DNA of 64,000 bases from Phycisphaerales bacterium. GTDB taxonomy: Bacteria > Planctomycetota > Phycisphaerae > Phycisphaerales > UBA1924. The stretch is from positions 11,500 to 75,499 of the forward strand of contig JADYYE010000107.1 of NCBI GenBank assembly GCA_020853815.1. Direction: 5' to 3'. The position numbers were made by a program, and so were the translations under genes. This document shows positions 1 through 64,000 of the stretch, piece by piece. Positions within the stretch are counted from its first letter, which is position 1, and the number at the start of each line of letters is the position of its first letter. The notes under the pieces were generated by a model that was given only the letters and a program-made list of their open reading frames with translations, had not been told where the DNA came from and searched no databases.

Positions 1-245
1 GCGACGAGGTCATGCCCGACGGCCTGTTCCAGGAGAGCTTCGAGCACCGCGGGCGCTGGTACGCCGTCCGCGCCGTGCTGGTCGAAGACTACGCCAAGGT
101 GATGCGGACCCGCAGCCCGCGCTGGGGCACCGTGCATGTCCCGCCCCAGGTCTTCGATCGCATCAGCCAGCCCCTGACCCTCGGCCCCAACGCCCGCCTC
201 TCTCTGGCCCAGCCCGACGCCCTGCCGCTCCTGGACACGATCTGA
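1..245 (+). CDS. hypothetical protein, 3' end (gene starts left of window)
   Basis: Open frame entering from the left edge with stop at 243-245. No recognisable motif; supported only by GC-rich third codon positions. Confidence 0.35.
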   Translation, partial: DEVMPDGLFQESFEHRGRWYAVRAVLVEDYAKVMRTRSPRWGTVHVPPQVFDRISQPLTLGPNARLSLAQPDALPLLDTI

Positions 246-257
246 TCCGCGGCCTCC

Positions 258-2921
258 ATGGCCCGCGCGCCGAAAGGAACCGCCCACATGTTCATCATCA
301 CGAGGCGTTGGGCGCTGGCGCTGGTCTCCGTCCTGGTCGGGGCCGCGGCCGCGTCGGGCAAGCCCACGCCGCCAATCACTCCGGCAACGGACGCTCACGC
401 CGCCCCGCCAGTCAAGGTCTTCCTTCTGCTGGGCCAATCCAACATGGAAGGGCACGGGCGGATCCACGCCGATCCGAAGCGCCACGACGGCAAGGGCAGC
501 CTCGAGTGGCTCGCCAGGAACCCCTCCTCGCCCGAGAAACTCAAACGCCTGCCCGATCAGAACGGGCGTTGGGTCGTGCGCGACGACGCCTGGATCCACT
601 ACCTCGATCGCAAGGGCCGCCTCGCGCCCGGCTTCGGCGTCGGCGAGGATTGCATCGGTCCCGAGCTCGGCTTCGGGCAAGTCGTCGCCGATCACTTCAA
701 CGAGCCCGTCCTCCTCGTCAAGCTCGCCTGGGGCGGCAAGAGCCTCGCGGTCGACTTCCGCCCGCCCAGCTCGGGTGGTCAGGTCGGCCCGTTCTACACC
801 GAAGTCATCACCCGCGCCAAAGACCTGCTCTCGAACCTCCCTCGCGAGTTTCCCGAACTGGGCACTGAACTGGGCGATCGCGCCGTCGAGATCGCCGGCA
901 TCGGCTGGCACCAGGGCTGGAACGACCGCGTCAACGACGCGTTCGTCGCCGAATACCAGGAGAACATGGCCAACTTCATCCGCGACATCCGCAAAGACCT
1001 CGGGGCCAAGGACGCGCCCTTCGTCATCGCGGAAACCGGCCAGGGCGGCCCGAACGAAAAAGACCCGCAGGCGCTCGCGCTCATGGACGCCCAGGCCAAC
1101 GCCGCCAATCTGCAAGAGTTCCGCGGCAACGTCGCCTTTGTTCCCACCCGCGCGTTCTGGCGCGACGAGCGCGAGTCCCCCTCGGATCAGGGCTACCACT
1201 GGAACTCAAACGCCGAGACCTATTACCTGATCGGCGAGGCCATGGGCAACGCGATGGTGAAGATGTGCCGGCATCCCGTCCCCGCGGGCGAGCGCGCCCC
1301 CGCGCGGCCGCCTTCACCCGCCCCAGCCAAGCCGGTCCCCGGCGAGCTCTCCGGCTATCTCCTCGTGCCCCACGAAAGAGTCCCCAGCGATTTCAACGCG
1401 GGCTTCTCCATGTACGTCGCCGCCTGGCCCCTCCTCCGCCACTACCCCGGCAACGATTTCCAGTCCGGGCTCCCCGGCACCTGGATGTTCGCCCAACAGG
1501 ACACGCCCCTGAAAGGCGAGCATTACTCCGACATCGAGGGCGGCCTGGGCTGGTGGCGCGACACCCGCTTCGCCACCACCACTCCCAAGTTCATCATGGG
1601 CGGCGTCGCCCTCAACTTCCGCGAGTGGGCCAACGGGCCGGGTGCCGGCAAGGGTCGAGACTGGGACAACCCCGCCGGACACTACGCCATCGCACAGCTC
1701 AGCCCCTGGGTTCTCTGGCCGCCCGACGGCCTGAACGTCAAGCAGGGAGCCGCCGGCGAGCTCTTCGGCTATGGATACCTCCCCCTGCCCCTCGCCACGC
1801 CCAAGGCAACGACCAACGGCAAGGACATCCCCACCGGCGAACAGTGCTGGACGCTCTTCCTCAACACCGGCAACTTCAAGGGCCCCGTTGCGTTCTTCAC
1901 GCCGTATTTCTGGAGCAAGCCGACGATCGATCACCCGGAGTTTGCCGGCAAGTTCCTCGATGCACGCCCATCCGATCCCAACAAGGCCCTCCAGATGGAG
2001 ACGCAGTACATCCCCGCGTCGTTCGCCAAAGACGCCCAGGGGAACGCGTTCGCGCGCATCGCGCCCGTCAACTTCCCGCGCGACGCCAACGCCGACTCCG
2101 TCCTGGTTCATCGCATGACCGCCTACAAGCGCGACGCGCTCTGGACCAGCGTCCAAAGGTGGTTCGAGGGCGGCGCGACGGCGTCGGGCACGATCGACAC
2201 CAATCACGCGTCCACGCACTCTTTCGGCGCGCAGGGCGATTCCACCTGGCGGCTGCATCCTCCCAACACGCCCGACGACCAGCGACACCCGATCAATTGG
2301 CGCTCGTTCGCCACCCCGGTCGCGATCGACCAATTCACCTACGGCTATCGCTGGTCCGACGCCGCCGTCACGCCCAAGGGCAAGGTCACCACGCTCCCCG
2401 AGTACTTCCGCCTCGGAACCGACACGCACAACAAGCCGCAGTGGCAGGCGGTCCGCGCCGCCGACGTGCCGCCGGAAACCGGCCTGCACAAGCTCTCCTT
2501 CCGCCGCCCGCGCCAGACGCAAAGGCCCGAGCCCTACGTCACCCCCGAAGCTCCCGATAGCTCCTGGAAGAAGCCCGGCCCCGCCGCCGGCCCGTTCACG
2601 CGCGCCCTCGCCGACGGGAGCGTCGTGACCTACTCCTGGTACCGCTTCGCGGACCAGCCCTCCATGCTCAACGCCGACCTCTCGCCCGCTGAGCGCGAAG
2701 AGGTGCAGCGAAAGGTCGAACTGATCCACCGCCACTGGGCCAAGGACCGTAACTACCTCCCGCCCAACACCACCGGCACGCTCGCCGAGATCGATCCGGC
2801 CCTGCTGGTCACGCCCCCCAAGGGACTCGAAGCGGGGTATGTCCCCATCGTGACCAGACAGGAGGCCAGACGGGAAGCCAATCAGGAAGCCAAACAGGAA
2901 TCCAAACGGGAAACCAAGTAA
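258..2921 (+). CDS. secreted SGNH-type sialate O-acetylesterase-like carbohydrate esterase with large unassigned C-terminal region
   Basis: 887-aa ORF. Signal-like MFIITRRWALALVSVLVGAAAASG (alternative start 288). VFLLLGQSNMEGHG plus GWHQGWND and QGYHWN blocks are typical of the DUF303/sialate O-acetylesterase family. About 550 aa downstream are unassigned. The 3' end carries a 12-nt tandem repeat. Confidence 0.75.
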   Translation: MARAPKGTAHMFIITRRWALALVSVLVGAAAASGKPTPPITPATDAHAAPPVKVFLLLGQSNMEGHGRIHADPKRHDGKGSLEWLARNPSSPEKLKRLPDQNGRWVVRDDAWIHYLDRKGRLAPGFGVGEDCIGPELGFGQVVADHFNEPVLLVKLAWGGKSLAVDFRPPSSGGQVGPFYTEVITRAKDLLSNLPREFPELGTELGDRAVEIAGIGWHQGWNDRVNDAFVAEYQENMANFIRDIRKDLGAKDAPFVIAETGQGGPNEKDPQALALMDAQANAANLQEFRGNVAFVPTRAFWRDERESPSDQGYHWNSNAETYYLIGEAMGNAMVKMCRHPVPAGERAPARPPSPAPAKPVPGELSGYLLVPHERVPSDFNAGFSMYVAAWPLLRHYPGNDFQSGLPGTWMFAQQDTPLKGEHYSDIEGGLGWWRDTRFATTTPKFIMGGVALNFREWANGPGAGKGRDWDNPAGHYAIAQLSPWVLWPPDGLNVKQGAAGELFGYGYLPLPLATPKATTNGKDIPTGEQCWTLFLNTGNFKGPVAFFTPYFWSKPTIDHPEFAGKFLDARPSDPNKALQMETQYIPASFAKDAQGNAFARIAPVNFPRDANADSVLVHRMTAYKRDALWTSVQRWFEGGATASGTIDTNHASTHSFGAQGDSTWRLHPPNTPDDQRHPINWRSFATPVAIDQFTYGYRWSDAAVTPKGKVTTLPEYFRLGTDTHNKPQWQAVRAADVPPETGLHKLSFRRPRQTQRPEPYVTPEAPDSSWKKPGPAAGPFTRALADGSVVTYSWYRFADQPSMLNADLSPAEREEVQRKVELIHRHWAKDRNYLPPNTTGTLAEIDPALLVTPPKGLEAGYVPIVTRQEARREANQEAKQESKRETK

Positions 2922-3126
2922 TCTCGGCGCGCCGATGCGGTCCACCGGAACCAGCCCGCCGCCGCCGCGTCGATCCCCAATGCCCCGGCAGGCGCTGGAA
3001 CGACGCCCCGGCACGCTCCGGCACGCCCCGGGCCGAAACCGCCACGCCCCTTCCCGCGAATCGGGTCGGCTTTACTCGCCCGGCCCCTTCACTTAGCATG
3101 ACCCCCGCCCCGTCTTTCGCCCGTCT

Positions 3127-3180
3127 TTTCACTCGGTTTTTCACGCGACCTTTCACGCGGCCCAACGCGGAGGTTTTCAC
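3127..3180 (+). promoter_or_regulatory. phased TTTCAC direct repeats upstream of small membrane-protein gene
   Basis: TTTCAC at 3127, 3139, 3151 and 3175 (spacing 12, 12, 24 nt), ending 3 nt before the ATG at 3183. A related CTTCAC lies at 3087. Confidence 0.3.
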
Positions 3181-3182
3181 AC

Positions 3183-3407
3183 ATGACCCGCTTCGCCCGT
3201 TCGCTTGTCCTCGCGTCCGCCTTGACCCTCTCCCTCGCCTCCGTCGCCAACGCCCAGCCGTCCAAAAACCTCGCCCTCCCCAAGGCGCCGACCGCCAAGA
3301 TCCCGGACAGCCCGCCCGTGCTCATGTCGTACCTTTTTCTCATCGTCATCGTGGGCGGAGCGGTGGGGGCCGCCCTGATCCCAAGCAAGCGCGGACACCA
3401 GGACTGA
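3183..3407 (+). CDS. small secreted/membrane-anchored hypothetical protein
   Basis: 74 aa. N-terminal signal (LASVANA|QP) and C-terminal TM helix (LMSYLFLIVIVGGAVGAALI). Confidence 0.5.
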   Translation: MTRFARSLVLASALTLSLASVANAQPSKNLALPKAPTAKIPDSPPVLMSYLFLIVIVGGAVGAALIPSKRGHQD

Positions 3408-3531
3408 TCCATCGGGCCGCATTCCGCGAGCGGTCTTCCGCCGCCCGGAACCCGGCGAAGTCAAGAATCGCGCCCGCGTGTGCCGCGGCGTCGCGTCGGA
3501 TCGTGATTGCCCTCTGTTGAAAGGTTCGAAC

Positions 3532-3834
3532 ATGCGCGGCAAGCCGAGCGTTCGAGCGCTCGCCGTCGTCAACGGCGTGCTCATCCTGGCCCTGGGCCTC
3601 GTCATCCTCTCGACCCCGGTTGTCGCCCAGCCGGGCGGAGCCCCACGGGCCCGAGGCGAATACACCATGGTCGCCGGCAAGACCAGCGCCGGAGGGAGCA
3701 ACTCCGCCGTCTTCATCCTCGACGCCGCCAACCGCGAAATGGTCGCCGTCCGATGGGACCAGAGCAAGAGGTCGTTGACCGGGATCGGGTACCGCAACCT
3801 CGACACCGACGCTAAGTCCCAGCCCGGGAGGTGA
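3532..3834 (+). CDS. hypothetical single-pass membrane protein (paralogue of next gene)
   Basis: ATG at 3532 after GAAAGG. TM helix VVNGVLILALGLVILS. The GEYTMVAG..AVFILDAANREMVAVRWD block aligns with GDYTMMTF..DMLITLDNRSEELYVYRVE of the next ORF. Confidence 0.55.
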   Translation: MRGKPSVRALAVVNGVLILALGLVILSTPVVAQPGGAPRARGEYTMVAGKTSAGGSNSAVFILDAANREMVAVRWDQSKRSLTGIGYRNLDTDAKSQPGR

Positions 3835-3838
3835 TGCC

Positions 3839-4255
3839 ATGAACGACCCAGCCCACCGCCACACCGACGCCGAAAACCCGACCACGCCCGACGCCGCTCC
3901 GGTGCTGAACGACGCGGGCCCCGTCGTCCCCGCGCGAGATCGCGAGCGAGGCGTGCGCTGGCTGCTCTCGGCCAGCGCGGTCATGCTCGCGGGCCTGCTC
4001 GCCTGGAGCGCCCAGGCCATGCAGCTCGGGCGCGACGGGGGGGCGGGCTCCGGGATGGTGAGCAACGTCGGCGACTACACCATGATGACGTTCAGCGCCG
4101 GCAACGAGGACATGCTGATCACGCTCGACAACCGATCGGAAGAGCTCTACGTCTACCGCGTCGAGAACCAGAACGCGGTGGCGCTCTTCCAGAAGCTCAG
4201 CTTGCCCCGCCTGTTCAGTGAGGCACGCACGCGGGCGCAGGGGTCGTCGAAGTAG
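3839..4255 (+). CDS. hypothetical single-pass membrane protein (paralogue of previous gene)
   Basis: ATG lies 4 nt after the previous stop. TM helix WLLSASAVMLAGLLAW. Shares the C-terminal beta-rich block with 3532..3834. Confidence 0.6.
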   Translation: MNDPAHRHTDAENPTTPDAAPVLNDAGPVVPARDRERGVRWLLSASAVMLAGLLAWSAQAMQLGRDGGAGSGMVSNVGDYTMMTFSAGNEDMLITLDNRSEELYVYRVENQNAVALFQKLSLPRLFSEARTRAQGSSK

Positions 4256-4300
4256 GGGCCCCATGTCGGAGGGGCTTGGGCACCAGAGAATGGAGGCCTT

Positions 4301-4978
4301 CTACCGTGCCTTGGTCAGCTGCTCGCGGAACCACGCCTGGGGGAAGAGTTCGCCCGGGCTGGTGGTCGTCGCGATGTCGCGGTGGAGCACCACGCGATCG
4401 GCGGGGATGTTCAATTCGCGGCAGAGCGAGTTGACCAGCCCGACCAGGCGCGTCATCTGCTCGGGCGTGAAGGTCTTGCGGTCGCCGTCGCCGATCACGC
4501 AGATGCCGATGGTGTTGAGGTTGTACCACTCGCCGCTCTTGCCCGCGGCGTGGGCGCCGGGCTTCTGCTGCATCCAGCGGTAGCCGACGTGGACCTCACC
4601 GTCGCCGATGCCGCTCCCGTTGCCGAGAACGAAGTGATAGCCCAGGCCCTTCAGGCCGCGGGCCTGCGCTTCACTGTCGAGCGAGGCGGGCGTGCCGACG
4701 ACGGAGCCGGAATGGTGGATGACGAGGCCCTGCCAGCGGCCGGGGGTGATGGGGGCCTTGGTTGAGAAGATGCCTTCGTAGGAGCGAGGACCGGCGGACG
4801 CGACCAGGGCGGGGAGCGCCCAACCACCGGAAGAGGGGCCCTTGGCGCCGTCGAGCGTCCAGAGCAGACCGCCCACGACCGTCATGGCGCCGAGGAGCGC
4901 GCCCCAGACGACGCGGGTGCGCCGCGCGGCTGACGAGCGGGAAGCTGAGGAGCGAGATGACTTCGCGTTGCGCTTCAT
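4301..4978 (-). CDS. membrane-anchored N-acetylmuramoyl-L-alanine amidase (amidase_2 / PGRP fold)
   Basis: LVIHHSGS, GYHFVLGNG, NTIGICVIGDGD and FTPEQM..LV..LC..NIPADRVVLHRDI match amidase_2. N-terminal TM VVWGALLGAMTVVGGLLW. Confidence 0.8.
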   Translation of the reverse strand: MKRNAKSSRSSASRSSAARRTRVVWGALLGAMTVVGGLLWTLDGAKGPSSGGWALPALVASAGPRSYEGIFSTKAPITPGRWQGLVIHHSGSVVGTPASLDSEAQARGLKGLGYHFVLGNGSGIGDGEVHVGYRWMQQKPGAHAAGKSGEWYNLNTIGICVIGDGDRKTFTPEQMTRLVGLVNSLCRELNIPADRVVLHRDIATTTSPGELFPQAWFREQLTKAR

Positions 4979-5140
4979 GCGACCAGTTCCCCCGGCGCCT
5001 CGCCGTGCGGCCTTGGAGTCTTGCGCCCCGTGCCGCGATCAACAAGCATACCGGGCTTTCTCATCGTCAGATAGATCGAACGGCGCTCAAACTGCGCTCC
5101 GTGTGAATCGAGGAAATCAAAAGAATTTTTTCGCGCTTCG

Positions 5141-5386
5141 TCACTGCTTCTCAAGCAGGCGGGCCCGGAGATTCGGCTGGCGACGGCCGAACTCATCCTC
5201 GATGTACGACGGCGCGCGCTGGTCGCGTATCGCGTCGTATCGGTCGAACTGCGAACGCTCTTCATCGGGAACCAGCAACGGGTCGTAGCAGCCCGCGAGG
5301 AGACCCACAACAAGTAGAGCGCCGAGCGCCAGAACCGCGCCGACCGCCCTCCGAGAACCCGCGATGTTGGTGTTCCGAGAATGCAC
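5141..5386 (-). CDS. putative lipoprotein, hypothetical
   Basis: Lipobox-like LLAGC after a hydrophobic stretch. GTG at 5386 chosen; the ORF extends to a TTG at 5458. No domain recognised. Confidence 0.4.
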   Translation of the reverse strand: MHSRNTNIAGSRRAVGAVLALGALLVVGLLAGCYDPLLVPDEERSQFDRYDAIRDQRAPSYIEDEFGRRQPNLRARLLEKQ

Positions 5387-5532
5387 AAAAGCAGTGTACC
5401 GACCCCAAACGATCGGGGCCGGTCCACTGCCGAAGAGAGGAGGATCGATGAAGCTCAATCAACGTGCTCACAAGCACTTACGCACGATCTGCCCGGCATG
5501 TTCTGGGGCTTTTGGTCGTCCGGATAACTTTT

Positions 5533-6057
5533 TCACTCAATCAGGAGGCGGCCATCCGCCCCGATTTCGATCTCGCCGCGGGCGCGGAGCTGACGCACGC
5601 CCTCGTAGACCGCGGCGCACACCGCGGTCGCGAGGTTGAGCGATCGCTCGTTTCGCACCATCGGGAACGAGACGCATCGATCGGGGAAGCGATCGAGGAT
5701 GTCGCGCGGCAGGCCCGCGGTCTCGCGCCCAAAGAGCAGGTGGTCGCCGCGCCGAAGCTCGGCGTCAAAGACGCTGCGCGACGATTTGGTGGTGAAGACC
5801 CAGAGTCGCGCGGGCGCGGCACGCTCGATGTACGCGTCGAAACTCGCGTGCTCATGGACCCCGAGCCTGGGCCAGTAGTCCAGGCCCGCGCGGCGGCAGG
5901 CCTTTTCCGAGAGATCAAAGCCCAGCGGGTGAATGAGGTGCAGGGCGCAGGCGCACGCGACACAGGTGCGCCCGATGTTCCCCGTGTTGTTGGGGATCTC
6001 GGGCTGGTGGAGCGCACTGTGGAAGAGCGGCGAGGGCCGCGGGGGTGCGTCGCTCAC
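5533..6057 (-). CDS. trmL: tRNA (cytidine/uridine-2'-O)-methyltransferase TrmL (SpoU family)
   Basis: HQPEIPNNTGNIGRTC, LHLIHPLGF, LLFGRETAGLP and RSLNLATAVCAAVYE are TrmL/SpoU signatures. The GTG start at 6057 overlaps the upstream stop as GTGA. Confidence 0.8.
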   Translation of the reverse strand: MSDAPPRPSPLFHSALHQPEIPNNTGNIGRTCVACACALHLIHPLGFDLSEKACRRAGLDYWPRLGVHEHASFDAYIERAAPARLWVFTTKSSRSVFDAELRRGDHLLFGRETAGLPRDILDRFPDRCVSFPMVRNERSLNLATAVCAAVYEGVRQLRARGEIEIGADGRLLIE

Positions 6058-7346
6058 TTCTTCTCGCTCAGGTACTTCTCTTCGGCGGCGCGCCGGGCCT
6101 TGACGCCCGGGTCGGCGCGGAGGACGCCCTCGATGGCGGCCCGATAGGCCGGGGCCGAGGGCGGGCCTTCCCAGCGGACCACGCCGTCCGAGCTGCACAC
6201 CGCGACCCAGGGGATGCGGACCTCGCTCCCGGAGTCGCTGTTGAAATCTCGCCCCGCGATGTTGCCGGCGTAGAGCGTGATCGCGTGCTCCAGGCTCATG
6301 TTCTTGGAAAACTTCTTGGCCTGCTCGATGAGCTTCAGCGGATCGACGTTCTGCTCTTCGTTGCCGCTCGAATCGCGATCGCGGAGCTCGACCATGCCGC
6401 CGATGACCGCCACGTCGCGCCCGTACCGCTTCTGCTCAAGGTCCATGTCGCGCAGCAGGTTCTCGTAGCTGGAACGGACCTTGGGGCTCCAGATGTACAT
6501 GATGACGGCCCGCCCCTTGGTCAAGGGGTCGCTCGGGAAGCATGAGCCCGGCGCGGGGAGCGTGATGCTCTTGGGCCCCTGGCTATCGCCGGACGAAGAA
6601 TCTTCCCGGCTCGCCTTCTCGGGCTTGGGCCAGGGGGCGGCGGCGTAGGTCTCGGGCGAGGGATCGGAGAAGCTCTGCTCGGGGATGTTCCGCGTGTCGA
6701 CGTTGCTGCGGATCGCGTCGGTCTTCCGCGCCTCGCGGTCGGCCTTTTCCTTGGCGGCCGCGATCGCCCCGTTGATCCCCGCCGCCTGCTCGCTGGTCTC
6801 CGCGAGCAGCTGTTTCACGGCGGCATCGACCGACTCGGTGGCGATGTCCGCGAAGCGCATCTGCCCGGCGCGATCGATGACGTAGAAGTCGGGGTCCTGG
6901 TCGGACTTGATCGCTTCGCGGAACTTGCCGTCCTTGTCGTGCCCGAGGAAGAGGTTGACGCCCTCCTTGGGCCCGTTCTTCTTGGCCTTGTCCCATTCAC
7001 GCGCGTTGTGCGCGCCGATGACGACCAGTCCCTCTCCCGACTTGCTGCTCGCCAATCGCTCCGCGACCGCGAAGGCGCGCGACGCGGCGGGGTACCAGTC
7101 GGAATAGGTGCAGATCAGCACGACCTTGCCCGACAGATCGCCGGACGCCGGCGCTTTGCCCCCCACCCAGTCGGAGATGTTCTTCAATGCATCGCTGGAC
7201 CACGCGGCCAGCTCCATGGCGTCGAGCGACTTGCGGCGCTCGCCGGTGCCCTCGCGGACGATGCTGGGGCTGACGACCTGGGCCGAGGCCGAGAGGGCCA
7301 TGCCGCTGATCCCGACCACGATTGCCGCACGGATGATCCGGTTCAC
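6054..7346 (-). CDS. secreted protein with two thioredoxin-like (TlpA/redoxin-like) folds lacking CxxC
   Basis: GTG at 7346 preceded by AAGGA gives the signal peptide VNRIIRAAIVVGISGMALSASAQ. Two redoxin-like blocks are present (VVLICTYSDWYPAASRAF and AVIMYIWSPKVRSSYENL), and neither has the CxxC dithiol. The ORF is open up to 7625. Confidence 0.55.
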   Translation of the reverse strand: MNRIIRAAIVVGISGMALSASAQVVSPSIVREGTGERRKSLDAMELAAWSSDALKNISDWVGGKAPASGDLSGKVVLICTYSDWYPAASRAFAVAERLASSKSGEGLVVIGAHNAREWDKAKKNGPKEGVNLFLGHDKDGKFREAIKSDQDPDFYVIDRAGQMRFADIATESVDAAVKQLLAETSEQAAGINGAIAAAKEKADREARKTDAIRSNVDTRNIPEQSFSDPSPETYAAAPWPKPEKASREDSSSGDSQGPKSITLPAPGSCFPSDPLTKGRAVIMYIWSPKVRSSYENLLRDMDLEQKRYGRDVAVIGGMVELRDRDSSGNEEQNVDPLKLIEQAKKFSKNMSLEHAITLYAGNIAGRDFNSDSGSEVRIPWVAVCSSDGVVRWEGPPSAPAYRAAIEGVLRADPGVKARRAAEEKYLSEKK

Positions 7347-7510
7347 AGAGCGTCCTTTGGGCCGCTGGCCCCGCCACAAGCCCCGCCAAGCCCCGCGACC
7401 CATGCCGCGCGGGCGAATCGATCTCCAAGCGTATCGCATCCGCCCGCCCAGTCGCAGGACAATCCTGGCGCGGCCAGCGTGGGAATCCGCCCGAAGACCG
7501 ATCCTTGGTC

Positions 7511-8095
7511 TTACGAACCCGCGGGCGGCGAGTTCCCGTTTGGCGCGGGAGTTGTGACACCCCCCGCGCTCGGAAACTCGCGTTTCTTCAGGGGTCTGGC
7601 AGGGTCGCCGGCCGCGATGGTCCATTCGGGCACGTCGGTGTCGACCATGCTGCGGGCGCCGATCACCGCCCCCGCGCCGATCGTCACGCCCGGCAGCACC
7701 AGCGCGTCGGTCGCCACCCAGGCGTCGGCCCCGATGGTGATGGGCTTGTGGACCGGCGACGCGCCGGCGCGCGTGTGGTCGCGGGCCTCGGTGAGCAGGC
7801 TGGTGCGCTGGCTGACGACGGCCCGGTCTCCGAGCGTGATCGGGCAGCGCGCCAAGAGCAGCGCGTAGTCACCGACCAGCACGAACCGGCCGCAGCGCAG
7901 GTTCCAGGGACGGTCGAGAGCCACCGTGGGGCGGAAGTTGGTGGTGTCGGAGATGATGGCGCCGAAGGCGCGGAGGATGCGCCGGCGGAAGGCGTACCAG
8001 TTGTGGTACGACATGCTGAAGAGTCGTCGCCCGAAGAGCTTCCACAAGAAGCTGCGGATGGGGGGATCGGGCTGGCTCTGTACGTCGTGAGACAT
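7511..8095 (-). CDS. hexapeptide-repeat O-acetyltransferase, WcaF-like
   Basis: N-terminal WKLFGRRLF..WYAFRRRILRAFGA followed by left-handed beta-helix hexapeptide repeats (ITIGADAWVATDALVLPGVTIGAGAVIGARSMV). Confidence 0.8.
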   Translation of the reverse strand: MSHDVQSQPDPPIRSFLWKLFGRRLFSMSYHNWYAFRRRILRAFGAIISDTTNFRPTVALDRPWNLRCGRFVLVGDYALLLARCPITLGDRAVVSQRTSLLTEARDHTRAGASPVHKPITIGADAWVATDALVLPGVTIGAGAVIGARSMVDTDVPEWTIAAGDPARPLKKREFPSAGGVTTPAPNGNSPPAGS

Positions 8096-8152
8096 GGTCG
8101 TTCAACGCACCGCCCTGGAGAGCGGCGCCACCAAGAAGCGCCGGGCGAAAGT

Positions 8153-8755
8153 TCAACCGCCGGCGTTGAGCTGTTCCTCGCTGGTGCTCCCGATGGGCGG
8201 GCGGAGCTCCGTCACCGCCCGGGCGGGATTGCCCTGAATCACCGTCGAATCCGGGAAGCTCCGGTACAGGCTCGAGCGCGGCCAGACGCGGCAGTCGGCC
8301 CCCAGCGTCACGCCCGGCGCGAGATAGCTGTCGATCCCGATGAACGTCCGCGGGCCGATCGTGATGGGCGGCGTGAGCAATGGGAAACGCGGGTCGGTGA
8401 AGTCGTGCGTGCCGGCGCAGAGATGGGCGTGGTAGTCGATCACCACGCCGTCGCCCAGCGTGATCACGCCGAGGTTGTAGAGAAGGACGCGGTGCCCGAT
8501 GTCGCAGTCATCGCCCGCGACGAGGTTCCACGGGATCGTGACCTCCGACGTGCTGGCGAAGCGGCAGTTGCGGCCGACCTTGGCGCCGAACAGCCGGAGC
8601 AGCGGCACGCGCAGCGAGGAGAAATACTTCCAGAGCGGCTTGGCGAACGCCATCCACAGAGCGCGGGCGATGTTCTGTCGGCGCGTCCAGGCCGAGTGGC
8701 GGATCGGTGCAGACGAGACCGCCTCCGAGTGGATCGGGTCGGAAATGTTCGACAT
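8153..8755 (-). CDS. hexapeptide-repeat O-acetyltransferase, WcaF-like (second copy)
   Basis: ATG at 8755 (MSNISDP). PLWKYFSSLRVPLLRLFGAKVG plus hexapeptide repeats (ITIGPRTFIGIDSYLAPGVTLGADCRV). Upstream part of the 251-aa ORF rejected. Confidence 0.8.
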   Translation of the reverse strand: MSNISDPIHSEAVSSAPIRHSAWTRRQNIARALWMAFAKPLWKYFSSLRVPLLRLFGAKVGRNCRFASTSEVTIPWNLVAGDDCDIGHRVLLYNLGVITLGDGVVIDYHAHLCAGTHDFTDPRFPLLTPPITIGPRTFIGIDSYLAPGVTLGADCRVWPRSSLYRSFPDSTVIQGNPARAVTELRPPIGSTSEEQLNAGG

Positions 8756-8906
8756 TTGATCGGTGGTGCGCACACGCCCTCCGCGGACCTTCATCCTATC
8801 GGGAGCGCGCGTCCCGGAGGAACACCGAAGCTGGTGCGGAATATCAAGAGGAGGGCCTGGCGGGCTACAGAGACCCCCCGCACGGTCCCGATACACTCGG
8901 AGCCCC

Positions 8907-10298
8907 ATGATCGTCCCGGAAGGCCAAACGAACCACGATCAGACCTCGGCGCCAGCGGTGCCGGAGACGCCCGCTGGTCCGATGAAGTCGGGGCCCACGG
9001 GACCGACCGCACCGCCCACCCCGTCCGCTCAAACTCTCGCACCCGGCGCGCCTGTGGTCATCCTGAACCAGTATTACGTCCCCGACGTGGCGTCGACGGG
9101 GCACCTTCTCCACGAGCTGGCCCGCGAGCTGGTGACGATCGGCTGCGAGGTTCACGCGCTGACCGCCTGGCCCTCCTACGGCCCGCCGGACACTTGGGAG
9201 CCCTGCCCGCTCCGCGAGATGCGCGACGGCGTGGACGTTCGCCGGATGAAGACGACGCGCTTCAGCAAGGACCGGCTTCTGGGGCGCGTCGCGAACTTCA
9301 CGACCTTCACCATCCCGCTGGCGTTGCGCACGCTGATTGGCTCGCGGCGTGATCGGGTGTATCTGTACACGACCAATCCGCCCTTCCTGGGCGTGATCGG
9401 CGCGATGGTGTCGCTTCTGCGTCGTCACACCTATGTGCAGCTGCTGCACGACGCGTACCCGGACATGGCGGTGTGGGTGGGGACGATCAAGAAGGGCGGG
9501 ATCGCCGAGCGCGTCTGGCACGCGATGAACAAGCTCATGTACTCGCGGGCCGCGGAAACGATCGTGCTGTGCGACGCCGCCAAGGAGCTGGTGTGCCGGA
9601 ACTACGCCATCGACCCGGCGCGGGTGCATGTGATCTCCAACTGGGCCGACGGCGAAGTGATCGTTCCCAAGGACAAGCGCACGACCAAGTTCTCGAAGAC
9701 ACACGGGCTGGTGGAGCCCTTCACCGTTCTGTACTCGGGCAACCTCGGGCTGTACTACGAGTTCGAGACGCTGATCGGGGCGGCCGAGCGGCTCAAGGGC
9801 GAGAACGTCAAGTTCGTCTTCGTCGGTTCGGGCGGGCGCAAGGCCTGGATCGCCGAGCAGATCCAGAAGCGCAAGCTGACGAACTCGATCCTGCTCCCCT
9901 ACCAGCCCACGGCCGAGGTGCCCGACTCGCTCCCCTCGTGCGACACGTCGGTCGTCTCGATCGCCAAGGGGATCGAGGGAATCAGCTATCCGAGCAAGCT
10001 GTATACGTCGCTGGCGGTGGGCAAGTCGGTGCTGGCACTCTCGGAGCCCAGGAGCGAGCTCCGCGAACTGGTGGAGAAGCACAAGCTCGGGCGCTGGATT
10101 CAGATCGGAGACGTCGACTCCTGCGTCGCCACCATCCGCGACATGATGGCCCACCCCGAAGAAGTCGCGGCCGAGGGGCGACGCGCCCGCGAGATGTTCG
10201 ACCGCGAGTTCACGCGCCCCATGGCGGCCCGGAAGTACGCTCATGTGCTGGCGCTGGCCGCCCGACGCGCCGGGCTGCCGATCCGCGACGTGCCGTGA
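8907..10298 (+). CDS. GT4 glycosyltransferase, WcaI-like
   Basis: VVILNQYYVPDVASTGHLLHELARELV is a WcaI-type N-terminus, and the C-terminal half is a GT-B fold (YSGNLGLYYEF, FVFVGSGG). ATG at 8907 preceded by GGAG; alternative ATG at 8982. Confidence 0.85.
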   Translation: MIVPEGQTNHDQTSAPAVPETPAGPMKSGPTGPTAPPTPSAQTLAPGAPVVILNQYYVPDVASTGHLLHELARELVTIGCEVHALTAWPSYGPPDTWEPCPLREMRDGVDVRRMKTTRFSKDRLLGRVANFTTFTIPLALRTLIGSRRDRVYLYTTNPPFLGVIGAMVSLLRRHTYVQLLHDAYPDMAVWVGTIKKGGIAERVWHAMNKLMYSRAAETIVLCDAAKELVCRNYAIDPARVHVISNWADGEVIVPKDKRTTKFSKTHGLVEPFTVLYSGNLGLYYEFETLIGAAERLKGENVKFVFVGSGGRKAWIAEQIQKRKLTNSILLPYQPTAEVPDSLPSCDTSVVSIAKGIEGISYPSKLYTSLAVGKSVLALSEPRSELRELVEKHKLGRWIQIGDVDSCVATIRDMMAHPEEVAAEGRRAREMFDREFTRPMAARKYAHVLALAARRAGLPIRDVP

Positions 10299-10455
10299 CG
10301 CCTGGGCGAAATCGCGCCCGAGTCCACGACGATCCGGGCCTTGGAAGGCCCCGGTGTCCTTCCCCGCGCCGACGGTGAACAATCGCGCCGACTCCACGGA
10401 GCCCCGCGTGCCATCCCCCCAAGAAAAGTACGGCTCGCTCCCGTCCAACGCCGCC

Positions 10456-11304
10456 ATGACGATCGAGGTCGAGGACTGGTTCCACGACGATCTTCTCTCG
10501 CGTGCCGTGGAGCCCGGCTCGTGGGACACCCTCGAACTCCGGGTTGACCGCGCCGCCGACCGGATGCTGACGCAGATGGCCCACCACGGCGCGGCGTCGA
10601 CCTGCTTCATCCTGGGCTGGTGCGCCGAGAAGAAGCCCGCGCTCGTGAAGCGGATCGCCGCCGCCGGGCACGAGATCGCCTGCCACGGCTACGGGCACCT
10701 GCCCGTTTCCGTTCTCAAGCCCCACGAGTTCAAGCGCGACGCGGAGCGCGCCAAGAAACTCCTCGAAGACCTGACCGGAATGCCGGTCAGGGGCTATCGC
10801 GCGCCGGCCTTCTCGATCACCGACTGGGCGATCGACGTGCTGCAATCGCTCGGATTCGAGTACGACTCGTCCACCTTCGCCCGCCCGGCCCGCATCCACA
10901 ACGCGAATCTCCGCGGCCTGTCCGACGGCGCGCCGGTCGTCCAGCTCCGCAAGGGCTTCCATGAAATCGGCGTCTCGTGCGGGAGCTTTCTCGGGAGATG
11001 CACGCCGTGGAGCGGAGGATACCTCCGTCTCTCTCCATACCTGTTCTTCCGCGCGGGCGTGAAGAAGACACTTCGGGCCGCCGGGCCGTTTGTGTTCGCC
11101 ATCCGCTCCTGGGAGACCGACCACGGGCAGCCGCGGGTCGCCGGCCTGAAGCGCTCCCACGCCTTCCGGCACTATGTCAACCTCGCGCGCGGCGAGCGGG
11201 GCTTCAACAACCTCCTGCGCGATTTCAACTGGACCACCCTGGGCGACCTGCTCGCGCGCTCGAAGCCCGACGGCCCGCCGACGCAAAGCCCTTCCGCCGC
11301 GTAG
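10456..11304 (+). CDS. polysaccharide deacetylase (NodB fold plus DUF3473, XrtA/EPS-associated type)
   Basis: MTIEVEDWFH, FILGWCAEKKP..GHEIACHGYGH and RGYRAPAFSI, followed by a DUF3473-like tail. Possible upstream GTG at 10375. Confidence 0.8.
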   Translation: MTIEVEDWFHDDLLSRAVEPGSWDTLELRVDRAADRMLTQMAHHGAASTCFILGWCAEKKPALVKRIAAAGHEIACHGYGHLPVSVLKPHEFKRDAERAKKLLEDLTGMPVRGYRAPAFSITDWAIDVLQSLGFEYDSSTFARPARIHNANLRGLSDGAPVVQLRKGFHEIGVSCGSFLGRCTPWSGGYLRLSPYLFFRAGVKKTLRAAGPFVFAIRSWETDHGQPRVAGLKRSHAFRHYVNLARGERGFNNLLRDFNWTTLGDLLARSKPDGPPTQSPSAA

Positions 11305-11506
11305 GAATCGTGGCGGGTGTTGGTCCTGTTCCCACCTCCAACGACCGCCCGGGAGCAGGCCCGCCGCCCGAGTTCCGACCTCCGTCCGTCGGCGGGTTGG
11401 CACACCCCTTGGCGTGGGCCCCGTTGCGCGTTCCGGCGGCACCACTCGCGCTCGCCGGGTCGATGGACTCTCTCTCGTCGTTGTCCCTTGCCTCCAACAA
11501 TCGCGC

Positions 11507-12373
11507 GTGCCATGGGGCGGCGGCGTCATCATCGAACGGGTCTTCGCGCCGGGCGTGTCGGTCGCCGCGTGGGCGCGGGCGTTGTCGGGGTGGGTCAGCG
11601 CGGGCGAGCCGGGGCGCGTGCTGAAAAGCGACGGTCCAAATGTCGTGATTGCGGCGCGCCTGTTGGGGCGGGGCGTGGTGGTGAAGCGATGGCGGCCGTC
11701 GGCGTGGGCCAGGTTTCGATCGCGGATCAGCGGGAGCAAGAGCGAGCGGCACTGGCGCGGGGCGGCGTGGCTGGCGCGGCACGGGATCGACACCGCGCCG
11801 TGCCTGGCGATGGGCCACGATGCCGCGCTCGCCGCGCGCCGCGATTACCTCGTCATGGAGGAGCTGACCGGCCCGACGGCGCTGGAGGTGCTCGCGGGGC
11901 ACGCGGAGCCAGGGGCGATCGGTGTACGAGAAGAACTTGCGATCGCGCGCGAGGTCGGGCGGCAGGTTGCCCGCATGATCGCGCACGGGCGGTTCAATCG
12001 CGATCACAAGCCGTCGAACTTGATCGTGGCGTGGCGCGGCGGGCGGTTCAAGTTGGCGGTGATCGACTGCGTGGCGATCCTGCCCTTGTGGCGTGGCGGC
12101 GGCGCGGGCGCGGCGCAGGAGCGGATGCTGGCGTCGCTGTGCATCGAGCCGACCGAGCTCGGCGTTGGGCCGCGGCGGTCGCTGGTGTTGGCCGCGCTGC
12201 AGTCGGCGCTGGGATTGGAGCGAACGGTGGGGGGTGCGGTCGGGAGCGGGGGAGAGCGCCCTGGCGCCCGCACCGCGCTGAGGCTGAACCCCGCGGCGAA
12301 GCACGCGCTGCGCGGGCTGTGGCGCTCGGTCGCGGCCCGGGTACGGGCGCACGCCGGGTCGGCGGGCGGGTAA
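11507..12373 (+). CDS. protein-kinase-like fold protein (Kdo/WaaP lipopolysaccharide kinase family-like)
   Basis: YLVMEELTG hinge-like block, catalytic-loop-like NRDHKPSNLIV and AVIDC in place of DFG. Start (GTG 11507) is uncertain. Confidence 0.55.
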   Translation: MPWGGGVIIERVFAPGVSVAAWARALSGWVSAGEPGRVLKSDGPNVVIAARLLGRGVVVKRWRPSAWARFRSRISGSKSERHWRGAAWLARHGIDTAPCLAMGHDAALAARRDYLVMEELTGPTALEVLAGHAEPGAIGVREELAIAREVGRQVARMIAHGRFNRDHKPSNLIVAWRGGRFKLAVIDCVAILPLWRGGGAGAAQERMLASLCIEPTELGVGPRRSLVLAALQSALGLERTVGGAVGSGGERPGARTALRLNPAAKHALRGLWRSVAARVRAHAGSAGG

Positions 12374-12546
12374 TGGTGGGGTTGAGGACGGTTCGAGCTT
12401 TGGACGCCAACCATCGACCGGATCACGCCGCCGCCACACCGTCGTTCGCGGCGTCGGATGTCACAAATCGGCCGCTGGCGCTCGGCCCGCGTGGGGAATA
12501 TCCTTCCTGCCCGCATCGATCGTCATGGAAGAGAGGACTGTTTCGG

Positions 12547-13332
12547 ATGAGCCTGGTGCCACGCCCGCCGGTCGTGCTCCCCAAGAACCCTGTGTCGCGC
12601 CAGCAGTACGGGTTCTTCCCGACCTACGCCGATCGCCCGCACCCGACGCGCTGGGAGTTCCCGGCGTATCTGGACAATCCGAACTGCCGCTGGCTGCGGT
12701 GTCTCAAAGAGATGTACGAGATGCCGATCATCTTTCCCTCCTCGCTCTCTCCCGAGGCGGGGCTGATGATCCACGCGCTGGTCCGCAACATCCGCCCGCG
12801 CGTCGTGGTGGAGGTGGGCACCTATCTCGGCGTGAGCACGCACTGGATCGGGTCGGCGCTCCAAGAGAACGGCGACGGCGGCGTGATCCACTGCTTCGAC
12901 AATTTCGGCCCGATCCACAAGGGAGAATGGCGCGACGCGGAGATGCTCGAAGGGCGGCTGGCCTGGGTCAAGGATCGCCTCACCAAGGCCGGGTTGATCG
13001 ACCACGTCCGCTTCCACCCGGGCGACAGCTCGACGCAGATCGTGGCGGAGCGGAGCATGCTGCGTCTGGACGGCGGGGTCGATCTGGCGTTCATCGACGG
13101 CGATCACAGCGTGCCCGGCGCGTGCAAGGACCTGTGGGCGGTCGAGCCGGCGCTCAACACCGGCGGCTACGTGCTCCTGCACGATACCTATCCCGAGCTG
13201 TGCGGGAGCCACGAGGGACCGCGCCACATCCTCGACACGATCAACGTCATCTCGCAGGGATGTTATGAGAAGTGCGAGCTCAATCTCTCGCCCTTGAACT
13301 ACGGCGTGGGGCTGCTTCGGCGCGTGGGCTGA
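12547..13332 (+). CDS. class I SAM-dependent methyltransferase (Methyltransf_24 / O-MTase-like)
   Basis: VVEVGTYLGVST (motif I) and DLAFIDGDHS (post-II) are typical of cephalosporin-hydroxylase/O-MTase-like proteins. Only the last 261 codons of the 671-aa ORF are credible. Confidence 0.75.
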   Translation: MSLVPRPPVVLPKNPVSRQQYGFFPTYADRPHPTRWEFPAYLDNPNCRWLRCLKEMYEMPIIFPSSLSPEAGLMIHALVRNIRPRVVVEVGTYLGVSTHWIGSALQENGDGGVIHCFDNFGPIHKGEWRDAEMLEGRLAWVKDRLTKAGLIDHVRFHPGDSSTQIVAERSMLRLDGGVDLAFIDGDHSVPGACKDLWAVEPALNTGGYVLLHDTYPELCGSHEGPRHILDTINVISQGCYEKCELNLSPLNYGVGLLRRVG

Positions 13333-13374
13333 GCCAGTTGCTTTGGAAGCCGCGTGGAAGAGAGAGGTTGACGG

Positions 13375-14484
13375 ATGGCAGGGCGAAAGAAGTCAACAGA
13401 CGCCAACGTTGTAGCCGGCGCGGGCGGAGCGGCGGCAAAGCCCGCGCGCGGCCGCGCGGCGCGGAGGGCGGGCGAGAAGTCGACGCCAAGGGAGAAGCCC
13501 GCCAACGTCGCCGCGATGCACGACTCCAAGGAAGTCCGTCAGCGCGAGCATCGGGCGCGGGTTGAGGAGATCGGGCATCGCGAGGTGTACGAACTCGGGG
13601 ACCCGACGCTGAGGATTCACGTCGGCGATTGCCGCGAGGTTCTGTCGAAGCTCCCCGAGTTTCGGCGCAGCGAGGTCGACCTGGTGTTCGCCGATCCGCC
13701 GTTCAACTGGAGCCGGGCGTACGACAAGTGGGACGACTCCATGCCGCGCGAGGACTATCTGAAGTTCACGCGCGAGTGGCTGGACGTGTGCGTGGATGCG
13801 CTGCGACCGACGGGCGCGATCTGGGTGAACATCCCGGACGACACCTGCGCCGAGATCGTGATGCACCTGAAGTCTCGGAACCTGGCGATGGTGAACTGGT
13901 GCATCTGGCACTATCGCTTCGGGCAGAACACGACGGACCGGTTCATCAACAGCAAGGTCCACGCGCTGTATTTCTGCAAGGGCGGGAAACGCACGTGGAA
14001 TCCGCGGGAGGTGCTGGAGATGTCGGACCGGGCGGCGATCTACGCCGACCCGCGCACGCAGAACAAGGCCGACGGCATGCCGCCGGGGATGCGCGTGCCG
14101 ATGGACGTGTGGTACGGGCAATACTGGGGACGCATCCAGGGCAACAACGCCGAGCGGCGCGCCAACCACGACAACCAGCTCCCCGAGGTGTACCTGGAGC
14201 GGGTGATCCGCGCGTGCAGCAACGAGGGTGATCTCGTGGTCGATCCCTTCACGGGCTCGGGGACGACACCGGTCGTCGCGCACGCGCTCAAGCGCCGCTT
14301 CATCGGGTCGGAGTTCAGCGTCGACAACGCGCGCAGCGCGTTGGCGCGCATCAAGGCCGGCCCGGTCCGGATCGGCGCGGCGATCGGCGCCAGCACCGCG
14401 ATCTTCGAGCATCGAATCAAGGACAAGCGCCGGGGCCGGGCCGGGATGTTTGGCGTGGATGACGCTGCGCCGGCGACGCCATGA
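13375..14484 (+). CDS. beta-class DNA methyltransferase (N6-adenine/N4-cytosine, PF01555-like), orphan
   Basis: Motif IV DLVFADPPFNW precedes motif I VVDPFTGSGTTPVVA, which is the beta permutation. About 60 aa of basic low-complexity N-terminal extension. No nuclease gene adjacent. Confidence 0.85.
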   Translation: MAGRKKSTDANVVAGAGGAAAKPARGRAARRAGEKSTPREKPANVAAMHDSKEVRQREHRARVEEIGHREVYELGDPTLRIHVGDCREVLSKLPEFRRSEVDLVFADPPFNWSRAYDKWDDSMPREDYLKFTREWLDVCVDALRPTGAIWVNIPDDTCAEIVMHLKSRNLAMVNWCIWHYRFGQNTTDRFINSKVHALYFCKGGKRTWNPREVLEMSDRAAIYADPRTQNKADGMPPGMRVPMDVWYGQYWGRIQGNNAERRANHDNQLPEVYLERVIRACSNEGDLVVDPFTGSGTTPVVAHALKRRFIGSEFSVDNARSALARIKAGPVRIGAAIGASTAIFEHRIKDKRRGRAGMFGVDDAAPATP

Positions 14485-14744
14485 CCGCCGTCCTCCGCGT
14501 CAAGGTCGTGCCGGGCTCGTCGCGCGAGGCGATCGCGGGGCGGCTTGGCGATCGACTCAAGGTGCGCGTGAGCGCGCCGCCCGAGGCGGGCGCCGCGAAC
14601 GAGGCGGTGTGCCGATTGATCGCGGCGGCGCTGGGCGTGCGGACCCGCGACGTGCGCATCGCGTCGGGCCACGCCCGCCCGGAAAAGACGCTCGAAATCG
14701 ACGGCGTGGACCAGGCGAAGGCCGACGCGCTGATGAAGTCGTGA
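14481..14744 (+). CDS. DUF167 (YggU family) protein
   Basis: LRVKVVPGSSREAI..LKVRVSAPPEAGAANEAVCRLIA..LGV is the YggU/DUF167 signature. ATGA start/stop overlap with the methyltransferase gene. Confidence 0.8.
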   Translation: MTAVLRVKVVPGSSREAIAGRLGDRLKVRVSAPPEAGAANEAVCRLIAAALGVRTRDVRIASGHARPEKTLEIDGVDQAKADALMKS

Positions 14745-14795
14745 GTGAGACAGGGAAGCAGCGAGACACCGAGACACGCGGAAGAAGTCCACCTT
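14745..14795 (+). repeat. degenerate purine-rich 3' repeat (GAGACA/GCAGCGAG units then GGAAGAAG)
   Basis: GTGAGTGAGACAGGGAAGCAGCGAGACACCGAGACACGCGGAAGAAG starts directly after the stop at 14744. Related to the arrays at 45260 and 61477. Confidence 0.5.
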
Positions 14796-15019
14796 GATAG
14801 TCGGGCGACTGAAGGCGGCTTCAGGGCGAACCAGGGTAAAGCTTGGGGATTGACGCGCGTGGAACACACACGGCGCCGTTCGACGGCTCGATTCCGCAGT
14901 CGCGCCCGCGTTTTCATTCAGCTCGGCCCGTCGCCGTGCCACCCGCCCACTTCCTCGTTCGTACCCGCATTCCCCGTGCGATTCCCTACCATGCTCCGCC
15001 GCACCACCCGGAGCACGCG

Positions 15020-16690
15020 ATGGACCCCAACCTGATCAAGCCCGTGAAGGCCGCCCTTTCCGCGGGGAACAACGACGAGGCGGAGCGCCTGGCGCGGGAG
15101 CTGCTGGATCAGCACCCGGATGACGCGGTGGCGCTCAACACGCTGGGTGGCGTGCTGGCGATCGCCAACAAGTACACCGACGCGGTCGAGTATGCGCGCC
15201 GAGCCGTCAAGGCCGCCCCCGACAATCGCGCGTACCACCAGACCCTGCTCACCGTGCTCACGCACGCCGGTCTGCGCATGGAAGCACTCGAGGTGATGGA
15301 GTTCATGCTCCAGCACACCAACCCCAAGGCGCCCGAGCACGCGGGCCTGTGCCTGTCCTACGCGACCCTGCTCTACAACCTCCTCCGCTTCGACGATTCC
15401 AAGCTCGCCTTCGAGACCGCGCTCTCGGTTCACCCCGACGACTTTGGTCTTCATCTTGGCTTTGCCCAGATGATGAACTACCTCCCCGACGCCACGCCCG
15501 AACAGGTTTTCGCGCGCCACAAGGCCCTCGGCGACCTGATCGCGCCGCTGGCGCCGCCCACACCGCCGCGATTCGGCAACGCGCTCGACCCGGAGAAAAA
15601 GCTGAAGGTGGCGATCGTTTCTCCCGACCTGCGTGGGCACTCCGTCGTCTACTACCTCGAGCCCGTGCTGGAGCACGCCGACAAGAGCAAATACCAGTAC
15701 ATCTGTTATTCGACCGCGATGCCCCAGGACAGGATCACCGAACGCCTCAAGACCTATGTCTCAAGCTGGCGGCGAATCCCCGAGGGCTCCGCCGCCGACC
15801 TGGCGGCCAAGATGTGGACCGATGCTCCCGATATCGTCATCGACATCGCGGCCCACACCAACCCGCCCGTGCTCCACCTGCTCAATCTCCGGGCCGCTCC
15901 CATCCAGATGACGTGGCTGGGCTATCCCAACACCACCGGCGTGAAGAATTGCGACGTTCGTCTCATCGACTCGATCACCGATCCCCCCGGCGCCGAACGC
16001 CTCGCCACCGAACGACTCGTGCGCCTCGACCCGTGCTTCCTCTGCATCCGCCCCTCTCCCGAGGTGGGGCCGGTCATGCCCGGGCCCTCGGAATCCGGGG
16101 CGTTTGTCTTCGGCACGTTCAACAACATGGTGAAGTTCAACGACCGCGTGGCGGCCCTGTGGGGGCGCGTGCTGAACGCGGTGCCCTCGGCCAAGTTCGT
16201 GATGAAGAACGCCGCGCTGAACGAGCCCGCCTTCCGCGAGGTGATCGTGCGCATGTTCGAGAAGCACGGCGTGCCGCGCGAGCGCATGGAGTTCCTCCCG
16301 CGAACCCAGAGCGTCGCCGACCACCTCAACCTGTACCGAAAGGTCGATGTCGCGCTCGACCCGTTCCCCTACAACGGCACCACCACCATCAGCGAGGCCG
16401 CCTGGATGGGCGTCCCCACCATCTGCCTCGAAGGAAACAGCCACGTCTCGCGCGTCGGCATCAGCCTCAACGCGGGGCTGAACCTGCACGAGTTCAACGC
16501 CAGGACCGAGGACGAGTACGTTCAGGTCGCCGTCAAGTGGGCGAATGACCTGCCGAAGTTGCACGAGCTGCGTCGCACCATGCGCGATCGCATCCTCGCC
16601 TCGCCGCACGGCGACGCCCCGGGCTTTGCCCGCCGCTTCGAGGCCGCCCTACGGAACGAATGGCGGCGGCATTGCGCCGCGCGTTCCTAA
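15020..16690 (+). CDS. TPR-repeat O-GlcNAc-transferase-like glycosyltransferase (GT41, SPINDLY-like)
   Basis: N-terminal TPRs. The C-terminus has KVAIVSPDLRGHSVVYYL, FGTFNNMVKFN and DVALDPFPYNGTTTISEAAWMGVP, typical of GT41. Confidence 0.8.
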   Translation: MDPNLIKPVKAALSAGNNDEAERLARELLDQHPDDAVALNTLGGVLAIANKYTDAVEYARRAVKAAPDNRAYHQTLLTVLTHAGLRMEALEVMEFMLQHTNPKAPEHAGLCLSYATLLYNLLRFDDSKLAFETALSVHPDDFGLHLGFAQMMNYLPDATPEQVFARHKALGDLIAPLAPPTPPRFGNALDPEKKLKVAIVSPDLRGHSVVYYLEPVLEHADKSKYQYICYSTAMPQDRITERLKTYVSSWRRIPEGSAADLAAKMWTDAPDIVIDIAAHTNPPVLHLLNLRAAPIQMTWLGYPNTTGVKNCDVRLIDSITDPPGAERLATERLVRLDPCFLCIRPSPEVGPVMPGPSESGAFVFGTFNNMVKFNDRVAALWGRVLNAVPSAKFVMKNAALNEPAFREVIVRMFEKHGVPRERMEFLPRTQSVADHLNLYRKVDVALDPFPYNGTTTISEAAWMGVPTICLEGNSHVSRVGISLNAGLNLHEFNARTEDEYVQVAVKWANDLPKLHELRRTMRDRILASPHGDAPGFARRFEAALRNEWRRHCAARS

Positions 16691-16809
16691 TTCTTCGGCT
16701 CATGCCCTCGTTGCTTTGACATTCCCAGCCGGTGCCGTCGCGTTCAAGTGGCCTCCGCCTTGATCCTTACGCCCGCCATCCCGCCGCGAGCTCCAATCAG
16801 AGGGTCGGC

Positions 16810-17133
16810 CTAGGCCACCAGCGCGACCTGCTGGCCGCCCGCGAACTGCACGGCGACGGCCTGGTGGTGTTCGAGCGACGCCGCCACCCGAACCACGGTC
16901 GCGGGAACGAGCTCGCCCGAGTTGACGACCGGCTTCTTGCCCCAGGCGATGAAGACGTCGAGTTCGTCGCCCGGGTTGATCGGACGCGCGGAGTCGATGC
17001 GGACCAGCGCGCCGCTCGACGAGAGGTCGCACGTCCGGGCCGCCAGGTACTGGCGCGAGGCGCGGTGGTACACCTTGCAGGGCCGATCGATCGGCGTTCG
17101 TGCGTGTTGTCGGCGGTCGGGATTGGGTCCCAC
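16810..17133 (-). CDS. PilZ domain protein
   Basis: RRQHAR (RxxxR) and DLSSSG (DxSxxG) motifs at canonical spacing. Start (GTG 17133) is uncertain. Confidence 0.55.
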   Translation of the reverse strand: MGPNPDRRQHARTPIDRPCKVYHRASRQYLAARTCDLSSSGALVRIDSARPINPGDELDVFIAWGKKPVVNSGELVPATVVRVAASLEHHQAVAVQFAGGQQVALVA

Positions 17134-17299
17134 GCAAACTCCCGGTGTCGGCGGCCGAATGGCCGATGAAGTTGGAATGCGTATCGGACCAACCGCCGCT
17201 TGACTTTCAACTTTGCCGCGTCGCACCCGGTAATTCACGGCCTCCAAACCATCTTGTGGTGAAACACCTCCCAAGAAATCCACCGGAAATCGAGCCCCC

Positions 17300-18463
17300 A
17301 TGCCCCACCTCTCCGTGCTCATTCCGACCTTTCAACGCCCCGCCAAGGTGGCGGCGTGCCTGGCCTCGCTTCGGGCGCAAGTCCTTGAAGGTCTTGAAGT
17401 TCAGATCATCGTCGGGCTCGACGGTCCGGACCCCCGCTCGCGTGAAGCCATCGAACGTGCCTGGCCCGGTTCGACCCCACGCCGCGCAACACCTGCGGGC
17501 GCGACCCTGACCGTCATGGAATTGTCCAAACAGGGCTACATGGGTGTCCGCCGCGACATCCTCGCCAAGGCCACCGGGCAGGTCATGGTCTCGCTCAACG
17601 ACGACGTGGAGCTGTGCCCCGGCTTTCTGGCGGCCCACGCCCGTCGGCACCTGGCCGCCCCGGGGCCCGCGATCGTGGTTGGCGATTCGCCCTGGAAGGT
17701 CCACGCGGGCGACACGCTGTTCGATCGCATGGTGCGTGAGACCTCGTTGATCTTCTTTTATGACCAGATGTACGCCAAGGCCGCCACGCTCGGGCCCGGG
17801 CACGACTGGGGCTATCGATTCTGCTACGGGCTGAACTTCTCCGCGCCGCTCGATCTGGTCCGCGAGGTCGGGGGCTTTGCCGATCACGCCGACACCTACG
17901 GCTATGACGACATCGAGCTGGCGTTCCGGCTGGCGCGGGCGTTCAAGACGCCGGTGCTGTTCGAGCCCAAAGCCGCGGCGTTGCACGACCATCGATACAC
18001 GCCGCGCGACGTGATCCGTCGCGAGTACAACCTGGGGCGGGCGGCGTGGAAGTTCGCGAAGACGAGCCGCGAGTTTGCGCTGGACCTTTTCGGGCGCGAT
18101 ATTACGAGCGAGGGCGAGCTGGCGTACTCGCGCGAGTTCGTGTCGCGCGAGCGGAAGAGCGCGATGGGCCTGGCGCCGGAGTTTGTGTCGCTGGGCGAGA
18201 CGCCGTCGGGCTTGGTTGCGCCATCGGGCGCGGTTGCACCGTCGGGCTTGGTTGCACCGTCGGGCTTGGTTGCACCGCCGGGCGCGGTTGCACCGCCGGG
18301 CGTGGTTGCGCCGTCGGGCGTTCCTTCGCCGAACTCTGGCGCGGCGGGCATCGTGCGTGCCCTGGCGCAGCAGTTCATGCTGCTGAAGCGCTGGCTGTGG
18401 CGCCGCGGCCTGCTGGACGAGAGCGAGAATGCGCCCACGCGCGAAGTGCTGATCGAGGGATAG
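17300..18463 (+). CDS. GT2 family glycosyltransferase
   Basis: LSVLIPTFQRPAKVAACLASL and SLNDDVEL (DxD-like). The C-terminal third contains an in-frame hexapeptide repeat. Confidence 0.8.
   Translation: MPHLSVLIPTFQRPAKVAACLASLRAQVLEGLEVQIIVGLDGPDPRSREAIERAWPGSTPRRATPAGATLTVMELSKQGYMGVRRDILAKATGQVMVSLNDDVELCPGFLAAHARRHLAAPGPAIVVGDSPWKVHAGDTLFDRMVRETSLIFFYDQMYAKAATLGPGHDWGYRFCYGLNFSAPLDLVREVGGFADHADTYGYDDIELAFRLARAFKTPVLFEPKAAALHDHRYTPRDVIRREYNLGRAAWKFAKTSREFALDLFGRDITSEGELAYSREFVSRERKSAMGLAPEFVSLGETPSGLVAPSGAVAPSGLVAPSGLVAPPGAVAPPGVVAPSGVPSPNSGAAGIVRALAQQFMLLKRWLWRRGLLDESENAPTREVLIEG
18203..18328 (+). repeat. 18-nt in-frame tandem repeat (about 7 units) inside the GT2 gene
   Basis: Units ccgtcgggcttggttgcr encode PSGLVA/PSGAVA/PPGAVA. 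Confidence 0.9.
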
Positions 18464-18585
18464 GGCTCGACGCGCCCCCAGACGCGAATCCCGGGAAAAG
18501 TTCCGCCCGCGTTGTTAGTGTACACTATAGCAATCCCCGCGGCGTACACTCGCGCCGTCGGGTCATCCGCCCCGGAGGCGATCCC

Positions 18586-20289
18586 ATGCTCGCCGGCCAG
18601 CTCCCCCCTCGTCCGCACCCCCGCCGCCCGCCGCACCTTTACCTCGCCGGCCTGACGTTCAAGCGCGCCGACTCCGCCGACGAACTCCGCCAGGTCCACG
18701 AACTGAACTACCTCACCTTTGTCCGCGAGATCGGGCAGCACGAAGACCCCGGAGGCCCCGCGCTCGTCGACAAGTTCCACGATCGAAACCTCTACCTGAT
18801 CGCCAAGCGCGGCCCGGAGGTGGTGGCGATGCTGGCGGTGCACGATCGGCCGCCCTTCTCCGTCGAGTCGCGACTCGATGACCCCTCCTGGATCGACCGC
18901 CATTGCCCGCGCCCCCTGGAAGTCCGCCTGCTGGCGGTGCGCCCCACGGAACGCAAGAGCGTCGTGCTCCCGGGGCTCCTCCTGCTGCTCTACCGGCACG
19001 CCGGCGACGCGGGATACTCGCACCTGCTCGCGTCGGGCGTGCGCCGGCAGCTCGGCATGTACCGCAAACTCGGCTTTGAAGCGATCGGCGCGGAGCGGGC
19101 AACCGGCCACGCGTTCTTCACGCCGCTCGCCATGGCGGTCGACAACCTCCCCGCGCCCATGCGCCGGATCGCGGCGCGCCTGGAGCGGCACGCGGAATCG
19201 AACGAGACGCCCACGCCGGCGGAACGCGTGATCTCGCTGCTCCCCGGGCCGCCGGAGTTTTCGCCCGAGGTCGAGCGGGCGCTGGCGGAGCGCGCCGTCT
19301 CGCACCGGACCTCGGCCTGCGTCGCGCGCTTCGAGCGCTGCCGCGACGTGCTGGGCGCGATGGCGGGCGGCGTGGACGCGGCGATGATGATGGGGAGCGG
19401 CACGCTCGCCAACGAGTGCGTGGCGGCGACGCTCGCGTCGCTCCGCCCGCGCCGCGCGGGGCTGGTGCTCGTCAATGGCGAGTTCGGCGCGCGGCTGGCC
19501 GAACAGGCGCGGCGCTGGGGGCTCGAGTTCAAGATGCTCGAATTCGCGTGGGGGCGTGCCTGGAACATGGACGAAGTGGACGCCGCGCTGAAAGGACTCG
19601 ATGCCGGCGCGTGGGTCTGGGGCGTTCATGGCGAGACCAGCACCGGCGTGCTGAACCCGATCGACGATCTCCTCGCGCGCGCACGCGGTCGCGGCCTGCG
19701 CGTGTGCCTCGACTGCGTCAGCACGCTGGGGAGCGTGCCGCTCGATCTCGACGGTGTGTTCCTGGCGACCAGCGCCAGCGGCAAGTGCCTGGGCTCGCTG
19801 GCCGGGCTGGCGATCCTGCTCGGGAGCGCCGGCGCGCTCCGCGGGCTGCCGACGAACACCGTGCCGCTCGCGCTCGACGCCCGGGCCGCCTTCGACACGC
19901 GCGGCCCGCGCTTCACGATCGCGTCGACGCTGATCAACACGCTCGACGCGGCGCTGGAGCGATTCGCCTCGCGAGAAAAGCGCGAGGCCGAGTACGCGCG
20001 CCTGCGCCGCCTCGGCGCGATGGTGCGCGCCGGGCTGCGTCGCGCGGACGCCCGGCCGATCGCGCCCGACGCGTGCGCCAGCCCGACGGTGACGACCTTC
20101 GAGCCGCCGCCGGGAGAGTCCCCCGAGCGATTCGCGCTGGTGTGTCGGGCGGCGGGGTTCGAGATCAACGTGCAGAGCCCATACCTGCCGCCACGCGGCT
20201 GGGCCCAGATCGCGACGATGGGAAACGTGCAGGAACACGACGTGGAGCGCGTCTTCAAGGCGCTCCATCAATGGCATGGCGCGCGATAA
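18586..20289 (+). CDS. GNAT N-acetyltransferase fused to class V (PhnW/AGXT-like) PLP aminotransferase
   Basis: The N-terminal ~190 aa are GNAT-like (LLAVRPTERKSVVLPGLLLLLY..GMYRKLGFE). The rest is class V aminotransferase with a PLP-lysine context TSASGKCLGS, resembling SSANKC of PhnW. ATG at 18586. Confidence 0.8.
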   Translation: MLAGQLPPRPHPRRPPHLYLAGLTFKRADSADELRQVHELNYLTFVREIGQHEDPGGPALVDKFHDRNLYLIAKRGPEVVAMLAVHDRPPFSVESRLDDPSWIDRHCPRPLEVRLLAVRPTERKSVVLPGLLLLLYRHAGDAGYSHLLASGVRRQLGMYRKLGFEAIGAERATGHAFFTPLAMAVDNLPAPMRRIAARLERHAESNETPTPAERVISLLPGPPEFSPEVERALAERAVSHRTSACVARFERCRDVLGAMAGGVDAAMMMGSGTLANECVAATLASLRPRRAGLVLVNGEFGARLAEQARRWGLEFKMLEFAWGRAWNMDEVDAALKGLDAGAWVWGVHGETSTGVLNPIDDLLARARGRGLRVCLDCVSTLGSVPLDLDGVFLATSASGKCLGSLAGLAILLGSAGALRGLPTNTVPLALDARAAFDTRGPRFTIASTLINTLDAALERFASREKREAEYARLRRLGAMVRAGLRRADARPIAPDACASPTVTTFEPPPGESPERFALVCRAAGFEINVQSPYLPPRGWAQIATMGNVQEHDVERVFKALHQWHGAR

Positions 20290-20325
20290 GACACGCGGCC
20301 GCCCGATCAGATTGATGCGGATCGC

Positions 20326-20643
20326 TCAGGCGACTTCGCGCAGGCGACGATCGAGGCCCACGCGGTAGCCATTGCCCATGGGCAGGCAGCGAACCACCAT
20401 GCCCGACGCGCTCGGGAACCGCGAGCCCTCGGAATACACCGCGACCACCGTGCCGTTCGCCAGCGGCGTGTCGCTGCGCAGGCCCACGCCCGTCGTCGAG
20501 ATGTCCTGCAGGCGCACGCGCGCCAGCGTGGAATCGCCGTCGGGCGTCGTGATGGTGGCCATGACCGTGCCGGCCGCGATCCGCCGACGCGCGCGCCGCC
20601 GGTCAAAGGGGAGCGTCTCTCGAATCTCGGGCTCGTGAGACAT
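20326..20643 (-). CDS. PilZ domain protein
   Basis: RRRARRR (RxxxR) and DISTTG (DxSxxG). ATG at 20643. Confidence 0.7.
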   Translation of the reverse strand: MSHEPEIRETLPFDRRRARRRIAAGTVMATITTPDGDSTLARVRLQDISTTGVGLRSDTPLANGTVVAVYSEGSRFPSASGMVVRCLPMGNGYRVGLDRRLREVA

Positions 20644-20969
20644 GGTCGGGCCTCGCGTAAACCGGGAAGGCGGTCGGGGCGTCCTTGCCCCACCTGACTT
20701 CCCATTGGGATTCCCACCGGGCTTCCCCACTGGGCTTCCCCGTGAGGGCTATCGGCGCTCACATGCCCCGACTTGACCGGGAGTTTCGCGGTTCGCGCCC
20801 CCACCGCGCCGACCCGAGCAGCGAATAACGAGAGCGGACGTGGAATCGTGACGGCGAGCGGAGTGGCGCCGAATTCTGGACGAGCGCGCGGCGGCCATGG
20901 GCCACGAGCTCACATGAAATACCTTCACATGGCACATGAGCAACCGCGTGGAGAGGCCTTGGCGGCCAC

Positions 20970-22361
20970 TCATGACTTCCTCGGCGTCAGCCGGCGCGCC
21001 ACGATGAACGCCAGCTCCAGCGCCTGCTGATAGTTCAGACGCGGGTCGCACAGCGTCGCGTAGTTGCGCGTGAGGTGATGCTCGGTGATGCCCGCGGCGC
21101 CTCCCACGCACTCGGTCACGTCGTCGCCCGTCAGCTCAAAGTGAACGCCGCCCAGGTGCGTGCCGCACGACTGATGAGCGTCAAAGGTCTCTTCGAGCTC
21201 GCTGGCGATCGCGTCGAACGAGCGGGTCTTGATGCCCGAGGCGGTCTTGATCCCGTTGCCGTGCATCGGGTCGCACACCCACAGCACGCGGACCTCGGCC
21301 TTGCGCGCCGCGTCGATGAGCGCCGGGAGCACCTGCTTGGCCCTTCCCTGGCCCAGGCGCGTGATGAGGATGATCTTCCCCGGCTCGTTGCGCGGGTTGA
21401 GCGCGCCGCACAGCGCCAGCACGTCCGACGGCGCCGCGCCCGGCCCGAGCTTGATGCCGATGGGGTTCTGAATCCCCCGGAAATACTCCATGTGCGCCCC
21501 GCCCAGCTCGCGCGTCCGCTCGCCGATCCAGGGCAGGTGGGTGGTGAGGTCGTAGTACCCCTCGCGCCGCGGCACGCGCCGCGTCTGGGCCTCTTCGTAG
21601 TACAGGTTCAGCCCCTCGTGGCTGGTGAAAAACTCCACGCGGTTCATCTCGCCCACCGCGCGCTCGCCCAGCGCTTCCATGAAACGCAGGCCGTCCGCCA
21701 GCGTCGCGGTCATCTGCTCGTACTCCGCGCGTCGCGCGGGCGGAAGCCCGGCGGCCCCGAAGAACGAAAGATCCCAATACTCGGGGTGGTGCAGGTCCGC
21801 GAAGCCGCCCTCCACCAGCGAGCGGATGAAGTTCAGCGTCATCGACGAGTGCTTGTACGCGCGGACAAGCAGGTACGGATCGGGCCGCCGGCTCTTGGCG
21901 TCAAACGGCGCGCGGTTGACCAGGTCGCCGAAATAGCTGGGGTGCGTCACCGGCTGCCCGTCGATCGTTCGCGTCTCGCTCATGCTCGAGCGCGGCTTGG
22001 CGTACTGGCCCGCGAAGCGCCCCACGCGGATCACGGGCTTCTTTCCGCCGTGAACCATGACGAGCGACATCTGCAGAAGGATCTTGAGCTTGTTGGTGAT
22101 GATGTCGGCCCGGCAATCGTCGAGGGTTTCGGCGCAGTCGCCGCCCTGGAGCAGGAAGCGCTGGCCGTTCTGGGCGTCGGCGATCAGCGACTTGAGCCGC
22201 TCGATCTCCCACGACGTGACGAGCGGGGGAAGCGAGCGGAGCAGCTCGACGCTGGCGTCGAGCTCCGCCCGATCGGGATAGTCGATCATCTGCGAATGCG
22301 GGAAACGACGCCACGATTCGGGCGACCAGGGTCCGGGCGTGGCGGTTCGATCGGCGGTCAT
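20970..22361 (-). CDS. class II 3-deoxy-7-phosphoheptulonate (DAHP) synthase
   Basis: 463 aa. WSPESWR, LPPLVTSWEIERLK, LLQGGDCAE and IGERTR blocks are characteristic of plant/actinobacterial-type class II DAHPS. Confidence 0.9.
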   Translation of the reverse strand: MTADRTATPGPWSPESWRRFPHSQMIDYPDRAELDASVELLRSLPPLVTSWEIERLKSLIADAQNGQRFLLQGGDCAETLDDCRADIITNKLKILLQMSLVMVHGGKKPVIRVGRFAGQYAKPRSSMSETRTIDGQPVTHPSYFGDLVNRAPFDAKSRRPDPYLLVRAYKHSSMTLNFIRSLVEGGFADLHHPEYWDLSFFGAAGLPPARRAEYEQMTATLADGLRFMEALGERAVGEMNRVEFFTSHEGLNLYYEEAQTRRVPRREGYYDLTTHLPWIGERTRELGGAHMEYFRGIQNPIGIKLGPGAAPSDVLALCGALNPRNEPGKIILITRLGQGRAKQVLPALIDAARKAEVRVLWVCDPMHGNGIKTASGIKTRSFDAIASELEETFDAHQSCGTHLGGVHFELTGDDVTECVGGAAGITEHHLTRNYATLCDPRLNYQQALELAFIVARRLTPRKS

Positions 22362-22554
22362 CGGCGGCTCCAGTGCGGTCTCGCTCCGAAAAGGAGCGCG
22401 AAACCGCGTCCTCCTCTATCGGATTCTTGCGAGGTTGGCTCATGCGGGCTTGGCCCCATGACGATTTGCAAATCGGCCGATGTAACCACGCAGGGGCGTG
22501 GTCGGCCCAGTCAAGGGCGAGCGCCTCCGCCGCCCCGTGAACGGAGTCACCAGA

Positions 22555-22878
22555 ATGGCTTTCAGCAAACGCCGCACGACCAAGAACACCAAACGCACCA
22601 CGGCCCGCAAGAACGCTCGCAAGACCACCAAGTCCACCGCCCGCAAGTCCGCTACCCGCAAGAACTGGCGCGCGACGGCTCGCAAGACGGCTCGCAAGAC
22701 CACCAAGTCGACCACCGCCAAGGCGTGGACGCCCGCCAAGAACAAGACCTGGAAGCGCACCAGCGCGAAGAAGGCCAGCCGCTCCAACTCGACCAAGAAC
22801 AGCCGCACCACCGCGAAGAAGAGCTTCTTCAGCTTCTCGCGCACGACGGCCAAGAAGTCCTTCCGCCGCGCCGCCTGA
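22555..22878 (+). CDS. highly basic Lys/Arg/Thr-rich histone-H1-like nucleoid protein
   Basis: 107 aa of repeated ARKT/TKST/AKK units with consistent codon usage, followed by a hairpin terminator. Confidence 0.6.
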   Translation: MAFSKRRTTKNTKRTTARKNARKTTKSTARKSATRKNWRATARKTARKTTKSTTAKAWTPAKNKTWKRTSAKKASRSNSTKNSRTTAKKSFFSFSRTTAKKSFRRAA

Positions 22879-22925
22879 ACGACAGGCCAAGCCACCTCGT
22901 CGCGCGATCAGCCGCGCGAAGAGCC

Positions 22926-22950
22926 GAAAGCCCGGTCCGCCCGGGCTTTC
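22926..22950. terminator. bidirectional hairpin between convergent genes
   Basis: GAAAGCCCGG-tccgc-CCGGGCTTTC is a perfect 10-bp stem. It lies 1 nt beyond the stop of the minus-strand GT4 gene and 48 nt after the plus-strand gene. Confidence 0.6.
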
Positions 22951-22951
22951 T

Positions 22952-24262
22952 TCATGCGCACGCGGAGTCGGCGTGAACCTCCGGGCTCGCCTCCCGCGCC
23001 GCGGGCGTCGTGCCGGTGTCCACGGGCGCACCGGGCACGTCGGCCTTCCGCCCGCCGAACCGATGCTTGCGCCACGCGTCCTCGTGTACACGCCAGAAGT
23101 GCTCGAAGGATCGCTCGATCGACATCGCCCGCATCGACTCAAACGCCGCCTCGCCCATCGCGCGCCGTCGCTCGGAGTCGGTGACGAGCGACGCGATCTG
23201 ATCCACCCACAGGTCGGGCCGGTCGGCGGGCAACACAAAGCCCGTCCGCCCGGCGTCGACCACTTCCTTCGGCCCGCCGACATCGCTCACCAGCACCGGC
23301 AGCCCCGACGCCTGCGACTCCATCACCACCTGGCCCAGCGTGTCCGTCACCGAGGGGAACACGAAAAGATCGCTCGACGCGTACAGCGCCGACAGCTCCG
23401 CGCCGTGCCGGAAACCGAGGAACACCGCGCCGCTTCCCTCCAGCTCGCGCTCCATCGTCTCGCGAAAGGGCCCGTCGCCCACGATCACAAGCTGCGCCCG
23501 CGCGCCCGCGGCACGGAGCCTCGCCGCCGCCCGCTTCCACACCGTGTTCAGCAAGGGCAGGTTCTTCTCGATACTGACGCGCCCCACATACAACACGCGC
23601 ACGACGCCGTCGCCCCGCGTTTCGTCGCCGGGCTTGCTGTTGCCGGTCGTGTCGCCGCCCGCCGTCGCGGGGTATCGCGACCAGATCGATGGATCGCGGA
23701 ATCGCCGATCGAAGACACTCGTGTCCACGCCCGGCGCCAGGGCCGTCATGCGCTCGCGGGGCAAGCCCAGCGACACCAGGCGGTCCGCGTAGTCCGCGGA
23801 GCGCGTGAAGACCGCCTTGAACGGACGGTAGAACCACGTCATGTACTGGCGCGTCGTCCACGTCATCGCGTGGTCGTCAAAGAGCTGGTCGATGTACGCC
23901 GGGAAGTCCGTGTGATACACGCCCAGCACCGGCACGCGCAGCATCCTGGCCGCGATGTACCCGATCAGGCCCATCGGCCCGGGCGTCGAGATGTGGATCA
24001 CGTCGGGCTGGTGCCTGTCCAGGTGACGCAGGATCTTCGTCAAGGGCGGCAGCACCAACTCGAGATTCTCATACTTCGGGATCGCGCCCGCGACCAGCGG
24101 CGCAAAGTTGTAGATGTTCGATCGCGTCGGCACCGGCAGACGCGTCGAGGTGATGACCTCAAGATCGCGTCCCGTCCGCTCGGCCATCTCGGCGACGTTC
24201 TGGATGAAGCGGCACACGCCGTTCACGTCGCCCAGCGTGTCGGTGAAGAGAGTTACGCGCAT
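22952..24262 (-). CDS. GT4 family glycosyltransferase
   Basis: MRVTLFTDTLGDVNGVCRF and the C-terminal FPSVTDTLGQVVMESQASGLPV (E-x7-E region). ATG at 24262; upstream extension of the ORF rejected. Confidence 0.85.
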   Translation of the reverse strand: MRVTLFTDTLGDVNGVCRFIQNVAEMAERTGRDLEVITSTRLPVPTRSNIYNFAPLVAGAIPKYENLELVLPPLTKILRHLDRHQPDVIHISTPGPMGLIGYIAARMLRVPVLGVYHTDFPAYIDQLFDDHAMTWTTRQYMTWFYRPFKAVFTRSADYADRLVSLGLPRERMTALAPGVDTSVFDRRFRDPSIWSRYPATAGGDTTGNSKPGDETRGDGVVRVLYVGRVSIEKNLPLLNTVWKRAAARLRAAGARAQLVIVGDGPFRETMERELEGSGAVFLGFRHGAELSALYASSDLFVFPSVTDTLGQVVMESQASGLPVLVSDVGGPKEVVDAGRTGFVLPADRPDLWVDQIASLVTDSERRRAMGEAAFESMRAMSIERSFEHFWRVHEDAWRKHRFGGRKADVPGAPVDTGTTPAAREASPEVHADSACA

Positions 24263-24483
24263 CACGCCGCCCCATGGTTCGCCTCGCTCAAGCGTACGGC
24301 CCGCGCTCGCTCCAAACACGACGCGATCCGGCAATCCCTCCATGACGCGACCCACGAGACGCGCCCCGAGTGGCGCAACCACCCACCGCCGCGAACCCCC
24401 GCCCGCAACGGCGTACCTTTTTCCGGGAACCCACACGCACCCGCGCGCCTCCAAGGTGCGACGACCTTTCACAGGAGACCCAC

Positions 24484-25014
24484 ATGGCCCGCATCACCCC
24501 CGTCGACCCCGCCACCGCCACCGGCCGCGCCAAGGAGATCTTCGAAGGCCCCCTCAAGGGCAAGCACTTCAACATCTTCCGCTCCATGGCCGCCGGACCC
24601 GCCGCCCTCGATGTCTACCTCGGCATGTCCGGCGCCCTCGCCCGCGGCGAACTCTCCGCCAAGGAGCGCGAAGTCATCCAGCTCGCCGTCGGACAGGCCA
24701 CCAACTGCGACTATTGCATCGCCGCCCACACCGCCATCGGCAAGGGCGCCGGGCTCACCGAGGCCCAGACCATCGAGGCCCGCCGCGGCACGCTCAGCGA
24801 CCCCAAGCTCGACGCCCTGGCCAAGTTCGCCCTCAAAATCCACGAGAAGCGCGGCTTCGTCAACGACGCCGACCTCGCCGCCTTCAAGAAGGCCGGATAC
24901 TCCGACGCCCACGTCGCCGAAGCGATCGCCAACTACGCGCTGGCCCTCTACACCAACTACTTCAACCACGTCAACGACACCACGTCCGACTTCCCCGCCC
25001 CGCCCGCGATCTGA
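24484..25014 (+). CDS. carboxymuconolactone decarboxylase / AhpD-like family protein
   Basis: ReviQLAVGQATNCDYCIAAHT contains the AhpD-type CxxC motif. Typical ~175-aa size. Confidence 0.85.
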   Translation: MARITPVDPATATGRAKEIFEGPLKGKHFNIFRSMAAGPAALDVYLGMSGALARGELSAKEREVIQLAVGQATNCDYCIAAHTAIGKGAGLTEAQTIEARRGTLSDPKLDALAKFALKIHEKRGFVNDADLAAFKKAGYSDAHVAEAIANYALALYTNYFNHVNDTTSDFPAPPAI

Positions 25015-25053
25015 AACAAGCGGCGACCGCGGCGCAGGGTCGAATGAACGTAG

Positions 25054-25151
25054 GGAACTTCTGAGTATTTGGTGGCCCGCTTCTCCGAAGCGGGTTTTCT
25101 GGACCAAGGGAGGCGATGTTCGCTCCGCGGTTTGAATTGATCAGAGGTTCC
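25054..25151 (+). mobile_element. 98-bp MITE/REP-like element, copy 1
   Basis: Termini GGAACTTCTGA ... TCAGAGGTTCC (inverted, 1 mismatch). Internal hairpin CCCGCTTC-tcc-GAAGCGGG followed by TTTT (25076-25098) can serve as terminator of the AhpD-like gene. Collinear with 44110..44207. Confidence 0.6.
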
Positions 25152-25214
25152 GTGGTACTGTGATCGAACGATACGGCGTTTCCGAGAAAAGACTGCAATC
25201 CCACGGCACCCAGG

Positions 25215-25242
25215 TTGACAAGCAGGGAGGGGGGGGTATTCT
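25215..25242 (+). promoter_or_regulatory. candidate sigma70-type promoter with G8 tract in the spacer
   Basis: TTGACA (25215-25220), then a 16-nt spacer ending in GGGGGGGG (25229-25236), then TATTCT (25237-25242). This lies about 50 nt upstream of the ATG at 25295. Confidence 0.4.
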
Positions 25243-25294
25243 GCGCACGATCGTTGGGCCGGACTCCTGACGTACATTATTCAAGGGGAGTGTG

Positions 25295-25573
25295 ATGAAG
25301 CGTTCCTCTCGGGTGCTGAGGCTTGGGTTGTGCTTCATTGCGGGTTTGGCGGGCAGGGCGTTTGCCGACGAATGGCCGTTTCCCTGGCCGCCGGACCCCA
25401 CCCCGGGGGGTGCGCTGTGCGGGCACAACGCGGGGTGCTACGAGCGATCAAGCTTCTACGACTGCCGTCGCTGTTGTGAGGCAAATTGCGACGACAGTAA
25501 CAATTGCAACAATGCCTGCTGGAACCACTTCTGCCGCTTTAGTTCCTCCGATCCGACCTGTCCGCAAGCGTAA
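25295..25573 (+). CDS. small secreted cysteine-rich protein (10 Cys), module copy 1
   Basis: GGGGAG SD lies 4 nt before the ATG. Signal peptide ends AFA|DE. The mature ~68 aa align with 29961..30233 and all 10 Cys are conserved. Confidence 0.7.
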   Translation: MKRSSRVLRLGLCFIAGLAGRAFADEWPFPWPPDPTPGGALCGHNAGCYERSSFYDCRRCCEANCDDSNNCNNACWNHFCRFSSSDPTCPQA

Positions 25574-25642
25574 GACTCCCGGTGGTTGTGGCCGCAACCG
25601 TTGCGGACCATGAAGTATCGCGGCGGGGGTACGGAGAAAAAC

Positions 25643-26257
25643 ATGCGGGGGCGTCGGCTCACGAGCGCGTTCGGTGCGTTGAGAGAGCGTCCGAGGCGGA
25701 CGATGGTTCTGTTCGGCGTCGTCCTGATCGGGGGTGGGTGGCTCGTCGGAAGCTGGTTGCTCGGGGAACGGCACCGGAAGGAGCGTGATGAGCGCATCCG
25801 CGCCGAGGCCGTTGAGTTCTCCAAGAAAACCGGTGCAGGTATGGACGCGTCGGTTGCGATCTGCACGATGGGCGTGGACCCCGACCAGCTCCAGAAGCTG
25901 CCGCTGGATGAGTTGAAGCGCTGGAGCATTTGGTACTCGGAGTTCGAGGGCAAGGATCGTCGCCGGGTGGCCGGATATTGCAACGCGCTGTTCCATCCCG
26001 CCTCGATCAGGAATTTCAGACAGGAACAGCTGGAGATCGCGCGGAACGCCACCAGGGAGATCATCGGAGAGTTCTGGAACGATCCCAAGATCATCGGGCA
26101 GGCCTATCTCATCGCGGTCGGCCTCGGGATGCGGGACGAGCCATACATTCAAGAAATGGCGCTCGATACGATTCAAGCCCCGGGGATGGCGCCCGAGTTG
26201 ATCAGCATGATCTCCCACTCCGTACTTCCCAAGAAGAAGAGCGAAAAGGAAAAATAG
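25643..26257 (+). CDS. single-pass membrane protein, module copy 1
   Basis: GGAG lies 6 nt before the ATG at 25643. TM helix MVLFGVVLIGGGWLVGSWLL. The block LEIARNATREIIGEFWNDPKIIGQAYLIAVGLGMRDEPYIQEMA is nearly identical in 30246..30842. Confidence 0.7.
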   Translation: MRGRRLTSAFGALRERPRRTMVLFGVVLIGGGWLVGSWLLGERHRKERDERIRAEAVEFSKKTGAGMDASVAICTMGVDPDQLQKLPLDELKRWSIWYSEFEGKDRRRVAGYCNALFHPASIRNFRQEQLEIARNATREIIGEFWNDPKIIGQAYLIAVGLGMRDEPYIQEMALDTIQAPGMAPELISMISHSVLPKKKSEKEK

Positions 26258-26259
26258 CC

Positions 26260-27393
26260 ATGCCGACGGGAAACCACTCGGCGCAACGTCACCACTCTCT
26301 CGCTCCGAGGGGGAGACCGCCGGGGCGCCGCGGGGGTTTCTCTCTAGTTGAGCTGCTGGTCGTGATCGGGATCGTTGCTGTATTGGTCGGGCGTACTCTC
26401 CCGGCGCTCGCGGCCGCGAAGGCGCGCGCCGCGCGGGCGGCGTGCTTGTCGAATCTCAGAGGACTCGGGCAGGCTGTTGCCCAGTACCGAAGCCGGCACC
26501 AGGATCGCTTCCCGGACGCGGACTTGCTCCCGGACATCCCGGCCGGAAAGCCCGGCGTGATCGAACCCCTCTCACCTTTCTTGGACTGCGCCCTTCCTCG
26601 CGTTGGCGCGGCGGGCGATGTCGAAACGGACGCCCCGTGGCGCTGTCGCTCCGACGCAGTCGTCGCGCGACGCTTCGGAATGAGCTACGAGTATGAACTC
26701 GCGACGCTGATCATGGCGTACAAACTTGGCGGCACGCAGAACCCGCACGCCAAAGTCGCGAACACGGCGGACACCGACGGCGGCCTGGTCCTCTTCTCGG
26801 ACGCAGGCGCCGCCGCGCGACTTGCCGCGGGTGATTCAGCCCCCTGGCACCGCGGCCCAAACGGAAAAGAGCGCAACTCGCTCTTCGCGGACGGCCGCGC
26901 GGATTGGGAGAAGAATTCGCCGACCCGCGCAACACGCCGCGGGCCGCCGCTTGCCCCGCGCCGACGACGGACGAACGGAGAGCCGATCCGCCTCCTCTTC
27001 GCCCTCAGTCCACGCTCGCCCTCGCCATCGGCCTCGACAACTCCAGCATCCGATCAACCGCCAAGAGCGCCTGCGCGCACCTTCTCCGGCACGCTGATCT
27101 GGTTCACAACCTTCGCCTTGCCGTCCTTCGACAACGCGCCCGCCATCGCTCATCGCGCCGACGAGCGGGAGGCATCGCGAACCCGCACACCTCGGGCGGG
27201 ACGGCGGATCAACATGCCAGCACTGGCGAAGAAAAGAGTCACGGCCCCCGGCGCGGGCACAACCCGCCAGACCACATGGTTCGTCAAATCGGAGACGTAC
27301 AAATGCCCGGCGTCGTCAAAGGTGAGGCCGCTGATCTGGCCGAACCCCGAACCGACCTGTTGTACCGCGCCGCCGGCGCGCGGCAGCGAGTAG
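26260..27393 (+). CDS. prepilin-type N-terminal cleavage/methylation protein (H-X9-DG-like), module copy 1, abnormally extended 3' end
   Basis: GFSLVELLVVIGIVAVLV leader/helix. Aligns with 30839..31501 up to ADGRADWEK (~26915). The frame then stays open for a further ~480 nt through the nadA fragment and the antisense of the next gene. Confidence 0.65.
   Translation: MPTGNHSAQRHHSLAPRGRPPGRRGGFSLVELLVVIGIVAVLVGRTLPALAAAKARAARAACLSNLRGLGQAVAQYRSRHQDRFPDADLLPDIPAGKPGVIEPLSPFLDCALPRVGAAGDVETDAPWRCRSDAVVARRFGMSYEYELATLIMAYKLGGTQNPHAKVANTADTDGGLVLFSDAGAAARLAAGDSAPWHRGPNGKERNSLFADGRADWEKNSPTRATRRGPPLAPRRRRTNGEPIRLLFALSPRSPSPSASTTPASDQPPRAPARTFSGTLIWFTTFALPSFDNAPAIAHRADEREASRTRTPRAGRRINMPALAKKRVTAPGAGTTRQTTWFVKSETYKCPASSKVRPLIWPNPEPTCCTAPPARGSE
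27004..27145 (-). pseudogene. duplicated, frameshifted fragment of the nadA 3' end
   Basis: By hand alignment it is about 90% identical to 28577-28720 (the last ~47 codons and stop of nadA). A 2-nt deletion breaks the frame. Confidence 0.8.
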
Positions 27394-28133
27394 AGATTCT
27401 CGCCGTCACCGACGATGAACGAATCGGTCGACGGCTGATACACCATCGCATCGGGGAGAGACCAGGCATGACCGCCATCGGAGACCTTGGCAATCGACCC
27501 GTCCGGCGCGATCGCCCAGACGCCGAGGTCTTCCAGCGTCTCGGTGCAGTACAGGCCGCCCGCCGCGAACTGGATGGAACGCACGACCGACAATTTGGGC
27601 GAGGAAACCAGCGTCTGCGCAGGGCTGCCGGCAAACAACAATTCAACATCGGCGCCGTCCCGTGCGTTACCGACAACCGCCGTTCCAGCGGTGAAATACG
27701 TGCCGTCCTTGTCAATGACCATGCTCGACTGATTGGGTGATCCGCTCGCGCTCGCCCAGAGGGTCGTTATGCCGGTCGTAATCTCGGTGCGATACACCGG
27801 GCCTTCCGTCGAGGCGTAGACATAGCCGTCGTACACATCAATCCCGTCGGGGTCTTCGGGTGTGATCGAGCCGAACGCGACCGCCGCGCCCCCGCCCGCC
27901 GGAATCCGATAAATATCGGCCGCCCCGTTGCTCGGTGAGTGGTGTCCGGCGAAAAGAACCCCCCCCGGCCCGAACGCGAGCTCGAACGGGTTCGTCGCCG
28001 TGGCATAGACGCTCGCCGGGTTGCCCAGCCAAGTCGGCTGAGCGCACGCCGAGCTCGTCACAAAGACACAAGCGCAAACAGCGATGAGCGCGCTTGAACG
28101 AGAAAACGATCCGCCATTATGATTCTTTCCCAT
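27150..28133 (-). CDS. secreted beta-propeller (NHL/SMP-30-like) protein with PEP-CTERM-like tail
   Basis: GAGGAG lies 8 nt before the ATG at 28133. Signal peptide LIAVCACVFVTSSACAQP. Repeated G..Y/L-strand motifs (LYCTE, LYSLP, LYVSD). C-terminus VPAPGAVTLFFASAGMLIRR resembles a PEP-CTERM sorting signal. Confidence 0.7.
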   Translation of the reverse strand: MGKNHNGGSFSRSSALIAVCACVFVTSSACAQPTWLGNPASVYATATNPFELAFGPGGVLFAGHHSPSNGAADIYRIPAGGGAAVAFGSITPEDPDGIDVYDGYVYASTEGPVYRTEITTGITTLWASASGSPNQSSMVIDKDGTYFTAGTAVVGNARDGADVELLFAGSPAQTLVSSPKLSVVRSIQFAAGGLYCTETLEDLGVWAIAPDGSIAKVSDGGHAWSLPDAMVYQPSTDSFIVGDGENLYSLPRAGGAVQQVGSGFGQISGLTFDDAGHLYVSDLTNHVVWRVVPAPGAVTLFFASAGMLIRRPARGVRVRDASRSSAR

Positions 28134-28577
28134 CTCTCTTCTCCTCAAAGGACACCGCCGAGACTACTGGGTGCTTGACCCCACTTCAAGCACAATTCCG
28201 CCCGGCTCTCCTTTATTTTCAGGATCACACAATCCCAATTCTCGGACCTTGGGACTTCGCTTTCGCCGCGTTGCGACGCGCGGGGGAGAGGTGCCGCATC
28301 AAGGGCGACCGGCCTACGCGCCCAGTTCACCGCTTCAGCTCTACGTCCTCGAGCCCCGCGCCTTCGGACGCCGGACCTGATACGGATTCTGCTTGGAAAC
28401 CGCGCGTGACTTGGGCTACCCCCACGCTCCGCGTGGGGTTCCTTCAGGCCCTCCAAGCGCATGTTCCAACGAGAATCCGTATGAGGCATTGCGAAGGTCC
28501 GGGTCGACGCAACGAGATCGCCCGTTCGCGCCGAACTCACTCGACCACTTGACCACTTTGCCACTTTTCGCTTGGCC

Positions 28578-29819
28578 TCAATCCACGCCCGCCTTCGCCC
28601 CCGGCCTCGACAACTCCAGCATCCGATCGACCGCCAACAGCGCCTGCTCGCGCACCTTCCCCGGCACGCTGATCTGGTTCACGATCTTCGCCTTGCCGTC
28701 CTTCGACAGGCCGCCCGCCAGGTGATCGAGCACCCACAACAAATGCGGCTCATCGATCCGGTACATCGTCGTGCACAGGCACTGACAATCGCTCAGGATG
28801 CGCACCTCAACGCCCCGTGCCGCGGCCTCTTTCGCAAGCCTTCCCACCAGGTGCGTCTCGGTACCAACCGCCCAGCGCGATCCCGGCGCCGACGCGCGGA
28901 TCGCCTGGATGATGAACTCCGTCGACCCCGACAAGTCCGCGAGGTCCACAACCTCTTTGCAGCACTCCGGGTGAACCAGGATCTTCACGCCCTCGCGCGT
29001 CGCGCCCGCCGCCTTCTCGCGCTCGTTTTCCTCGCGGATCGCGCGGCAGTGCTCCGGGCGGAACAGCTTGTGAACCGAGCAATGCCCCGCCCACAGGATC
29101 ACCTCCGCCCGCTCGATCGCCCCGCGCGATGAGCCGCCCAGCTCCTTGCCCGCGTGCGCCGCGCGCGGGTCATAGAGCGCCGCCCGCGTGGCGACATCGA
29201 TCCCCGCCGCCGCGGCCGTGTTCCGCCCCAGGTGCTGATCGGGCAGGAACAAAACCTTGATCTCCTCGCCCGGGCGCGTCGGGATCGTGCCGCCCGCGCG
29301 GGCCCACGCGAAGACCTGCCTTGCGTTCGAGCTGGTGCAGCACGCGCCGCCGTTCGCTCCGACAAACGCCTTGATCGCCGCCGACGAGTTCACATAGGTG
29401 ATGGGCACGACACGCGCGTTCAGTTTCGCGTCCTTGATCACGCGCTGGATCGAATCCCACGCCTCGACCGTGTCGTCGTACTGCGCCATGTCCGCCATCG
29501 AGCAGCCCGCGGAAAGATCGGGCAAGATCACCGCGACATGGTCGGGCGTCAGCATGTCCGCCGTCTCGGCCATGAAATGCACGCCGCAGAACACGACGTA
29601 CTTCACCGGGCGTTCCTTGGCGACGCGGGCGGCGACCTGCGAGAGCTTGAGCGAATCGCCCGTCGCGTCGGCGTGCCTCACGACCTGATCGGTCTGGTAG
29701 TGGTGGCCCAGGATGAAGAGCGAATCGCCGAGCTCCTTGCGGCGCGCGTCGATCCGGGCCGCGAGCTCGTCCTCGCTCAGCGTGCGATACACCTCGGGGA
29801 GTGATGGTTGCCAGAGCAC
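28578..29819 (-). CDS. nadA: quinolinate synthase NadA
   Basis: ILGHHYQ, VVFCGVHFMAETA, ILPDLSAGCSMADMA, CCTSSNA and HPEC blocks are NadA signatures. GTG start at 29819. Confidence 0.9.
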   Translation of the reverse strand: MLWQPSLPEVYRTLSEDELAARIDARRKELGDSLFILGHHYQTDQVVRHADATGDSLKLSQVAARVAKERPVKYVVFCGVHFMAETADMLTPDHVAVILPDLSAGCSMADMAQYDDTVEAWDSIQRVIKDAKLNARVVPITYVNSSAAIKAFVGANGGACCTSSNARQVFAWARAGGTIPTRPGEEIKVLFLPDQHLGRNTAAAAGIDVATRAALYDPRAAHAGKELGGSSRGAIERAEVILWAGHCSVHKLFRPEHCRAIREENEREKAAGATREGVKILVHPECCKEVVDLADLSGSTEFIIQAIRASAPGSRWAVGTETHLVGRLAKEAAARGVEVRILSDCQCLCTTMYRIDEPHLLWVLDHLAGGLSKDGKAKIVNQISVPGKVREQALLAVDRMLELSRPGAKAGVD

Positions 29820-29878
29820 GCGGGGATGGTAGTAATCCCGGGGTTAGACGGGATGCCAAACTCGACTTGACGGGTTGA

Positions 29879-29893
29879 GGGGGGGGGGGGGGG
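29879..29893. repeat. G15 homopolymer in the nadA / module-2 divergent intergenic region
   Basis: 15 consecutive G counted directly. It is preceded by TTGACG (29867-29872) and followed by ATAGGCT. Confidence 0.95.
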
Positions 29894-29960
29894 ATAGGCT
29901 CGGAGGAGGGTCGTGAACGATTCTGTGCGATAGACCAGCTTGTTGAAGGGACTCGAACTG

Positions 29961-30233
29961 ATGCAAACGCGAAACATCACCCGTCTCGGCCTGTGCTTTG
30001 CCGCTGGGATTGCGTGCTCCGCCATCGCCGACGGGTGGCCATATCCTTGGCCACCGGACCCGAACCCAGGCGGCGCTTTGTGCGGCTACCAATCCGGGTG
30101 CCAAGACAAGGCAGACTTCAACTCCTGCACGCGTTGCTGTGATACCCATTGCGACGCGAGTAATAATTGCTATAATGCGTGCTGGTTCTTCTTCTGCACC
30201 AACGGCAAGACCAGTGCCGGCTGCCCACAGTGA
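29961..30233 (+). CDS. small secreted cysteine-rich protein (10 Cys), module copy 2
   Basis: MQTRNITRLGLCFAAGIACSAIA|DG signal. The mature part aligns with 25295..25573 (WPyPWPPDPxPGGALCG...RCC...SNNC.NACW..FC...CPQ). Confidence 0.7.
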   Translation: MQTRNITRLGLCFAAGIACSAIADGWPYPWPPDPNPGGALCGYQSGCQDKADFNSCTRCCDTHCDASNNCYNACWFFFCTNGKTSAGCPQ

Positions 30234-30245
30234 CAGGATTAGACG

Positions 30246-30842
30246 ATGCGGACCAACGACCTCACGCGTGGCGCGTCTTCGCAGAGTCGGCGCCGAGTAG
30301 CGGTTGTGCTGGCAGGGTTGTCCTTGATCGCCTCCGGGTGGCTTGGCGGCCGGGCGATCCTTCGCGAGATGCACCGGCGGGATCGGGCGTCCCAAGTCCA
30401 CGCCGAAGCAGTTGAGTACGCCCAGAAAGTTCATGTGAGCATGGAGGTCGCAACCGCCATTTGTGAACTTTGCGGCGACCCCGGCGCGATTGCGCGCATG
30501 TCCCCGACGGAGCTGCGCCGGTTGGCGACGCGGTACGCGGACTTTGAAGGCCCCGACCGCGCACGCGTCGCCAGGTATTGCAACGGGCTGTTTCATCCCG
30601 CCTCCATTCGAGAGTTGAGTGACGAGCAATTGGAAATCGCCCGGAACGCCACCCGCGACATCATCGGTGAGTTCTGGAACGACCCCAAGATACTGGGTCA
30701 GGCGTACCTCGTCGCGGCCGGACTTGGTCTGAGGGATGATCCATACATCAAAGAGATGGCAAACCAGACCTTGCAAGAGCCCGGGCTTGATCCAACGCTC
30801 GCCGACACGGTCATCGTGGCCATTCTGCGCCCTCAGAAGTGA
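30246..30842 (+). CDS. single-pass membrane protein, module copy 2
   Basis: ATG lies 12 nt after the previous stop. TM helix VAVVLAGLSLIASGWLGG. Conserved C-terminal block shared with 25643..26257. Confidence 0.7.
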   Translation: MRTNDLTRGASSQSRRRVAVVLAGLSLIASGWLGGRAILREMHRRDRASQVHAEAVEYAQKVHVSMEVATAICELCGDPGAIARMSPTELRRLATRYADFEGPDRARVARYCNGLFHPASIRELSDEQLEIARNATRDIIGEFWNDPKILGQAYLVAAGLGLRDDPYIKEMANQTLQEPGLDPTLADTVIVAILRPQK

Positions 30843-31501
30843 CGCCGGGACCGGAGTACGCAGTGCACGCCGCCTCTCAAATGCTCGCTCGAATGGCGGC
30901 CCGCAGGCCGTCCTCCCAGCCCACTGGGTTCACGCTCATCGAGCTCTTGGTCGTCCTTGGGATCGTGGCTCTCCTGATCGCGATCTCGCTTCCCGCGCTG
31001 GCTTCAGCTCGCGCCACGGCCGCCAGAACAACATGCCTGTCAAACCTTCGAAGCCTGGGGCAGGCTCTTGCGTTGTACCGAAACGCCCACCAGGGGCTCT
31101 TTCCCGATTCCGCGATCCTGCCCGATCTTCCCGCCGGGAAGCCCGGACTGATCGAACCTCTCTCGGCACACATGGATGGCGCCCGTCCTCAACTCGGTCC
31201 GACGGGCGAGGTTGATGCGGCGCTCCCGTGGCGCTGCCCGCCGGATCGGGTGGTGGCAAACAGGTTCGGAATGAGCTACGAGTATGAACTCGCGGCCTTG
31301 GTCCAGGCCTACAAGATGGACGGCATCCAAAACGCCATGAGCCGAGTTTCACGCCAGGCCGACGACACGCGCCTGATCGTCCTCGCCGACGCGCCGATCT
31401 CCCTCCGATATGCCGCGGGCGATTCGACACCCTGGCATCACGGGCCGGACGGAAAGGACCGCAACGCCCTGCGCTCCGATGGCGGCGCGGACTGGAACTG
31501 A
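30839..31501 (+). CDS. prepilin-type N-terminal cleavage/methylation protein (H-X9-DG-like), module copy 2
   Basis: GTGA start/stop overlap with the previous gene (alternative ATGs at 30881 and 30893). [23 protein letters not shown]. The C-terminal WHHGPDGKDRNALRSDGGADW resembles the H-X9-DG region with longer spacing. Confidence 0.75.
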   Translation: MTPGPEYAVHAASQMLARMAARRPSSQPTGFTLIELLVVLGIVALLIAISLPALASARATAARTTCLSNLRSLGQALALYRNAHQGLFPDSAILPDLPAGKPGLIEPLSAHMDGARPQLGPTGEVDAALPWRCPPDRVVANRFGMSYEYELAALVQAYKMDGIQNAMSRVSRQADDTRLIVLADAPISLRYAAGDSTPWHHGPDGKDRNALRSDGGADWN

Positions 31502-31584
31502 TACGGCACCTTCCCCACCCACATCGTCCGCCCGCCCCTTCCTGCCACCCGTGCCACGCCCGGCCCCAACGCCTCCTGCCCTCC

Positions 31585-32706
31585 TCAATACCCCGCCTCC
31601 ACGTCCACGCAATTGAGCAGCGCTTCCCCCGCGCCGAACCGCCGCACGTTCTCCTTGTACAACGCCCACCAGCGCTGATCCGTCAGTTCCCCGTCCGCCG
31701 CCACATGCGGCGTGATTACCACGTTCTTCAGCCCCCACAGCTCGTGCCCCGCGGGCAAAGGCTCCGGGTCCGTCACATCCAGCCCCGCGCCCGCCAACCG
31801 CCCATCCTTGAGCGCCGCCACCAGCGCCGGCGTGTCCACGACCTTCCCGCGCGCGATGTTGATCAGGTACGACCCGCGCTTCATCGCGCCGATCATCTTC
31901 TCGTCGAACAGCCGCTCTGTTTCCTTGGTCAACGGCACGCAGATCGCGACCACATCCGCCCTGGGCAGCATCGCCGCAAGCTCGTCCGGTTTGCCCACAT
32001 GCTCCACAAACTCGGGCGAGGGCGCGTCGCTCCGCCGCGTCGCGATGACGCGCATGTCGAATCCGTGCGCCCGCTTGGCGATCTCGGTTCCGATCCCGCC
32101 GATCCCGACCACGAGCATCGTCTTGCCCGCCAGCGCCACGCCGCGCGTCGGCGGCTCGTCACGCGTCCACGCTTCCTTCTCCTGCGCGTCGCCATACCAC
32201 GCCAACTGGCGCGTCAGCGAGAGCAGCATCGCCATCGCGTGATCGGCGATCGCCGGGCCGTGGACGCCGCGAGCATTGGTCACGACCAGCGATGCGTTCT
32301 CGCGCAGGCCGGGGATCGTCAACAGCCGATCCACGCCCGCGCTGGGCGAGTGGACCCACGACAGCTTCTTGGCCTTGCCCAGGAACTCCGCGCTCACCCA
32401 GCGCCCGTCGACCCCGTCCGCCTCGGGCGCGAGCTTCATCGCCTCGTCGCGCCCCTTGGCGCGCACGATCTTCACGTTCGGCGCGACCTCGCCCAGTTCC
32501 TTCACCTGCTCGTCGCTCAGGTCGCCCGCGATCAGCGTCAGCAAGACCCTCGCCCGTTCGCCAACGTCCGCCGGGAGCACCCGCGCCACGCGCGCGTTCC
32601 GCGTCAAACCGGGGAGATCGTTCTTGTCCTGCCGAGCGATCGCGTCGGGAATAATCACCGCCAGCGCGAGGCACGCCGCCACCAGACGAACCATCATGTT
32701 TCGCAT
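31585..32706 (-). CDS. D-isomer-specific 2-hydroxyacid dehydrogenase family protein with signal-like N-terminus
   Basis: GKTMLVVGIGGIGTEIAKRA (NAD-binding GxGxxG), INIARG and TPHVA catalytic blocks. About 45 extra N-terminal residues include MVRLVAACLALAVIIPDAIA. Confidence 0.85.
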   Translation of the reverse strand: MRNMMVRLVAACLALAVIIPDAIARQDKNDLPGLTRNARVARVLPADVGERARVLLTLIAGDLSDEQVKELGEVAPNVKIVRAKGRDEAMKLAPEADGVDGRWVSAEFLGKAKKLSWVHSPSAGVDRLLTIPGLRENASLVVTNARGVHGPAIADHAMAMLLSLTRQLAWYGDAQEKEAWTRDEPPTRGVALAGKTMLVVGIGGIGTEIAKRAHGFDMRVIATRRSDAPSPEFVEHVGKPDELAAMLPRADVVAICVPLTKETERLFDEKMIGAMKRGSYLINIARGKVVDTPALVAALKDGRLAGAGLDVTDPEPLPAGHELWGLKNVVITPHVAADGELTDQRWWALYKENVRRFGAGEALLNCVDVEAGY

Positions 32707-32796
32707 GGGCGCAGCATACCGGCGCGCCCGCCCCCACGCCCACGCCCATGCCCTTGCCCTTGCCTTCGCTTTCGCCGCGCTCTCCCGCGCCCGCCC

Positions 32797-34194
32797 TCAA
32801 TACGCCCTGCGGATCGAGCACCCCGGATAGAACGCGCGCACGCACGGCTGCCACTTCTTCCCGCGCTCCACCATCCCCTTGGCGCACCACTGGCACATCC
32901 CCACGCCATGCCCGAACCCGCGCCCGCGGATCCGCACCGTGTCGGCCCAAACCTCGATCGTCATGTCCCCGCTGTACACCCGCGTCTCTTTGGTCAACGG
33001 CGCCGCGCCCTCGGTCTCCGTGTTCAGCGCGTTCCGGAGCTCCTCCGCCGCGATCTCATAGCTCGTGTTCGAGTCGTCCGTCACCACAAACCGCGTCGGC
33101 CGCCCCGCGTCACCCGTGCGCTTCACGCTGAACGCGCGCACGCGCCGGATATCCGCGATCGGCTTGCCGCTGGCCCTTCCCCACGCGCGAAGCCGCCGCG
33201 ACACGTCGTCGTCGCTCCGCACCACGTCCCAGCGGTAATAGGTCGCGCTCTCGCAGAACGCGTCGCGTCCCTTGGTCTGCAGCGGCCCGACCATGTTGAA
33301 CGAACTGGCGCTGTCAGTCGGGAACACATCCCGAGCCGACGCCGCCCGCCCCCCGCATGTGCTCGAGTAGTACGCCCGCACGATCTCCCCGCCGTAGGCC
33401 ACGACCTGCCCGCGCGTCTGACGCACCGCGTCATACGCCGCCGCGTTGGCGTGCGATCCTCCATACACCTGGTCCGCCGTCGTCGCCTCCACGTCAAACC
33501 ACCGCCCCAGCTTCCGCGCCCGACCACGCTCGTGCAGCGCATAGCTCCGAGACGCCACCGCCTGCACCGCGAACGCCTCCTGCGGCCACTTGGGGAACAT
33601 CTCCTTCACCACCACGCCCGGCAGATACTCCTCCATCTGCATCACCGCGACCACGTCGAACCGGTCCGCGCCCTCGTCCGACCTCGGACGCACCACCAGA
33701 AAGCCTGGATGCCCAACGCCATCCAGCTTCAGCTTGGGCAACCCACCGATCACGCTCTGCTTCGAGTCGCGCGCCCGATCCTGCCCGCCCGCCGCGATCG
33801 TCGCCGCGCTGTCAAACGAGTTCGGCGCACCCGCCCCGTCCCATGGAATGATCTCCAGGTCCGTCCCCGCGCCCAGCTCGGCCTTGGTCCCCGCGACGTC
33901 CGTCACCGACAGCCCGCCCGCCGTGCTCGCCAGCATGATCGGGGCGCTCAAAAGCTGCACCTTGCCCGAGTTCACACCCCGCACAACAAACTTCGCGCTC
34001 CCGTCGATCTTCGCGGCCGTCGCGCCCTTCCGCACGCGCACGCGAACGTCCGGTTCCGAACGCATCAGCGTCGGTGCCGAGGCTTCTTCTTCCGTGAACA
34101 GCCCCTCGAGCGTGGAGCACCCGCCCAGCACGCCGCCAAACACGCCCGCCACGATGGCCAGCGCCGCGACCAGGCCGCGACGCGCCATCTTCAT
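32797..34194 (-). CDS. SpoIID/LytB domain lipoprotein
   Basis: YYSSTCGGRAASARDVF and GRGFGHGVGMCQWCAKGM are SpoIID signatures. Lipobox VLGGCS after MKMARRGLVAALAIVAG. Confidence 0.85.
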   Translation of the reverse strand: MKMARRGLVAALAIVAGVFGGVLGGCSTLEGLFTEEEASAPTLMRSEPDVRVRVRKGATAAKIDGSAKFVVRGVNSGKVQLLSAPIMLASTAGGLSVTDVAGTKAELGAGTDLEIIPWDGAGAPNSFDSAATIAAGGQDRARDSKQSVIGGLPKLKLDGVGHPGFLVVRPRSDEGADRFDVVAVMQMEEYLPGVVVKEMFPKWPQEAFAVQAVASRSYALHERGRARKLGRWFDVEATTADQVYGGSHANAAAYDAVRQTRGQVVAYGGEIVRAYYSSTCGGRAASARDVFPTDSASSFNMVGPLQTKGRDAFCESATYYRWDVVRSDDDVSRRLRAWGRASGKPIADIRRVRAFSVKRTGDAGRPTRFVVTDDSNTSYEIAAEELRNALNTETEGAAPLTKETRVYSGDMTIEVWADTVRIRGRGFGHGVGMCQWCAKGMVERGKKWQPCVRAFYPGCSIRRAY

Positions 34195-34354
34195 GTTCCG
34201 TCCCCAGGCCGACTCCATGGCCCACTGCATGTTCGCGCTCTCCCGGGCTTGCGCCCTGCCTACCGATCCGACTGCCACCTATTCGCGGGGGTCGCCCGCC
34301 CATCGATCCCTCACGCCGCTTCGTGTACCATCGCGTGAACCAGGAGGCCCTTCC

Positions 34355-34828
34355 ATGCCCTGCATGCCCCGCACCCAACGCCACGCCCACGCGCGTGGCG
34401 TATCCGCGCTCGCCAAACCCGGGCTCGCCGCGCTCCTGCTTGTCACCAGTGTACGAATCATCGGCTGCGGGTCGACCCAGGGACCACCGCCGCCGAGCGA
34501 TGCCGCCTTCCAGGGCCCACCCGTCTCGATCGAGCAGGCCAACGCTGAGCACATCGTCGTCGTGCAGGCCCCAAGCGCCGGCTGGACCATCGAGCGCGAC
34601 GCCACCCAGGAGCAGCAGAATCGCTGGGACGTCTACATCACGCTCCGCGAGCCCGACCCCCGCTTCATGTACACCCAGGCCGTCGTTTCCCTCCGCGTCG
34701 TGACCGACGTGCGCTCCGCCGAGGCCATCCGCGTCCTGGCCCGCGTCGTCCCGTTCGGCGATACCAGCAACGAATCGCCGCACCACCCCGCCGCCAGCTC
34801 CGGCCCGGTCGCGACCCCGCCGAAGTAG
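34355..34828 (+). CDS. putative lipoprotein, hypothetical
   Basis: AGGAGG lies 7 nt before the ATG at 34355. Lipobox-like IIGCGS. Only the last 157 codons of the 412-aa ORF are credible. Confidence 0.55.
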   Translation: MPCMPRTQRHAHARGVSALAKPGLAALLLVTSVRIIGCGSTQGPPPPSDAAFQGPPVSIEQANAEHIVVVQAPSAGWTIERDATQEQQNRWDVYITLREPDPRFMYTQAVVSLRVVTDVRSAEAIRVLARVVPFGDTSNESPHHPAASSGPVATPPK

Positions 34829-34834
34829 CCTCTC

Positions 34835-36148
34835 GTGAGCGGCCACCCTTCCATCCCGCGCGACGAGGAGCTGCTCTGGCTCCTCTCCCTCACCTCGATC
34901 CCCGACATCGGCCCGATCCGGGCCGCCCGGCTGGTCGCCGCGTTCGGCTCGGCCTTCGCCGCCCTGCACGCCGCCCAGGCCCCGCTTGTTCAATCCCGGA
35001 TCATCAGCAAAAACCTTGCTGCGGCCATCGTGGCGGCACGCCCCGCCGCCGTCGAACACGCCAAGGCAGAGCTCGATCGCGCCCACTCCATGTCGCTCCG
35101 CCTCATCATGCGCAGCGACCAGGAATACCCCGAACTCCTCCGCCCCCTCCCCGACGCCCCGCCCCTCCTGTACGTCCGCGGCCAGTTCGACCCCGCCGGA
35201 CGCGATCGCTTCGCCCTCGCCATCGTCGGCTCGCGCGCCTGCTCGCACTATGGCATGGAACAGGCCGGACGCTTCGCCTCCGTCCTGGCGTCCAGCGGCA
35301 TCACCATCGTCTCCGGCGGCGCCCGCGGCATCGACACCGCCGCCCATCGCTCCGCCCTCCGTGCCGGCGGGCGAACCGTCGTCGTGCAAGCCTGCGGCCT
35401 CTCCAACACCTACCCGCCCGAAAACCAGAAGTTCTTCGACGAGATCATCGCCGAAGGCCGCGGCGTCGTGATCTCCGAACTCCCCCTCAAGACCGAGCCC
35501 AAATCCGAAAACTTCCCCGCCCGCAATCGCATCGTCTCCGGGATGAGCCTCGGCGTGCTCGTGATCGAGGCCGACCTCCGCTCCGGCTCCCTTATCACCG
35601 CGCGACTCGCCGCGGAGGAACATGGTCGGGAGGTCATGGCCCTCCCCGGGCGGGTTGACTCTCCCACCAGCCGCGGCTGCCTCGAGCTCATCAAGTCGGG
35701 CGGAGCGGCGCTCGTCACCGAGCCCGGCGATGTCATCGCGCTCATCGAAACTCCCGCGCGCCATCAGCACAACGGCACGCACGCCGATCGGTACGCGCTC
35801 GCCGAACAACAACCGCTCTTGCCCCTCGACGCATCGAGTGATTCACCTCCCGCGCCCGAGCCAGCGCCGACCAAGGGCCGCCGCGCCAAGCCGAACAAGG
35901 CACGCGACGAAGCAGACCACGCGCCAATCACGCACCCCTCGATCGCCCGCGCAGAGCACTCGATCGAGGAGGGTGCTGGTGCGCCGACTGATCCTGTTCT
36001 GCGAGCACTCACCGAACCGCTCACGCTCGACGCGCTCATGACCCGAACGGGCCTGGACGCGGGAGCTCTCCGCGCGTCCCTGACCATGCTGGAAATCCAG
36101 GGAAGGGTCCGTCGCGACGGCCCGCACTTCGAAAAAACCTCGAAATAG
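34835..36148 (+). CDS. dprA: DNA-processing protein DprA (Smf)
   Basis: AIVGSRACSHYG, IVSGGARGIDTAAH, FPARNRIVSG and LVIEADLRSGSLITA are DprA Rossmann-fold signatures. C-terminal wHTH-like tail. Confidence 0.9.
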   Translation: MSGHPSIPRDEELLWLLSLTSIPDIGPIRAARLVAAFGSAFAALHAAQAPLVQSRIISKNLAAAIVAARPAAVEHAKAELDRAHSMSLRLIMRSDQEYPELLRPLPDAPPLLYVRGQFDPAGRDRFALAIVGSRACSHYGMEQAGRFASVLASSGITIVSGGARGIDTAAHRSALRAGGRTVVVQACGLSNTYPPENQKFFDEIIAEGRGVVISELPLKTEPKSENFPARNRIVSGMSLGVLVIEADLRSGSLITARLAAEEHGREVMALPGRVDSPTSRGCLELIKSGGAALVTEPGDVIALIETPARHQHNGTHADRYALAEQQPLLPLDASSDSPPAPEPAPTKGRRAKPNKARDEADHAPITHPSIARAEHSIEEGAGAPTDPVLRALTEPLTLDALMTRTGLDAGALRASLTMLEIQGRVRRDGPHFEKTSK

Positions 36149-36271
36149 CGTTCCAGCAAACATTTACACATCATCTTGCCACCCACCGGACCGCCTTGGT
36201 CCGAGAAAAACACCCCGCACGGGTGCCGGATGAGGCCATGCCCAATGCCGAACGAAAGGCGGAAAATGGCC

Positions 36272-36300
36272 TTGACGTGGGGGGGATGTGCGGCTATCTT
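36272..36300 (+). promoter_or_regulatory. candidate sigma70-type promoter
   Basis: TTGACG (36272-36277), then a 17-nt spacer containing G7, then TATCTT (36295-36300). It lies in a lower-GC stretch with no convincing ORF before about 36669. Confidence 0.4.
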
Positions 36301-36668
36301 CTACCAAACTAGTGGCACGAAATCTGATCGGATGTCGGTAGCTCGGCCGACGAAAGAGGAGCCAGACGAAACCGATTGCCGGGAACTGTGAGGGACACGG
36401 CAGCACGAATCGAACGGCACATGGGAGAGAGAAGTTCGGAAGCCGAGCGAGTTTGAGTGGTCCACGAGTTGAGCGAGCTTGAGTGAACTGGTGGGCAGTT
36501 CGTTCGAAGCGGCTCGGCGGGGCAGACGGGTCAGAGGACGTGCCGGGTTGAGTGGGTGGCGTGCGTCGGAGACGCCGCGGTCGGCGAGGGCAACGGACGC
36601 CCGAGCCGGAAAGTGCCAGGGTCGGGCGGGACGCTCGGCTCGGCAGCGCGGTGGTCGGAGAGACGGCG

Positions 36669-37616
36669 ATGGATGGATCGATGACGCCCGTGATCTGCCT
36701 CGGCTCTGGCGAGTATCGCCAGGAGTTTTCCCCCGCGCCCGGGGACGGCGGCCCGTGGTCGCTGCTTCGCGCCCTGGGCGCCTGCCTCCGCGACCTGGCC
36801 CTCGACGCCGGCCGCCTGTGGTCACCCGCCGAATCGGACGAATTGGTCGGGTCGCGCGCCTCGGAAAAGGATTTCGATGTCGTGTGCGCCGAGTGCGGCG
36901 GGCTCTCCGAGTGCGAATGCAACGCGGCGATCAACGCCGAAGCGACGATGACCGCGGGGACGGTCACGGGGTTGGCCGCGCTGGCTCCGGCGGTTCCGGT
37001 CTCGGTTTCCCCGGTGGGAGTTTCGGCCATCGAAGTCGGGGCTTCCGATCCCGATCGCGCGCTACGGATCGCGTCGCGCTTGGGAGTGTTGGTCGCGTGC
37101 GAGCACCAGATGGTGGCCCAGCGTTCGGGCATCTGGCGGGCCCTCTCCGCCCTTCGCCCCGCGGCCTCGGCGTCGCTCCGCCGCGCCATCGAACGCCACT
37201 GGATCGACAGCCGTCCCGCGGATTCAGCAGTACATCAGGCTTTCAGGCCCGGGGCGGCGTTCGCCACCGGCGCGTGTTCGGAATGTTCGCCCACGGAATC
37301 GGGAGATTCCGGGGCGTGGGACTCGTCGGGACGCCGCGGGGCGACCCCGACCACCAAGGACGAGGATGGCCCGGCCAACTCCGGCCCGGGCGGATTCTCT
37401 GGGGAGCGTTGCCATGAATCTCACACCCAAGCAGCTTCGGATCCTGCAGCTCATCCGCGACTGGCGCGTGCGCCGGGGCTATTCCCCGACGATGCAGGAG
37501 CTCGCGGACGAGATCGGCGTCAGCAAGGTCACGGTCTTCGAGCACGTCGAAGCCCTCATCAAGAAGGGCGCCCTCATCCGCGAGCCCAACAAGGCACGCT
37601 CTTTGTCGATCGCTGA
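36669..37616 (+). CDS. hypothetical protein (3' end uncertain, overlaps lexA start by ~200 nt)
   Basis: Strong GC3 bias and a protein-like sequence from MDGSMTPVICLG to about 37230. There is no stop until 37616, so the true end is unknown. No domain recognised. Confidence 0.35.
   Translation: MDGSMTPVICLGSGEYRQEFSPAPGDGGPWSLLRALGACLRDLALDAGRLWSPAESDELVGSRASEKDFDVVCAECGGLSECECNAAINAEATMTAGTVTGLAALAPAVPVSVSPVGVSAIEVGASDPDRALRIASRLGVLVACEHQMVAQRSGIWRALSALRPAASASLRRAIERHWIDSRPADSAVHQAFRPGAAFATGACSECSPTESGDSGAWDSSGRRGATPTTKDEDGPANSGPGGFSGERCHESHTQAASDPAAHPRLARAPGLFPDDAGARGRDRRQQGHGLRARRSPHQEGRPHPRAQQGTLFVDR
37275..37288 (+). promoter_or_regulatory. candidate LexA operator: TGTTC-N4-TGTTC direct repeat
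   Basis: TGTTCggaaTGTTC lies 126 nt upstream of the lexA ATG. It has the GAAC/GTTC-type half-site and N4 spacing but in direct orientation. The palindrome GGAATCgggaGATTCC follows at 37295-37310. Confidence 0.3.
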
Positions 37617-38031
37617 CGGCATCGCCGTCCCCGACGAATCGCGCCCCCTCCGCTTCCCCCTGGTCGGCAAAATCGCCGCCGGCAATCCCATCGAGCGCGT
37701 CCCCGACATGGAAGAGATCGACCTGGTCGACGTGATCGGCTCGGGCACGCGCGGCGATTCCACCTTCGCCCTCAAGGTCGAGGGTGAGTCCATGCGCGAC
37801 GAAGGCATCCTCGACGGCGACTACGTCCTCATCGAGCGCACCCAGGTCGCGCAGAACGGCGACAAGGTCGTCGCCCTCCTGCCCGATGGCTCGACCACCC
37901 TCAAGACCTTCTTCAAGGAGGACGACCACATCCGCCTCCAGCCCGCCAACCCCGCCTTCGACCCCATCCGCGTCAAGTTCTGCCAGGTGCAGGGCATCGT
38001 CAAGGGCGTCGTCCGCCGCTACGGGCGCTGA
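37414..38031 (+). CDS. lexA: LexA repressor
   Basis: N-terminal wHTH (LTPKQLRILQLIRDW..GYSPTMQELADEIGVS), cleavage-site region VGKIAAGNPIE, catalytic Ser (GESM) and Lys (TLKTF). Confidence 0.92.
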   Translation: MNLTPKQLRILQLIRDWRVRRGYSPTMQELADEIGVSKVTVFEHVEALIKKGALIREPNKARSLSIADGIAVPDESRPLRFPLVGKIAAGNPIERVPDMEEIDLVDVIGSGTRGDSTFALKVEGESMRDEGILDGDYVLIERTQVAQNGDKVVALLPDGSTTLKTFFKEDDHIRLQPANPAFDPIRVKFCQVQGIVKGVVRRYGR

Positions 38032-38050
38032 TCGCCCGCCGATCGTGACG

Positions 38051-38072
38051 CCGATGTCGTCATCGACATCGG
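38051..38072 (+). terminator. hairpin downstream of lexA
   Basis: CCGATGTCG-tcat-CGACATCGG is a 9-bp perfect stem, 20 nt after the stop, followed by TGCTCTTG. The U-tract is weak. Confidence 0.45.
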
Positions 38073-38450
38073 TGCTCTTGAGTGGCCCGGAGGTGCCCGC
38101 CGGTCTGTGGCCTCATTTGGTGAAGCGGCCTTCTCTTCATTTGTCCATTTGGCGCTTTGGCCGTTCGACGATCTCCTGCGGCGTGCCACGGACCCATCCT
38201 CGCGTCCGTGCTCTTCCCTTCCTCGTCTCCGGGCGGCGTGGGCTCCGGGTGGCGTGGCCAAGCCCGGCTTTGCGGGCTTGACCACGATCTGGGTGGGTCG
38301 GCGCTCCGCGCCGACATCTTCTCGCTCTACGGCCCTCATCGCGCGACGAGCGATGGAGTAAGGGAAGGCGTCGGCACGGAGCGCCGACCGGCCAAAGGCC
38401 TCCGCGCGTACGCGATCCCGTGCCTTGCAATCACTTCCGGCCCTGATGCC

Positions 38451-39020
38451 TCAGCTCACGCCCTCGGGCGCGCGCCGACGCGGATGGGCCGGATGCCGAT
38501 GCCGCGGCGAATCGTCATGCCCAGGCTCGCGCCCCGCTCGCTCCAAGAGCTCGCGCGCCACCTCGACCATCGGCTCAACCACCAGCATGTTCTCGCGCGC
38601 CGTCGCCGCGGCTTCCGCCGCCTCGGCCCCCATCGCCGCCCGGTCGACGGCCTCTTCCACCGCGACCGCCGCCATCACCTCGTCGTCGCCCACCGCGACT
38701 TCGCCCGCGAAATCGTGATTCAACTCGTGCGCGACGCGATCGGCCGTGCCCATCGACTCGCGCCCGCGCGCCACCGGCGCCGCGTGACGGGCCCGACGCT
38801 CAAACTCCCACGCAGCCAGGGCGACGAACGGCAGCGTGAACAGCCCGATCAGCAGGAGCAACTGGGCCGTCCCAACCGACGCCAGCACGCCCGGACGGAA
38901 CAGGTACCACGCCAGCACAATGCCCGCGACGAACGTCCCCGCCGCCACACATCCCACGGCCAGTTTTCGCGCTCGCCTCAACACAGCCTCCCCACACACA
39001 CCGGCCCAACCCACCAGCAC
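38451..39020 (-). CDS. hypothetical membrane protein (two TM helices)
   Basis: Helices VGCVAAGTFVAGIVLAWYLF and LLLLIGLFTLPFVALAAW, then an acidic Ala-rich tail. The codon pattern looks more protein-like than the overlapping plus-strand shadow frame. Confidence 0.5.
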   Translation of the reverse strand: MLVGWAGVCGEAVLRRARKLAVGCVAAGTFVAGIVLAWYLFRPGVLASVGTAQLLLLIGLFTLPFVALAAWEFERRARHAAPVARGRESMGTADRVAHELNHDFAGEVAVGDDEVMAAVAVEEAVDRAAMGAEAAEAAATARENMLVVEPMVEVARELLERAGREPGHDDSPRHRHPAHPRRRAPEGVS

Positions 39021-39545
39021 GCGTCGCCGGCAATCCGCATCGCACGCTCCGGGAAAACCCCCGGGACGACGCGGCGGACCCTATCCATCGGTCCGAAGCG
39101 CTCAGAGCGATTACACCGGGATTTCCACGATAGCAAAACACCCCAGCGACCAATCGACCGCATCATTCGCGCGGGGGTCGCAAGTTTCGACGACTGTTCG
39201 CTCCATCGCGCGCAAGCTGTTGAGCGTGATGGAATTAGACTTCTGAAGATTTTTCACCGCCCGCTCCGCCGACGATTCAACAGCTTTTCCACAATCCTCG
39301 GTCGGGGTCTCGAGCACCCCCGGTCCGGCCCGCGCATCACCGCCTTGGTGCGCAATTGTGCGGTGATGCGCGCAAACCCCCGTCCGGCATTTGTGGCCGG
39401 GACGCGGCGCGGGTATCGTCCCCACCAGTACGCACGTCCGACCCCGTGGCGGGGTGGCGTGGCGCGGCAAGGCGGGCCTCGCGGACCAGGACTTCGCCAG
39501 GGGAACGGGAACGGGTTGACCCACAGCAAGCGACCATTCAGGACG

Positions 39546-42176
39546 ATGTTGACCCTCGCCCATCCGGCCCGTGGCGGGCACGCGCGGCGGCTGCTCGCGA
39601 TCGCGGGCTTGGCCTGTTTCCTGGCCGCCCCCGCGCTGGCCCAGCCCGTCGAGCCCCCGACCGACGACGATCCCCCGACGCTCGAGAAGCCCAAGGATTC
39701 GCCCGCGAATCCCCTGCCGCAGGACCTGGAGGTTTACGAGGGACGCCCGGTGCGCGCGATCCAGCTGCGCGAGCCGACGGGCCCCAGGGTGAAGGACCCG
39801 GCGGACCAGAAGTTCCGCGAGCCCGAAGCTCAGCTCGACACGCTGGCGCGGGCTCAGCTGCGATCCAAGGTCGGCCAGCCCTTCCGCCCCGGCGCGGTGC
39901 AGGACGACATCACGCGCCTCAATCGCCTCGGGCGCTTCAAGCGCGTCGACGGGCGCGTCGCGCTGCAGGACGACGGGAGCGTCGTCATCACCTACACCCT
40001 CATCCCCCAGCCGGTCGTGCTGGCGGTGCAGTCCGTGGGCAACAAGGAAGTGAGCGACCAGGACATCCTGAAGCGCACCGAGGGGCTGGTGAACACGCCG
40101 GTGGATCGCTACCAGCTCGCCGCCGCCTGCCGCGACATCGAGGACGTGTACCGCCAGAAGGGGTACTACCTGGCGCAGGCGACGGTGGACGAGGAGCAGC
40201 TGGAGGAGTCGGACATCGTGGTCTTCCGCGTGCGCGAGGGCGAGCGCACCCGCGTCACCGACATCCGCTTTGAGGGCAATCTCGCGTTCACGGCCCGCGA
40301 GCTGCGCAGCCAGATCAAGACCAAGACCGCGTTCCCGATCCTGGAAAAAGGCCCGCTCGACGACGAGGTGCTGGACCAGGACGTGGCGTCGCTGGTGGCG
40401 TTCTATCGCGACCGCGGCTATCTCGACGTGCGGGCCGACCGCGTCTATCGCACCAGCCCCAACGGCAAGGAGGCGATCGTCACGTTCATCGTCAGCGAGG
40501 GCCCGCTCTTCACCCTCCGCAATCTCACCGTGATTTACCCCGAGCGCGGGCGCGAGTTCCCCACCATCGAGGAGGCCCGCGCCGACGCCAAGCCCGGCGA
40601 GCAGGTCTTCCCGCTGGGGCCGAACGTCTTCACGGTGTATTCCTACGGCGTGTACTCGCCCGAGCAGGTCTCGGGGCTGATGCTCATCAAGCCCGGCGAC
40701 GTGTACTCCGACGACAAGCTGCGCAAAAGCATGGAATCGCTGCGCCAGGCCTACGGGCAGATGGGGCACACCGACGCGACGGTCGACCGGCGCGAGCTGC
40801 GCGACGTGGAGAAGCCGCTGGTCGACATCCTGCTCATCATCCGCGAGGGCAAGAGCTACAAGACCGGCGAGGTGATCACGCAGGGCAACGACATCACCAA
40901 GCAGTCGGTGATCCTGGGCGAGGTGGAGGTGAAGCCGGGGCGTCCGCTGGACTCAACGGCGATCTTCCACACCAAGCGGCGCCTCCAGCAGCTCCGCATC
41001 TTCGCCAATCCGATGCGCGACAACCCGGTGCCCATCGACGTGGTGCCGCAGGAGCCCGACCCCGACGAGCCCAGCTACCGCGACGTCCTCATCCGCGCCA
41101 CCGAGACGAACACGGGCGAGCTGGCGGCGGGCGTGCTGGTGGGGTCGGACGCGGGGATCACGGGTCGGCTGGCGTTCACGCAGAAGAACTTCGACGTGGC
41201 GGACACGCCCGACACGTTCGAGGAGCTGATCAAGGGCAACGCGTTCCGCGGCGCGGGCCAGACGTTCCAGATCGAGGCGCTGCCGGGCACGCGCTTCGAG
41301 ACGTACCGCATGTCGCTCTCGGACCCGACGCTGCTCGACACCAACTACGCGGGGTCGGGGTCGGTGTTCTACACGTCGCGGGACTACGACGAGTTCGACG
41401 AGGACCGGCTGGGGACGCGGTTTTCGCTGGGGCGGCGGTTCGGCACGCGCTGGCAGGCGACCATGCCGCTGCGCATCGAGAACGTGAACCTGCGCGAGAT
41501 CCAGGAGGACAAGCCGCAGGACGTGTGGGACTACAAGGGCGAGAACCTCATCACGGGCCTCGGGGTGGTGCTGTCGCGGACGACGCTGGACGATCCCTAC
41601 CGCCCGGGCAAGGGCTCGCGGGTGGAGCTGGGGGCCGAGCAGGTGGGGGCGCTGGGCGGCGACTTCACGTTCACCAAGCTGACGGCGGAGCTGACGACGT
41701 ATTTCACGATCAACGAGGATTTCCTGGGGCGGCGGACCGTGCTGAAGCAGCGCACGGCGGCGTCGTACATCCCGCAGGACAAGAGCGACGTGCCGGTGTA
41801 CGAGCGCGTCTACATGGGCGGGCAGTCGTTCCGCGGCTTCAACTACCGGGCCGTCTCGCCGGTGGGCGTGCGGCACGACAACGGGCAGATGGGCGATGAC
41901 GTGGTGGGCGGGACGTACTCGTTCTTCCACGGCTGGGAGATCGACCAGCCGTTCGTTGACGAGACCGTCTCACTGGTCGCGTTCCTCGACACGGGCACGG
42001 TGACATTCGATCCGGGCTTTGACGCGTACCGCGTGTCGGCGGGCTTCGGCGTGCGCCTCTATATCCCCGCCCTGTCGCCACTCCCCCTGGCGTTTGACTT
42101 CGGCTTCCCGCTCATCAGCGAAGAGACCGACCGCGAGCGCGTCTTCACGTTCTCGCTGGACCTGCCGTTCCAGTAG
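39546..42176 (+). CDS. bamA: outer membrane protein assembly factor BamA (POTRA repeats plus Omp85 barrel)
   Basis: Signal RLLAIAGLACFLAAPALAQP. POTRA-like repeats (I.FEGN..F, L...Y...GY). C-terminal barrel ending FTFSLDLPFQ. ATG at 39546; the upstream 463 codons of the ORF are rejected. Confidence 0.9.
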   Translation: MLTLAHPARGGHARRLLAIAGLACFLAAPALAQPVEPPTDDDPPTLEKPKDSPANPLPQDLEVYEGRPVRAIQLREPTGPRVKDPADQKFREPEAQLDTLARAQLRSKVGQPFRPGAVQDDITRLNRLGRFKRVDGRVALQDDGSVVITYTLIPQPVVLAVQSVGNKEVSDQDILKRTEGLVNTPVDRYQLAAACRDIEDVYRQKGYYLAQATVDEEQLEESDIVVFRVREGERTRVTDIRFEGNLAFTARELRSQIKTKTAFPILEKGPLDDEVLDQDVASLVAFYRDRGYLDVRADRVYRTSPNGKEAIVTFIVSEGPLFTLRNLTVIYPERGREFPTIEEARADAKPGEQVFPLGPNVFTVYSYGVYSPEQVSGLMLIKPGDVYSDDKLRKSMESLRQAYGQMGHTDATVDRRELRDVEKPLVDILLIIREGKSYKTGEVITQGNDITKQSVILGEVEVKPGRPLDSTAIFHTKRRLQQLRIFANPMRDNPVPIDVVPQEPDPDEPSYRDVLIRATETNTGELAAGVLVGSDAGITGRLAFTQKNFDVADTPDTFEELIKGNAFRGAGQTFQIEALPGTRFETYRMSLSDPTLLDTNYAGSGSVFYTSRDYDEFDEDRLGTRFSLGRRFGTRWQATMPLRIENVNLREIQEDKPQDVWDYKGENLITGLGVVLSRTTLDDPYRPGKGSRVELGAEQVGALGGDFTFTKLTAELTTYFTINEDFLGRRTVLKQRTAASYIPQDKSDVPVYERVYMGGQSFRGFNYRAVSPVGVRHDNGQMGDDVVGGTYSFFHGWEIDQPFVDETVSLVAFLDTGTVTFDPGFDAYRVSAGFGVRLYIPALSPLPLAFDFGFPLISEETDRERVFTFSLDLPFQ

Positions 42177-42194
42177 GCTCTCGGAGGGCACATC

Positions 42195-43097
42195 ATGAGA
42201 GGCGCGGCCGCCAACGCGGCAAATGAGGTGATCGAGCAGAGTCTGCAGGATGCCGCTCGGCGTGTCGAGAAGGTGTTTGGGGCGGATTTTCTAGCGTTCG
42301 TCGGCCCGATCGACGTCGGAGTGGACGACGTCGTGCGCGATGCGATTGAGCAGATCGATCGTCGGAACCCCGCACGACGGCTGGCCGTGCTCGTTGAGAC
42401 CGAGGGCGGTTACATCGAGACGGTTCAGCGGATCGTGGAAACACTCCGCCATTTCTATTCTCATGTCGAGTTCATTGTTCCAAACTACGCGATGTCAGCC
42501 GGTACGGTGCTGGTTCTGTCTGGCGACGCGATCTACATGGACTACTACTCCATTCTGGGGCCAATTGACCCGCAGGTTCGCAGAAAGGACCAGTTCGTTC
42601 CGGCACTGGGGTATCTGGAGCAGTACAAGCGATTGATTCAGAAGTCCCGCGAGAATACCCTAACTGACGCCGAATTGAGCTTTCTGCTGGAGAAATTTGA
42701 TCCCGCGGAGCTGTACCGGTACGAACATGCAAGGGATTTGTCCGTTTCACTGTTGAAGGAGTGGCTTGCCAAGTACAAATTCAAGGACTGGTGCGTGACG
42801 GAAACAAACCGAACCGCTGTGACGGACCAGATGCGTCTCCTTCGTGCCGAGGAAATCGCCACGGCCTTGAACGACGTCGAACGCTGGCATTCGCACGCTC
42901 GTGGGATTGGAATGGAGGCGTTGAGAACGGGATTGAACCTCAAGATTGAGGATTTGGAACAAGACAAGAAAAGGGCGGAGAGCATCGCCACGTTCTACCA
43001 CCTTTTTATGGACTATTCGGCAAAGCAGGGCGTTGTTGGCGCGGTATATGTCACGGACAAGAGTGGATACAGAGTGTTCTCTCAGCGATCGGGATAA
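42195..43097 (+). CDS. SDH-family (serine dehydrogenase proteinase) ClpP/crotonase-fold serine protease
   Basis: LAVLVETEGGYIE and VPNYAMSAGTVLVLSGDAIYMDYYSILGPIDPQ match PF01972-type Clp-fold proteases. GC content is visibly lower than the flanks. Confidence 0.75.
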   Translation: MRGAAANAANEVIEQSLQDAARRVEKVFGADFLAFVGPIDVGVDDVVRDAIEQIDRRNPARRLAVLVETEGGYIETVQRIVETLRHFYSHVEFIVPNYAMSAGTVLVLSGDAIYMDYYSILGPIDPQVRRKDQFVPALGYLEQYKRLIQKSRENTLTDAELSFLLEKFDPAELYRYEHARDLSVSLLKEWLAKYKFKDWCVTETNRTAVTDQMRLLRAEEIATALNDVERWHSHARGIGMEALRTGLNLKIEDLEQDKKRAESIATFYHLFMDYSAKQGVVGAVYVTDKSGYRVFSQRSG

Positions 43098-43101
43098 GGA
43101 C

Positions 43102-43302
43102 ATGGAGGAGCGCAAGCCAGCCATCGATGAGTTCAAGGGGTTGCACGTCGGCGATCAACAGGCAACCCGAGTCTTAAGGAAGCTCTCCGAACTTCGGAGC
43201 AAGGGTCTCATTCGTGGGACCACGTACTCGCTTGAATCACCCTTTTCTGGCAAGCGAGTGGCGCCGTCGGGCCATCGCGGCCTAACGCTCAGAAAAGTCT
43301 GA
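43102..43302 (+). CDS. small hypothetical protein, possible winged-helix fragment
   Basis: ATG lies 4 nt after the previous stop, in the same low-GC stretch. VLRKLSELRSKGLIRGTTYSLE resembles wHTH recognition/wing segments. Confidence 0.4.
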   Translation: MEERKPAIDEFKGLHVGDQQATRVLRKLSELRSKGLIRGTTYSLESPFSGKRVAPSGHRGLTLRKV

Positions 43303-43431
43303 TCGGCGAAGAACGTCGAATCACGCTCTCGATCCACAAGGGTCGATTGCCGGCCCGCGAACCGCGATCGAACTTGCTGGAGCTGACCATTCAGCTCAGG
43401 AAATCAAATCGGCATCACACGGAGATTCACG

Positions 43432-44088
43432 ATGAAGAACGCATGGATGAACGGCAGGCTGGCGATGGCGGCGGTGCTCGCGCTCGGGCTCGTCGGGGCG
43501 GCGCAGGTTTATGGCTTGACGGGCGGCTTGACGGGCGGCGTGCCGACGACGGCGCGCGTCCAGGCCCCGGCGACGGGCGTGGCGGTGGTCGACGTGGCGA
43601 AGATCATGGTGGGGATGGAGTTGGTGAAGACCGAGTCCGCCAAGCTCAAGGCCGACTTTGAGACCAAGCAGAAGTCGCTGGACGGGATGCGGAAGAAGAT
43701 CGAGGATCTGGTGACGCAGGTGAAGGCGGCGCCGAAGGACTCGGCGGAGAAGCGGGCGCTGGCGTTCGAGCAGATCAAGGCCGAGGCCGAACAGAAAATG
43801 ACGGGTGAGCTGTTCCAGCGCGACCTGAACCTGCGCCAGGGCGATCTCTACAAGCACGCGTACACCGAGATCAAGGCGGCGATCGACCAGGTGGCCAAGC
43901 AGAACGGGTACCAGCTGGTGCTGCGGAACGACGCGGACGTGGAGCTGCCGGCGAACATCAGCGGGCAGGACATGGAGAGCTTCATCGCCAACCAGCGGGT
44001 GTTCTACGCCGACACGAGCGTCGACATCACCGAGCAGGTGGTGCAGCTCCTGAACAACCAGTTCAAGGCGGGCGGGAAGAAGAAGTAA
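43432..44088 (+). CDS. skp: periplasmic chaperone Skp (OmpH)
   Basis: Signal peptide, coiled-coil K/E-rich core and the C-terminal IDQVAKQNGYQLVLRN OmpH signature. Position between bamA and lpxD. Confidence 0.85.
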   Translation: MKNAWMNGRLAMAAVLALGLVGAAQVYGLTGGLTGGVPTTARVQAPATGVAVVDVAKIMVGMELVKTESAKLKADFETKQKSLDGMRKKIEDLVTQVKAAPKDSAEKRALAFEQIKAEAEQKMTGELFQRDLNLRQGDLYKHAYTEIKAAIDQVAKQNGYQLVLRNDADVELPANISGQDMESFIANQRVFYADTSVDITEQVVQLLNNQFKAGGKKK

Positions 44089-44109
44089 GAGGCGCGGGAA
44101 CAAGCGGAA

Positions 44110-44207
44110 GGAACCTCTGAGTCTTTGGCGGCCCGCCACTCCGAGGCGGGCATTCCGGCCCAACGGAGGCGATTCTCACGTCCGAACTCGAACGGTTCAG
44201 AGGTTCC
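44110..44207 (+). mobile_element. 98-bp MITE/REP-like element, copy 2
   Basis: Perfect 11-bp terminal inverted repeats GGAACCTCTGA ... TCAGAGGTTCC. Same length as 25054..25151 and roughly three quarters identical to it. It ends 2 nt before the lpxD ATG. Confidence 0.6.
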
Positions 44208-44209
44208 GA

Positions 44210-45259
44210 ATGCCGAAGAAAGCCGACGGATCGCCGGTGTCGCTGCGCGTGGGCGAGCTCGCGGAGCTGGTCAACGCGGAGGTGGCGGGGTCGCGCGAGG
44301 TCGAGATCACGCACATGGACGTGCTGGACCGGGCCGGGCCCGGGGCGCTGTCGTTCATCCGGTCCAAGCGGTTCGCGCGCCAGTGGCCGACGAGCCGGGC
44401 GTCGGCGGCGCTGGTGACGCGCGGGATTGAGATCGAGCGCCCGGCGGAGAACGCGGGGCGGGCGCTTCTGATCGTGGCGGACGCGGACCTGGCGCTGGTG
44501 CAGGTGCTGGAGCGTTTCGCGCCGGCGCCCGCGGCGAGGGCGGCGGGCGTGCATCCGTCGGCGCACGTGGACCCGACCGCGACGGTCGGCGCGGGGGCGT
44601 CGGTCGGGCCGGGCTGCCTGGTCGAGGCGGGCGCGTCGATCGGCGAGGGCTCGGTGCTGATCCACAACGTGCATGTGGGGCGGGACGCCCGGATCGGCAG
44701 GGCCTGCACGCTGCACAGCAACGTTTGCGTGCTGGACGGCTGCATCGTCGGCGACGGGTGCATCCTGCACTCGTGCGTGGTCGTCGGGACCGACGGCTTC
44801 GGCTATCGCCCCGACCCGCAGGGGCGCGGGGTGGTAAAGATTCCGCACATCGGGAACGTGGAGATCGGCGCGGGCGTGGAGATCGGGGCCAACTCGTGCG
44901 TGGATCGCGCCAAGTTCGGCTCGACCATCATCGGCGCGGGCACGAAGTTCGACAACCTCGTGCATATCGCGCACGGCGTTCGCGTGGGGCGTGGGTGCCT
45001 GTTCGCGGCCCAGGTCGGCATCGCAGGATCGGCGACGATTGGTGACGGGGTGCAGATCGGCGGGCAGGTGGGCGTGGCCGAGGGGCTCTCGGTCGGTCGG
45101 ATGGCGCGCGTGGGCGGGCAGTCGGGGATCATGCGCGACGTGCCGGACGGCGAGACGTGGATGGGCTATCCGGCGGTGCCGATGTGGGAGTTCCTGCGCC
45201 ATTCGCCGGCGCTGAAGCGCCTGATCGAGCGGCGCGAGAGCGGCGGGGAGAAAGCCTGA
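44210..45259 (+). CDS. lpxD: UDP-3-O-acylglucosamine N-acyltransferase LpxD
   Basis: N-terminal uridine-binding domain (ALSFIRSKRF), a long hexapeptide beta-helix and the IAHGVRVGRGC block. Confidence 0.9.
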   Translation: MPKKADGSPVSLRVGELAELVNAEVAGSREVEITHMDVLDRAGPGALSFIRSKRFARQWPTSRASAALVTRGIEIERPAENAGRALLIVADADLALVQVLERFAPAPAARAAGVHPSAHVDPTATVGAGASVGPGCLVEAGASIGEGSVLIHNVHVGRDARIGRACTLHSNVCVLDGCIVGDGCILHSCVVVGTDGFGYRPDPQGRGVVKIPHIGNVEIGAGVEIGANSCVDRAKFGSTIIGAGTKFDNLVHIAHGVRVGRGCLFAAQVGIAGSATIGDGVQIGGQVGVAEGLSVGRMARVGGQSGIMRDVPDGETWMGYPAVPMWEFLRHSPALKRLIERRESGGEKA

Positions 45260-45299
45260 GCGAGGCAGCGAGGCAGCGGAGCAGCGTAACAGCGAGACA
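45260..45299 (+). repeat. octamer tandem array (GCGAGGCA family, 5 units) directly after the lpxD stop
   Basis: gcgaggca gcgaggca gcggagca gcgtaaca gcgagaca, followed by GGGAAAGAGAAGAAGAAG. Confidence 0.85.
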
Positions 45300-45494
45300 G
45301 GGAAAGAGAAGAAGAAGCCAGGTGGTCGGGGGGTTAGGAGCGCCGGCGAACCGATCATCGCGCCGAATCAGGAGCCCGACCGTAAGGGAGGGCGTGCTTG
45401 AACGGCGCGGTTTCGCCGCGGGCGAACGTGAAATTCGAATGGCCGAGTGAAGGCGACAAACGCGGCGATTGAGTCATCGGCGTGGGAGCGCGAG

Positions 45495-46409
45495 ATGAGC
45501 GTTGGTGCGAGCGTGGTGCGGCGAACGTTGCGGGCGCCGGCGGCGTTCGATGGGATCGGGCTGTTTACGGCGGGCGCGGGGCGCGTGAGGATCGTGCCGG
45601 GCGAGCCGGGCACGGGTATCCGGTTCGCGCGCGTCGATGTTGACCCCTCGCGACTGATCCCGGCCTTGGTGACGCATGTGTTTGTCGATCCGCGCTTGCC
45701 GGGGCGGAACACGTCGATCATCGCCGATGCGTCGCGCGCGCCGGGGCAGGACAATCCGGCGATTGCGACGGTCGAGCATGTGATGTCGGCGCTGGCGGGT
45801 TTGCGCGTGACGGACGTGGTGGTTGAGGTGGAGGGGCCGGAGGTTCCGATCGTCGACGGTTCGGCCGGGCCGATCGTGGAGGCGATCTTGGGCGCGGGGC
45901 TTTGCGATGTTGGCGTCGCGTCGCCGGCGCGGGTGCTGGATCGCACGATCGTGGTGGGCGAGGCGCCGGGGCCGACCATCACGCTCGAGCCGAGCGCGCG
46001 GACCGAGTTCGAGTATCGCCTCGATTATGGCGGCGACAGCCTGCCCGAGCAGCGGGCGAGCTTCGTGATGGACGCGCCGGGGTCGGTCGAGGAGTACGCG
46101 CGCGAGATCGCGCCGGCGCGCACGTTCTGTCTGATGCGCGAGGCCGAGATGCTGCGCCGGGCGGGGCTGTTCGGGCACGTCACGACGCGCCAGATGCTGG
46201 TGGTGGGCAAGGACGGGCGGCCGCTGGAGAATGAATGGCGGATGGAGCACGAGGCGGCGCGTCACAAGCTGCTGGACCTGATGGGCGACCTGGCGCTGTC
46301 GGGTGTTGAGGTGCGATGCCGCGTGAGGTCGGATCGCGGCGGGCACGCGCTGAACGCGAGGGCGGCGGGGGAGTTGAGGAAGTGGGCAGAGGAAGGCACT
46401 AGGCACTAG
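45495..46409 (+). CDS. lpxC: UDP-3-O-acyl-N-acetylglucosamine deacetylase LpxC
   Basis: GIGLFTAG, TVEHVMSALAGL, EVPIVDGSAGP and HKLLDLMGDLAL are LpxC signatures. The stop codon lies inside the heptamer array. Confidence 0.9.
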   Translation: MSVGASVVRRTLRAPAAFDGIGLFTAGAGRVRIVPGEPGTGIRFARVDVDPSRLIPALVTHVFVDPRLPGRNTSIIADASRAPGQDNPAIATVEHVMSALAGLRVTDVVVEVEGPEVPIVDGSAGPIVEAILGAGLCDVGVASPARVLDRTIVVGEAPGPTITLEPSARTEFEYRLDYGGDSLPEQRASFVMDAPGSVEEYAREIAPARTFCLMREAEMLRRAGLFGHVTTRQMLVVGKDGRPLENEWRMEHEAARHKLLDLMGDLALSGVEVRCRVRSDRGGHALNARAAGELRKWAEEGTRH

Positions 46410-46418
46410 GCACTAGGC
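46395..46418 (+). repeat. heptamer tandem array GGCACTA x3 (plus partial unit)
   Basis: ggcacta ggcacta ggcacta ggcat. The TAGs at 46400, 46407 and 46414 fall in all three frames, and lpxC terminates at the second. Confidence 0.9.
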
Positions 46419-46572
46419 ATCGGGGATGGGCGGAAAGAGGCATCGTGGCGGACATGCTCGTCCGTTCGCTGTTTGCACGGGAAATCGTGGGGCCTGAGCG
46501 GAGACGTGCATCCGGTTCGGTCGGTCGGTCGATTCGATGGTGGGGGCGCGTGGCGGCGGGTGTGAGGTTGTG

Positions 46573-46601
46573 TTGACCCGGGGCGCGGGTTCGGTTGCAA
46601 T
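46573..46601 (+). promoter_or_regulatory. candidate sigma70-type promoter for 46751..47524
   Basis: TTGACC (46573-46578), a 17-nt spacer, then TGCAAT (46596-46601). Confidence 0.3.
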
Positions 46602-46750
46602 TGAGGGCGCGGAGCGCGATGACTCGGTCGAATGGGCGCGCGGGGCAACCCGGGGCGTGTCGGTCGGTTGAATTGGTCCGAGGATGGCCTGTTGAGGCTG
46701 GCGGGGCGGCGTGATTGGGCGAGCGGCATCGGCGGTGCGTGGGGTTGAAC

Positions 46751-47524
46751 ATGCGTCAGTGGGTGCGCGTGACAGGGCGGCGGATGAGCGGCGGGCCTGG
46801 CGTTCGCCGGTCGTCGGGCGGGGCTGATTCGCGGGCGCGCGGATTCACGCTGATCGAGCTGCTGGTGGTCATCGCGATCATCGCGGTGCTGATCTCGATT
46901 CTGCTCCCGGCGTTGTCGCAGAGCCGCGAGGCGTCGCGGCGCCTGAAATGCCTGACGAACCTGAAGGGCATCGGGATGGGGCTGTCGATCTACATGCAGG
47001 AGAAGTCCAAGGGGGTGTTGCCAAGGGTTCGGCCTCTGCATGACGACAGTTCGTCGGAGAATGATCCGTCGCTCTTGGACATACTGGAGGAGTATGTGAG
47101 CGCCCCCAGGCCGCGCAAGGGGGAGGACGAGCTGTACATCGTGGCGGACCCGTACAAGTGTCCGTCGGATGTATCGTCGAACTCGGAGGAGGACGCGTTC
47201 CGCCCCGTATGGCAGACGACGGGGACGAGTTATGACTACATCCCGGCGATCTACATGCTGGCGGCGGAGGTGATCGGGCTGGTGAACCCGGACCGGACGG
47301 CGCGGGCGGTGACCAAGGCGTATGAGAAGTGGAAGGACTCGGGGAAGGACTGGTCGATCCTGGTGGACGCGGGGGACTGGCACACGCAGAAGAAGAACGC
47401 GATCCCGCGGAACGGGCTGTTCATGTTCGACTGGCGGGCGGACTGGGCGGGCGTGGCGACGGAGGAGGAGAGCACGGAGTTTCTGAAGGACGTGCTGAAG
47501 TTCGGGAACTCGCCGTTGAATTAG
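46751..47524 (+). CDS. prepilin-type N-terminal cleavage/methylation protein (DUF1559/H-X9-DG-like), solitary third paralogue
   Basis: [41 protein letters not shown]. The C-terminal [24 protein letters not shown] parallels the module proteins. Confidence 0.8.
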
Positions 47525-47526
47525 AA

Positions 47527-47603
47527 GGCACTAGGCACTAGGCACTAGGCACTGGGCACTAGGCACTGGGCACTAGGCACTTGGCACTAGGCACTAGGCA
47601 CTT
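47527..47603 (+). repeat. heptamer tandem array GGCACTA, 11 units
   Basis: Starts 2 nt after the TAG stop at 47522-47524. Variants are ggcactg and ggcactt. Confidence 0.95.
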
Positions 47604-47615
47604 GGGAAAGAAGAA

Positions 47616-47647
47616 GAGGCAAAGAGGCAAAGAGGCAAAGAGGCAAA
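47616..47647 (+). repeat. octamer tandem array GAGGCAAA x4
   Basis: gaggcaaa x4, preceded by GGGAAAGAAGAA. Confidence 0.9.
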
Positions 47648-47796
47648 GAGGGGGAGTGGCGGAGTGACGGAGCGAAGCAAGCCCTGAGCGAGAGCGAGGG
47701 GAAACCGGCGAGACGATCGAGCGGCCGAGCACGCCCTCCCTGACGGTCGGGCTACTGAATAGAGAAGCGCAGCGAGCGGGCAACGGCGAGTGGATC

Positions 47797-48654
47797 ATGA
47801 GTGACACGACCAACAAACCCGGGATGATGCCGAGCCTCTTGGACGAAGTGGCGGCGACGCCGGCGGAGAAGGCGAAGCGGCGGGGGCTGGTCGCGCGCAC
47901 GCGGGCGTCGCTGCGGGCGCGGTTCGATCGCTGGTGGTCGCCGATCGACGCCGACCCGGCGCGGCGACGGCGCTGGATCATGGGCGGGCGGGTGGCGCTG
48001 GGGGCGCTGGTGGTTGGTCTGGGCGTGGGGGCGTACTTCGTGTTCAGGCCCGTGCCGCAGCCTGATTATCTGGACGATCCGCTCAACGATGTTCTCGGCT
48101 ACACGCTGCTGACGGACGAGTTCAACAAGCTGCCGGTGGAGAAGCGGCTGGAGCTGATCGGGCAGCTGGTGCAGCGGTTCAAGTCGATGGACACGGGCGA
48201 TTCGGTGCTGATGGCGAGCTTTGCGGCGGGGATCGCGGGGACGGCGCGGGACCAATTGATGGAGAACGGATCGCGCCTGGCGGTGGACACCTGGGACAAG
48301 TTCGCGGTGGACTATGCCAAGGTGCCGGAGGGAGAGCGCGGGGATTATCTGGACAAGACGTTCGTGGACTTCACGAAGATGATGGAGACGCTGGGCGGCC
48401 GGCCGCGGGACGTGTCGGACGAGGATCGGCTGGCGGAAGGTCGTCGCCAGGCGCAGCGTGATATGGAGCGGATCAAGGAGAACCCGGAGCGGGCGCCGTC
48501 GAGCGAGATGGCGGGGCGGATGTTCCAGTTCATGAACGAGGGCGTGGGGCAGTACGCGTCGGCGTCGCAGCGGGTGCGCGGGCAGCAGATGATGCGGGAC
48601 ATGGTTCGGCGGATGCGCGGCGAGGACATCGTGACGGGCAGGCCGAAGCGGTGA
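47797..48654 (+). CDS. hypothetical single-pass membrane protein
   Basis: TM helix GGRVALGALVVGLGVGAYFVF followed by a helical, charged ~200-aa domain. No family recognised. Confidence 0.6.
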   Translation: MSDTTNKPGMMPSLLDEVAATPAEKAKRRGLVARTRASLRARFDRWWSPIDADPARRRRWIMGGRVALGALVVGLGVGAYFVFRPVPQPDYLDDPLNDVLGYTLLTDEFNKLPVEKRLELIGQLVQRFKSMDTGDSVLMASFAAGIAGTARDQLMENGSRLAVDTWDKFAVDYAKVPEGERGDYLDKTFVDFTKMMETLGGRPRDVSDEDRLAEGRRQAQRDMERIKENPERAPSSEMAGRMFQFMNEGVGQYASASQRVRGQQMMRDMVRRMRGEDIVTGRPKR

Positions 48655-48702
48655 GATAGCCCAAGACGGCGGTTTGAGATGCATCTCTGTTGGCGCCTTC
48701 GC

Positions 48703-49251
48703 TCACGCCGATTCGGCCGTGCTCGCGGCGCTTTGGGCGTCCTTCTTGGATGCAACCTTCCGCATTCGCAGTGCGGCGATGCACAGGTAGACGCCGCCGA
48801 GGCTCCCGGCGGCGTACGACGCGAGGTGGGACCACATCACGGTGAGGTAATCGACGTGGCGTTCCGGCGGGAGTTCGCGGGCGATCCGGCCGACGAGCCA
48901 GACTCGGTGATTCACCGCCAGGATGCGCCCGGTCATGGCCGAGACGCTCGCCAGCACGAGCATCACCAGCAGCACGATCACGATCCGGCGATGCAGGTCC
49001 TCGGCGGTCAGCCTGGGCCAGCGTCCGGCCCGGGCACAGATCGCCAGCGGCACGCCCAGTAATACACCCATCCACCAGGTGGCGACCACTCCCCACGCAA
49101 GGGCGAGCATCGTGGGAGAAGTCGAGGTGATGATGCGCCGGTGCCCGATCGTGAAATACTCGATGCAGATGCGGGCCGTAATCTGATCATGGATGACGCC
49201 GTAGGCAACCGCGGCCAGCACGCACAGGATGACGATGCGAATGAACTGCAC
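48703..49251 (-). CDS. hypothetical polytopic membrane protein
   Basis: Four or five hydrophobic helices (IRIVILCVLAAVAYGVI, MLALAWGVVATWWMGVLLGVPLAI, IVIVLLVMLVLASVSAM, LASYAAGSLGGVYLCIAAL). Confidence 0.6.
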   Translation of the reverse strand: MQFIRIVILCVLAAVAYGVIHDQITARICIEYFTIGHRRIITSTSPTMLALAWGVVATWWMGVLLGVPLAICARAGRWPRLTAEDLHRRIVIVLLVMLVLASVSAMTGRILAVNHRVWLVGRIARELPPERHVDYLTVMWSHLASYAAGSLGGVYLCIAALRMRKVASKKDAQSAASTAESA

Positions 49252-49387
49252 GATGCGAGTCTATCGCGTCGGGGTGGGGATTCACCAGCCGGCGGAATTG
49301 GCTGCAAAAGCGTTCGTTGGCGCGGCGTCTGGACGATCTAGACACCGCCGCGCGCCGCTCAAAGTGCGCGAGATCGGAGGGCGAGAC

Positions 49388-50875
49388 ATGAACCGCGACA
49401 GCCATTCACGGCAAGGAACGGCCATCATCGCGGCAAGCCTTGCGGTCGCTTGCACGCCGCTCTCTCTCGCCCAGCCCTCGATCCTCGGGCAGGCGCGGGT
49501 CGACGTCACGGCGCCGGCGAATCGGGCCGCGAACAACACGGTCGCGGCGGCGTCGGCGTTCAACCCCGAGCGGATTGTGGCGGCGTGGATTGACTGGCGG
49601 CAATCGCCCGTGCATTCCAGCGAGATTTTGAGCACGGGCGTGGGTTTGTCGCTGGACGGCGGGATCACCTGGAGCGACATGCTCGTCAGGCCGCCGATCG
49701 CGAACCAGACGCTGATCGAAGCGAGCCCGATGGCGGCGGCGGACCCGCGGACGGGCACGATCTGGGTGGGCGGGATCAGCTATGGCGCGGGCGGCGGGGT
49801 GTACGTCGCGCGGCTGGACCCGACGGCGACGGCGTTCACGACGGCGAAGATGGCGCGGCTGTCGGCCAGCGCGGACCGGGCCGCCATGGCCGCGGGGCCG
49901 AAGCCGGGCGACGCGAACTCGACGCGCCTGTACATCACGTTCAACGAGGGGTGCATCCGGTCGGACGATCTAGGGGACACGTGGAATGTTCCGGTGAGCC
50001 TGGGGAGCGGCGTGGGGTTCCTGCCGCGGGTCGCGAGCGACGGCACGCTGTATATCGCGTACTGGGACCAGGCCAGCGGGCTTCTGATCAAGCGATCGAC
50101 CAACGGCGGGTCGAGCTTTGTGACCAAGACGATCGCGACGAGGCTGGACACCTGGACGATCCAGGACAGTTCGCGATTCCCCGGGAATTTCCGCGTGATC
50201 CCGACGGTGTGCATCGCGGTGAGCCCCGTTGATGGGACGCTGTACGCGGTGTATTGCGACCGCACGAGGTTGCTGAGCGGGCGGCACGACATCGACCTCT
50301 ACTTCACGAAGTCGACGAACAAGGGCGACACGTGGAGCGCGCCCACGCACACGATCCACGGTGATGCGATGAACCAGGACCAGTTCTTCCCGTGGATCGA
50401 GGTCGATCGCGAGGGCCGCCTGCACGTGTCGTGGTGGGGCGGGAGGCGCACCGACCAGAACGACGCGACGACCAACACCGACGCGTGGTTCGACAACTAC
50501 TACGCCTACAGCGAGGACGCCGGCGCGACGTGGCACGAGTATCGCCTGTCGGAGAACACGTGGAACGCGGCGAACGACGGGCTGATCCGCAACCAGCAGT
50601 TCGTGGGCGACATGAGCGGCATGGCGTGCGCCGGGCGGCGCATCACGCCGGTCTATGTCGATACGCGGAGTGGCGATCCGGACATCTACGCGTCGCGCCT
50701 GTGGTTCTGCGGGCCGGACGTGAACCGCGACGGCTTCCTGAACGGCGACGACTATGACCTCTTCGCGGAGGCGTTCGAGGCGGCGGCGCCGCCGGCGGAC
50801 TACAACGGCGACACGTTCTTCAACGGGGATGACTACGACTTCTTCGGGCTGGACTTTGAGGAGGGGTGCCCGTGA
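49388..50875 (+). CDS. secreted BNR/sialidase-fold repeat protein with GC-type dockerin-like C-terminus
   Basis: Signal AIIAASLAVACTPLSLAQP. BNR/Asp-box motifs SLDGGITW, SDDLGDTW, STNKGDTW and SEDAGATW. The tail is CGPDVNRDGFLNGDDYDLFAEAFE...NGDDYDFFGLDFEEGC. Confidence 0.8.
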   Translation: MNRDSHSRQGTAIIAASLAVACTPLSLAQPSILGQARVDVTAPANRAANNTVAAASAFNPERIVAAWIDWRQSPVHSSEILSTGVGLSLDGGITWSDMLVRPPIANQTLIEASPMAAADPRTGTIWVGGISYGAGGGVYVARLDPTATAFTTAKMARLSASADRAAMAAGPKPGDANSTRLYITFNEGCIRSDDLGDTWNVPVSLGSGVGFLPRVASDGTLYIAYWDQASGLLIKRSTNGGSSFVTKTIATRLDTWTIQDSSRFPGNFRVIPTVCIAVSPVDGTLYAVYCDRTRLLSGRHDIDLYFTKSTNKGDTWSAPTHTIHGDAMNQDQFFPWIEVDREGRLHVSWWGGRRTDQNDATTNTDAWFDNYYAYSEDAGATWHEYRLSENTWNAANDGLIRNQQFVGDMSGMACAGRRITPVYVDTRSGDPDIYASRLWFCGPDVNRDGFLNGDDYDLFAEAFEAAAPPADYNGDTFFNGDDYDFFGLDFEEGCP

Positions 50876-50899
50876 GGGGCGTGGCGCGGCGCGAGACGG

Positions 50900-52501
50900 T
50901 CAGCGTGCGGGCGCGTCGTACAGCGTGTGGACGCGCAGGCCCTGGCGCTGGTAGACGCCCGCGCGCTCGACGATCGCGCTCTGGTTGATCCACGAACTGA
51001 TGACGACGTCGGTCGCGCCGGTGCGCGAGGCGTCGGCGGGCGCGACGATCGGCCAGTTCCACAGCGATCTCCCCTGGCGCGCGGGGTCGTCGTCGGTGAA
51101 GGCAACGAGGCGCGCGGGGCTGTCGGCCAGCACGCCGGCGAGTTCGATCGTGTGACGCCCCGTGCCGTGGACGACGATGGCCCTGCCCGCGAGGCGATGG
51201 AGCGTTTCGCGGAGGCGGGCCGCGCCGTCGGGGGGAACGGCGCCCGAGCCCGACGTGGCGGCGCCGGCGGTGAACGCGACGGGGCGCGACGCGGGCCAGT
51301 AGCGTGCGGGCGACTCGGCGATTTCGTCGATGAGCAGGGCCGTCTGTCGCGCGTGGGCATCGAGGCCGAAGCGCTCGCGGGCGCGCCGGACGCAGGCGCG
51401 GCTCAGCTGTTCCAGGCCGCGCGAGAGCGCCCGCTGCACTCCGTCGGCCATGAGCCGGGCGAGGGTGGCGTCGTCGGCGTCGGGCGCCAGATCGACGAGT
51501 TCGCCGTTCTCGCCGGGGGAGACGAGCTGGGTCGCGCCCGATTCGGTGCGGGTGATGACGGGCACGCAGCCGCGCGACATGGCCTCCAGGATCGCGACGC
51601 TGAGGCCCTCGGCGCGCGAGGCGAGCACGGTCATGTCATGCTCTTCGAGCAATCGCAGCACGCCGTCGGGCGCGATCGCTTCGAGGCGGCGGATGCGCCC
51701 GGGCTCGGTGCGCGCGACGCGTGCGTCGACCTCGCGGGTCGATGGCCCGTCGCCCACCAGCGTCAGGCGGTGCGAAACGCCGCGCCGGGCCAGCTCGTCG
51801 GACATCTCGGCGAGCGCCATGATCCGCTTGACGTTCTGCTCGATCCGCCCGTGATAGATGAGCGTGACGGGTCGGGCGGCCAGCGGCGGGCGCGGCCCGA
51901 TCGACGCCGGGACCTCCACGCCGTAGGGGATCGAGCGGGCGTCGGCGGCGCGATGGGGCACGGCCCCGCGCAGCACGCCGGCGATGTGGTCGCTCACGCC
52001 GACGAAGCGGGCGATGATGGGCTCATACGCCGCGAGCACGCGCGTGTCGTAGGGGTTGAGCAGGTGCTTGTACCCGACGACGCGCACGCGATCGGCGTCG
52101 GCGCAGCACAGGGCGGCGGCGAGGGCGTAGCAATCGCCCAGGAGATTGGGGGAAAGGACGACCGGGCGCGAGGTCTCGATCGAGAGCTCGCGGATCACGT
52201 CGCGATAGTGAGGAAGGAAGGGCGAGAGATCGCCGCTGGCGGCGTCGAGATCGGGGACGTTGCGGAGCTCGCGCACCAGCACGCGCGGGTGGATGGGGAG
52301 CGTGAGGCGCGCGTGCCCGGAGGTTTCGGGGTGCGCGATCAGGGCGGCGGGACGCCCGTGGGCGGCGAGCGTGTTCACCAGGCGCAGGGCCCAGGTCGTC
52401 ACGCCCGAGGTGGTGAAGCCGCGCGGGAGCGCGATCGCGATTGCCGCGGGGGCGAGGGGCTTGGCGCTCGGCGCGGAGGTGCGTGGGTTCGTGGCGACCA
52501 T
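50900..52501 (-). CDS. GT4 glycosyltransferase with C-terminal Rossmann-like extension
   Basis: LTLVGDGP and EGLSVAILEAMSRGCVPV (E-x7-E). The C-terminal ~130 aa, GRAIVVHGTGRHT...VVISS, look like a CoA/NAD-binding fold. ATG at 52501. Confidence 0.8.
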   Translation of the reverse strand: MVATNPRTSAPSAKPLAPAAIAIALPRGFTTSGVTTWALRLVNTLAAHGRPAALIAHPETSGHARLTLPIHPRVLVRELRNVPDLDAASGDLSPFLPHYRDVIRELSIETSRPVVLSPNLLGDCYALAAALCCADADRVRVVGYKHLLNPYDTRVLAAYEPIIARFVGVSDHIAGVLRGAVPHRAADARSIPYGVEVPASIGPRPPLAARPVTLIYHGRIEQNVKRIMALAEMSDELARRGVSHRLTLVGDGPSTREVDARVARTEPGRIRRLEAIAPDGVLRLLEEHDMTVLASRAEGLSVAILEAMSRGCVPVITRTESGATQLVSPGENGELVDLAPDADDATLARLMADGVQRALSRGLEQLSRACVRRARERFGLDAHARQTALLIDEIAESPARYWPASRPVAFTAGAATSGSGAVPPDGAARLRETLHRLAGRAIVVHGTGRHTIELAGVLADSPARLVAFTDDDPARQGRSLWNWPIVAPADASRTGATDVVISSWINQSAIVERAGVYQRQGLRVHTLYDAPAR

Positions 52502-52640
52502 CGCACCATTCTTCGGCGTTTGCGGGTTCGGCCCGGGAGTATCAGGGGAGGGGTGAAAGGCGGAACCGAGGTGCTCGTGAGCGGGCGGCACAGACCCGTG
52601 GGCGGTTCCGTGACGCCGCGAATCGGCACGATTTCGCCCG

Positions 52641-53141
52641 CTACTTCATCGAATCAAGAATCCAATCGCACACCTCGCGGACGGCGCCCCGCCCGCCCGT
52701 GAGCGAAGTGACGAGCGTCGCGCCCGCGAGCGCTTTGGGGTGCGCGTCGCGCACCGCGACCGACATGCCCACGCGTGCAAAGCAGGGCAGGTCGTTCACG
52801 TCGTTGCCGACGTAGATCACCCTCGCGCCGTCGAGCTTCCGCTCGGCGAGCAGCGCCTCGAGCGTCGGGAGCTTGTCCTTGTGCCCGTGGGCGCAGGGGA
52901 TTTTGAGCTTGTTGCAGCGGGCGGCGACGACGGGGTTGGTCTCGCTGGAGAGCACGAAGACGGGGAAGCCCGCGTCGCGGAGCAGGCCCAGCCCCCAGCC
53001 GTCGGAGCGATTGCACGTCACGGACTCCGTGCCGTCCTGGTGGACGACGACGGTGTTGTCGGTCATGACGCCGTCAAAGTCGAGGACCAGGAGCGAGAAC
53101 TCGCCCGGCATCATGGGGCGTTGGCCAAGGGGAGTGGGCAT
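52641..53141 (-). CDS. kdsC: KDO 8-phosphate phosphatase KdsC-like (HAD-IIIA)
   Basis: LLVLDFDGVMTDN (HAD motif I), SSETNPVV, and YVGNDVNDLPC (motif III), in a typical ~165-aa protein. Confidence 0.8.
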   Translation of the reverse strand: MPTPLGQRPMMPGEFSLLVLDFDGVMTDNTVVVHQDGTESVTCNRSDGWGLGLLRDAGFPVFVLSSETNPVVAARCNKLKIPCAHGHKDKLPTLEALLAERKLDGARVIYVGNDVNDLPCFARVGMSVAVRDAHPKALAGATLVTSLTGGRGAVREVCDWILDSMK

Positions 53142-53162
53142 GGGGCGAGGGTATCGCGTCGA

Positions 53163-54500
53163 TCAGGCCGCGGGCTTGAAGCGGCTCAGGAACTCTTCGC
53201 GCTGCGCGGGCGAGAGGCGCGAGAGGTAGGCGTCGAGGCTTCGTTGCCAGGCGCCGGCCGCCAGATCGGAGGGGGCGCGGAGGAGGTCGGGCTCCCAGCG
53301 GACCGACGCGACGGGCTCGTGGCGCGCGTTGGCGGCGCGCTGGAGCGCGGCGCGGTGGGCCGCGATCTCCTGATCGATGATGACGTCCAGGCCGAGGTTC
53401 TCGCGGACGATGCGGCTGGCGGCGGAACCCAGGATGCTGCGCCAGTCGTCGTCGGAGAGCAGGGCGCCGATGGCGTGGGTGAAGGCGTCGGCCTCGCCGG
53501 TGACGCGCAGGCCCGTCACGCCGTTCTGCACGACGTTGCCCAGCCCCGGCGATTCGGCGACCACGACCGAAGCGCCGGTCGCCATCGCCTCGAGCACCGT
53601 CTTGGGATGGCCCTCGAGTTCCGACGCCTGCGCGTAGATCGCGCAGCGCGACATGTGTTCCAGCAGTTCGCGGTGTGCGATCCGCGGCATGAACTCGGCC
53701 TTGATGCCCTTGGCGGAGGCCAGCTGCTTGAGCCGCCCTTCCTCCGGGCCGGTGCCGATCACGCGCAGCGTCACCTGCTCGCGCAGATTCTCCGGGAGAT
53801 TGGCGATCGCCTCGATCAGGAGGTCGACCCGCTTGCGGATCGCCAGCTGCCCGGCGTAGAGCACCAGGCCCGTCTGGCGCTCGCTCGCCTCGCGGAACGG
53901 CACGTCGGTGATGACGTAGTTCGGCACCAGGCGCGTGCCCGAATCATCCAGCCCGTAGCGCCACTCGAGGTCCTCGATCATCTCGCGCGAGGTGCCGACG
54001 ATCAGGTCGGCGGCCTTGCACAGCTCGCGTTCGACCACGCCGGCGTCGAGGGCCGCGGTCGAGTTGGCGCCCTGCTCGCGAGCGACGAAGCGCGACCAGA
54101 GGTACCCGCCGCGCGCGATGAGGGCGACGCGCTTGCCGTGCTCGGCCCGGAGGCGCTCGGTGATGCGCACCGCGACCACGCCGCTGGCGAGCTGATTGGT
54201 CTTGACGACGATGGACCGAGCGTCGGCGCACAGGGCGGCGACGCGATCTGGAACCGTGGCGGAGTATGCGGCCCGCGTCAGCTTCTGGTCGTTGCAGACG
54301 AGCTTTACGCCGGGCCCGAGCTCGACGGCGTGGGCCGCGTCCTCCGAGCCGTAGGTCACCAGAATGATGTGCCCGTAGTAAGGACGCAGGCGTTCGTACA
54401 TCGCCCACTCGCGGTCGAGCATCCCGGTGGTCTTCCAGTCATGGAGAGACACCCCGGTGGTGAACGCAAGAACCAGGGTGTCGGCGATCCGTTCCGCCAT
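53163..54500 (-). CDS. GT4/GT1-type glycosyltransferase
   Basis: GT-B fold. LRVIGTGPE and SELEGHPKTVLEAMATGASVV (E-x7-E). About 90 aa of C-terminal extension. Confidence 0.8.
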   Translation of the reverse strand: MAERIADTLVLAFTTGVSLHDWKTTGMLDREWAMYERLRPYYGHIILVTYGSEDAAHAVELGPGVKLVCNDQKLTRAAYSATVPDRVAALCADARSIVVKTNQLASGVVAVRITERLRAEHGKRVALIARGGYLWSRFVAREQGANSTAALDAGVVERELCKAADLIVGTSREMIEDLEWRYGLDDSGTRLVPNYVITDVPFREASERQTGLVLYAGQLAIRKRVDLLIEAIANLPENLREQVTLRVIGTGPEEGRLKQLASAKGIKAEFMPRIAHRELLEHMSRCAIYAQASELEGHPKTVLEAMATGASVVVAESPGLGNVVQNGVTGLRVTGEADAFTHAIGALLSDDDWRSILGSAASRIVRENLGLDVIIDQEIAAHRAALQRAANARHEPVASVRWEPDLLRAPSDLAAGAWQRSLDAYLSRLSPAQREEFLSRFKPAA

Positions 54501-54647
54501 GCGGCCACTCCGAGAGGCGCGGCCATCGCGCCGTCGTGAAGACGTTTATCGGCACGCCAACGCGCTTTCATCATTCAGGCCCGGAAATACACCACCCCAC
54601 CAACCGGGGGGATCCGGGTGTTTCCCGGAAGGGCCGGGCCCGGGTCG

Positions 54648-54689
54648 CCAACCCCCAAAAAGCAACAGAACCCGCCCCCGGAGGCGGGT
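54648..54689 (-). terminator. rho-independent terminator of 54721..54948
   Basis: On the minus strand the stem ACCCGCC-tccggg-GGCGGGT is followed by TCTGTTGCTTTTT. Confidence 0.6.
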
Positions 54690-54720
54690 CCTGCGTGCAT
54701 TTCAGGTCCGTCGAGGCGAC

Positions 54721-54948
54721 TCAGGCGGCCCGCGGGCCGTCGTCGTCGAACTCGTTGTTCATCATGGTCCGCAGGGCGTCCAGTCGGCGCTGGGCTTGTT
54801 CCAGGGCCTGTTCCGCGGGGTGCATCTGGCCGCGGGTGCGGTCCTCATGGAACCGCGGGGTCCAGTGGCCCGCGCCGGCGCGCGGGAAGGGGAACGGTTC
54901 GTCGTTGTCGGTCGTCCGATCAAACGTTCGCAGCTTCAGGGCGTGCAT
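54721..54948 (-). CDS. small hypothetical protein
   Basis: 75-aa ORF with a dedicated terminator downstream. No motif recognised. Confidence 0.4.
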   Translation of the reverse strand: MHALKLRTFDRTTDNDEPFPFPRAGAGHWTPRFHEDRTRGQMHPAEQALEQAQRRLDALRTMMNNEFDDDGPRAA

Positions 54949-55268
54949 CGTCGAGTCCCTCCGAGGCTTGGCCTGCCCATCCGTGGCAAGCGTTCAACCA
55001 AGATCATGCGATCGTCGAGCGTCATCGTCCGCTCGCCCGCGCGAGTTCAGCCCTTTTGCCGTTCGCGCTCCCCCAACTTCCCATACAACTCGCCGGACTG
55101 ACACGCACGGCAGGGGCCAAGGTCCGAAACCCCGGCGCACCACCACGCATCGTCCATTTCTTGAGTGAAACGTGAACGTGGGCAAACTTGCGCGTTTATT
55201 CGCGTCCGATAACCGATCGATTCGATCGAATCACGGTGGGCGAGCGGAACAGGCCTGTTCTTATCGGA

Positions 55269-55949
55269 CTATTTCTTGCCGCGCAGCCACGTCACCTTGG
55301 GCTCAGTGCCCTTCAGAACGCGCGACAAATTGGCGCGATGCTTGATGATGACGACCAGCGCCAAAGCCGCGCTGGTGAGCACAAACGGCAGGCCAAAACC
55401 GAGCGGGTCGACGCCCCGGGCGATGAGCAGCGCAACCACCGCGATGGGCAAGGCGGCGGCCGCGAGCACCGACGACAGCCCGACCATCGACCACAGCCAG
55501 AGCGAGGCGAACCAGACCAACGCGGCCGCGAATCCCGCGAGCGTGAGCGCGGGGAAGACACCCAGGAGCGCGCCCAGCGCCGACGCGACCCCCTTGCCGC
55601 CCTTGAAGCCGATCCACGGACAGAACATGTGCCCCAGGATGGGCGAGATCATGACGAGGAGCCAGTGCCAGGCGTGATGAGCCGGAAGCGAAAGCGATCC
55701 CGTGCCGCCGGAGAGGAGGCCATAGGCGAGGGTGGGCGCCAGCCCCTTGAGCAGATCGAGGGCAAAGACGGTGAGGCCGGCCCTTCGCCCGAGGACTCGT
55801 CCGACGTTGGTGGCGCCGATGTTCCCCGAGCCGCGCTTGCGGATGTCGACGCCGCGTGCGCGCGCGACGAGGAGCCCGAAGGGGATGGAGCCGACGAGGA
55901 AGGCGACGAGGGCGGAGGACGCGACCACGATGGGCGATTGCCAGTTCAC
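55269..55949 (-). CDS. plsY: glycerol-3-phosphate acyltransferase PlsY
   Basis: AFLVGSIPFGLLVA, GSGNIGATNV, DLLKG and FKGGKGVA are PlsY signatures. GTG at 55949 chosen; alternative ATG at 56021. Confidence 0.85.
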   Translation of the reverse strand: MNWQSPIVVASSALVAFLVGSIPFGLLVARARGVDIRKRGSGNIGATNVGRVLGRRAGLTVFALDLLKGLAPTLAYGLLSGGTGSLSLPAHHAWHWLLVMISPILGHMFCPWIGFKGGKGVASALGALLGVFPALTLAGFAAALVWFASLWLWSMVGLSSVLAAAALPIAVVALLIARGVDPLGFGLPFVLTSAALALVVIIKHRANLSRVLKGTEPKVTWLRGKK

Positions 55950-56099
55950 GCGGCGCAAGGGTACCGCGGGCCTCGGGCGGACGCACGTCCTTGCGAGTCG
56001 TCCGGGAGTGGCGACGCGCATCCAGCGAGCGGCCCGCGCCGGCCGCAACCGCCGGATCGCGGCTCCTGTAAGCTGATGTGCCCGCCCCGCGAGTCGACC

Positions 56100-57224
56100 A
56101 TGAATGACGCCGGCGCCCAATCCGCGGCCCAATGTCCCGCGCACGGCGCGGGCGAGTCGGGCTCGTCCCCGGGCTCACCATCCGCAACCAAAAAACCCGT
56201 CGCGGCCACGGTCATGGCCGCGGTCGCGAGCGATTCACCGCCCGCGCCTTGCGAATGCCCGCGCTGCGGCTACGACCTCTCGGGCGCGGCCGCCGCGTGG
56301 AACCACGCCGACTCCGCCTCGTGCCCCATGCGCGGCACATGCAGCGAGTGCGGCCTCGATTTCGCGTGGGGGGAGTTGCTCAATCCCTGCCTCAAGACGC
56401 CGGAGTGGAGCTACGAGCATGGGCACCGACGCCCGTGGCGATGCTTGGTGCGTACATCGTTCAAGACTCTCCGCCCCCACAGGCTCTGGCGTGACTTGAA
56501 GATGACGCATCCGATCAGAGGCCGCCGTCTGATACTGCTTTCCTTCTTCGGCATGATCCTGGTGCATACAAGCCTTTCGTTGGTCTCGCTCGCGCTGATG
56601 GCGGCACGACAACTCATGGTGATACCGACATGGAGACGAACCGCCGCCGACTTTGCCCGTTTGGCACTCGAGACCTTCTGGCCGTACAACGAGCGGTGGG
56701 CTGAGTTCATCATGCCGTCACGCCCCTGGACGGGAAGCGTGCCCGTGGTGATGAGCGCCAGGTCTCTGCTCGTTTGGGGATGGTGGATCGCCATGCCATT
56801 TGCGTACCTCCTTCTTCCTGCCACCCTCCGTCGGTGCCGGGTGAGGCGCGAGCATCTGGTGAGGATCGGGGCGTACTCGCTGGTGTTCGCTTCGGCCGGC
56901 GTGCTGCTCGCGGGAGCGGCGCCGAGCGTTGTACAGGATCCGTTCATGTTCGTCGTCGTGATCATCAACCGAGCCTTTAGCGGCGAACTCATCGACCGGA
57001 TGAACCTGAATCGGTTGGATGACTTGTTGCGCCGCTGGCTGCCCGGCGCTTCACCATTCGTCAGTTTCTCGATTGTCTGTGTGTTCTGGGGTTGCGCGGC
57101 GTCGCGTTACCTGAAACTCCCGCGCCCGTGGCTGGTGGCGTTCGTTCTCACGCTGGTGGGCGGGCTGCTGGCGATGGCGCTGCTCGCGCTGTGGCCCGGC
57201 TTCCTGCAGAGGCTGTTCTCCTGA
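56100..57224 (+). CDS. N-terminal zinc-ribbon, polytopic membrane protein (paralogue 1 of 3)
   Basis: CPRCGYDLSGA...SCPMRGTCSECGLDF (4-6 Cys ribbon) followed by at least 6 hydrophobic helices. The upstream 304 codons of the ORF are antisense to plsY and are rejected. Confidence 0.7.
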   Translation: MNDAGAQSAAQCPAHGAGESGSSPGSPSATKKPVAATVMAAVASDSPPAPCECPRCGYDLSGAAAAWNHADSASCPMRGTCSECGLDFAWGELLNPCLKTPEWSYEHGHRRPWRCLVRTSFKTLRPHRLWRDLKMTHPIRGRRLILLSFFGMILVHTSLSLVSLALMAARQLMVIPTWRRTAADFARLALETFWPYNERWAEFIMPSRPWTGSVPVVMSARSLLVWGWWIAMPFAYLLLPATLRRCRVRREHLVRIGAYSLVFASAGVLLAGAAPSVVQDPFMFVVVIINRAFSGELIDRMNLNRLDDLLRRWLPGASPFVSFSIVCVFWGCAASRYLKLPRPWLVAFVLTLVGGLLAMALLALWPGFLQRLFS

Positions 57225-57234
57225 CGATTCGTCG

Positions 57235-58275
57235 ATGTCCGACCGACCCGCTCCATCTTCCCCCTCCTGCCCGCGCTGCGGCTACGACCTCTCGGGCGCG
57301 GTCGCCGCGTGGAACCACGGCGAATCCGCCTCGTGCCCCATGCGCGGGACATGCAGCGAATGCGGCCTCGAGTTTGACTGGGGCGATGTCTTCAACCCGA
57401 CGCTCGGTCCGGCACGCGGCTACTTCGAAAACGCCGAGGGTCTCGGCTTGGTGAGTGCGCTGCGGACGTGGCTGTGGACGCTCTGGCCGCCCCTCTTCTG
57501 GTCGCGTGTCGGGATGCGGGCGACCAAATCGCCGTGGCGAATGCTGCTGTGGCTTGGACTGGTGCTTGTTCTTCAGCAGGCCGTGTTTGCGGCAACCGTG
57601 CTCGCTGTTCATGTGTTCGCGGGCAGAGTCGTCGCGCCGCTCCCTCGTGGGTCCAGCGTGAGCACGTCGACCAGGATTCAATGGCTCGAACGCGACCTGC
57701 TCAGTCCGATCCTGTGCAACAATGTTGATTGGACCTCCTTGTGGTCCGGGCAACCGACGCTTGTCTATCGAGTGCTTCCCGGATGGCGTGCGTGGGAGGG
57801 CGTTTTCCTCCCTTCCTGCGTTGGGCTCTTGGTGATCCCGGTCATGTTCGGCGCGCTCCCGGACTCGCGCCGTGCCGGCCGGCTGCGAAACGTGCATCTC
57901 CTCCGCGCCACGGCGTTCTCGCTCTCCTGGCTCGCAACACTCGGCGTTCTACGGCCGCTCGACATATTCGCAGGATGGTTGATCCAAGGATTGCGAGTCG
58001 GACACCAGGCGAGTTCGACCGTGCCGCACGGTATCGTGTTCGCGTATCTCGCAAAGCACCAGATCGTGTTCGCGTCGGGCGTGTTGTGCTGGGTCCTTTT
58101 CTGGTGGTGGTCCGCCGTCCGAGTCGGGTTCAGATTGCGGCGCGGTACGCTCGTGTGGATCGCCGTCTCTCTTCCTGCGATCATCGCCTGGACCATCTGG
58201 ATTTCGATTCTTTCTGAGCCGTTCGGAGATTGGCTCGACAGATTCATCAACGGCTTGCTGCGGTACTTCGGCTGA
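57235..58275 (+). CDS. N-terminal zinc-ribbon, polytopic membrane protein (paralogue 2 of 3)
   Basis: Starts 10 nt after the previous stop. The ribbon region is almost identical to that of paralogue 1; the rest is divergent. Confidence 0.7.
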   Translation: MSDRPAPSSPSCPRCGYDLSGAVAAWNHGESASCPMRGTCSECGLEFDWGDVFNPTLGPARGYFENAEGLGLVSALRTWLWTLWPPLFWSRVGMRATKSPWRMLLWLGLVLVLQQAVFAATVLAVHVFAGRVVAPLPRGSSVSTSTRIQWLERDLLSPILCNNVDWTSLWSGQPTLVYRVLPGWRAWEGVFLPSCVGLLVIPVMFGALPDSRRAGRLRNVHLLRATAFSLSWLATLGVLRPLDIFAGWLIQGLRVGHQASSTVPHGIVFAYLAKHQIVFASGVLCWVLFWWWSAVRVGFRLRRGTLVWIAVSLPAIIAWTIWISILSEPFGDWLDRFINGLLRYFG

Positions 58276-58278
58276 TCA

Positions 58279-59292
58279 ATGAACGCCCCGCCCCAGTCTT
58301 TCCCCTCCTGCCCCTTCTGCCGCTACGACCTCTCCGGCGCTGAGGCGGCCCTGCGCGCTACGTCACGCGATGCTCCACCGCGCGACCCCTCGGTTGAGCC
58401 GCACGGTGGTGCTTCATGTGGTCCTTCAACCGGTCCCTCGCGCGCGGACCAGCCCTCTGTGTTTCCCCCGCCTTCCGGGCGCGCGCGATGCAGCGAGTGC
58501 GGCCAGGACTTCGACTGGACCGACGCCTACCGCGCCCGCAACAACTACTTCGACGACCTGCCCCGCGCCGACCTCTGGAGCGGCTTTGGGCGCTCGCTCC
58601 TGGTCGCGCTTTTCCCGTGGACGTCGTGGAAGGTTGAGAGCGCGGCGAGGTTTCGTTTGCGGCGAACATGGCTCGTCACGATCGTCGCGTGCGTGGTGTG
58701 GCACGCGCTGGCCGCGGCGTGGGTGATGCTGATGCAGAGCGGCTGGCTCTCGCCGTGGGGGACGGGATTCTCGGCGTCGTTCCGCACGGTCGCGGCGAAT
58801 CCGTGGCCGATCGAGTGGGGCTACGTCATCGTGCGCGGCGGGGGCGGATCGATCACGATGCACACCATGGGAAGGGGCATGATCGAGCCGCTCCGCGTGG
58901 TTGCCGAGAACTGGCTCGTCGGCGTCGTCGTGCTCGGCCTGGTGATCGCGGCCCGACCAAAGCCCAATTGCGGCTTGCTCTGGGCGCGGGCGGTGATCAG
59001 AAGCGTTCCCGCGGTGGGCCTGGTTACATTCGTCATGTGTTTCGAGTGGATGATCGCGCTCACGATCGAAAGCTGGCGTACAACGGGAAATCCCGCGGTA
59101 CAGGACGATCGAATCGTCAGCCGGATCGTGTACGGGCTCCTACTCCTCGCCGCGCCGGTCGTGGTGTTGTTTCTGACCTGGACACGCCATGTGCGCGATA
59201 CAGGGCTGTTCGGGCGTACTTGGCCGATCGTGACGGCGATGATCGTGACGCCCGTGCTCGTGGCGATCGGGTTGGCGGCGTTGACGGCGTGA
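58279..59292 (+). CDS. N-terminal zinc-ribbon, polytopic membrane protein (paralogue 3 of 3)
   Basis: Starts 3 nt after the previous stop. CPFCRYDLSGA, a ~45-aa insert, then CSECGQDF, followed by multiple TM helices. Confidence 0.7.
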   Translation: MNAPPQSFPSCPFCRYDLSGAEAALRATSRDAPPRDPSVEPHGGASCGPSTGPSRADQPSVFPPPSGRARCSECGQDFDWTDAYRARNNYFDDLPRADLWSGFGRSLLVALFPWTSWKVESAARFRLRRTWLVTIVACVVWHALAAAWVMLMQSGWLSPWGTGFSASFRTVAANPWPIEWGYVIVRGGGGSITMHTMGRGMIEPLRVVAENWLVGVVVLGLVIAARPKPNCGLLWARAVIRSVPAVGLVTFVMCFEWMIALTIESWRTTGNPAVQDDRIVSRIVYGLLLLAAPVVVLFLTWTRHVRDTGLFGRTWPIVTAMIVTPVLVAIGLAALTA

Positions 59293-59575
59293 GAGCGCGG
59301 GGAAGAGCGGCTGGGCCTCGGTCGACATGGGCGTCGCGTGCGACCCAGGAGCACGGGCAGGAGGACGTGTCCGTGGCACGGGGCGGTCGGGAAGAGGTCG
59401 GCGCGGAATGCCGCGTACCGGGTGTCGGCGTGCTCGGGCGTTGCGCGGCGGAAGCCGGGGAGTCGTGGCGGGCATCGGGTCCTTGCGATTCGGCGTTTCG
59501 GCATGAAACGGCGCTTGCTCCATCACCTCGTTTGCGGGAAGATGGAGCGCCGCGTCGTCGGCCCGGAGATTCCGC

Positions 59576-61186
59576 ATGATCGTCCGCTCGCTCGCGTTCT
59601 TGTCTGCCGCCTCTCTCTTCTCCCTGGCTGGCTTGGCCTTGGGCGCACCGCCCGTCGATCTCGGCACGGCCTCGGCCAGCGCGCCCGCCCAGCCCCGGAA
59701 AATGTGGGTTTTTCTGAAGGACAAGGGCTTTGCGGACAGCGCCGCCCAAGACGCCGCGGTCCGGGCTCTCAAGGACTCCGCCCATCCGCGCCAGGTGGCG
59801 CGTCGCCAGTCGCGGCGGAGCATCGCGGGCTTGTTCGACGCGCGCGACCTGCCGATCGACGCGGGATATCGGACCCGGATCGAGGCGACGGGCGCGAGGG
59901 TTCATGTCGAGAGCCGCTGGCTGAACGCCGTGAGCGTGTATGCGACGCCCGACGAGGTCGCGGCGCTGCGTGGGCTTGAATGCGTGGGCGAGGTGCGCCC
60001 GGTGCTGGGCGGCAAGCGGCGCGGGTCCGACGGCGAGCCGAGCCCGGCCGACACGACGGTCGCGCGCGGCTTCTACGGCTACACCGAGGCCCAGACCCAG
60101 CAGGTCAACCTGGAAGCGTTGCACAACGCGGGCTTCACGGGGCAGGGCGTGGTGATCGGCGTCCTGGACACGGGGTTCCATCGCACGCACCAGATCTTCA
60201 CCCAGCCCTCGCACCCGCTGGTGGTCCTGGCCGAGCACGACTTCATCAACAACGACGCCAACACCGACATCCAGAGCGGCGACCATGGCGATCAGCACGT
60301 GCACGGCACGCTGATCCTTTCGGTCATCGGCGGCTATCTCCCCGGCACCTTCGTGGGCGGCGCGTACGACGCTCAGTTTGTCCTGTGCAAGACCGAGGAC
60401 ATCACCAGCGAGACGCCCATCGAGGAGGACAACTACGTCGGCGGGCTGGAGCTGTGCGAGGCCCAGGGCGCGGACATCACGACCTCGAGCCTTGGCTACA
60501 TCGACTGGTACACCCAGGGCGATCTTGACGGGCAGACCGCCGTCACGACCATCGCGGTGAACATCGCCAGCGACAACGGGCTGCACTGCTGCACGGCGGC
60601 GGGGAACGAGGGGAACGACGGCAATCCCAGCACCAGCACGCTGATCGCGCCCGCGGACGCGTTCCGCGTGATCACCTGCGGCGCGGTGGATTCGGGGGGC
60701 GCGAGCGCCGGGTTCACCTCGACGGGTCCGACCGCCGATGGTCGGGTGAAGCCGGAGGTGATGGCGCGGGGCGTGGACACGTTCTGCGTGTGGCCTTACG
60801 ACGACGTGAACTATGCGCAGGCCAGCGGGACGTCGCTCTCGACGCCGGTGGTCGCGTCGGTGGTCGCGTGCCTGACCGGGGCGCGTCCGAGCTGGTCGGT
60901 CGATCGCATGAGGACGTATGTCACGCGCTCCGCGTCGGACTACGCCGCCACGCAAACGACCGACCCGCTGTTCATCCGCGGCTATGGGATCGTGAACGCG
61001 CACCAGGCGTATCTGATCGGCTGCCCGGCGGACCTTGACGCCAACGGGTTCGTCAATGGCGACGACTACGACGCCTTCGCCACGCTCTTTGACATCGGCA
61101 ACGCGGGCGCGGACTTCAACGGCGACGGGTTCGTCAACGGCGACGACTACGACGCCTTCGCCAGCGCGTTCGACGCGGGGTGCTGA
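59576..61186 (+). CDS. secreted subtilisin-like S8 serine protease with GC-type dockerin-like C-terminus
   Basis: Signal peptide. Catalytic triad contexts VIGVLDTGF (Asp), HGTLILS (His) and SGTSLSTPVVAS (Ser). The tail is CPADLDANGFVNGDDYDAFA...NGDGFVNGDDYDAFASAFDAGC. Confidence 0.9.
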   Translation: MIVRSLAFLSAASLFSLAGLALGAPPVDLGTASASAPAQPRKMWVFLKDKGFADSAAQDAAVRALKDSAHPRQVARRQSRRSIAGLFDARDLPIDAGYRTRIEATGARVHVESRWLNAVSVYATPDEVAALRGLECVGEVRPVLGGKRRGSDGEPSPADTTVARGFYGYTEAQTQQVNLEALHNAGFTGQGVVIGVLDTGFHRTHQIFTQPSHPLVVLAEHDFINNDANTDIQSGDHGDQHVHGTLILSVIGGYLPGTFVGGAYDAQFVLCKTEDITSETPIEEDNYVGGLELCEAQGADITTSSLGYIDWYTQGDLDGQTAVTTIAVNIASDNGLHCCTAAGNEGNDGNPSTSTLIAPADAFRVITCGAVDSGGASAGFTSTGPTADGRVKPEVMARGVDTFCVWPYDDVNYAQASGTSLSTPVVASVVACLTGARPSWSVDRMRTYVTRSASDYAATQTTDPLFIRGYGIVNAHQAYLIGCPADLDANGFVNGDDYDAFATLFDIGNAGADFNGDGFVNGDDYDAFASAFDAGC

Positions 61187-61192
61187 CGAAGA

Positions 61193-61213
61193 GGCACTGG
61201 GCACTTGGCACTA
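61193..61213 (+). repeat. heptamer array GGCACTR x3
   Basis: ggcactg ggcactt ggcacta, starting 7 nt after the protease stop. Confidence 0.85.
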
Positions 61214-61476
61214 GATCGGTTTCACTTCAAGTGGCGCGTCTTCCCATTGCCCATTCCCTATTGCCCATCGCCTGGGCGTGCGACATGACGCCCGACTCCA
61301 AGCGAATCCGCTCTAGGCACCAGGGAGGAGCGGGAGAGACGAGGAGAGGCATAGGGAACAGGAGAAGTGGTCGAGTGGCGTAGTGGTCGAGTGGAAGACG
61401 GCGGCCACGAGATCACGGACAACATTCGCCGCGAGTCGGGCGGAATGCGACCGGAGTCGCTGTCTTCTTCCCTATC

Positions 61477-61640
61477 TCGCTGTGTCGCTGTATCGCTGTG
61501 TCGCTGTCTCGCTGCCTCGCTGCCTCGCTGTGTCGCTGCCTCGCTGTGTCGCTGTGCCGCTGCCTCGCTGTGTCGCTGTCTCGCTGCCTCGCTGTGTCGC
61601 TGTCTCGCTGCCTCGCTCGTTCGCTGTCTCGCTGATTCGC
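61477..61640 (-). repeat. octamer tandem array, about 20 units (plus strand TCGCTGYS; minus strand GGCAGCGA/GACAGCGA/CACAGCGA)
   Basis: The period-8 register holds across about 160 nt. The array starts 3 nt beyond the stop (61644-61646) of the minus-strand kinase gene. On that strand it ends in GGGAAGAAGA. Confidence 0.95.
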
Positions 61641-61643
61641 GGC

Positions 61644-64000
61644 CTACTTGTCCTTCTTTCGCACACCCTTGGCGTTGGCTTCTTCGGCCAGGTCGCGATG
61701 GTTCTCAGCGACCGTCGGGTCAAAGGGCGAGCCCTTGAGGCGCGCGGTCCACTTGGCGAGTTCTTCCTTGTCCTGGCGCGCTTCGGCCAGGTCATAGAAC
61801 AGCGTGCAAGCCTGAAGCACCTCGACGTGGTCCGGGTCTTTCAGGCGCGCCAGCGCGTGATCGAGTGTCCACTGCGCATCGGCGCGGGCTCGCTCCCATT
61901 CTTTCAGGCGGATGAGCACGGTGCAGCGCATGCCGTGGGCCATCTCGGCGCTGTCGTCCCAGTTCCCCTGCTCGTCCTTGGCGGCAGCGACGAGGGTGTC
62001 GGTGTAGGTGAGCGCGACGTCAAGGCGATCGTTCCCGATCATCATCATGGAGGCCTGGCCGAGGTAGTTGCGCGTGCGCGGGTGGCGCGGGCCATAGAGC
62101 TCGGTCGCGAGCGCCACGACCTGCTCGAATCGTTCGATGGATTCCTTGGTGCGGCCGGCCTTGGTGAGGTAGATGGCGAGGTTGAAGAGGGAGTTGGCGA
62201 CGTCGGGGTGCGTGTCGCCGAAGAGCTTGCGACGGACGGCGAGCGCGTCCTCCATGGGGGGGAGGCCCTCGTCGAGCTTCCCCTGGTTGCAGAGGCTGAC
62301 GCCCAGATTGTTGAGGGCGAAGGCCAGCTCGCGCTGGTGGGCTTCGTCGTTGCGGCGGGCGGCGATGATCTCACGATAGATCGCATCAGCGCGGGGGTCG
62401 CCGATCTCCAGGGCGTTGGCGAAGGAGTGCTTGAGATCGAGGACGGCGTCGTGGGTTGGTCCGAGCTCGGCCGCGGCGCCGGGAAGGTATTCGAGGCCCA
62501 TCGCCATGGCCTCCTCCGGGCGGCGGGTGTCGCAGAGGAGCTGGGCCAGGGCGGCGGCGGTGTAGACGTTGTTGGGCGCGAAGCGTGATTCGGCGGCGGT
62601 GCCGATCTCGAGCGAGGCGCGCAGGTGCGTCTCGCCCTTCTTCATCTCGCCGACGTTGACATAGGCGCGTCCGATCGTGCCGTGGATCGCGGCGCGGATG
62701 CGTCCGTCGTCGATGCTCTCGGGGGCGATGCGTTCGGCGGCGCGATCGAGGGCGTCGCGGACGGTGACCTCGCGCCCGAGGGTCATCTCGGGCGACGCGG
62801 CCATGATGATCTGGAGGAAGAACTTGTTGATCTGGTCGTTGGTGCGGAGCTGTTGTTCGACCTCGCGGGTGCGATCGCGCGCCTCGCTGGCCTGCCAGAG
62901 GGTGGCGGCGATCCCGCCCAGGAGGGTGAGGAAGATGATGGTCGTGGCGCCGACCAGGGTGCGGTGGCGGCGCACGAACTTTCGGATGAGGTAGGTGCGC
63001 GTGGGAGGGCGGGCGAGGATGGGCTGGTCGTGCAGGAAGCGCCGGATATCGTCGGCGAGTTCCGCGGCGGTGCCGTAGCGGCGCGCGGGGTCTTTCTCCA
63101 GCGCCTTGGCGACGATGGTTTCGATGTCGCCCCGGAGCGAGGGATCGTGGGTGGCGATGGAGCGCGGCTCTTGCTCGCTGATGAGGCGGATGGCGGCGTG
63201 AACACTGGCGGTGCCGACGTCCAGGGGCGGTTTTCCCGCGAGCATCTCGTAGAGGATGACGCCCAGGGCGTAGACGTCCGTGCGGATGTCGAGGCGGGCC
63301 GGATCGCCCGAGACCTGCTCGGGGCTCATGTACGCGAGCGTTCCGAGCACCTGCCCGGCCTCGGATTGCAGGGTCGCCTGGCCGGCGCGATCGGCGAGGC
63401 GCGCGATGCCGAAGTCGAGGATCTTCGGCTGCGCGTCGTGGGTCACGAGGATGTTGGCGGGCTTGAGGTCGCGGTGGATCACGCCGCGCTGGTGGGCGTG
63501 GGCGACGGCGTCGCAGACGCGGGCGAAGAGATCGAGCCTGGCGCGGGTGGAGAGGCCTCGCTCGCGCGCGAACTTGTCGAGCGGGCTTCCCTCGACGAGT
63601 TCCATGGCGACAAAGGGGATGGCGGCGCCCGAGCGGTGGTCGGTGCCGGCGTCGTAGACCTGGGCGATGCCGGGGTGCTGGAGCATGGCGAGGGTCGAGG
63701 CCTCGCGCGAGAGCCTTCGCAGCATCGACGAGGAGACGAAGCCGGGGCGCACGAGCTTGAGGGCGACGGCGCGGTCCGGCGAGTCCTGGCGGGCGGCGTA
63801 GACCACGCCCATCCCGCCCACGCCGATGGGCCTGATGATGGTGTATCGCCCGATGGTGCTGCCGGCGGCCATGCTGGGCGACTGCGCGCCCAGGTCGTCG
63901 CTGGTCAGGCCCGCGTCGGCGAGGGCCGAGCCTTCGAGGAACGAGGGGTCGGTGTCGTGGTGGGAGAGGAGCGATTCGAGCTCGCGGCGCATCGCCTCGT
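61644..64000 (-). CDS. Ser/Thr protein kinase with TM segment and C-terminal TPR repeats (5' end beyond window)
   Basis: Kinase motifs AVALKLV, HRDLKPANILV, DFGIARL and GTLAYMSPEQ. TM helix LVGATTIIFLTLLGGIAATLW, then TPR-like repeats. The frame is open to the window edge, and LRRELESLL is normally preceded by more sequence. Confidence 0.85.
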   Translation of the reverse strand, partial: EAMRRELESLLSHHDTDPSFLEGSALADAGLTSDDLGAQSPSMAAGSTIGRYTIIRPIGVGGMGVVYAARQDSPDRAVALKLVRPGFVSSSMLRRLSREASTLAMLQHPGIAQVYDAGTDHRSGAAIPFVAMELVEGSPLDKFARERGLSTRARLDLFARVCDAVAHAHQRGVIHRDLKPANILVTHDAQPKILDFGIARLADRAGQATLQSEAGQVLGTLAYMSPEQVSGDPARLDIRTDVYALGVILYEMLAGKPPLDVGTASVHAAIRLISEQEPRSIATHDPSLRGDIETIVAKALEKDPARRYGTAAELADDIRRFLHDQPILARPPTRTYLIRKFVRRHRTLVGATTIIFLTLLGGIAATLWQASEARDRTREVEQQLRTNDQINKFFLQIIMAASPEMTLGREVTVRDALDRAAERIAPESIDDGRIRAAIHGTIGRAYVNVGEMKKGETHLRASLEIGTAAESRFAPNNVYTAAALAQLLCDTRRPEEAMAMGLEYLPGAAAELGPTHDAVLDLKHSFANALEIGDPRADAIYREIIAARRNDEAHQRELAFALNNLGVSLCNQGKLDEGLPPMEDALAVRRKLFGDTHPDVANSLFNLAIYLTKAGRTKESIERFEQVVALATELYGPRHPRTRNYLGQASMMMIGNDRLDVALTYTDTLVAAAKDEQGNWDDSAEMAHGMRCTVLIRLKEWERARADAQWTLDHALARLKDPDHVEVLQACTLFYDLAEARQDKEELAKWTARLKGSPFDPTVAENHRDLAEEANAKGVRKKDK

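Follow-up and report, generated by a model that had tools for sequence, protein, structure and literature searches.

Each genome of the Planctomycetota and Verrucomicrobiota encodes tens of prepilin-type paralogues, and the function of the class is unknown (PMC10632474). In the 64-kb window analyzed here, that is, the whole stretch of 64,000 nucleotides from a Phycisphaerales bacterium, nadA is flanked by two co-oriented modules, a and b, each of which joins such a paralogue (G3) to a gene for a small exported peptide (G1) and a gene for a single-pass membrane protein (G2). The locus thereby raises the question of whether each pilin-like protein serves one particular cargo as a subunit of a filament for secretion or display. 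An operon that ties G3 to an exported mini-protein and a putative periplasmic adaptor is a small, concrete system for approaching the unexplained pseudopilin expansion.

A three-gene module present twice

The six ORFs are all found on the + strand, in the same order twice as originally predicted, G1a/G2a/G3a at 25295-26919 and G1b/G2b/G3b at 29961-31501. All three protein pairs align, with BLASTP identities of 55% for G1 (E 1e-28), 51% for G2 (E 4e-74), and 59% for G3 (E 2e-76). The shared blocks that had been quoted are present as well, namely LEIARNATR-IIGEFWNDPKI... in G2 and GF(S/T)L(V/I)ELLVV, MSYEYELA, and WH.GP.GK.RN...DG.ADW in G3. Synonymous substitutions have reached saturation between the two copies (dS 1.3-2.9), indicating that the duplication is old, and DNA-level similarity is left only in a C-terminal block of G2 (254 nt, 74%), which agrees with the description of the copies as old paralogues. 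Tight spacing stands for copy a, where G2 and G3 are 2 nt apart, and the same close G2-G3 coupling occurs in L009, L010, L013, L016, and L017. The GTGA overlap claimed for copy b, however, depends on the GTG start at 30839. Gene callers place the G3b start 8 or 18 codons further in among relatives, and a later start would widen the G2b-G3b gap to as much as 50 nt. Shared strand, tight spacing or overlap, and an order kept in two old paralogues and in other lineages speak for one unit. The window contains two copies of a self-contained operon that encodes three proteins targeted to the envelope. The module has atypical codon usage (GC3 0.70-0.80 versus 0.87-0.90 in neighbors), and it bears lesions in some strains, with C74R present in L001-L006 and a stop codon in frame in L023.

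A gene-neighborhood search for the same synteny upheld the idea that the linkage has been maintained. Four other divergent metagenomic lineages (L009, L010/L011, L013, and L017) keep the complete G1-G2-G3 order, and partial order is seen in L014 (G1-G2) and L016 (G2-G3). G2 in these lineages is only 21-39% identical to the window proteins, and the module sits in unrelated genomic contexts. Because L014 has G1-G2 without G3 and L015 has a distant G2 without G1, the pilin may be dispensable. The G2 family is tiny, with 8 credible matches among 1.84 billion representatives, and a motif scan of JGI metagenomes returned two loci for G1. Scans for a few conserved peptide motifs found neither G1 nor G2 in GTDB species-representative genomes or in viral contigs, an absence that is to be read as absence of those motifs. 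Rfam and tRNA scans of the region gave no RNA elements. Taken together, the three-gene module is real, rare, and uncharacterized, and a small group of uncultured Phycisphaerales-like bacteria has kept it together as one unit.

Three envelope-targeted proteins

G1a (25295-25573, + strand) encodes a 92-aa precursor with a Sec-type signal peptide, a Pro/Trp-rich segment DEWPFPWPPDPTPGG, and a 10-Cys domain. G1b (29961-30233, + strand) encodes a 90-aa precursor of the same mini-protein, in which the signal peptide ends in AIA directly before DGWPYPWPPDPNPGG. The signal peptide has the look of a typical n-h-AxA, Sec-type leader, and cleavage of G1a is predicted after AFA. Mature G1 is ~66 aa long and anionic (net charge -3 to -5 in six of seven lineages), and its 10 cysteines are all invariant across 8 homologous sequences. 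Between the window and L007 there are 33 synonymous and 13 non-synonymous differences (dN/dS 0.06 at dS ~1). By gene, dN/dS is 0.06-0.10 for G1, ~0.22-0.25 for G2, and 0.45-0.49 for G3, making G1 the most constrained. Judged by its sequence, G1 is a real coding gene and not a chance ORF. Purifying selection of this strength is unusual for phase-variable surface antigens, which counts against the explanation that we favor below.

The model of G1b, built from two sequences only, predicts three short helices (core pLDDT 76-85) along which the cysteines fall at i/i+3-4 spacing, including C60-x3-C64 and C70-x3-C74. The N-terminal segment of the mature protein has no predicted structure (pLDDT <50 to residue 29, mean 61 over 31-40), yet its sequence is conserved regardless, with P29, P31, D33, P34, G37, and G38 invariant in alignment A5. 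G1 had no matches in Pfam, NCBIfam, PADLOC, or PHROGs, nothing below E 0.7 in a PDB sequence-profile search, and no match whatever in a fold search with the two-sequence model. A lipoprotein was also considered but rejected, since LGLC does not form a lipobox and its Cys is missing in L010 and L013.

G2a (25643-26257, + strand) is a protein of 204 aa that combines one N-terminal membrane anchor with an all-alpha domain, the structure having been predicted for its paralogue. That paralogue, G2b (30246-30842, + strand), is a 198-aa signal-anchored protein whose domain is modeled as alpha-solenoid-like (pLDDT 85.9, pTM 0.72). G2 starts with a short basic tail and one hydrophobic helix; the domain probably faces the periplasm, although the window copies carry positive charges on both sides of the helix. 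None of the conserved residues is active-site-like (His, Cys, Ser, Asp), and E142 is the sole invariant polar residue. Pfam, NCBIfam, PADLOC, and PHROGs held no matches to G2, and its confident model matched nothing at E <= 0.001 in PDB or BFVD. The top hits were generic ARM/HEAT/TPR solenoids, peptide-binding types that the model resembles loosely (best E 0.19). A Borrelia surface lipoprotein (6ROC/6QO1), which gave a marginal 70-residue helical match (E 0.001), was set aside as local helical similarity. A lead to a sigma-70 region-4-like helix-turn-helix, from a ~37-residue match of the G2 profile to repeat protein P0012, was rejected as an isolated weak local match and in view of the predicted periplasmic location of the G2 domain. 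The profile and fold searches proposed for the first two genes thus matched neither to a well-characterized family or fold, and with no family-database matches and no convincing PDB matches in sequence or fold, both stand outside named families as had been suspected. G1 and G2 are new protein families, and G1, with its ~66 aa and 10 invariant Cys, is a promising candidate for structural study.

G3a (26260-26919, + strand) carries RRGG/FSLVELLVV and G3b (30839-31501, + strand; start at GTG 30839 or ATG 30881 or 30893) carries QPTG/FTLIELLVV. Type IV pilins and pseudopilins are recognized by an N-terminal G/A-F-x-x-x-E cleavage and methylation motif followed by a hydrophobic helix. G3a and G3b score above the cut-offs of the class III signal peptide models PF07963 (23.3 and 26.3 versus 21.2) and TIGR02532 (20.2 and 25.1 versus 16.3), and in a profile search G3 matched solved pilins and GspG over their N-terminal helices (E 4e-11 to 1e-6). 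There are at least 7,897 relatives, the named ones from Phycisphaerales or Phycisphaerae, which is consistent with the expanded planctomycete prepilin-like class to which the third gene had been assigned. On this sequence evidence, G3 is a pseudopilin and belongs, as a short protein, to the very large PulG-like/DUF1559-like class of the Phycisphaerae. It falls short of the T2SS major pseudopilin GspG (TIGR01710), reaching 25.9 and 37.5 bits against a trusted cut-off of 88.85, with a match to G3a and G3b that covers the first 55-60 profile positions only. For DUF1559/SBP_bac_10 (PF07596), G3b scored 15.2 bits over positions 2-41 of a 268-position model with a gathering threshold of 23.3, and weak matches came from six of six members of alignment A7 (best E 6e-5), so that the relationship looks distant or partial. 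The C-terminus of G3a and G3b (WH...RN.L..DG.ADW) reads WH-x13-DG. It resembles the H-X9-DG prepilin-associated domain (TIGR04294; a C-terminal His, nine residues, then Asp-Gly), with a spacing of 13 and not 9, and the NCBIfam scan reported no match of that model to G3 at E <= 1.

The G3a stop is lost in the window, where the TAG of relative L001 reads TCG at 26917-26919; the ORF therefore continues to 27393 beyond its ancestral end at 26919. A third G3 paralogue lies at 46715-47524, conserved beside bamA-skp-lpxD-lpxC with another single-pass membrane protein. A 285-aa membrane protein beside this paralogue was tried as a G2 analogue and dropped, showing no homology (hhalign probability 0.6%).

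Promoter-like sites with poly-G tracts

Beyond the earlier three-gene observation, both modules have a sigma-70-like promoter site with poly-G in its spacer, which is a new finding. The module a promoter-like site (25215-25242, + strand) consists of TTGACA, a 16-nt spacer ending in G8 (25229-25236), and TATTCT. It gave 10 of 12 matches in a promoter scan, was also read directly in the sequence, and has identical architecture in L001; its -35 hexamer coincides with the first position, 25215, of the interval originally singled out. The module b site (29867-29900, + strand) consists of TTGACG, a 22-nt spacer containing G15 (29879-29893), and TAGGCT. The TTGAC(A/G)...G-run...TAnnCT layout is common to both paralogues despite diverged surrounding DNA, and of three G/C runs >= 8 in the 64 kb, two are these tracts. 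Four of five fully read promoters have a 16-nt spacer, with tracts of 8, 8, 8, and 11, and window copy b has G15 in 22 nt.

Within conserved flanks, the copy b tract measures 8 in L001-L006, 11 in L007, 14 in L023, whose contig breaks off at the tract, and 15 in the window, differences between assemblies that homopolymer assembly errors could partly explain. The six contigs of one strain cluster all read G8, which also speaks against switching. A homopolymer in the -35/-10 spacer and a length that is polymorphic among close relatives, both found here, are features of contingency promoters, raising the possibility that the tract may serve as a slipped-strand on/off switch of the module. Confirmation of the variable tract would make this a contingency locus of an environmental planctomycete, for which we know of no described precedent.

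Possible functions and comparison with known systems

Our main reading, to which we give a probability of roughly 30%, is that G1 is the cargo or partner of the pseudopilin G3 and that G2 is a periplasmic adaptor. G3 would be processed by a prepilin peptidase and built into the type II secretion or type IV filament machine of the cell, encoded elsewhere. G1 would be exported by Sec and adopt, in the periplasm, a small three-helix fold cross-linked by disulfides, with its conserved unstructured Pro-rich N-terminus (YP.P.DP.PGG) as a handle. Held at the inner membrane by one helix, with a non-enzymatic alpha-solenoid domain toward the periplasm, G2 could act as a dedicated adaptor or chaperone that keeps G1 or G3 at the membrane prior to the loading of G1. 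G1 would then be loaded onto the G3-containing filament and displayed at the surface or released. Transcription would start from a sigma-70-like promoter with a poly-G spacer, and slippage would alter spacer length and switch the module on or off. However, secretin, ATPase, platform protein, and prepilin peptidase genes are found neither in the 64-kb window nor in the flanks of related loci, which counts against a filament mechanism. G1 could also remain periplasmic, and this counts against the cargo reading. Of the roles first suggested, the data fit surface display or export best. A toxin/immunity pair is disfavored by the conservation of G1, the strongest among the three genes, and by its anionic character, and signaling is disfavored because G2 has essentially no cytoplasmic part. 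A bolder proposal is that the module is the first recognizable "cargo cassette" of the PVC pseudopilin expansion, with the dozens of PulG-like paralogues each cargo-specific, G3 hard-wired to G1 and G2, and the whole toggled by poly-G slippage. We consider this unlikely; if true, a free-living planctomycete would subject a surface or secreted factor to phase variation.

G3 might instead never polymerize and stay anchored in the inner membrane with G2 and G1 as a static envelope complex that might serve, for instance, to maintain the cell wall or outer membrane; many DUF1559-like paralogues may likewise be unpolymerized, anchored periplasmic proteins. Envelope genes abound in the window (glycosyltransferases, SpoIID, amidase, BamA, Skp, LpxD, LpxC), the third G3 paralogue is kept beside four of this kind, and filament machinery is absent nearby, all of which would fit. 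However, the unrelated contexts in other lineages, the atypical codon usage, the tolerance of lesion-bearing copies, and the very narrow distribution argue against a core envelope role, and we find such a complex rather doubtful. A bacteriocin or toxin with its immunity protein would make G1 a Sec-exported disulfide-rich antibacterial peptide, G2 its membrane immunity protein, and G3 an aid in crossing the outer membrane. A small secreted Cys-rich peptide does adjoin a membrane protein, and the module is duplicated, narrowly distributed, accessory-looking in GC3, and damaged in some strains. Yet G1 has the lowest dN/dS in the operon, the opposite of an arms-race toxin, and its mature form is anionic. 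No toxin, bacteriocin, or defense model matched in the four family databases, no ABC or peptidase exporter adjoins the module, and G2, with its soluble solenoid domain of ~160 residues, does not resemble small multi-pass immunity proteins. The module thus lacks the marks of a peptide bacteriocin, which are a peptide that is cationic or amphipathic, an exporter or leader peptidase of its own, and a fast-evolving toxin/immunity pair, and we regard this reading as improbable.

Copper-storage and metallothionein-like proteins keep their cysteines as thiolates for metal binding, and G1 could do so in a helical bundle that binds Cu(I) or another soft metal in a periplasmic metal or redox module, with G2 and G3 as anchor or escort. 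Ten invariant cysteines in ~50 residues, spaced along three predicted helices such that they would share one helix face, are in keeping with this, as is the AhpD/CMD-family redox gene directly upstream of module a on the same strand. Against it, Sec export into an oxidizing compartment favors disulfides, G1 has no conserved His or Met ligands, aromatics (W, F) beside the cysteines suggest a packed core, the CMD neighbor is not kept at other loci, and metal-related genes are absent nearby; we regard metal binding as a long shot. That G1 is no gene and the likeness of the regions a segmental duplication with a spurious small ORF can be dismissed, for although gene callers skip G1 in several contigs (L001-L006) and a word-indexed protein search with G1b found no matches, the ORF is intact with its cysteines in lineages just 31-56% identical, is called as a gene in L007, L010, L013, and L014, and is refuted as spurious by its substitution pattern.

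Returning to G1 as pseudopilin cargo or partner under a switchable promoter, homopolymer-tract phase-variable promoters are those of Neisseria porA/opc and Bordetella fim2/fim3. The module promoters likewise appear to have poly-G of strain-variable length between -35 and -10, whereas their hosts are environmental Phycisphaerales and not host-adapted pathogens. Twin CX3C motifs mark helical-hairpin mini-proteins such as plant alpha-hairpinins and the small Tim/CHCH proteins. G1 has C60-x3-C64 and C70-x3-C74 on two consecutive predicted helices with a short loop, but no homology to these was detected, and beyond these four cysteines it has six more, along with a third helix and a Sec signal of bacterial type.

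Through flexible N-termini that act as the secretion signal, TcpF and CofJ attach to minor pilins (PMC9565799). As in the TcpF-TcpB pair of V. cholerae and the CofJ-CofB pair of ETEC, the gene for a Sec-exported soluble protein here adjoins a pilin-type gene, and the flexible segment predicted directly behind the G1 signal-peptide cleavage site could be a pilin-binding secretion signal. However, G1 has no sequence or fold similarity to TcpF or CofJ and is far smaller, and G3 is a short PulG-like protein whereas TcpB and CofB are large bimodular minor pilins. Unlike type IVb pilus systems, in which the secreted protein is encoded inside the pilus biogenesis operon, neither the G1-G2-G3 operon nor the window contains assembly genes, and G2 is a third component without a counterpart there. 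In a verrucomicrobium, 1 of 67 pulG-like paralogues lies in an alginate-utilization cluster, most genes of which are alginate-induced (PMC13274419). G3 shares with the PulG-like/DUF1559/H-X9-DG paralogues the class III signal peptide, the helix that matches GspG and pilins, and a similar C-terminal tail. It differs in being short (~200 aa), in falling below the DUF1559 gathering threshold, and in being locked to two family-less partners, an arrangement undescribed for the class.

Two old copies of a three-gene module

The original prediction placed six same-strand genes, in the same order, in two modules around nadA, and all six are present on the plus strand. They encode a 10-Cys secreted mini-protein (G1), a single-pass membrane protein (G2) and a prepilin-type protein (G3). 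Module a consists of G1a (25295-25573), G2a (25643-26257) and G3a (from 26260), and module b of G1b (29961-30233), G2b (30246-30842) and G3b (30839-31501). Between them, on the minus strand, lies nadA (28578-29819), identified by NadA models. The three proteins align pairwise as proposed, with BLASTP identities between copies of 55% for G1, 51% for G2 and 59% for G3 (E 1e-28 to 2e-76), and every sequence block quoted as shared was found. The view of the copies as old paralogues at the DNA level also holds. Synonymous sites are saturated (dS 1.3-2.9, dN 0.35-0.42) and DNA-level likeness is left in only 254 nt of G2, 74% identical, indicating an old duplication of which both copies were kept. 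The same double module surrounds nadA in L001, a 51.6-kb Logan assembly contig (sequencing run SRR28514100) from a near-identical relative, and copy b occurs on further contigs with 79-97% G2 identity.

To read synteny, we inspected the flanks of contigs encoding distant G2 homologues; L017 and L018 came from scanning JGI metagenomes for the G1 pattern. The full G1-G2-G3 order is found in L009, L010/L011, L013 and L017, with G2 and G3 overlapping by up to 17 nt or separated by at most 1 nt, bearing out the claim that the linkage has been maintained. L014 has G1-G2 and then a convergent DUF2238 gene, L016 has G2-G3 with only 72 nt of upstream sequence, and L015, encoding the most distant G2, has no G1 upstream and stops right after G2. 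Because the neighbours vary from lineage to lineage (with topoisomerase-like, aminotransferase, kbl-like and nadA genes among them), the module travels as a unit. Its GC3 in the window, 0.70-0.80 versus 0.87-0.90 for all neighbours and a third G3 paralogue, is in line with a cassette that is accessory or weakly expressed. The module is rare, being confined to a handful of metagenomic lineages.

The window also holds about 1.57 kb between G3a and nadA (27003-28720) that is absent from L001. A direct repeat of 145 nt, a duplication of the 3' end of nadA, flanks it on both sides (27003-27145 and 28576-28720, about 90% identical). The inserted gene (27150-28148, minus strand) encodes a 332-aa protein that has a signal peptide and weakly matches the ScyD/ScyE beta-propeller. 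By eye, the C-terminal sequence VPAPGAVTLFFASAGMLIRRPARG resembles a PEP-CTERM tail; NCBIfam reported no PEP-CTERM there. The TAG that stops G3a in L001 is TCG in the window, and the reading frame runs through another 158 codons (26917-27393 region), a stretch that lies opposite the nadA remnant and the inserted gene in antisense orientation. The change may be genuine, whether a lesion or an extension, or it may come from a sequencing error.

Families and folds of the three products

G1 and G2 are new families, in keeping with the original failure to recognise either as a member of a named one. Neither matches Pfam, NCBIfam, PADLOC or PHROGs. A word-indexed search of 5.8 billion proteins returned five G2 relatives, all close, and no G1 relatives. 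Motif-based scans found neither protein in one genome per GTDB species, and those of viral contigs were negative. The 90% clusters of G2a and G2b contain members from a Phycisphaerales MAG, IT434_12080 and IT434_12100, annotated "hypothetical protein". Accessions MCC6970947.1 and MCC6970951.1 belong to this IT434_12080-12100 stretch. Searching 1.84 billion cluster representatives exhaustively with an HMM profile of G2 gave nine proteins, eight of them credible homologues (P0001, P0006-P0011 and P0013). The ninth, P0012, was set aside as a weak local match. It is a 560-aa repeat protein with about six copies of an ...IYDQLEGxDRELIARRFGFDGYQPHT... unit, which resembles G2 positions 75-111 (FEGxDRxRVARYCxGLF; E 6e-5), a likeness that may reflect either a common short helical motif or chance.

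G1 is coding and the most constrained of the three genes. Comparing the window with L007 (33 synonymous and 13 non-synonymous differences, dS about 1), dN/dS of G1b is 0.06, whereas it is 0.22-0.25 for G2 and 0.45-0.49 for G3. All ten mature-region cysteines are invariant in an alignment of eight G1 sequences with identity down to 31%, in the pattern C-x5-C-x8-C-x2-CC-x3-C-x5-C-x3-C-x4-C-x8-C. Across seven lineages the mature protein always has exactly 10 Cys in 66-73 residues, and it is anionic in six. A structure prediction built from two sequences has an unstructured N-terminus and helices at residues 37-44, 53-63 and 68-80 (core pLDDT 76-85); a structure search found no fold match to it. 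In six contigs of one strain cluster, L001-L006, the eighth Cys of G1b is replaced by Arg (NARW for NACW; L001 9716-9988, for example), and G1b of L023 (85-357) has an in-frame TAA at Tyr71. Both changes are potentially inactivating.

The AlphaFold2 model of G2, built from 13 sequences, is confident (pLDDT 85.9, pTM 0.72). One long N-terminal helix holding the membrane anchor is followed by about ten short helices. Foldseek found no match to it in PDB or BFVD at E <= 0.001, the closest shapes being ARM/HEAT/TPR solenoids, and the G2 alignment has no invariant residue of active-site type (His, Cys, Ser, Asp).

G3 belongs to the pilin/pseudopilin superfamily, and its placement in an expanded planctomycete prepilin-like class stands. 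It matches prepilin N-methylation models, and its N-terminal helix resembles solved pilins and GspG. Relatives of G3 number at least 7,897, and those with a named source come from MAGs of Phycisphaerales, Phycisphaerae or Tepidisphaera. G3 does not qualify as a GspG equivalog and scores below threshold for DUF1559; since its spacing is H-x13-DG, it falls outside the H-X9-DG class. After the third paralogue (46715-47524; 31-35% identical, GC3 0.90) comes a conserved 285-aa single-pass membrane protein of no family (47797-48654), which was ruled out as a G2 homologue. In the window (46715-48654) and in L019 to L021 this pair comes immediately after bamA-skp-lpxD-lpxC; in L022 its surroundings are different.

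Promoter-like sites and their poly-G tracts

A promoter scan upstream of G1a found TTGACA-16-TATTCT (25215-25242), in which the final eight spacer bases are G8; L001 has the same arrangement. Upstream of G1b, the window has TTGACG-GGTTGA-G15-A-TAGGCT (29867-29900, 22-nt spacer), L001-L006 have TTGACG-GGGTGAA-G8-A-TAGCCT and L007 has TTGACA-GAGAT-G11-TAAACT (both 16 nt). The L023 contig is cut at its 5' end, starting ...GGTAA-G14-TAGACT, so its spacer is not readable. Thus four of the five fully read promoters keep a 16-nt spacer despite differing tract lengths, which supports the hexamers as a genuine promoter. By the same comparison, copy b of the window is an expanded variant that is probably weak or off, the alternative being a homopolymer assembly error. 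Its G15 is far beyond Markov expectation, and besides these two tracts the 64 kb has just one other G/C run of 8 or more. A promoter poly-G tract of variable length is new here. Together with the G1b lesions and the G3a read-through, the expanded tract suggests that the modules are often off or decaying.

The third run (27959-27966) reads C8 on the plus strand. In the inserted 332-aa gene, whose coding strand is the opposite one, it is a G8 some 60 codons into the reading frame and could be frameshift-prone. At 36270-36300, TTGACG-T-G7-ATGTGCGGC-TATCTT has a G-run directly after a -35-like hexamer within a 17-nt spacer, and this genome may tend more generally to have G-runs in its promoter spacers. 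L009 has a promoter-like TTGACA-17-TAATTA with no tract. L017 has a G32 run (180-212) 11 nt upstream of the G1 start and about 200 nt from the end of the JGI contig, which may represent the tract in extreme form or a poly-G artefact of sequencing.

Possible roles at the cell envelope

All three products face the envelope or periplasm: G1 as a substrate of Sec, G2 as a signal-anchored protein with essentially no cytoplasmic part, and G3 as a pseudopilin. In the best-supported model, to which we give a probability of roughly 0.3, a type II secretion or type IV filament would include G3 as one of its subunits. G1 would be the cargo or partner of G3, with G2, tethered to the membrane, serving as adaptor or chaperone. 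G1 might act via its conserved unstructured YP.P.DP.PGG N-terminus and a disulfide-stapled helical domain, and the promoter tract might toggle expression of the module. Past envelope targeting, these steps are ones we infer. Counting against the filament model, no filament machinery genes were found in the 64-kb window, and L014 lacks G3.

A static envelope complex of the three products is a somewhat weaker candidate. That G1 and G2 form a toxin/immunity pair is disfavoured, as G1 has a very low dN/dS and is negatively charged, and no exporter was found. A metal or redox protein is more doubtful still. Since G2 has no means of transmitting to the cytoplasm, signalling is an unlikely role.

In the literature searched, we found no description of an operon joining a mini-protein, an adaptor and a pseudopilin. 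We class the module as an accessory to the type IV filament/T2SS world, and two precedents lend the filament-cargo model support by analogy. In TcpF and CofJ, the flexible N-terminus serves as a secretion signal by binding to a minor pilin (PMC9565799). In a verrucomicrobium, one of 67 pulG-like paralogues lies inside an alginate-utilisation gene cluster, most genes of which are induced on alginate (PMC13274419).

Follow-up and report, generated by a model that had tools for sequence, protein, structure and literature searches.

The locus considered here raises the question of what two small, exported, cysteine-rich proteins encoded a few genes apart do for the environmental bacterium that carries them. 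Both lie in a 64-kb stretch of DNA, referred to below as the window. An initial annotation described them as a disulfide-stabilised scaffold of ten conserved cysteines with a Trp/Pro-rich N-terminus, expected diversifying selection on them, and suggested a bacteriocin, a toxin or a signalling ligand. The two genes, termed A1 and A2, are as follows.

A1, 25295..25573, plus strand: 92-aa precursor composed of a signal peptide (25295-25366) and a mature 68-aa, ten-cysteine protein (25367-25570).
A2, 29961..30233, plus strand: 90-aa precursor composed of a signal peptide (29961-30029) and a mature 67-aa, ten-cysteine protein (30030-30230).

The list of open reading frames and direct reading agree on both genes, and the coordinates first reported for them are correct. 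A1 begins with an ATG at 25295 (an alternative GTG start lies at 25292) and stops at 25573; A2 begins with an ATG at 29961 and stops at 30233. The two precursors align by BLASTP without gaps and share 49 of 91 residues (54%, E = 4e-29), and by this alignment A1 and A2 are paralogues. Over the 67 aligned residues of the mature proteins the identity is 57%. Cysteine is found in both copies at all ten cysteine columns, while 12 of the 38 intervening residues between the first and the last cysteine are identical, in agreement with the original description of retained cysteines set among mostly different residues. The best-conserved segment outside the cysteines is the Pro/Trp-rich N-terminal arm (14 of 17 residues identical). 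The consensus pattern given initially is sound overall, with one miscount: GC-x6-F should read GC-x5-F. No third copy was detected by tblastn in the 64-kb window. The orthologue of A1 in contig L001 is 97% identical, and orthologues of A2 are present in contigs L001-L010. The reading frame is a genuine coding frame, because mature A2 and its L008 orthologue differ with a dN/dS of 0.027 at a dS of 1.16.

Some A2 orthologues are damaged. In L001 (position 9929) and in L002-L006, at the site that corresponds to window 30174-30185, Cys8 is replaced by Arg (TGC to CGC) and nine cysteines remain; these six contigs come from different samples. In L007 (67-357) a TAT-to-TAA change creates a premature stop just upstream of the Cys8 position. 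Together these changes hint that the second copy is dispensable, and it may be under relaxed constraint in some strains.

The N-terminal segment of A1 is MKRSSRVLRLGLCFIAGLAGRAFA, followed by Asp-Glu at the cleavage site AFA↓DE, and that of A2 is MQTRNITRLGLCFAAGIACSAIA, followed by Asp-Gly at AIA↓DG. Each has a basic n-region, a hydrophobic core with a maximum Kyte-Doolittle value of 2.1-2.2 over 12 residues, and an A-x-A motif preceding the aspartate, and this layout is common to every relative. The assignment rests on the classical rules (n-region, h-region, small residues at -3 and -1) and on conservation among relatives. Both copies obey these rules at the cleavage sites proposed earlier, and A is predicted to be a precursor exported by Sec and cleaved by signal peptidase I. 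A lipoprotein was considered and rejected, there being no canonical lipobox before a cysteine in the h-region of the signal peptide. Mature A is acidic (pI 4.4-4.5), unlike most membrane-active antimicrobial peptides.

AlphaFold2, supplied with an alignment of 13 sequences, predicts a compact structure for mature A1 (mean pLDDT 86, pTM 0.74) in which three helices occupy residues 15-22, 30-40 and 45-57 and the N-terminal arm has a pLDDT of about 80. A Foldseek search of the PDB and BFVD with the model gave nothing below E = 5. Most family members have ten cysteines, among which C2, C3, C4, C5, C7 and C8 are invariant. C9 and C10 have been lost together in five sequences (P0010, P0012, P0016, P0018 and P0019) and C1 and C6 together in two (P0016 and P0018). 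Such loss in pairs argues for disulfides and against metal-binding thiols; the Cys8-to-Arg change of the A2 orthologue in L001-L006 is an exception to it. In A1 the second predicted helix carries C33-x3-C37 and the third carries C47-x3-C51, with nine residues between the two motifs, and C36 falls inside the first X3 of this twin CX3C motif. From the twin spacing we infer the pairing C1-C6, C2-C4, C3-C8, C5-C7 and C9-C10, within which C1-C6 and C9-C10, the covarying pairs, are the only ones with direct support. The view of A as a disulfide-stabilised, secreted mini-protein scaffold thus gains support from the confident predicted fold, the paired loss of cysteines and the existence of homologues.

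Those homologues are few. A profile of A1 and A2, run exhaustively with HMMER against 1.84 billion cluster representatives, gave 12 matches. Nine of them are true relatives, with the D-P-x-P-G-G motif, a signal peptide and the cysteine pattern of A1 and A2; they are 89-103 aa long, one being called as 201 aa owing to an upstream start. Three long, repetitive proteins on the same list (P0014, P0015 and P0017) were rejected as partial profile matches through their repeats, and P0015 and P0017 proved on inspection to be unrelated repetitive proteins. Two further relatives came from a profile search of an indexed set, which brings the total to about 11 clusters, and a scan of JGI metagenomes added two more loci. 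The homologues that the initial annotation proposed to seek among metagenomic proteins therefore exist, and the lack of them, which it had named, together with a lack of evidence for expression, as a reason to abandon the scaffold, does not apply. A word-indexed search of 5.8 billion proteins with A1 found no match, and neither did Pfam, NCBIfam, PHROGs or PADLOC with A; a PDB sequence search gave chance matches only (E 0.42). No relatives were found in GTDB species genomes, scanned with one A pattern and one B pattern, in a scan of viral contigs, or by tblastn against GenBank phages and PLSDB plasmids. As far as these searches can tell, the A family is very rare and undescribed, yet real.

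The initial annotation overlooked that each A gene opens an operon of three genes, present in duplicate, behind a poly-G promoter. The genes that follow A in the two cassettes are listed below.

B1, 25643..26257, plus strand: 204-aa protein in which a single membrane helix at the N-terminus precedes an all-helical domain; 51% identical to B2.
C1, 26260..27393, plus strand: type IV pilin-like protein with matches to N_methyl and TIGR02532; its conserved part ends near 26919.
B2, 30246..30842, plus strand: 198-aa membrane-anchored helical protein; the AlphaFold model is all-helical, with a pLDDT of 71.
C2, 30839..31501, plus strand: type IV pilin-like protein whose start overlaps the B2 stop (GTGA).

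Neighbouring genes of a module are separated by 0-70 nt or have overlapping stop and start codons (in the window, 3-70 nt or an overlap); in L001 the start of C2 is a later ATG that corresponds to 30893. Terminator-like sites on the plus strand are absent from the intervals between the genes of both cassettes, and the sole such site in both cassettes is weak and falls inside the region that encodes the A1 signal peptide. The order A-B-C recurs twice in the window, twice in L001, and in L008, L018, L020, L023-25 and L027-29, among lineages that are only 23-37% identical in B. In the loci collected here A is always the first gene of the module, an arrangement conserved in at least six lineages. 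L026 has A and B alone, without C. The mature N-terminus of A carries a P-[YF]-P motif in six of the six lineages that have C and lacks it in L026 and L017, both of which are without C, a correlation drawn from a small sample. In L011, L014 and L017, where the relatives of A have six or eight cysteines, the next gene encodes an exported protein, helical and 174-192 aa long, for which hhalign against B gives E = 6e-4 at a probability of 29%, indicating weak homology.

The B protein, too, matches no described family. Its hydrophobic segment spans residues 22-40 in B1. Pfam, NCBIfam, PHROGs and PADLOC contain no match to it, a PDB sequence search returned chance matches only (E 0.04), and the indexed database holds only five relatives. 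The best Foldseek matches of its model, which is only moderately confident, are ARM/HEAT repeats at non-significant E values of 0.2-1.

The C protein is more readily placed. All eight members exceed the TIGR02532 cut-off (C2 scores 25.1 bits against a cut-off of 16.3), PF07963 scores are 23.3 and 26.3 against a cut-off of 21.2, and the N-terminus of C2 matches GspG at 2e-9. The prepilin cleavage/methylation N-terminus has the form GF[ST]L[IV]E, and C1 reads GFSLVELLVV. In comparisons with solved pilins the match is confined to the N-terminal helix. C2 falls below the threshold of PF07596 (DUF1559), at 15.2 against 23.3 bits, and the match of C in L023 is faint. Genes for pilus or type II secretion assembly were found neither in the window nor in any related locus. 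A third pilin-like gene of the window, at 46715-47524, lies directly after lpxC without an A or B partner; its product shares 35% identity with C2 across 153 residues and narrowly misses the threshold of PF07596. As this paralogue stands alone, the C family is broader than the module. C may accordingly be a generic membrane-anchored periplasmic protein, because no pilus or type II secretion assembly genes are linked to it and its paralogues occur alone. C1 has lost its stop in the window, where the TAG of L001 has become TCG and the frame extends to 27393; the read-through (26917-27393) adds about 158 codons and runs into a duplicated nadA fragment, antisense to an NHL-repeat gene.

That gene belongs to a 1.42-kb insertion at 27146-28566 relative to the syntenic contig L001. 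The insertion is bordered on both sides (27003-27145 and 28576-28720) by copies of the 3' end of nadA, which form direct repeats of about 145 bp with 89-92% identity.

Secreted NHL-repeat protein with a PEP-CTERM-like tail, 27150-28148, minus strand, within the 1.42-kb insertion.

A link between this gene and the NHL gene that follows the A-like pair in L014 was considered and dropped, only the PEP-CTERM-like tail being shared. In three lineages the A cassette adjoins surface-polysaccharide genes of the glycosyltransferase, epimerase, sulfotransferase or Wzy type (window 22952-24262; L011:6361-16312; L027:1002-5777 and 8568-9542), which may be coincidence. Scanning the window for Rfam families and tRNA genes gave no match.

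Selection on the module was measured against L001, which is 91% identical to the window at the DNA level, and against more distant orthologues. The dN/dS values against L001 are 0.10-0.27 for A, 0.22-0.25 for B, 0.35-0.49 for C and 0.06-0.18 for the flanking housekeeping genes. In comparisons with the more distant orthologues, at dS 0.8-1.2, mature A2 gives 0.03-0.06, B 0.23 and C 0.15. A is under strong purifying selection and, being lower in dN/dS than B and C against the distant orthologues, is the most constrained gene of the module. Nor are the paralogues of A more diverged than those of its neighbours, the identities being 57% for mature A1/A2, 51% for B1/B2 and 56-59% for C1/C2. With dN/dS for A at 0.03-0.27, on the whole no higher than in the neighbouring genes, the diversifying selection that had been expected of A finds no support.

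Upstream of each A gene lies a promoter-like sequence with a poly-G tract.

A1 promoter, 25215..25242, plus strand: TTGACA (25215-25220), a 16-nt spacer ending in G8 (25229-25236), TATTCT (25237-25242).
A2 promoter-like sequence, 29867..29900, plus strand: TTGACG (29867-29872), a 22-nt spacer with G15 (29879-29893), TAGGCT (29895-29900).

A consensus scan scores the A1 promoter at 10 of 12 matches with a 16-nt spacer, and the same layout is present in L001. Homopolymers of at least 8 bases are scarce in the 64 kb, where three are seen against about 14 expected from base composition, and two of them, the G8 and the G15, each lie 60-70 nt upstream of an A start codon. The third, a C8 run at 27959-27966, lies within the inserted NHL-repeat gene, whose coding strand reads G8 there; slippage at this site would shift the frame. 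Throughout about 130 kb of the 29 related loci, runs of at least 8 G or C are nearly confined to the DNA upstream of A genes, and every A gene of the A-B-C clade has a poly-G tract in or beside its promoter spacer. Upstream of A2 the spacer measures 16 nt in both L001-L006 and L008, with tracts of G8 and G11, respectively, and L007 carries G14; upstream of A1 the two strains compared both have G8. In lineages further removed, the tract just upstream of A is G10 (L023-25) or about G32 (L020). In L020 (1-215) an inverted copy of the 5' end of A is joined through C31/G32 runs; this inverted start is probably an assembly artefact at the homopolymer, which makes the length of G32 unreliable. Assembled lengths in general may be unreliable through assembly error, since the poly-G tract is where several contigs break. 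The tract length is constant among samples of the same strain (G8 in six contigs, G10 in three), and switching on a short time scale is for that reason not supported by the contigs. In the window an alternative -35 element, TTGAGG, would give a 15-nt spacer, so that the on/off state cannot be read from the sequence. By analogy with known promoters of this kind the module is possibly phase-variable through its poly-G spacer.

Taken together, these features are best accommodated by a pilin-associated periplasmic or surface module, possibly phase-variable, to which we assign a probability of roughly one in three. A, B and C would be co-transcribed, with A first, from a sigma-70-like promoter. Cleavage of A1 or A2 by signal peptidase would release an acidic protein of about 7.5 kDa, which would fold in the periplasm into a three-helix bundle with five disulfides, preceded by the Pro/aromatic-rich N-terminal arm. 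B would be anchored in the inner membrane by its single N-terminal helix, with an alpha-solenoid (ARM/HEAT-like) domain facing the periplasm, and C, as a type IV pilin-like protein, would be processed by prepilin peptidase and inserted into a type IV filament or pseudopilus, the machinery for which would be encoded elsewhere. We infer the contacts of A with B and with C, the export of A beyond the periplasm and the switching: B would bind or hold A in the periplasm, perhaps by the Pro/aromatic arm; C would present A on the filament or push it out, in the manner in which minor pilins hook the N-terminus of TcpF/CofJ; and the poly-G tract would set the distance between the -35 and -10 elements, so that slippage could switch expression up or down. 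The fuller claim, that A-B-C is an unrecognised type IV filament accessory system in which a pilin-like protein displays or exports a five-disulfide mini-protein under the control of a poly-G switch, we regard as doubtful.

We also weighed four other readings. A could be a pheromone-like signal sensed by membrane-anchored B, each paralogue having its own partner and C being accessory. The size of A, its disulfide-locked structure and its strong conservation (dN/dS 0.03-0.06) would befit a ligand whose partner is fixed, A and B are neighbours in every case, including L026, which lacks C, and both triads have been kept as diverged paralogues. Disulfide-rich pheromones of three helices are known in ciliates, which for A is an analogy only. 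This ligand-receptor arrangement is nonetheless rather unlikely, given that B has only about 15-20 cytoplasmic residues and no recognisable output domain, that its distant relatives bear cleavable signal peptides in place of anchors, and that no regulator gene is linked. Similar gene layouts are common among toxins, in which a small secreted cysteine-rich protein is followed by a membrane protein, and the main idea of the initial annotation can be extended to a pair in which A is a bacteriocin or toxin exported by Sec and B is the immunity protein in the membrane. The cognate A/B pairs have been duplicated and have diverged, a distant A-like gene sits in the phage-like contig L017, and the helix-loop-helix CX3C...CX3C arrangement is also that of the antimicrobial alpha-hairpinins (PMC11591084). 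Against this reading, A is under strong purifying selection with no excess divergence, its mature form is acidic at pI 4.4-4.5, and its genes are chromosomal and syntenic between strains. PADLOC, PHROGs and the plasmid and phage sets give no matches, the leader is of the Sec type and not of the double-glycine type, neither the cassettes nor the 29 related loci encode an ABC exporter or any other transporter, and B exceeds typical immunity proteins in size and complexity. We consider it unlikely that A is a bacteriocin. Among the functions listed originally, the label of bacteriocin or toxin thus draws no positive evidence from the pI, leader or neighbours of A; A may yet be a signalling ligand or a pilus-associated factor.

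The poly-G promoter tract, typical of contingency loci for surface traits (PMC5320596), and the linkage to a pilin-like gene also suit a modifier of the cell envelope, in which A and B would act on filament components such as C, changing the surface and blocking phage or pilus function, with stochastic switching and occasional carriage by phages for superinfection exclusion. In L017 (1-5568) an eight-cysteine A-like gene (P0010) and the gene for an exported, B-like helical protein lie between terminase-like and portal-like genes, with a GroES-like gene nearby, which suggests through weak matches that this pair is carried by a phage or prophage. Since the terminase match reaches only E = 7e-4, the portal match is below the Pfam cut-off, L017 has no GenBank phage match and the viral contig scan found no relative, such a modifier is quite unlikely. 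Very improbable, finally, is a periplasmic metal-binding or redox-buffering protein with ten thiols in place of disulfides. Cysteine makes up 15% of mature A and is arranged in CxxCC and CxxxC spacings, as a thiol protein might show. Its compartment is an oxidising one, however, the number of cysteines is even, they have been lost in pairs within the family, clusters of His or Met are lacking, and a confident helical fold is predicted without a ligand.

Should the preferred reading of a pilin-associated module hold, the known folds of bacteria would be joined by a new disulfide-rich family, and one subgroup among the numerous orphan pilin-like proteins found in PVC-type bacteria would gain a first functional handle. 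Homopolymer phase variation, best known in host-adapted pathogens, would also be extended to free-living GC-rich bacteria, and the locus would be the first of the contingency type to be described in this environmental lineage, which probably belongs to the PVC group. The placement in Planctomycetota/PVC is deduced from the pilin-like paralogues, the PEP-CTERM-like tails and the GC content. A small protein predicted to be hyper-stable could be of interest to protein engineers. If the mechanism is wrong, a rare conserved family of modest interest remains.

Judged by its sequence and predicted structure, A lies outside any described family; the separate elements of the module are of known kinds, and their combination and the protein families are new. 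The nearest likeness in motif is to the alpha-hairpinins (PMC11591084), in which C-X3-C...C-X3-C staples an antiparallel helix-loop-helix by disulfides, as it is predicted to do in A. Those are plant peptides with 4-6 cysteines, cut from larger precursors, whereas A has a bacterial Sec signal, ten cysteines, a third helix and a Pro/Trp-rich arm; the likeness is one of motif alone, with no similarity by sequence, Pfam, PDB or Foldseek. The planctomycete DUF1559 or H-X9-DG pseudopilin-like proteins (PF07596; TIGR04294) resemble C in its prepilin N-terminus and in a C-terminal W-H...R-N-x-L-F-x-D-G motif. In C, however, the spacing from His to DG is 13 residues and not 9, the PF07596 scores stay below the cut-off (15.2 and 21.8 against 23.3), and an NCBIfam search gave no match to TIGR04294. 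On these scores C is pilin-like by its N-terminus and not a demonstrable member of DUF1559.

The proposed roles of C and of the poly-G tract have precedents. TcpF of Vibrio cholerae and CofJ of ETEC are soluble proteins secreted by type IVb pili (PMC9565799, PMC6048534), and TcpF is hooked by the minor pilin TcpB (PMC9565799). Like A they are Sec-exported, soluble and encoded in one operon with pilin genes, and their aromatic-containing N-terminus after the cleavage site is a conserved recognition element, a part that the arm of A might play by analogy. They differ from A in size (about 35 kDa), and in sequence and fold they are unrelated to it; the pilus machinery is encoded in full in their operons, together with a large minor pilin, whereas a single pilin-like gene accompanies A. 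Poly-C or poly-G tracts between the -35 and -10 elements of Neisseria fetA and porA cause transcriptional phase variation (PMC5320596). The poly-G tract of A likewise fills a promoter spacer and differs in length between related strains (8, 11, 14 and 15), although its host appears to be an environmental, GC-rich bacterium, probably of the PVC group.

What the first reader, a model, noticed from the sequence alone, without database searches (positions are those of the whole stretch)
27004..28720. Decayed duplicate of the nadA 3' end brackets a 1.4-kb segment carrying the PEP-CTERM-like beta-propeller gene
By hand alignment, 27004-27145 aligns with 28577-28720 (the nadA stop codon plus its last ~47 codons) with 13 mismatches and one 2-nt indel that frameshifts the left copy. 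Similarity begins exactly at the stop codon and ends inside the gene. The two copies are direct repeats separated by the propeller gene (27150-28133) and about 440 nt of lower-GC non-coding DNA. This is the architecture left by an element that integrates into the 3' end of a gene and supplies a replacement 3' end, leaving the displaced original as a pseudo-fragment. No integrase is present, so this would be a remnant or a non-canonical insertion.
Basis: partly seen in the sequence, partly recalled or inferred. Interest (0 to 1): 0.62.

Follow-up and report, generated by a model that had tools for sequence, protein, structure and literature searches.

The report
Stranded nadA tail beside inserted gene
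A dead 143-base copy of the end of the NAD-synthesis gene nadA was left behind when strain-to-strain recombination, not a phage-type integrase, slipped a 1.6-kb piece carrying a surface-protein gene into the end of nadA; it is real, neatly traceable, and biologically fairly ordinary.

Summary
Window 27003-27145 and 28576-28720 are direct repeats, 89.7% identical, with 13 mismatches and a 2-nt deletion in the left copy.

A relative provides the empty site. In L198-L201 the order is CMD, module 1, nadA, module 2, dehydrogenase, with nadA 85 nt from the module-1 pilin gene. Those same assemblies keep the propeller gene next to glyA.

The window equals that arrangement plus 1,575 nt (27146-28720). 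The two copies are the ends of two different nadA alleles. The left copy resembles the resident allele and keeps its module-1 flank. The right copy and the whole nadA resemble the L002 allele, and its downstream spacer comes from a lineage without module 1.

The junction between the propeller gene and the nadA fragment lies on a 10-nt microhomology (CTGGCGGGCG) with the propeller gene's flank at the glyA locus.

No recombinase gene is present in any of the five arrangements examined. The same fragment-plus-propeller junction also occurs in a widespread third arrangement with no intact nadA nearby.

The mechanism is homologous plus illegitimate recombination between strains, not an integrative element. 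The order of events is only partly resolved. Interest is modest.

The parts
27003..27145 (-). Left copy: dead 3' fragment of nadA ('relic'). The former stop codon is at 27005-27007. A 2-nt deletion lies at 27078/27079.
   Evidence: pair it with the right copy; its flank, its stop-proximal bases (27008 G, 27016 T, 27027 A) and its inner bases (ACAACC, GACAAC) match the functional nadA of the empty-site relative L198/L201; across strains it varies at least as fast as third codon positions and collects indels, so it is not under selection.
28576..28720 (-). Right copy: the working 3' end of nadA, the last 47 codons plus the stop at 28578-28580.
   Evidence: it is 93.7% identical to L002, like the rest of the gene at 94.2%; its stop-proximal and inner bases are of the L001/L002 type, not the L198 type.
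28578..29819 (-). nadA, quinolinate synthase, 413 aa, intact.
   Evidence: inside the coding sequence it shares 8 derived sites with L002, 3 with L001 and none with the module-bearing relative L198.
27137..27146 (-). Junction microhomology: CTGGCGGGCG on the sense strand. In this genome 27146 has since mutated from G to T.
   Evidence: One search aligns three sequences. glyA-locus flank...GAGCG CTGGCGGGCG CGGGTTGAAC. Relic...GAGCG CTGGCGGGCG CGTTGTCGAAGG. nadA...CAC CTGGCGGGCG GCCTGTCGAAGG. The sequences on either side of the 10-mer are unrelated; the L198 allele reads CAT CTGGCGGGCG GGTTGTCG.
27147..28367 (-). Propeller cassette: the coding sequence 27150-28133 (signal peptide, beta-propeller, PEP-CTERM-like tail) plus 234 nt of its own upstream DNA.
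   Evidence: It is shared at 95.6-98.5% with loci in three other arrangements. Homology to all of them stops at 28367; third-position divergence is 1.8-2.4% between lineages, against 10-14% for the flanking genes.
28368..28514 (.). Segment found only in this arrangement. It holds an imperfect palindrome with arms 28376-28408 and 28454-28486 and an inner hairpin at 28420-28438.
   Evidence: One search lists it as I1. DNA fold -34.9 kcal/mol, z = -5.1; no Rfam family; no other copy in about 200 loci; its core 28414-28485 has extra depth and roughly 90% matches with other flanks in runs X5 and X3.
28515..28577 (.). Spacer just downstream of the working nadA stop, containing 9-nt TGACCACTT-like repeats. 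It is homologous to the spacer of the module-less P arrangement, not to module 1.
   Evidence: One search shows the alignment; local alignment score 20 against shuffles of 9.3 +/- 1.3, with 0 of 300 shuffles reaching it.
27029..27055 (.). 27-nt stretch identical in both copies (the partner is 28602-28628). The P-type relic switches here from matching the right copy to matching the left copy.
   Evidence: in the stop-proximal 48 nt, P matches the right copy with 0 differences and differs from the left copy at 5 sites. In the inner 95 nt, P matches the left copy (1 difference) and differs from the right copy in 10 columns. Logan contigs of both types end or begin at 27029-27058.
25015..26996 (+). 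Module 1: Cys-rich small protein 25292-25573, 204-223-aa protein ending at 26257, and pilin-like gene from 26260. It is the resident left flank of the insertion.
   Evidence: It is present in the same place in L198-L201 and absent from L001-L003, L118, L119 and all P loci.

Best explanation
**Starting state.** The genome began like the relative L198: CMD, module 1, nadA, module 2, dehydrogenase. In that relative the propeller gene sits elsewhere, between an 83-aa gene and glyA.

**The event.** DNA from a related strain without module 1 entered and recombined. It carried a nadA of the L002 type, that gene's own downstream spacer with a palindromic element, and the propeller cassette ending 15 nt past its stop codon.
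- One end paired homologously along nadA. This replaced the resident allele up to the limit of homology.
- The other end had no homology. It joined illegitimately at a 10-nt microhomology (CTGGCGGGCG) that lies 143 nt before the resident stop codon.

**The result.** The last 143 nt of the resident nadA were not replaced. They were pushed 1,575 nt downstream, still attached to module 1. There they are a non-functional relic with a 2-nt frameshift and drift freely.

**What this resembles.** It is homology-facilitated illegitimate recombination. It gives the same picture as an integrase-built attL/attR pair without any site-specific recombinase.

**What is shown**
- the empty site
- the two allele types
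- the foreign spacer
- the microhomology
- the neutrality of the relic
- the absence of recombinase genes

**What is inferred**
- that one import did all of this
- the donor arrangement (nadA, spacer, palindrome, propeller), which was not observed
- the route of DNA entry

**What is unresolved.** I could not determine how the same relic-propeller junction came to sit in the widespread P arrangement: PAD-type gene, 83-aa gene, propeller, relic, spacer, CMD.
For: - **Empty site.** L198-L201 have the pilin gene, 85 nt, then nadA. The window is collinear with L198 over 15582-37859 apart from the extra 27146-28720.
- **Same genome holds both partners.** The propeller-glyA contigs come from the same MAG and the same three runs as the empty-site contigs.
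- **Allele types.** The left copy matches L198 in its flank, its stop-proximal sites and its inner sites (55 of 56). The right copy matches L001/L002 at the same sites.
- **Whole gene replaced.** The window's nadA shares 8 derived sites with L002 and none with L198, although modules 1 and 2 exist only in the window and in L198.
- **Foreign downstream DNA.** The spacer 28515-28577 is homologous to the P-type spacer and is absent from L198.
- **Junction.** It lies on a 10-nt microhomology flanked by unrelated sequence.
- **Not a back-deletion.** L198 is not a repeat-mediated deletion product of the window, because its inner segment is of the left-copy type.
- **Relic is neutral.** Its diversity is 2.4% against 1.2% at third codon positions, and its indels vary between strains.
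- **No recombinase.** No recombinase family appears in the precomputed Pfam hits for the window-type, P, G, Q and D loci, nor in my scans.
- **Recent exchange.** The cassette has about 5-fold lower synonymous divergence than its flanks.
Against: - **No donor found.** No contig has nadA followed by the palindrome and the propeller gene without the relic. In nine runs, every contig that spans the 28367/28368 boundary between the palindrome segment and the cassette is of the window type.
- **The P arrangement is hard to derive from the window type.**
  - It carries the same relic, with the same 2-nt deletion and the same junction.
  - It is commoner and more diverse.
  - In run X6 the P contig is the only nadA-3'-like sequence at 80% or more. 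That fits a nadA split by a rearrangement in that lineage, which would make the relic's inner 95 nt an import.
- **Identity with P in a variable stretch.** The right copy's stop-proximal 48 nt are identical to the P relic. A single crossover with a P-type relic explains this more directly.
- **Cluster of changes.** The relic differs from L198 at four clustered positions in the middle segment.
- **Thin allele evidence.** The allele classes rest on about 8 sites in a population with much recombination. All four combinations of the two classes occur among the sampled alleles.
Confidence: 0.45

Rival explanations
1. Single-crossover (Campbell-type) insertion. The relic first arose in the P lineage, when a microhomology-mediated rearrangement split nadA and fused its last 143 nt to the propeller gene's flank. 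A small circular or tandem piece of that region (relic, propeller cassette, palindrome, spacer) later recombined once with the intact nadA of a module-1 genome, inside the 27-nt identical stretch. On this reading only the stop-proximal part of the left copy is resident. The frameshifted inner 95 nt came in with the cassette, and the working gene received the donor's last 48 nt and spacer.
For: - The reciprocal pattern fits. The P relic equals the right copy in the stop-proximal 48 nt (0 differences) and equals the left copy in the inner 95 nt (1 difference). By hand, Fisher p is about 3e-4 for 5 versus 10 informative columns.
- P is abundant, diverse, and sits in nadA's native place beside CMD.
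- In run X6 the P contig is the only nadA-3'-like sequence at 80% or more, while a contig of similar depth carries the nadA 5' end and the dehydrogenase gene.
- The insert is exactly one repeat period, 1,573-1,575 nt.
Against: - It needs a donor relic that is L002-like near the stop but L198-like inside, and a recipient nadA that is the reverse.
- It needs a separate earlier replacement of exactly nadA in the recipient.
- Known P spacers are only about 75-80% like 28515-28577 and lack the palindrome.
- No circle or tandem form was seen.
- The homology available is only 143 nt at about 92%.
- The window's cassette is not nested within sampled P cassettes: 15-22 differences to P, against 3-15 among P.
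Confidence: 0.25
2. Remnant of a site-specific integrative element of the e14/icd type. A tyrosine-recombinase island integrated into the nadA 3' end and brought a substitute end. It later lost its integrase and most of its genes, leaving the propeller gene and the palindrome.
For: - The architecture matches e14: a gene that runs into the element, and a C-terminal pseudogene at the far end (PMC13626634).
- An empty site exists in a relative.
- The substitute end carries its own downstream DNA.
- A strongly folding palindrome lies beside the substitute end.
Against: - No recombinase is found in the window-type contigs over 17150-39295, nor in any P, G, Q or D locus.
- The cargo is an ordinary chromosomal gene with its own promoter region, found beside glyA or gmk in relatives.
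- The far junction is a microhomology with that gene's former flank, not an att core.
- The whole nadA, not just its end, is of the foreign allele type.
Confidence: 0.07
3. In-place duplication. The genome duplicated its own nadA end, by replication template switching or a long staggered break, while copying the propeller cassette in from the glyA locus. The left copy then decayed.
For: - The microhomology at the junction fits template switching.
- The palindrome could be fold-back filler. Its arms are 79% complementary, roughly twice the divergence between the copies.
- Both partners, nadA and the glyA-locus flank, exist in the empty-site genome.
Against: - The right copy is followed by a spacer that the module-1 genome does not have and the module-less P lineage does.
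- Seven of the differences between the copies are states of two living alleles.
- nadA as a whole is not of the resident type.
Confidence: 0.08
4. Assembly artefact that stitched two strains together.
For: The samples hold at least four related strains, and Logan contigs break at the shared 27029-27058 stretch.
Against: - A JGI contig is identical over 12.7 kb.
- Zero-mismatch contigs cross each junction. For 26916-27078 and 27086-27250 this is run X11. For 28175-28514 and 28653-28738 it is X22. For 28318-28625 it is X2, and for 28349-28689 it is X20.
- These runs come from several studies.
Confidence: 0.01

Closest known systems
e14 prophage in the icd gene of E. coli K-12 (icd plus the icdC pseudogene)
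   Same: A housekeeping gene runs into inserted DNA that supplies its last codons. The original C-terminal fragment survives as a pseudogene at the far end. The two ends are direct repeats that differ at a few sites (PMC13626634, which cites Hill et al. 1989).
   Different: - e14 is a 15-kb element with its own integrase and SOS-induced excision.
- Here the insert is 1.4 kb with one ordinary gene and no recombinase.
- The far junction is a microhomology with the cargo's earlier flank.
- The whole host gene, not just its tail, is of the incoming allele.
Homology-facilitated illegitimate recombination, described in Acinetobacter, Streptococcus pneumoniae, Pseudomonas stutzeri and, by conjugation, E. 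coli
   Same: One end of the incoming DNA is anchored by homology and the other joins at a short microhomology, carrying foreign DNA in (PMC3240628; PMC5361080). The window shows a foreign allele contiguous with the cargo and a 10-nt microhomology at the far end.
   Different: This case is inferred from natural variants only. The donor arrangement was not observed. Uptake competence of these uncultured Phycisphaerales is unknown. The illegitimate end landed inside the anchor gene, so a piece of the target was kept rather than deleted.
Orphan 3' ends in Rhs, CDI and type VI effector-immunity arrays
   Same: Successive imports through a conserved 5' region push the former 3' part downstream, where it stays as an orphan fragment that records the event (PMC5361080).
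   Different: Those loci are built for such turnover, and their orphans often keep working immunity genes. Here it is a single event at a metabolic gene, and the orphan has no visible use.

Membership tests
Site-specific integrative element in the 3' end of a gene (e14/icd type) | Integrase or recombinase gene inside the element next to one att site | tested here: not met
   The precomputed Pfam lists for the window-type contigs (17150-39295) and for the P, G, Q and D loci show none. My own Pfam scans of neighbouring ORFs also found none.
Site-specific integrative element in the 3' end of a gene (e14/icd type) | Empty site in relatives, and an element-borne substitute 3' end | tested here: met
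   L198-L201 lack 27146-28720. The right copy and its spacer are of a different lineage.
Site-specific integrative element in the 3' end of a gene (e14/icd type) | Both element ends defined by a shared core (attL/attR), with the far junction at that core | tested here: not met
   A 27-nt identical stretch exists, but it is conserved coding sequence. The far junction, at 27137-27146, is a microhomology with the cargo gene's flank at the glyA locus.
Site-specific integrative element in the 3' end of a gene (e14/icd type) | The same element recurs at the same target in other genomes, or excises | tested here: not met
   The cargo is found at glyA, at gmk and at the relic-CMD position. No excision joint appears in eight runs.
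Homology-facilitated illegitimate recombination | Foreign allele tract (the anchor) contiguous with the inserted DNA | tested here: met
   nadA shares 8 derived sites with L002 and none with L198, while its flanking modules are shared only with L198.
Homology-facilitated illegitimate recombination | Short microhomology at the non-homologous end | tested here: met
   The 10-mer CTGGCGGGCG is shared by the glyA-locus flank, the relic and nadA, with unrelated sequence on both sides.
Homology-facilitated illegitimate recombination | A donor molecule with the anchor and cargo linked, and DNA uptake by the recipient | tested here: inconclusive
   No contig has nadA, palindrome and propeller without the relic. 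Competence cannot be tested here.
Campbell-type single-crossover insertion | The two repeats are reciprocal hybrids of donor and recipient | tested here: inconclusive
   The pattern is reciprocal relative to the P relic. Relative to the empty-site allele, each copy is uniform in type.
In-place segmental duplication | Both copies descend from the resident sequence and share its flanks | tested here: not met
   The right copy's flank is absent from the empty-site genome, and the copies carry two allele types.
Integron gene cassette (attC) | Imperfect palindrome at the 3' end of the cassette, an integron integrase, and an array | tested here: not met
   The palindrome lies upstream of the cargo gene, there is no integrase, and there is a single cassette. 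The core motifs were checked only by eye.
MITE-like palindromic repeat (for 28376-28486) | Many copies with terminal inverted repeats and target duplications | tested here: inconclusive
   There is one copy in the window and none in about 200 loci. The core shows extra depth and roughly 90% matches with other flanks in runs X5 and X3. Those copies could not be read.
PEP-CTERM sorting-signal protein (cargo gene) | C-terminal PEP motif, hydrophobic span and basic tail recognised by the family models | tested here: inconclusive
   The tail VPAPGAVTLFFASAGMLIRRPARG fits by eye. No Pfam or NCBIfam PEP-CTERM hit at E <= 0.01; only weak NHL and ScyE matches. NCBI names 56%-identical homologues 'PEP-CTERM sorting domain-containing protein'.

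The most novel reading that the evidence does not exclude
The relic may not be a mere scar. It could be what lets the propeller cassette travel. On this reading, a captured 143-nt piece of a conserved housekeeping gene serves as a portable homology anchor. With it, an integrase-less one-gene cassette (relic, gene, palindromic closure site) could insert by host RecA next to nadA in any related strain. This would explain three observations. Relic and cassette are 98-99% identical in two different genomic backgrounds whose flanking genes differ by 5-10%. The two copies in the window are reciprocal hybrids relative to the P relic. The insert is exactly one repeat period long.
Probability: 0.12. 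Interest if true: 0.6.

Novelty: new member of a known kind. Interest (0 to 1): 0.3.

Why it matters
This is a clean natural example of how recombination between co-existing strains can mimic the attL/attR signature of an integrative element. It produces a gene with a substitute end, a stranded original end and an empty site in a relative. Genome scans that call islands from duplicated gene ends would misfile it.

It also shows that uncultured wastewater Phycisphaerales exchange single surface-protein genes much faster than their neighbouring genes diverge. The nadA 3' flank is a repeated breakpoint of gene order in this group.

None of this changes what is known about mechanisms. The value is as a worked case and as a caution for annotation.

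Tried and rejected
- **Module duplication as the source.** I first asked whether the repeat came from the duplication that made modules 1 and 2. It did not: their proteins are only 50-58% identical and their flanks are unrelated.
- **A misread joint.** I read a joint in run X2 (25014 to 28538) as an insert-free arrangement. This was wrong. The loose end shows it is the P arrangement.
- **A spurious skip.** A 103-nt skip over the palindrome in run X1 looked like a presence/absence variant. It comes from 24-nt chance matches to unrelated contigs.
- **Palindrome versus P spacer.** I tested whether the palindrome segment is the diverged far part of the P spacer. It is not significant.
- **Search for the reciprocal product.** I looked for nadA, palindrome, propeller, glyA, and for a module-1 genome lacking only the cassette, in eight runs. 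Neither was found.
- **Linking L001/L119 to P.** I tried to link the L001/L119 arrangement (nadA followed by window 11491 onward, inverted) to the P arrangement as two ends of one inversion. Similar depths in X2 and X4 hint at it, but no contig joins them.
- **Cassette distances.** A distance table of the cassette does not place the window's copy inside or outside P.
- **Negative scans.** Rfam, promoter and terminator scans gave nothing useful.
- **Odd contig.** L099 lacks 28266-28722 and has an 81.5% nadA tract. I treated it as chimeric or as another allele and did not use it.

Full report
**1. The observation**

Window 27003-27145 and 28576-28720 are direct repeats. They have 13 mismatches and one 2-nt gap in the left copy, and are 89.7% identical over 145 columns (E = 3.5e-47).

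The right copy is the last 47 codons plus the stop of nadA. nadA is 28578-29819 on the minus strand, 413 aa (Pfam NadA 1.3e-79).

Two features lie between the copies:
- a 327-aa gene at 27150-28133 on the minus strand, with a signal peptide, weak NHL and ScyE-type propeller matches and a PEP-CTERM-like tail
- 444 nt of lower-GC DNA

The structure is real. A JGI contig (L098) is 99.99% identical over 17150-29893. Zero-mismatch Logan contigs from runs of several studies cross each junction.

**2. Relatives show five arrangements of the same parts**

The organism is an uncultured Phycisphaerales bacterium from wastewater and activated sludge.

| Type | Loci | Gene order |
|---|---|---|
| A | L002, L003 | dehydrogenase, nadA, about 100 nt, CMD; no propeller gene, no modules |
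| D | L198-L201 | CMD, module 1, nadA, module 2, dehydrogenase; the module-1 pilin gene ends 85 nt from the nadA stop |
| Q | L112-L117 | 83-aa gene, propeller gene, 217 nt, glyA (SHMT, 1e-104) |
| P | L092-L097, L101-L111 | peptidyl-arginine-deiminase-family gene, 83-aa gene, propeller gene, the same nadA fragment, 186-nt spacer, CMD; no intact nadA nearby |
| G | L081-L084 | as P upstream, but guanylate kinase downstream |

The Q contigs come from the same MAG (GCA_964651175.1) and the same three runs as the D contigs.

P is common, found in many samples, and diverse.

G is more distant.

The window is collinear with D from 15582 to 37859, apart from 1,575 extra bases, 27146-28720.

**3. The two copies are the ends of two alleles**

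I aligned both copies with the D, P, L001, L002 and L003 sequences.

The left copy matches the D allele in three places:
- its left flank, which is the end of module 1
- its stop-proximal variable sites (G, T, A)
- its inner segment (ACAACC and GACAAC; 55 of 56 bases)

The right copy has the L001/L002 states at those same sites.

Only the middle of the left copy carries changes seen in no working allele: A, G, the 2-nt deletion and T.

Inside the coding sequence, the window's nadA shares 8 derived sites with L002, 3 with L001 and none with D. Yet modules 1 and 2 are found only in the window and in D.

The 60 nt just past the working stop codon (28515-28577) are absent from D. They are homologous to the spacer that follows the relic in P.

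So the sharp start of similarity at the stop codon has a simple cause. The two copies carry the downstream DNA of two different lineages.

D is not a product of recombination between the window's repeats, because its inner segment is of the left-copy type.

**4. The cargo-side junction**

The Q flank, the relic and nadA share exactly CTGGCGGGCG. On both sides of it they are unrelated. The D allele also has the 10-mer.

Homology of the window to Q runs from 28367 to 27135. Homology to P runs to 26997. Homology to G runs only to 27199.

A junction on a 10-nt microhomology, with the cargo's former flank on one side, is the mark of illegitimate recombination. A site-specific att junction would not look like this.

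**5. No mobility genes**

The precomputed Pfam lists for all these loci, and my own scans, show no integrase, transposase or other recombinase near the cassette in any arrangement.

**6. The relic is neutral and the cassette was exchanged recently**

Among P and window sequences the relic's inner part has 2.4% diversity. The propeller gene has 1.2% at third codon positions, and its upstream DNA has 1.9%.

Strains differ by further 1- and 2-nt indels in the relic.

| Gene | Third-position divergence between the window, P and Q/D lineages |
|---|---|
| propeller gene | 1.8-2.4% |
| CMD | 10-12% |
| nadA | 11-14% |
| middle gene of module 1 | 12.7% |

The cassette has therefore been shared between lineages much more recently than its neighbours diverged.

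**7. The most likely history**

The simplest account of the window is one import into a D-type genome.

The incoming DNA comprised:
- a nadA of L002 type
- its spacer, with a palindromic element
- the propeller cassette with 15 nt of its glyA-side flank

The import would have proceeded as follows:
- The DNA paired along nadA, the only homology available because the donor lacked both modules.
- It replaced the resident allele.
- Its far end joined at the microhomology 143 nt before the resident stop.
- That left the resident tail stranded next to module 1.

This is homology-facilitated illegitimate recombination as described experimentally (PMC3240628; PMC5361080 and the references in it). It leaves each copy uniform in allele type, as observed.

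**8. What does not fit, and the main rival**

The P relic is a hybrid:
- It is identical to the right copy in the stop-proximal 48 nt.
- It is identical, bar one base, to the left copy in the inner 95 nt.
- The switch lies in the 27-nt stretch 27029-27055.

By hand, Fisher p is about 3e-4.

P is hard to derive from the window type without a large rearrangement.

In run X6 the P contig is the only nadA-3'-like sequence at 80% or more. A contig of like depth carries the nadA 5' end and the dehydrogenase gene. That suggests nadA may be split in P genomes.

If so, the relic arose there. The window would then have received relic plus cassette by a single crossover in the 27-nt stretch.

That rival has its own costs:
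- It needs donor and recipient alleles that are each hybrids of opposite kind.
- It needs a separate earlier replacement of nadA.
- It needs an unseen circular or tandem donor.
- It needs a P spacer unlike the known ones.

Cassette distances do not decide between the two accounts. I hold the import at 0.45 and the single crossover at 0.25.

Both accounts share the main points:
- recombination between strains
- no site-specific recombinase
- a relic with no function

**9. Comparison with what is known**

The picture is that of e14 in icd: a gene running into the element, with a C-terminal pseudogene at the far end (PMC13626634). The defining features of an integrative element are not met; the membership table lists them.

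It works like homology-facilitated illegitimate recombination. It also resembles the orphan 3' ends left in Rhs, CDI and type VI arrays (PMC5361080).

**10. Verdict**

The finding is real and its topology was read correctly. The proposed agent, an integrating element, is not supported. It is a well-documented small structural variant of a known kind, of modest interest.

Noticed in passing
window 26917-26919 (pilin-like gene 26260 onward): The module-1 pilin gene has lost its stop codon. L198 has TAG after 219 codons, while the window has TCG. The ORF therefore reads on for about 160 codons, through the nadA relic and antisense into the propeller gene, ending at 27393. Gene callers skipped it in L098.
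   Followed up: partly
window 25015-26996 and 29833-31582: Two paralogous three-gene modules flank nadA on both sides in the same orientation. Each holds a Cys-rich secreted protein of about 95 aa, a roughly 200-aa protein with no family, and a prepilin-type protein. Their proteins are 50-58% identical. The modules occur only in the window type and in L198-L201, and each replaces a short intergenic spacer of the relatives. The middle protein has only 5 homologue clusters in 5.8 billion proteins.
   Followed up: partly
nadA 3' flank in L001/L119, L118, L002/L003: The DNA after the nadA stop differs in every close relative. It is CMD in L002 and L003. It is window 11491 onward in inverted orientation in L001 and L119. 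It is window 50869 downward in L118. The nadA 3' end is a repeated breakpoint of gene order in this group.
   Followed up: partly
window 28414-28485: The core of the palindrome has 3-8 times the depth of its flanks in runs X5 and X3. Short contigs about 90% alike continue into other sequence. It may be a dispersed small palindromic repeat. No other copy exists in the window or in about 200 fetched loci.
   Followed up: partly
window 29879-29893: A run of 15 G lies between the nadA start and module 2. A contig in run X2 lacks 5 of them, so the length is either variable or poorly assembled.
   Followed up: no
window 28530-28566: 9-nt repeats (TGACCACTT and variants) lie in the spacer after nadA. 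Copy number and spelling differ between the window, P loci, and loose ends in runs X1 and X5 (GGCCACTTGGCCACTTGGCCACT).
   Followed up: no
L099 9858-9869 (JGI 61.5-kb contig): This otherwise identical contig lacks window 28266-28722, and its nadA is only 81.5% identical over 28723-29727. It is either a chimeric assembly or a strain with yet another nadA allele and a deletion.
   Followed up: no
L101, L104, L108, L109 positions 138-1257: Some P-type strains carry an extra 1.1 kb with a gene of 309 aa or more, with no Pfam match, upstream of the 83-aa gene.
   Followed up: partly
window 50715-50869 and 61044-61191: Two places in the window are 75-94% identical to the 3' end of the peptidyl-arginine-deiminase-family gene of the P loci (L092 3901-4066). 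This is probably a shared C-terminal domain or sorting signal.
   Followed up: no
L081 3446-3495 versus window 27150-27198: In the G arrangement, identity to the window drops from 95.6% to about 60% over the last 16 codons of the propeller gene. The neighbouring deiminase-family gene is only 85% identical to that of P. This points to a recombination tract that ends inside the gene.
   Followed up: no

Follow-up and report, generated by a model that had tools for sequence, protein, structure and literature searches.

A poly-G tract in a promoter spacer as a candidate phase switch of a pilin-like three-gene operon in an uncultured Phycisphaerales bacterium

A run of fifteen guanines stands between a TTGACG and a TAGGCT hexamer in the 64-kb stretch of Phycisphaerales DNA analysed here (the window), ahead of a three-gene module and close to the divergent nadA gene, and the question that this locus raises is whether the run is part of a promoter and whether its length could set the expression of the genes behind it. 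The sequence of the studied region, the promoter region of what we call module 2, is cgacTTGACGggttgaGGGGGGGGGGGGGGGaTAGGCTcgg, and its elements are listed together with the neighbouring features in Table 1. Direct reading agreed with the first-pass annotation in the coordinates of TTGACG, G15 and TAGGCT and in a hexamer-to-hexamer spacer of 22 nt (29873-29894), as well as in a tract that begins 60 nt from the start codon of nadA. The tract is real and far beyond chance. A homopolymer census of the window (67.5% G+C) showed that G15 is the sole homopolymer longer than 8, the next-longest being G8 at 25229-25236 and C8 at 27959-27966, and the counts of G/C runs drop about 0.22-fold per extra base, so that about 3.5e-5 runs of 15 or more would be expected in 64 kb. 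With its fifteen G the tract also lies well within the lengths (about 8 or more G/C) at which such runs are counted as hypermutable.

Table 1. Features of the nadA-module 2 region and of module 1 in the window, and layout of the corresponding promoters in public contigs
Feature	Position	Strand	Sequence or description	Spacer (nt)	Basis or remark
nadA	28578-29819	-	quinolinate synthase, GTG start		Pfam NadA, E 1e-79
Candidate nadA promoter	29831-29859	-	TTGGCA (29859-29854)-N17-ATTACT (29836-29831)	17	inferred
-35 box, module-2 promoter	29867-29872	+	TTGACG		read directly; conserved in homologues
Non-G part of spacer	29873-29878	+	ggttga		read directly
G15 homopolymer	29879-29893	+	variable spacer element		read directly; length differs in homologues
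Single base between G15 and -10 box	29894	+	A		read directly
-10 box, module-2 promoter	29895-29900	+	TAGGCT (family consensus TAnnCT)		read directly
Shine-Dalgarno-like element	29945-29951	+	GAAGGGA, 9 nt before ATG		AAGGG core kept in L004 and module 1
Module 2, gene 1	29961-30233	+	90-aa secreted Cys-rich protein		signal peptide, 11 Cys in mature part
Module 2, gene 2	30246-30842	+	198 aa, N-terminal membrane helix and all-helical domain		sequence; AlphaFold2
Module 2, gene 3	30839-31501	+	type IV pilin-like / pseudopilin-like		Pfam N_methyl, NCBIfam TIGR02532
Module-1 promoter, window	25215-25242	+	TTGACA (25215-25220)-agcaggga-G8 (25229-25236)-TATTCT (25237-25242)	16
Paralogous module 1, genes	25292-25573, 25643-26257, 26260 onward
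Module-2 promoter, window			TTGACG-ggttga-G15-a-TAGGCT	22
Module-2 promoter, L002 (Logan SRR35571890)			same flanks, G10	17	same strain, 100% identical
Module-2 promoter, L004-L009			TTGACG-gggtgaa-G8-a-TAGCCT	16	one strain in six samples, ~93-96% identical
Module-2 promoter, L011			TTGACA-gagat-G11-TAAACT	16	~81% identical; promoter scan 10/12
Module-2 promoter, L010			contig starts 5 nt before G14-TAGACT	at least 19	~89% identical
Module-1 promoter, second lineage (L013-L016)			TTGACA-ggcgggga-G8-TATTCT	16	paralogue

The 'second module' that had been proposed downstream of the tract is real and consists of three genes, the unit being ended by a convergent 2-hydroxyacid dehydrogenase gene. 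The protein encoded by gene 1 had no match in Pfam or NCBIfam and belongs to an unannotated family, with 13 representatives at E<=1e-3 among 1.84e9 proteins, that shares the motif PPDPxPGGAxCG...GC...CxRCC...SNNCxNACWNxFCRF...GCP. Gene 2 matched nothing in Pfam or NCBIfam and no sequence in the PDB; its family is very rare (only 5 clusters among 5.8e9 proteins), its AlphaFold2 model was all alpha with a pLDDT of 73.5, and the fold search returned weak ARM/HEAT-like matches only, the best with an E of 0.065. Gene 3 carries a prepilin-type N-terminal cleavage/methylation domain (26.3 bits for N_methyl with a cut-off of 21.2, and 25.1 bits for TIGR02532 with a cut-off of 16.3), and it starts either at the GTG at 30839 or at the ATG at 30893, the latter being the start called in the public contigs L001 and L004-L007. 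The window holds a paralogous module 1 as well, whose gene 1 and gene 2 proteins are 56 and 52% identical, respectively, to those of module 2. Protein-pattern scans derived from the gene-2 alignment found no homologous module in the genome and metagenome contig collections, a DNA pattern made of the left flank and G8 had no match in metagenome contigs, and exact-protein look-ups had no record for the Cys-rich peptide, the two NadA start variants or the window module-1 protein. These genes are flagged here as a rare, unannotated three-gene cassette, whose function is likely tied to the cell surface or to secretion and exposed to fluctuating selection.

Three minor observations concern the genes themselves. 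The Cys-rich genes (29961-30233 and 25292-25573) are uncalled in most public contigs. The pilin-like gene of module 1 (26260-27393) has lost its stop codon in the window strain, the TAG of L013 being TCG in the window (26917-26919), and its ORF extends by 158 codons to 27393. Finally, a sigma70-like site, TTGCGA-N16-TATAAT with a TG extension (10/12 matches, 30149-30176), lies inside gene 1, 70 nt before the gene-2 ATG, where it overlaps the codons of the conserved C-D-x-S-N-N-C-x-N-A-C stretch. This site may be a by-product of the Asn codons or a real internal promoter and, if active, could allow transcription of genes 2 and 3 whatever the state of the tract.

Public contigs carrying gene 2 or its relatives were compared with the window by reading the region upstream in each of them. 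The results showed that a common layout, TTGAC[AG] followed by 5-8 nt, G(n) and TAnnCT, is shared by the paralogue in the window and by orthologues in three other lineages. The -35 hexamer is conserved as TTGACG or TTGACA in L002, L004-L009, L011, module 1 of the window and L013-L016 (a match at 5-6 of 6 positions), the -10 boxes of the homologues (TAGCCT, TAGACT, TAAACT and TATTCT) are invariant at positions 1, 2, 5 and 6, and the G run abuts the -10 box or sits one base away from it in both modules 1 and 2. The non-G segment is 5-8 nt long in the homologues and differs in sequence (gggtgaa, gagat, agcaggga and ggcgggga), and the -35/-10 spacing is 16-17 nt in every complete sequence, the window excepted. 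Adding up non-G and G bases gives 8+8=16 in L004-L009, 5+11=16 in L011, 8+8=16 in module 1 and 7+10=17 in L002, and the module-1 sum of 16 is found in two lineages in spite of differing non-G bases. In the distant comparisons (L011 or module 1 against the rest) the 5' leaders are 50-56% identical, which is close to random, and what is kept despite this divergence is TTGAC[AG], the uninterrupted G run, TAnnCT and the ribosome-binding region. The hexamers and the G run are kept amid nearly random leaders, and non-G bases (5 to 8) and G's (8 to 11) compensate for each other in a sum of 16-17; the block is the phylogenetic footprint of a promoter of the sigma70 type with a spacer consisting mostly of G. 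In addition, the G run has remained unbroken since a duplication whose age is reflected in protein identities of 52-56%, and we take this as a sign that the run as such is under selection.

In the 430 kb of DNA searched, matches to TTGACN-N(0-12)-G(6 or more)-N(0-4)-TANNNT were confined to these promoters and to the second, unrelated case described below. A promoter scan picked out the module-1 promoter with 10/12 matches, with 0 expected in shuffles, and scored L011 equally; it missed the module-2 promoter, TAGGCT matching TATAAT at 3/6 positions, and a literature search for a description of a planctomycete promoter consensus found none. Together, the conserved boxes and the 16-17 nt spacing support in silico the suggestion of the first-pass annotation that the tract sits in the spacer between the putative -35 and -10 elements of the module-2 promoter, and they provide a testable sigma70-type promoter model, TTGACR-N16/17-TAnnCT, for a group with poorly described promoters. 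Another -35, the weak TTGAGG that is formed with the first two G of the tract (29875-29880), was considered and rejected: it leaves a spacer of 14 nt at G15, is not conserved in L004 (GTGAAG) and would give a spacer of 16-18 nt only at G17-G19.

The length of the tract varies across related MAGs (15, 10, 8, 11 and 14), and the tract is therefore not invariant under the comparison that had been proposed as a check on it. The closest comparison is with contig L002, whose 1,874-nt alignment to the window is free of mismatches and has a single gap, of 5 nt, which is the tract itself (G10 vs G15); the within-strain length difference rests on this one comparison. A tract shorter by about 4-5 G, which had been anticipated to restore a spacing of 17-18 nt, was in this way found to exist, as a G10 allele of the same strain with a spacer of 17 nt. 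The longest tracts are also those with out-of-range spacers (G15 with 22 nt in the window, G14 with at least 19 nt in L010). Short alleles look stable at the consensus level, with G8 in 6/6 samples of strain L004-L009 and, at module 1, in five assemblies (the window and four others) from two lineages whose neighbouring spacer bases differ, and this stability speaks against a very fast switch.

We regard it as distinctly improbable that the difference in length is technical, i.e., that there is one true length and that either G15 or G10 arose from misreading or misassembly of the homopolymer. It is true that homopolymers are error-prone, that their lengths in assemblies can be wrong, that 5 of the 12 public module-2 contigs end within 100 nt of the tract, a sign of the difficulty that assemblers have there, and that poly-C of plainly artefactual origin closes some other MAG contigs in the background set (L087); but a discrepancy of 5 nt far exceeds the usual consensus error, and a 15-mer run is below the k-mer size of assemblers and so not collapsible. 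Moreover, G8 was reproduced exactly in six independent samples, which indicates that pipelines report homopolymers consistently, G14 and G11 occur in other lineages, and the flanks are contiguous in all assemblies, with no chimeric join. An assembly join or a two-colour poly-G artefact was likewise rejected, since the junction and a G tract are present at the same position in eight other independent public contigs; in L002 and L004-L009, which come from different samples and pipelines, the junction with the G tract is internal. Two further contigs of the window strain, L001 (JGI 3300055001) and L003, are 100% identical to the window and begin downstream of the tract.

As a separate observation, the five contig ends near the tract lie at +100 (L001), -21 (L009), -5 (L010), -11 (L011) and about +20 (L012), a 69-kb JGI contig among these starting at position 29993 of the window. 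Such ends fit coverage loss, graph ambiguity or heterogeneity at the homopolymer and are only suggestive. In practical terms, poly-G tracts of this kind fragment metagenome assemblies and hide adjoining small genes.

Conservation and variation of the tract also bear on the main biological rival of a switch, which is a fixed functional element. Here the G run would itself be the conserved promoter element, for example a regulator site or a stiff stretch of G/C by which promoter strength is tuned, changes in its length would be incidental, and the window allele would then simply have decayed or be neutral. In its favour, every homologue and the paralogue keep an unbroken run of 8 or more G, G8 is constant across the six samples of one strain and at module 1 in two lineages, and there is a precedent in the C-stretch of the Bordetella fim promoters, which acts together with an activator site (PMC1891110). 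We nevertheless consider it unlikely: run lengths span 8 to 15 G, with the number of non-G bases compensating so that the total stays at 16-17, which points to spacing as the conserved quantity, G10 vs G15 on an identical background is the expected product of a mutable tract, and no partner regulator is evident in the module.

The first-pass annotation also noted that G15 is long enough for an intramolecular three-tetrad G-quadruplex; the reading that such a structure forms in the non-template strand or in the RNA and regulates transcription has very little to recommend it. In a quadruplex-aware fold G15 does formally fold as GGG-G-GGG-G-GGG-G-GGG, but this fold was modelled for an isolated single strand and not for duplex DNA. 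The homologous promoters with G8, G10 and G11 are too short to form three tetrads and keep the same layout, so that the structure is not conserved, and a promoter formed by these hexamers would place the tract ahead of the transcription start, leaving it out of the RNA.

The reading that we favour, and hold to be probable, is that the hypermutable poly-G spacer is a transcriptional phase or volume switch of the three-gene operon. RNA polymerase would use the TTGACG and TAGGCT hexamers, and the sigma70-type promoter TTGACG-N(6)-G(n)-A-TAGGCT would drive an operon of the Cys-rich peptide, the helical membrane protein and the pilin-like protein. Since the spacer equals n+7, slipped-strand gain or loss of G at replication would shift the -35/-10 distance. 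About G9-G11 would give the 16-18 nt that RNA polymerase needs and set the operon to ON, as might be the case for the G10 allele in the other sample of the same strain, and the G15 of the window, with its 22 nt, would set it to OFF or very weak; the window likely carries an OFF allele. A run of 10-15 G would be expected to gain and lose units at a high rate, making the state heritable and in principle reversible, and the tract would then be a contingency locus governing a structure that is secreted or on the cell surface, and its switching would be frequent, reversible and useful. This ON/OFF reading draws on spacer arithmetic and on the established behaviour of sigma70 promoters and of slippage at simple sequence repeats (SSRs). 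SSR phase switches usually control secreted or surface products, and the cargo of the operon is of this type (a signal peptide and a prepilin N-terminal domain), which we count in favour of the switch. On the other hand, G15 is 4-5 steps off the ON range, farther than in a finely poised switch, and may be a dead allele whose length simply drifts.

Switches built on a homopolymer in the promoter spacer are textbook knowledge for Neisseria, Haemophilus and Bordetella and are interpreted there as adapting the bacteria to host immunity. The genes porA and opc of Neisseria meningitidis show the same kind of phase variation through a homopolymer in the core promoter. In Haemophilus influenzae a repeat in the divergent promoter spacers of hifA and hifB controls pilus genes via the -35/-10 distance. 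The length of a poly-C/poly-G tract is known to set the level of transcription from the core promoter of meningococcal fetA (PMC13293289) and from the promoters of Bordetella fim2, fim3 and fimX (PMC1891110, PMC10172299). In the Bordetella fim loci the tract, C7 to C19, stands just upstream of the -10, and single-base changes toggle the fimbrial type (PMC1891110, PMC10172299).

The present locus resembles porA, opc and fetA in having a G/C homopolymer of about 8-15 between the -35 and the -10 of a sigma70-type promoter and in having tract lengths that differ among otherwise near-identical isolates. In Neisseria the spacer length sets high, intermediate or no expression of a surface-protein gene, and here we infer such an effect from the sequence. 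Unlike Neisseria, which is a host-adapted pathogen and switches an outer-membrane protein, the organism here is a free-living uncultured member of the Phycisphaerales and the cargo is a three-gene operon. With the Bordetella fim loci it has in common that a homopolymer is retained immediately before the -10 in each of the paralogous pilus-subunit or pilin-like loci; in Bordetella, however, the C-stretch separates the site of the activator BvgA (the 'fim box') from the -10 in promoters without a good -35, whereas the promoters described here have a good and conserved -35 (TTGACG/TTGACA) and no known activator, and no fim-box-like element was identified at the module promoters. The likeness to hifA/hifB lies in a spacer repeat within a divergent intergenic region next to pilus-type genes, the difference being that hifA/hifB have a TA dinucleotide repeat in the overlapping spacers of both divergent promoters, while a mononucleotide run is found here in the module promoter only, outside the candidate nadA promoter. 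The type of switch is already known, and what would be new are the phylum and the free-living lifestyle: a literature search found no earlier report of phase variation in Planctomycetes or Phycisphaerae. The same layout in uncultured free-living Phycisphaerales would show that contingency loci shape the surface structures of environmental bacteria.

The divergent arrangement also brings in nadA, on which the tract, as C15 on the other strand, had been suggested to act. Such control is in our view highly improbable. The tract and nadA do share a 141-nt intergenic region, with the short distance to the nadA start codon given above, but a candidate nadA promoter, which stands back to back with the module-2 promoter and has the same bases in L004, lies wholly between the tract and nadA, so that the length of the tract leaves its geometry unchanged; counted from the likely nadA start site, the tract is found some 55-69 nt upstream and is not part of the candidate core promoter. 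The closest relatives of the NadA protein are Phycisphaerales MAG proteins of 93-96% identity, which marks the source of the window as an uncultured member of the Phycisphaerales, and they come from loci where nadA has no module and no tract ahead of it. The tract rather travels with the module, the paralogue promoter at 25215-25242 not being beside nadA, and a housekeeping gene of NAD biosynthesis would be an unlikely target of stochastic switching. An Rfam search found no family at threshold anywhere in the window and, near the tract, one low-complexity sub-threshold match, which gives no support to an NAD+ riboswitch (nadA motif) ahead of nadA.

A second poly-G promoter, unrelated to module 2, came from the background set, 315 kb of other Phycisphaerales DNA that was collected with NadA and has hardly any G/C runs of 10 or longer. 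In contig L055 (MAG SJ233; NadA 69% identical) the sequence TTGACG-ttt-G13-cgg-TATCTT-gaagca-ATG (3139-3178; spacer 19) precedes another prepilin-domain gene, and since the first base of the start codon is 7 nt past the -10 box, a leaderless message is implied. The 94%-identical orthologue in L098 (346-383) has G8 and a spacer of 15, and a 37% homologue of the pilin-like gene in L099 has a plain TTGACA-N17-TAAATT-N7-ATG in the same place. The case of L055 and L098 indicates that the poly-G spacer device is not confined to one cassette, and poly-G spacers before pilin-like genes may be widespread in Phycisphaerales. Their spacers of 19 and 15 nt, neither of them optimal, were counted against a phase switch.

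Whether poly-G spacers go beyond this and are a general, selected contingency device in free-living Phycisphaerales, by which pilin-like or secreted cassettes are switched on and off stochastically, is more doubtful than the switch at module 2, although we hold it to be a real possibility. The support so far comes from two unrelated gene families and a promoter-like site with G7 at 36272-36300, and the benefit of such a device may be, for example, escape from phages that use these structures or bet-hedged attachment. If true, SSR phase variation would extend from host-adapted pathogens to environmental Planctomycetota.

Some minor observations on repeats were made in the same DNA. The site at 36272-36300 reads TTGACG-t-G7-atgtgcggc-TATCTT, with the G run in a spacer of 17 nt, and heads a stretch of about 1.2 kb that is flanked by a dprA-like (34835-36148) and a lexA-like gene (37366-38031) and in which no convincing ORF and no Rfam match were found. 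Poly-C runs in two Phycisphaerales MAGs, namely C18, C20 and C11 beside a scaffold gap in L022 (3522-3600) and C13 and C36 at the contig start of L087 (1-55), look like assembly artefacts rather than biology. In L099 (1081-1170), straight after the plain promoter, about 15 tandem ATGGAC/ATGGGC hexamers (MDMDMD...MGMG) stand at the 5' end of the ORF, and this in-frame repeat could provide a variable copy number or multiple start codons. Within the window, the C8 at 27959-27966 is a coding-strand G8 covering codons 61-64 (P-G-G-V) of the minus-strand gene 27150-28148, which encodes a signal-peptide protein with weak NHL-repeat similarity and is held in a segment (27146-28566) that is absent from the related strain L004/L013; this coding G8 is a candidate for a variable tract of the frameshift type.
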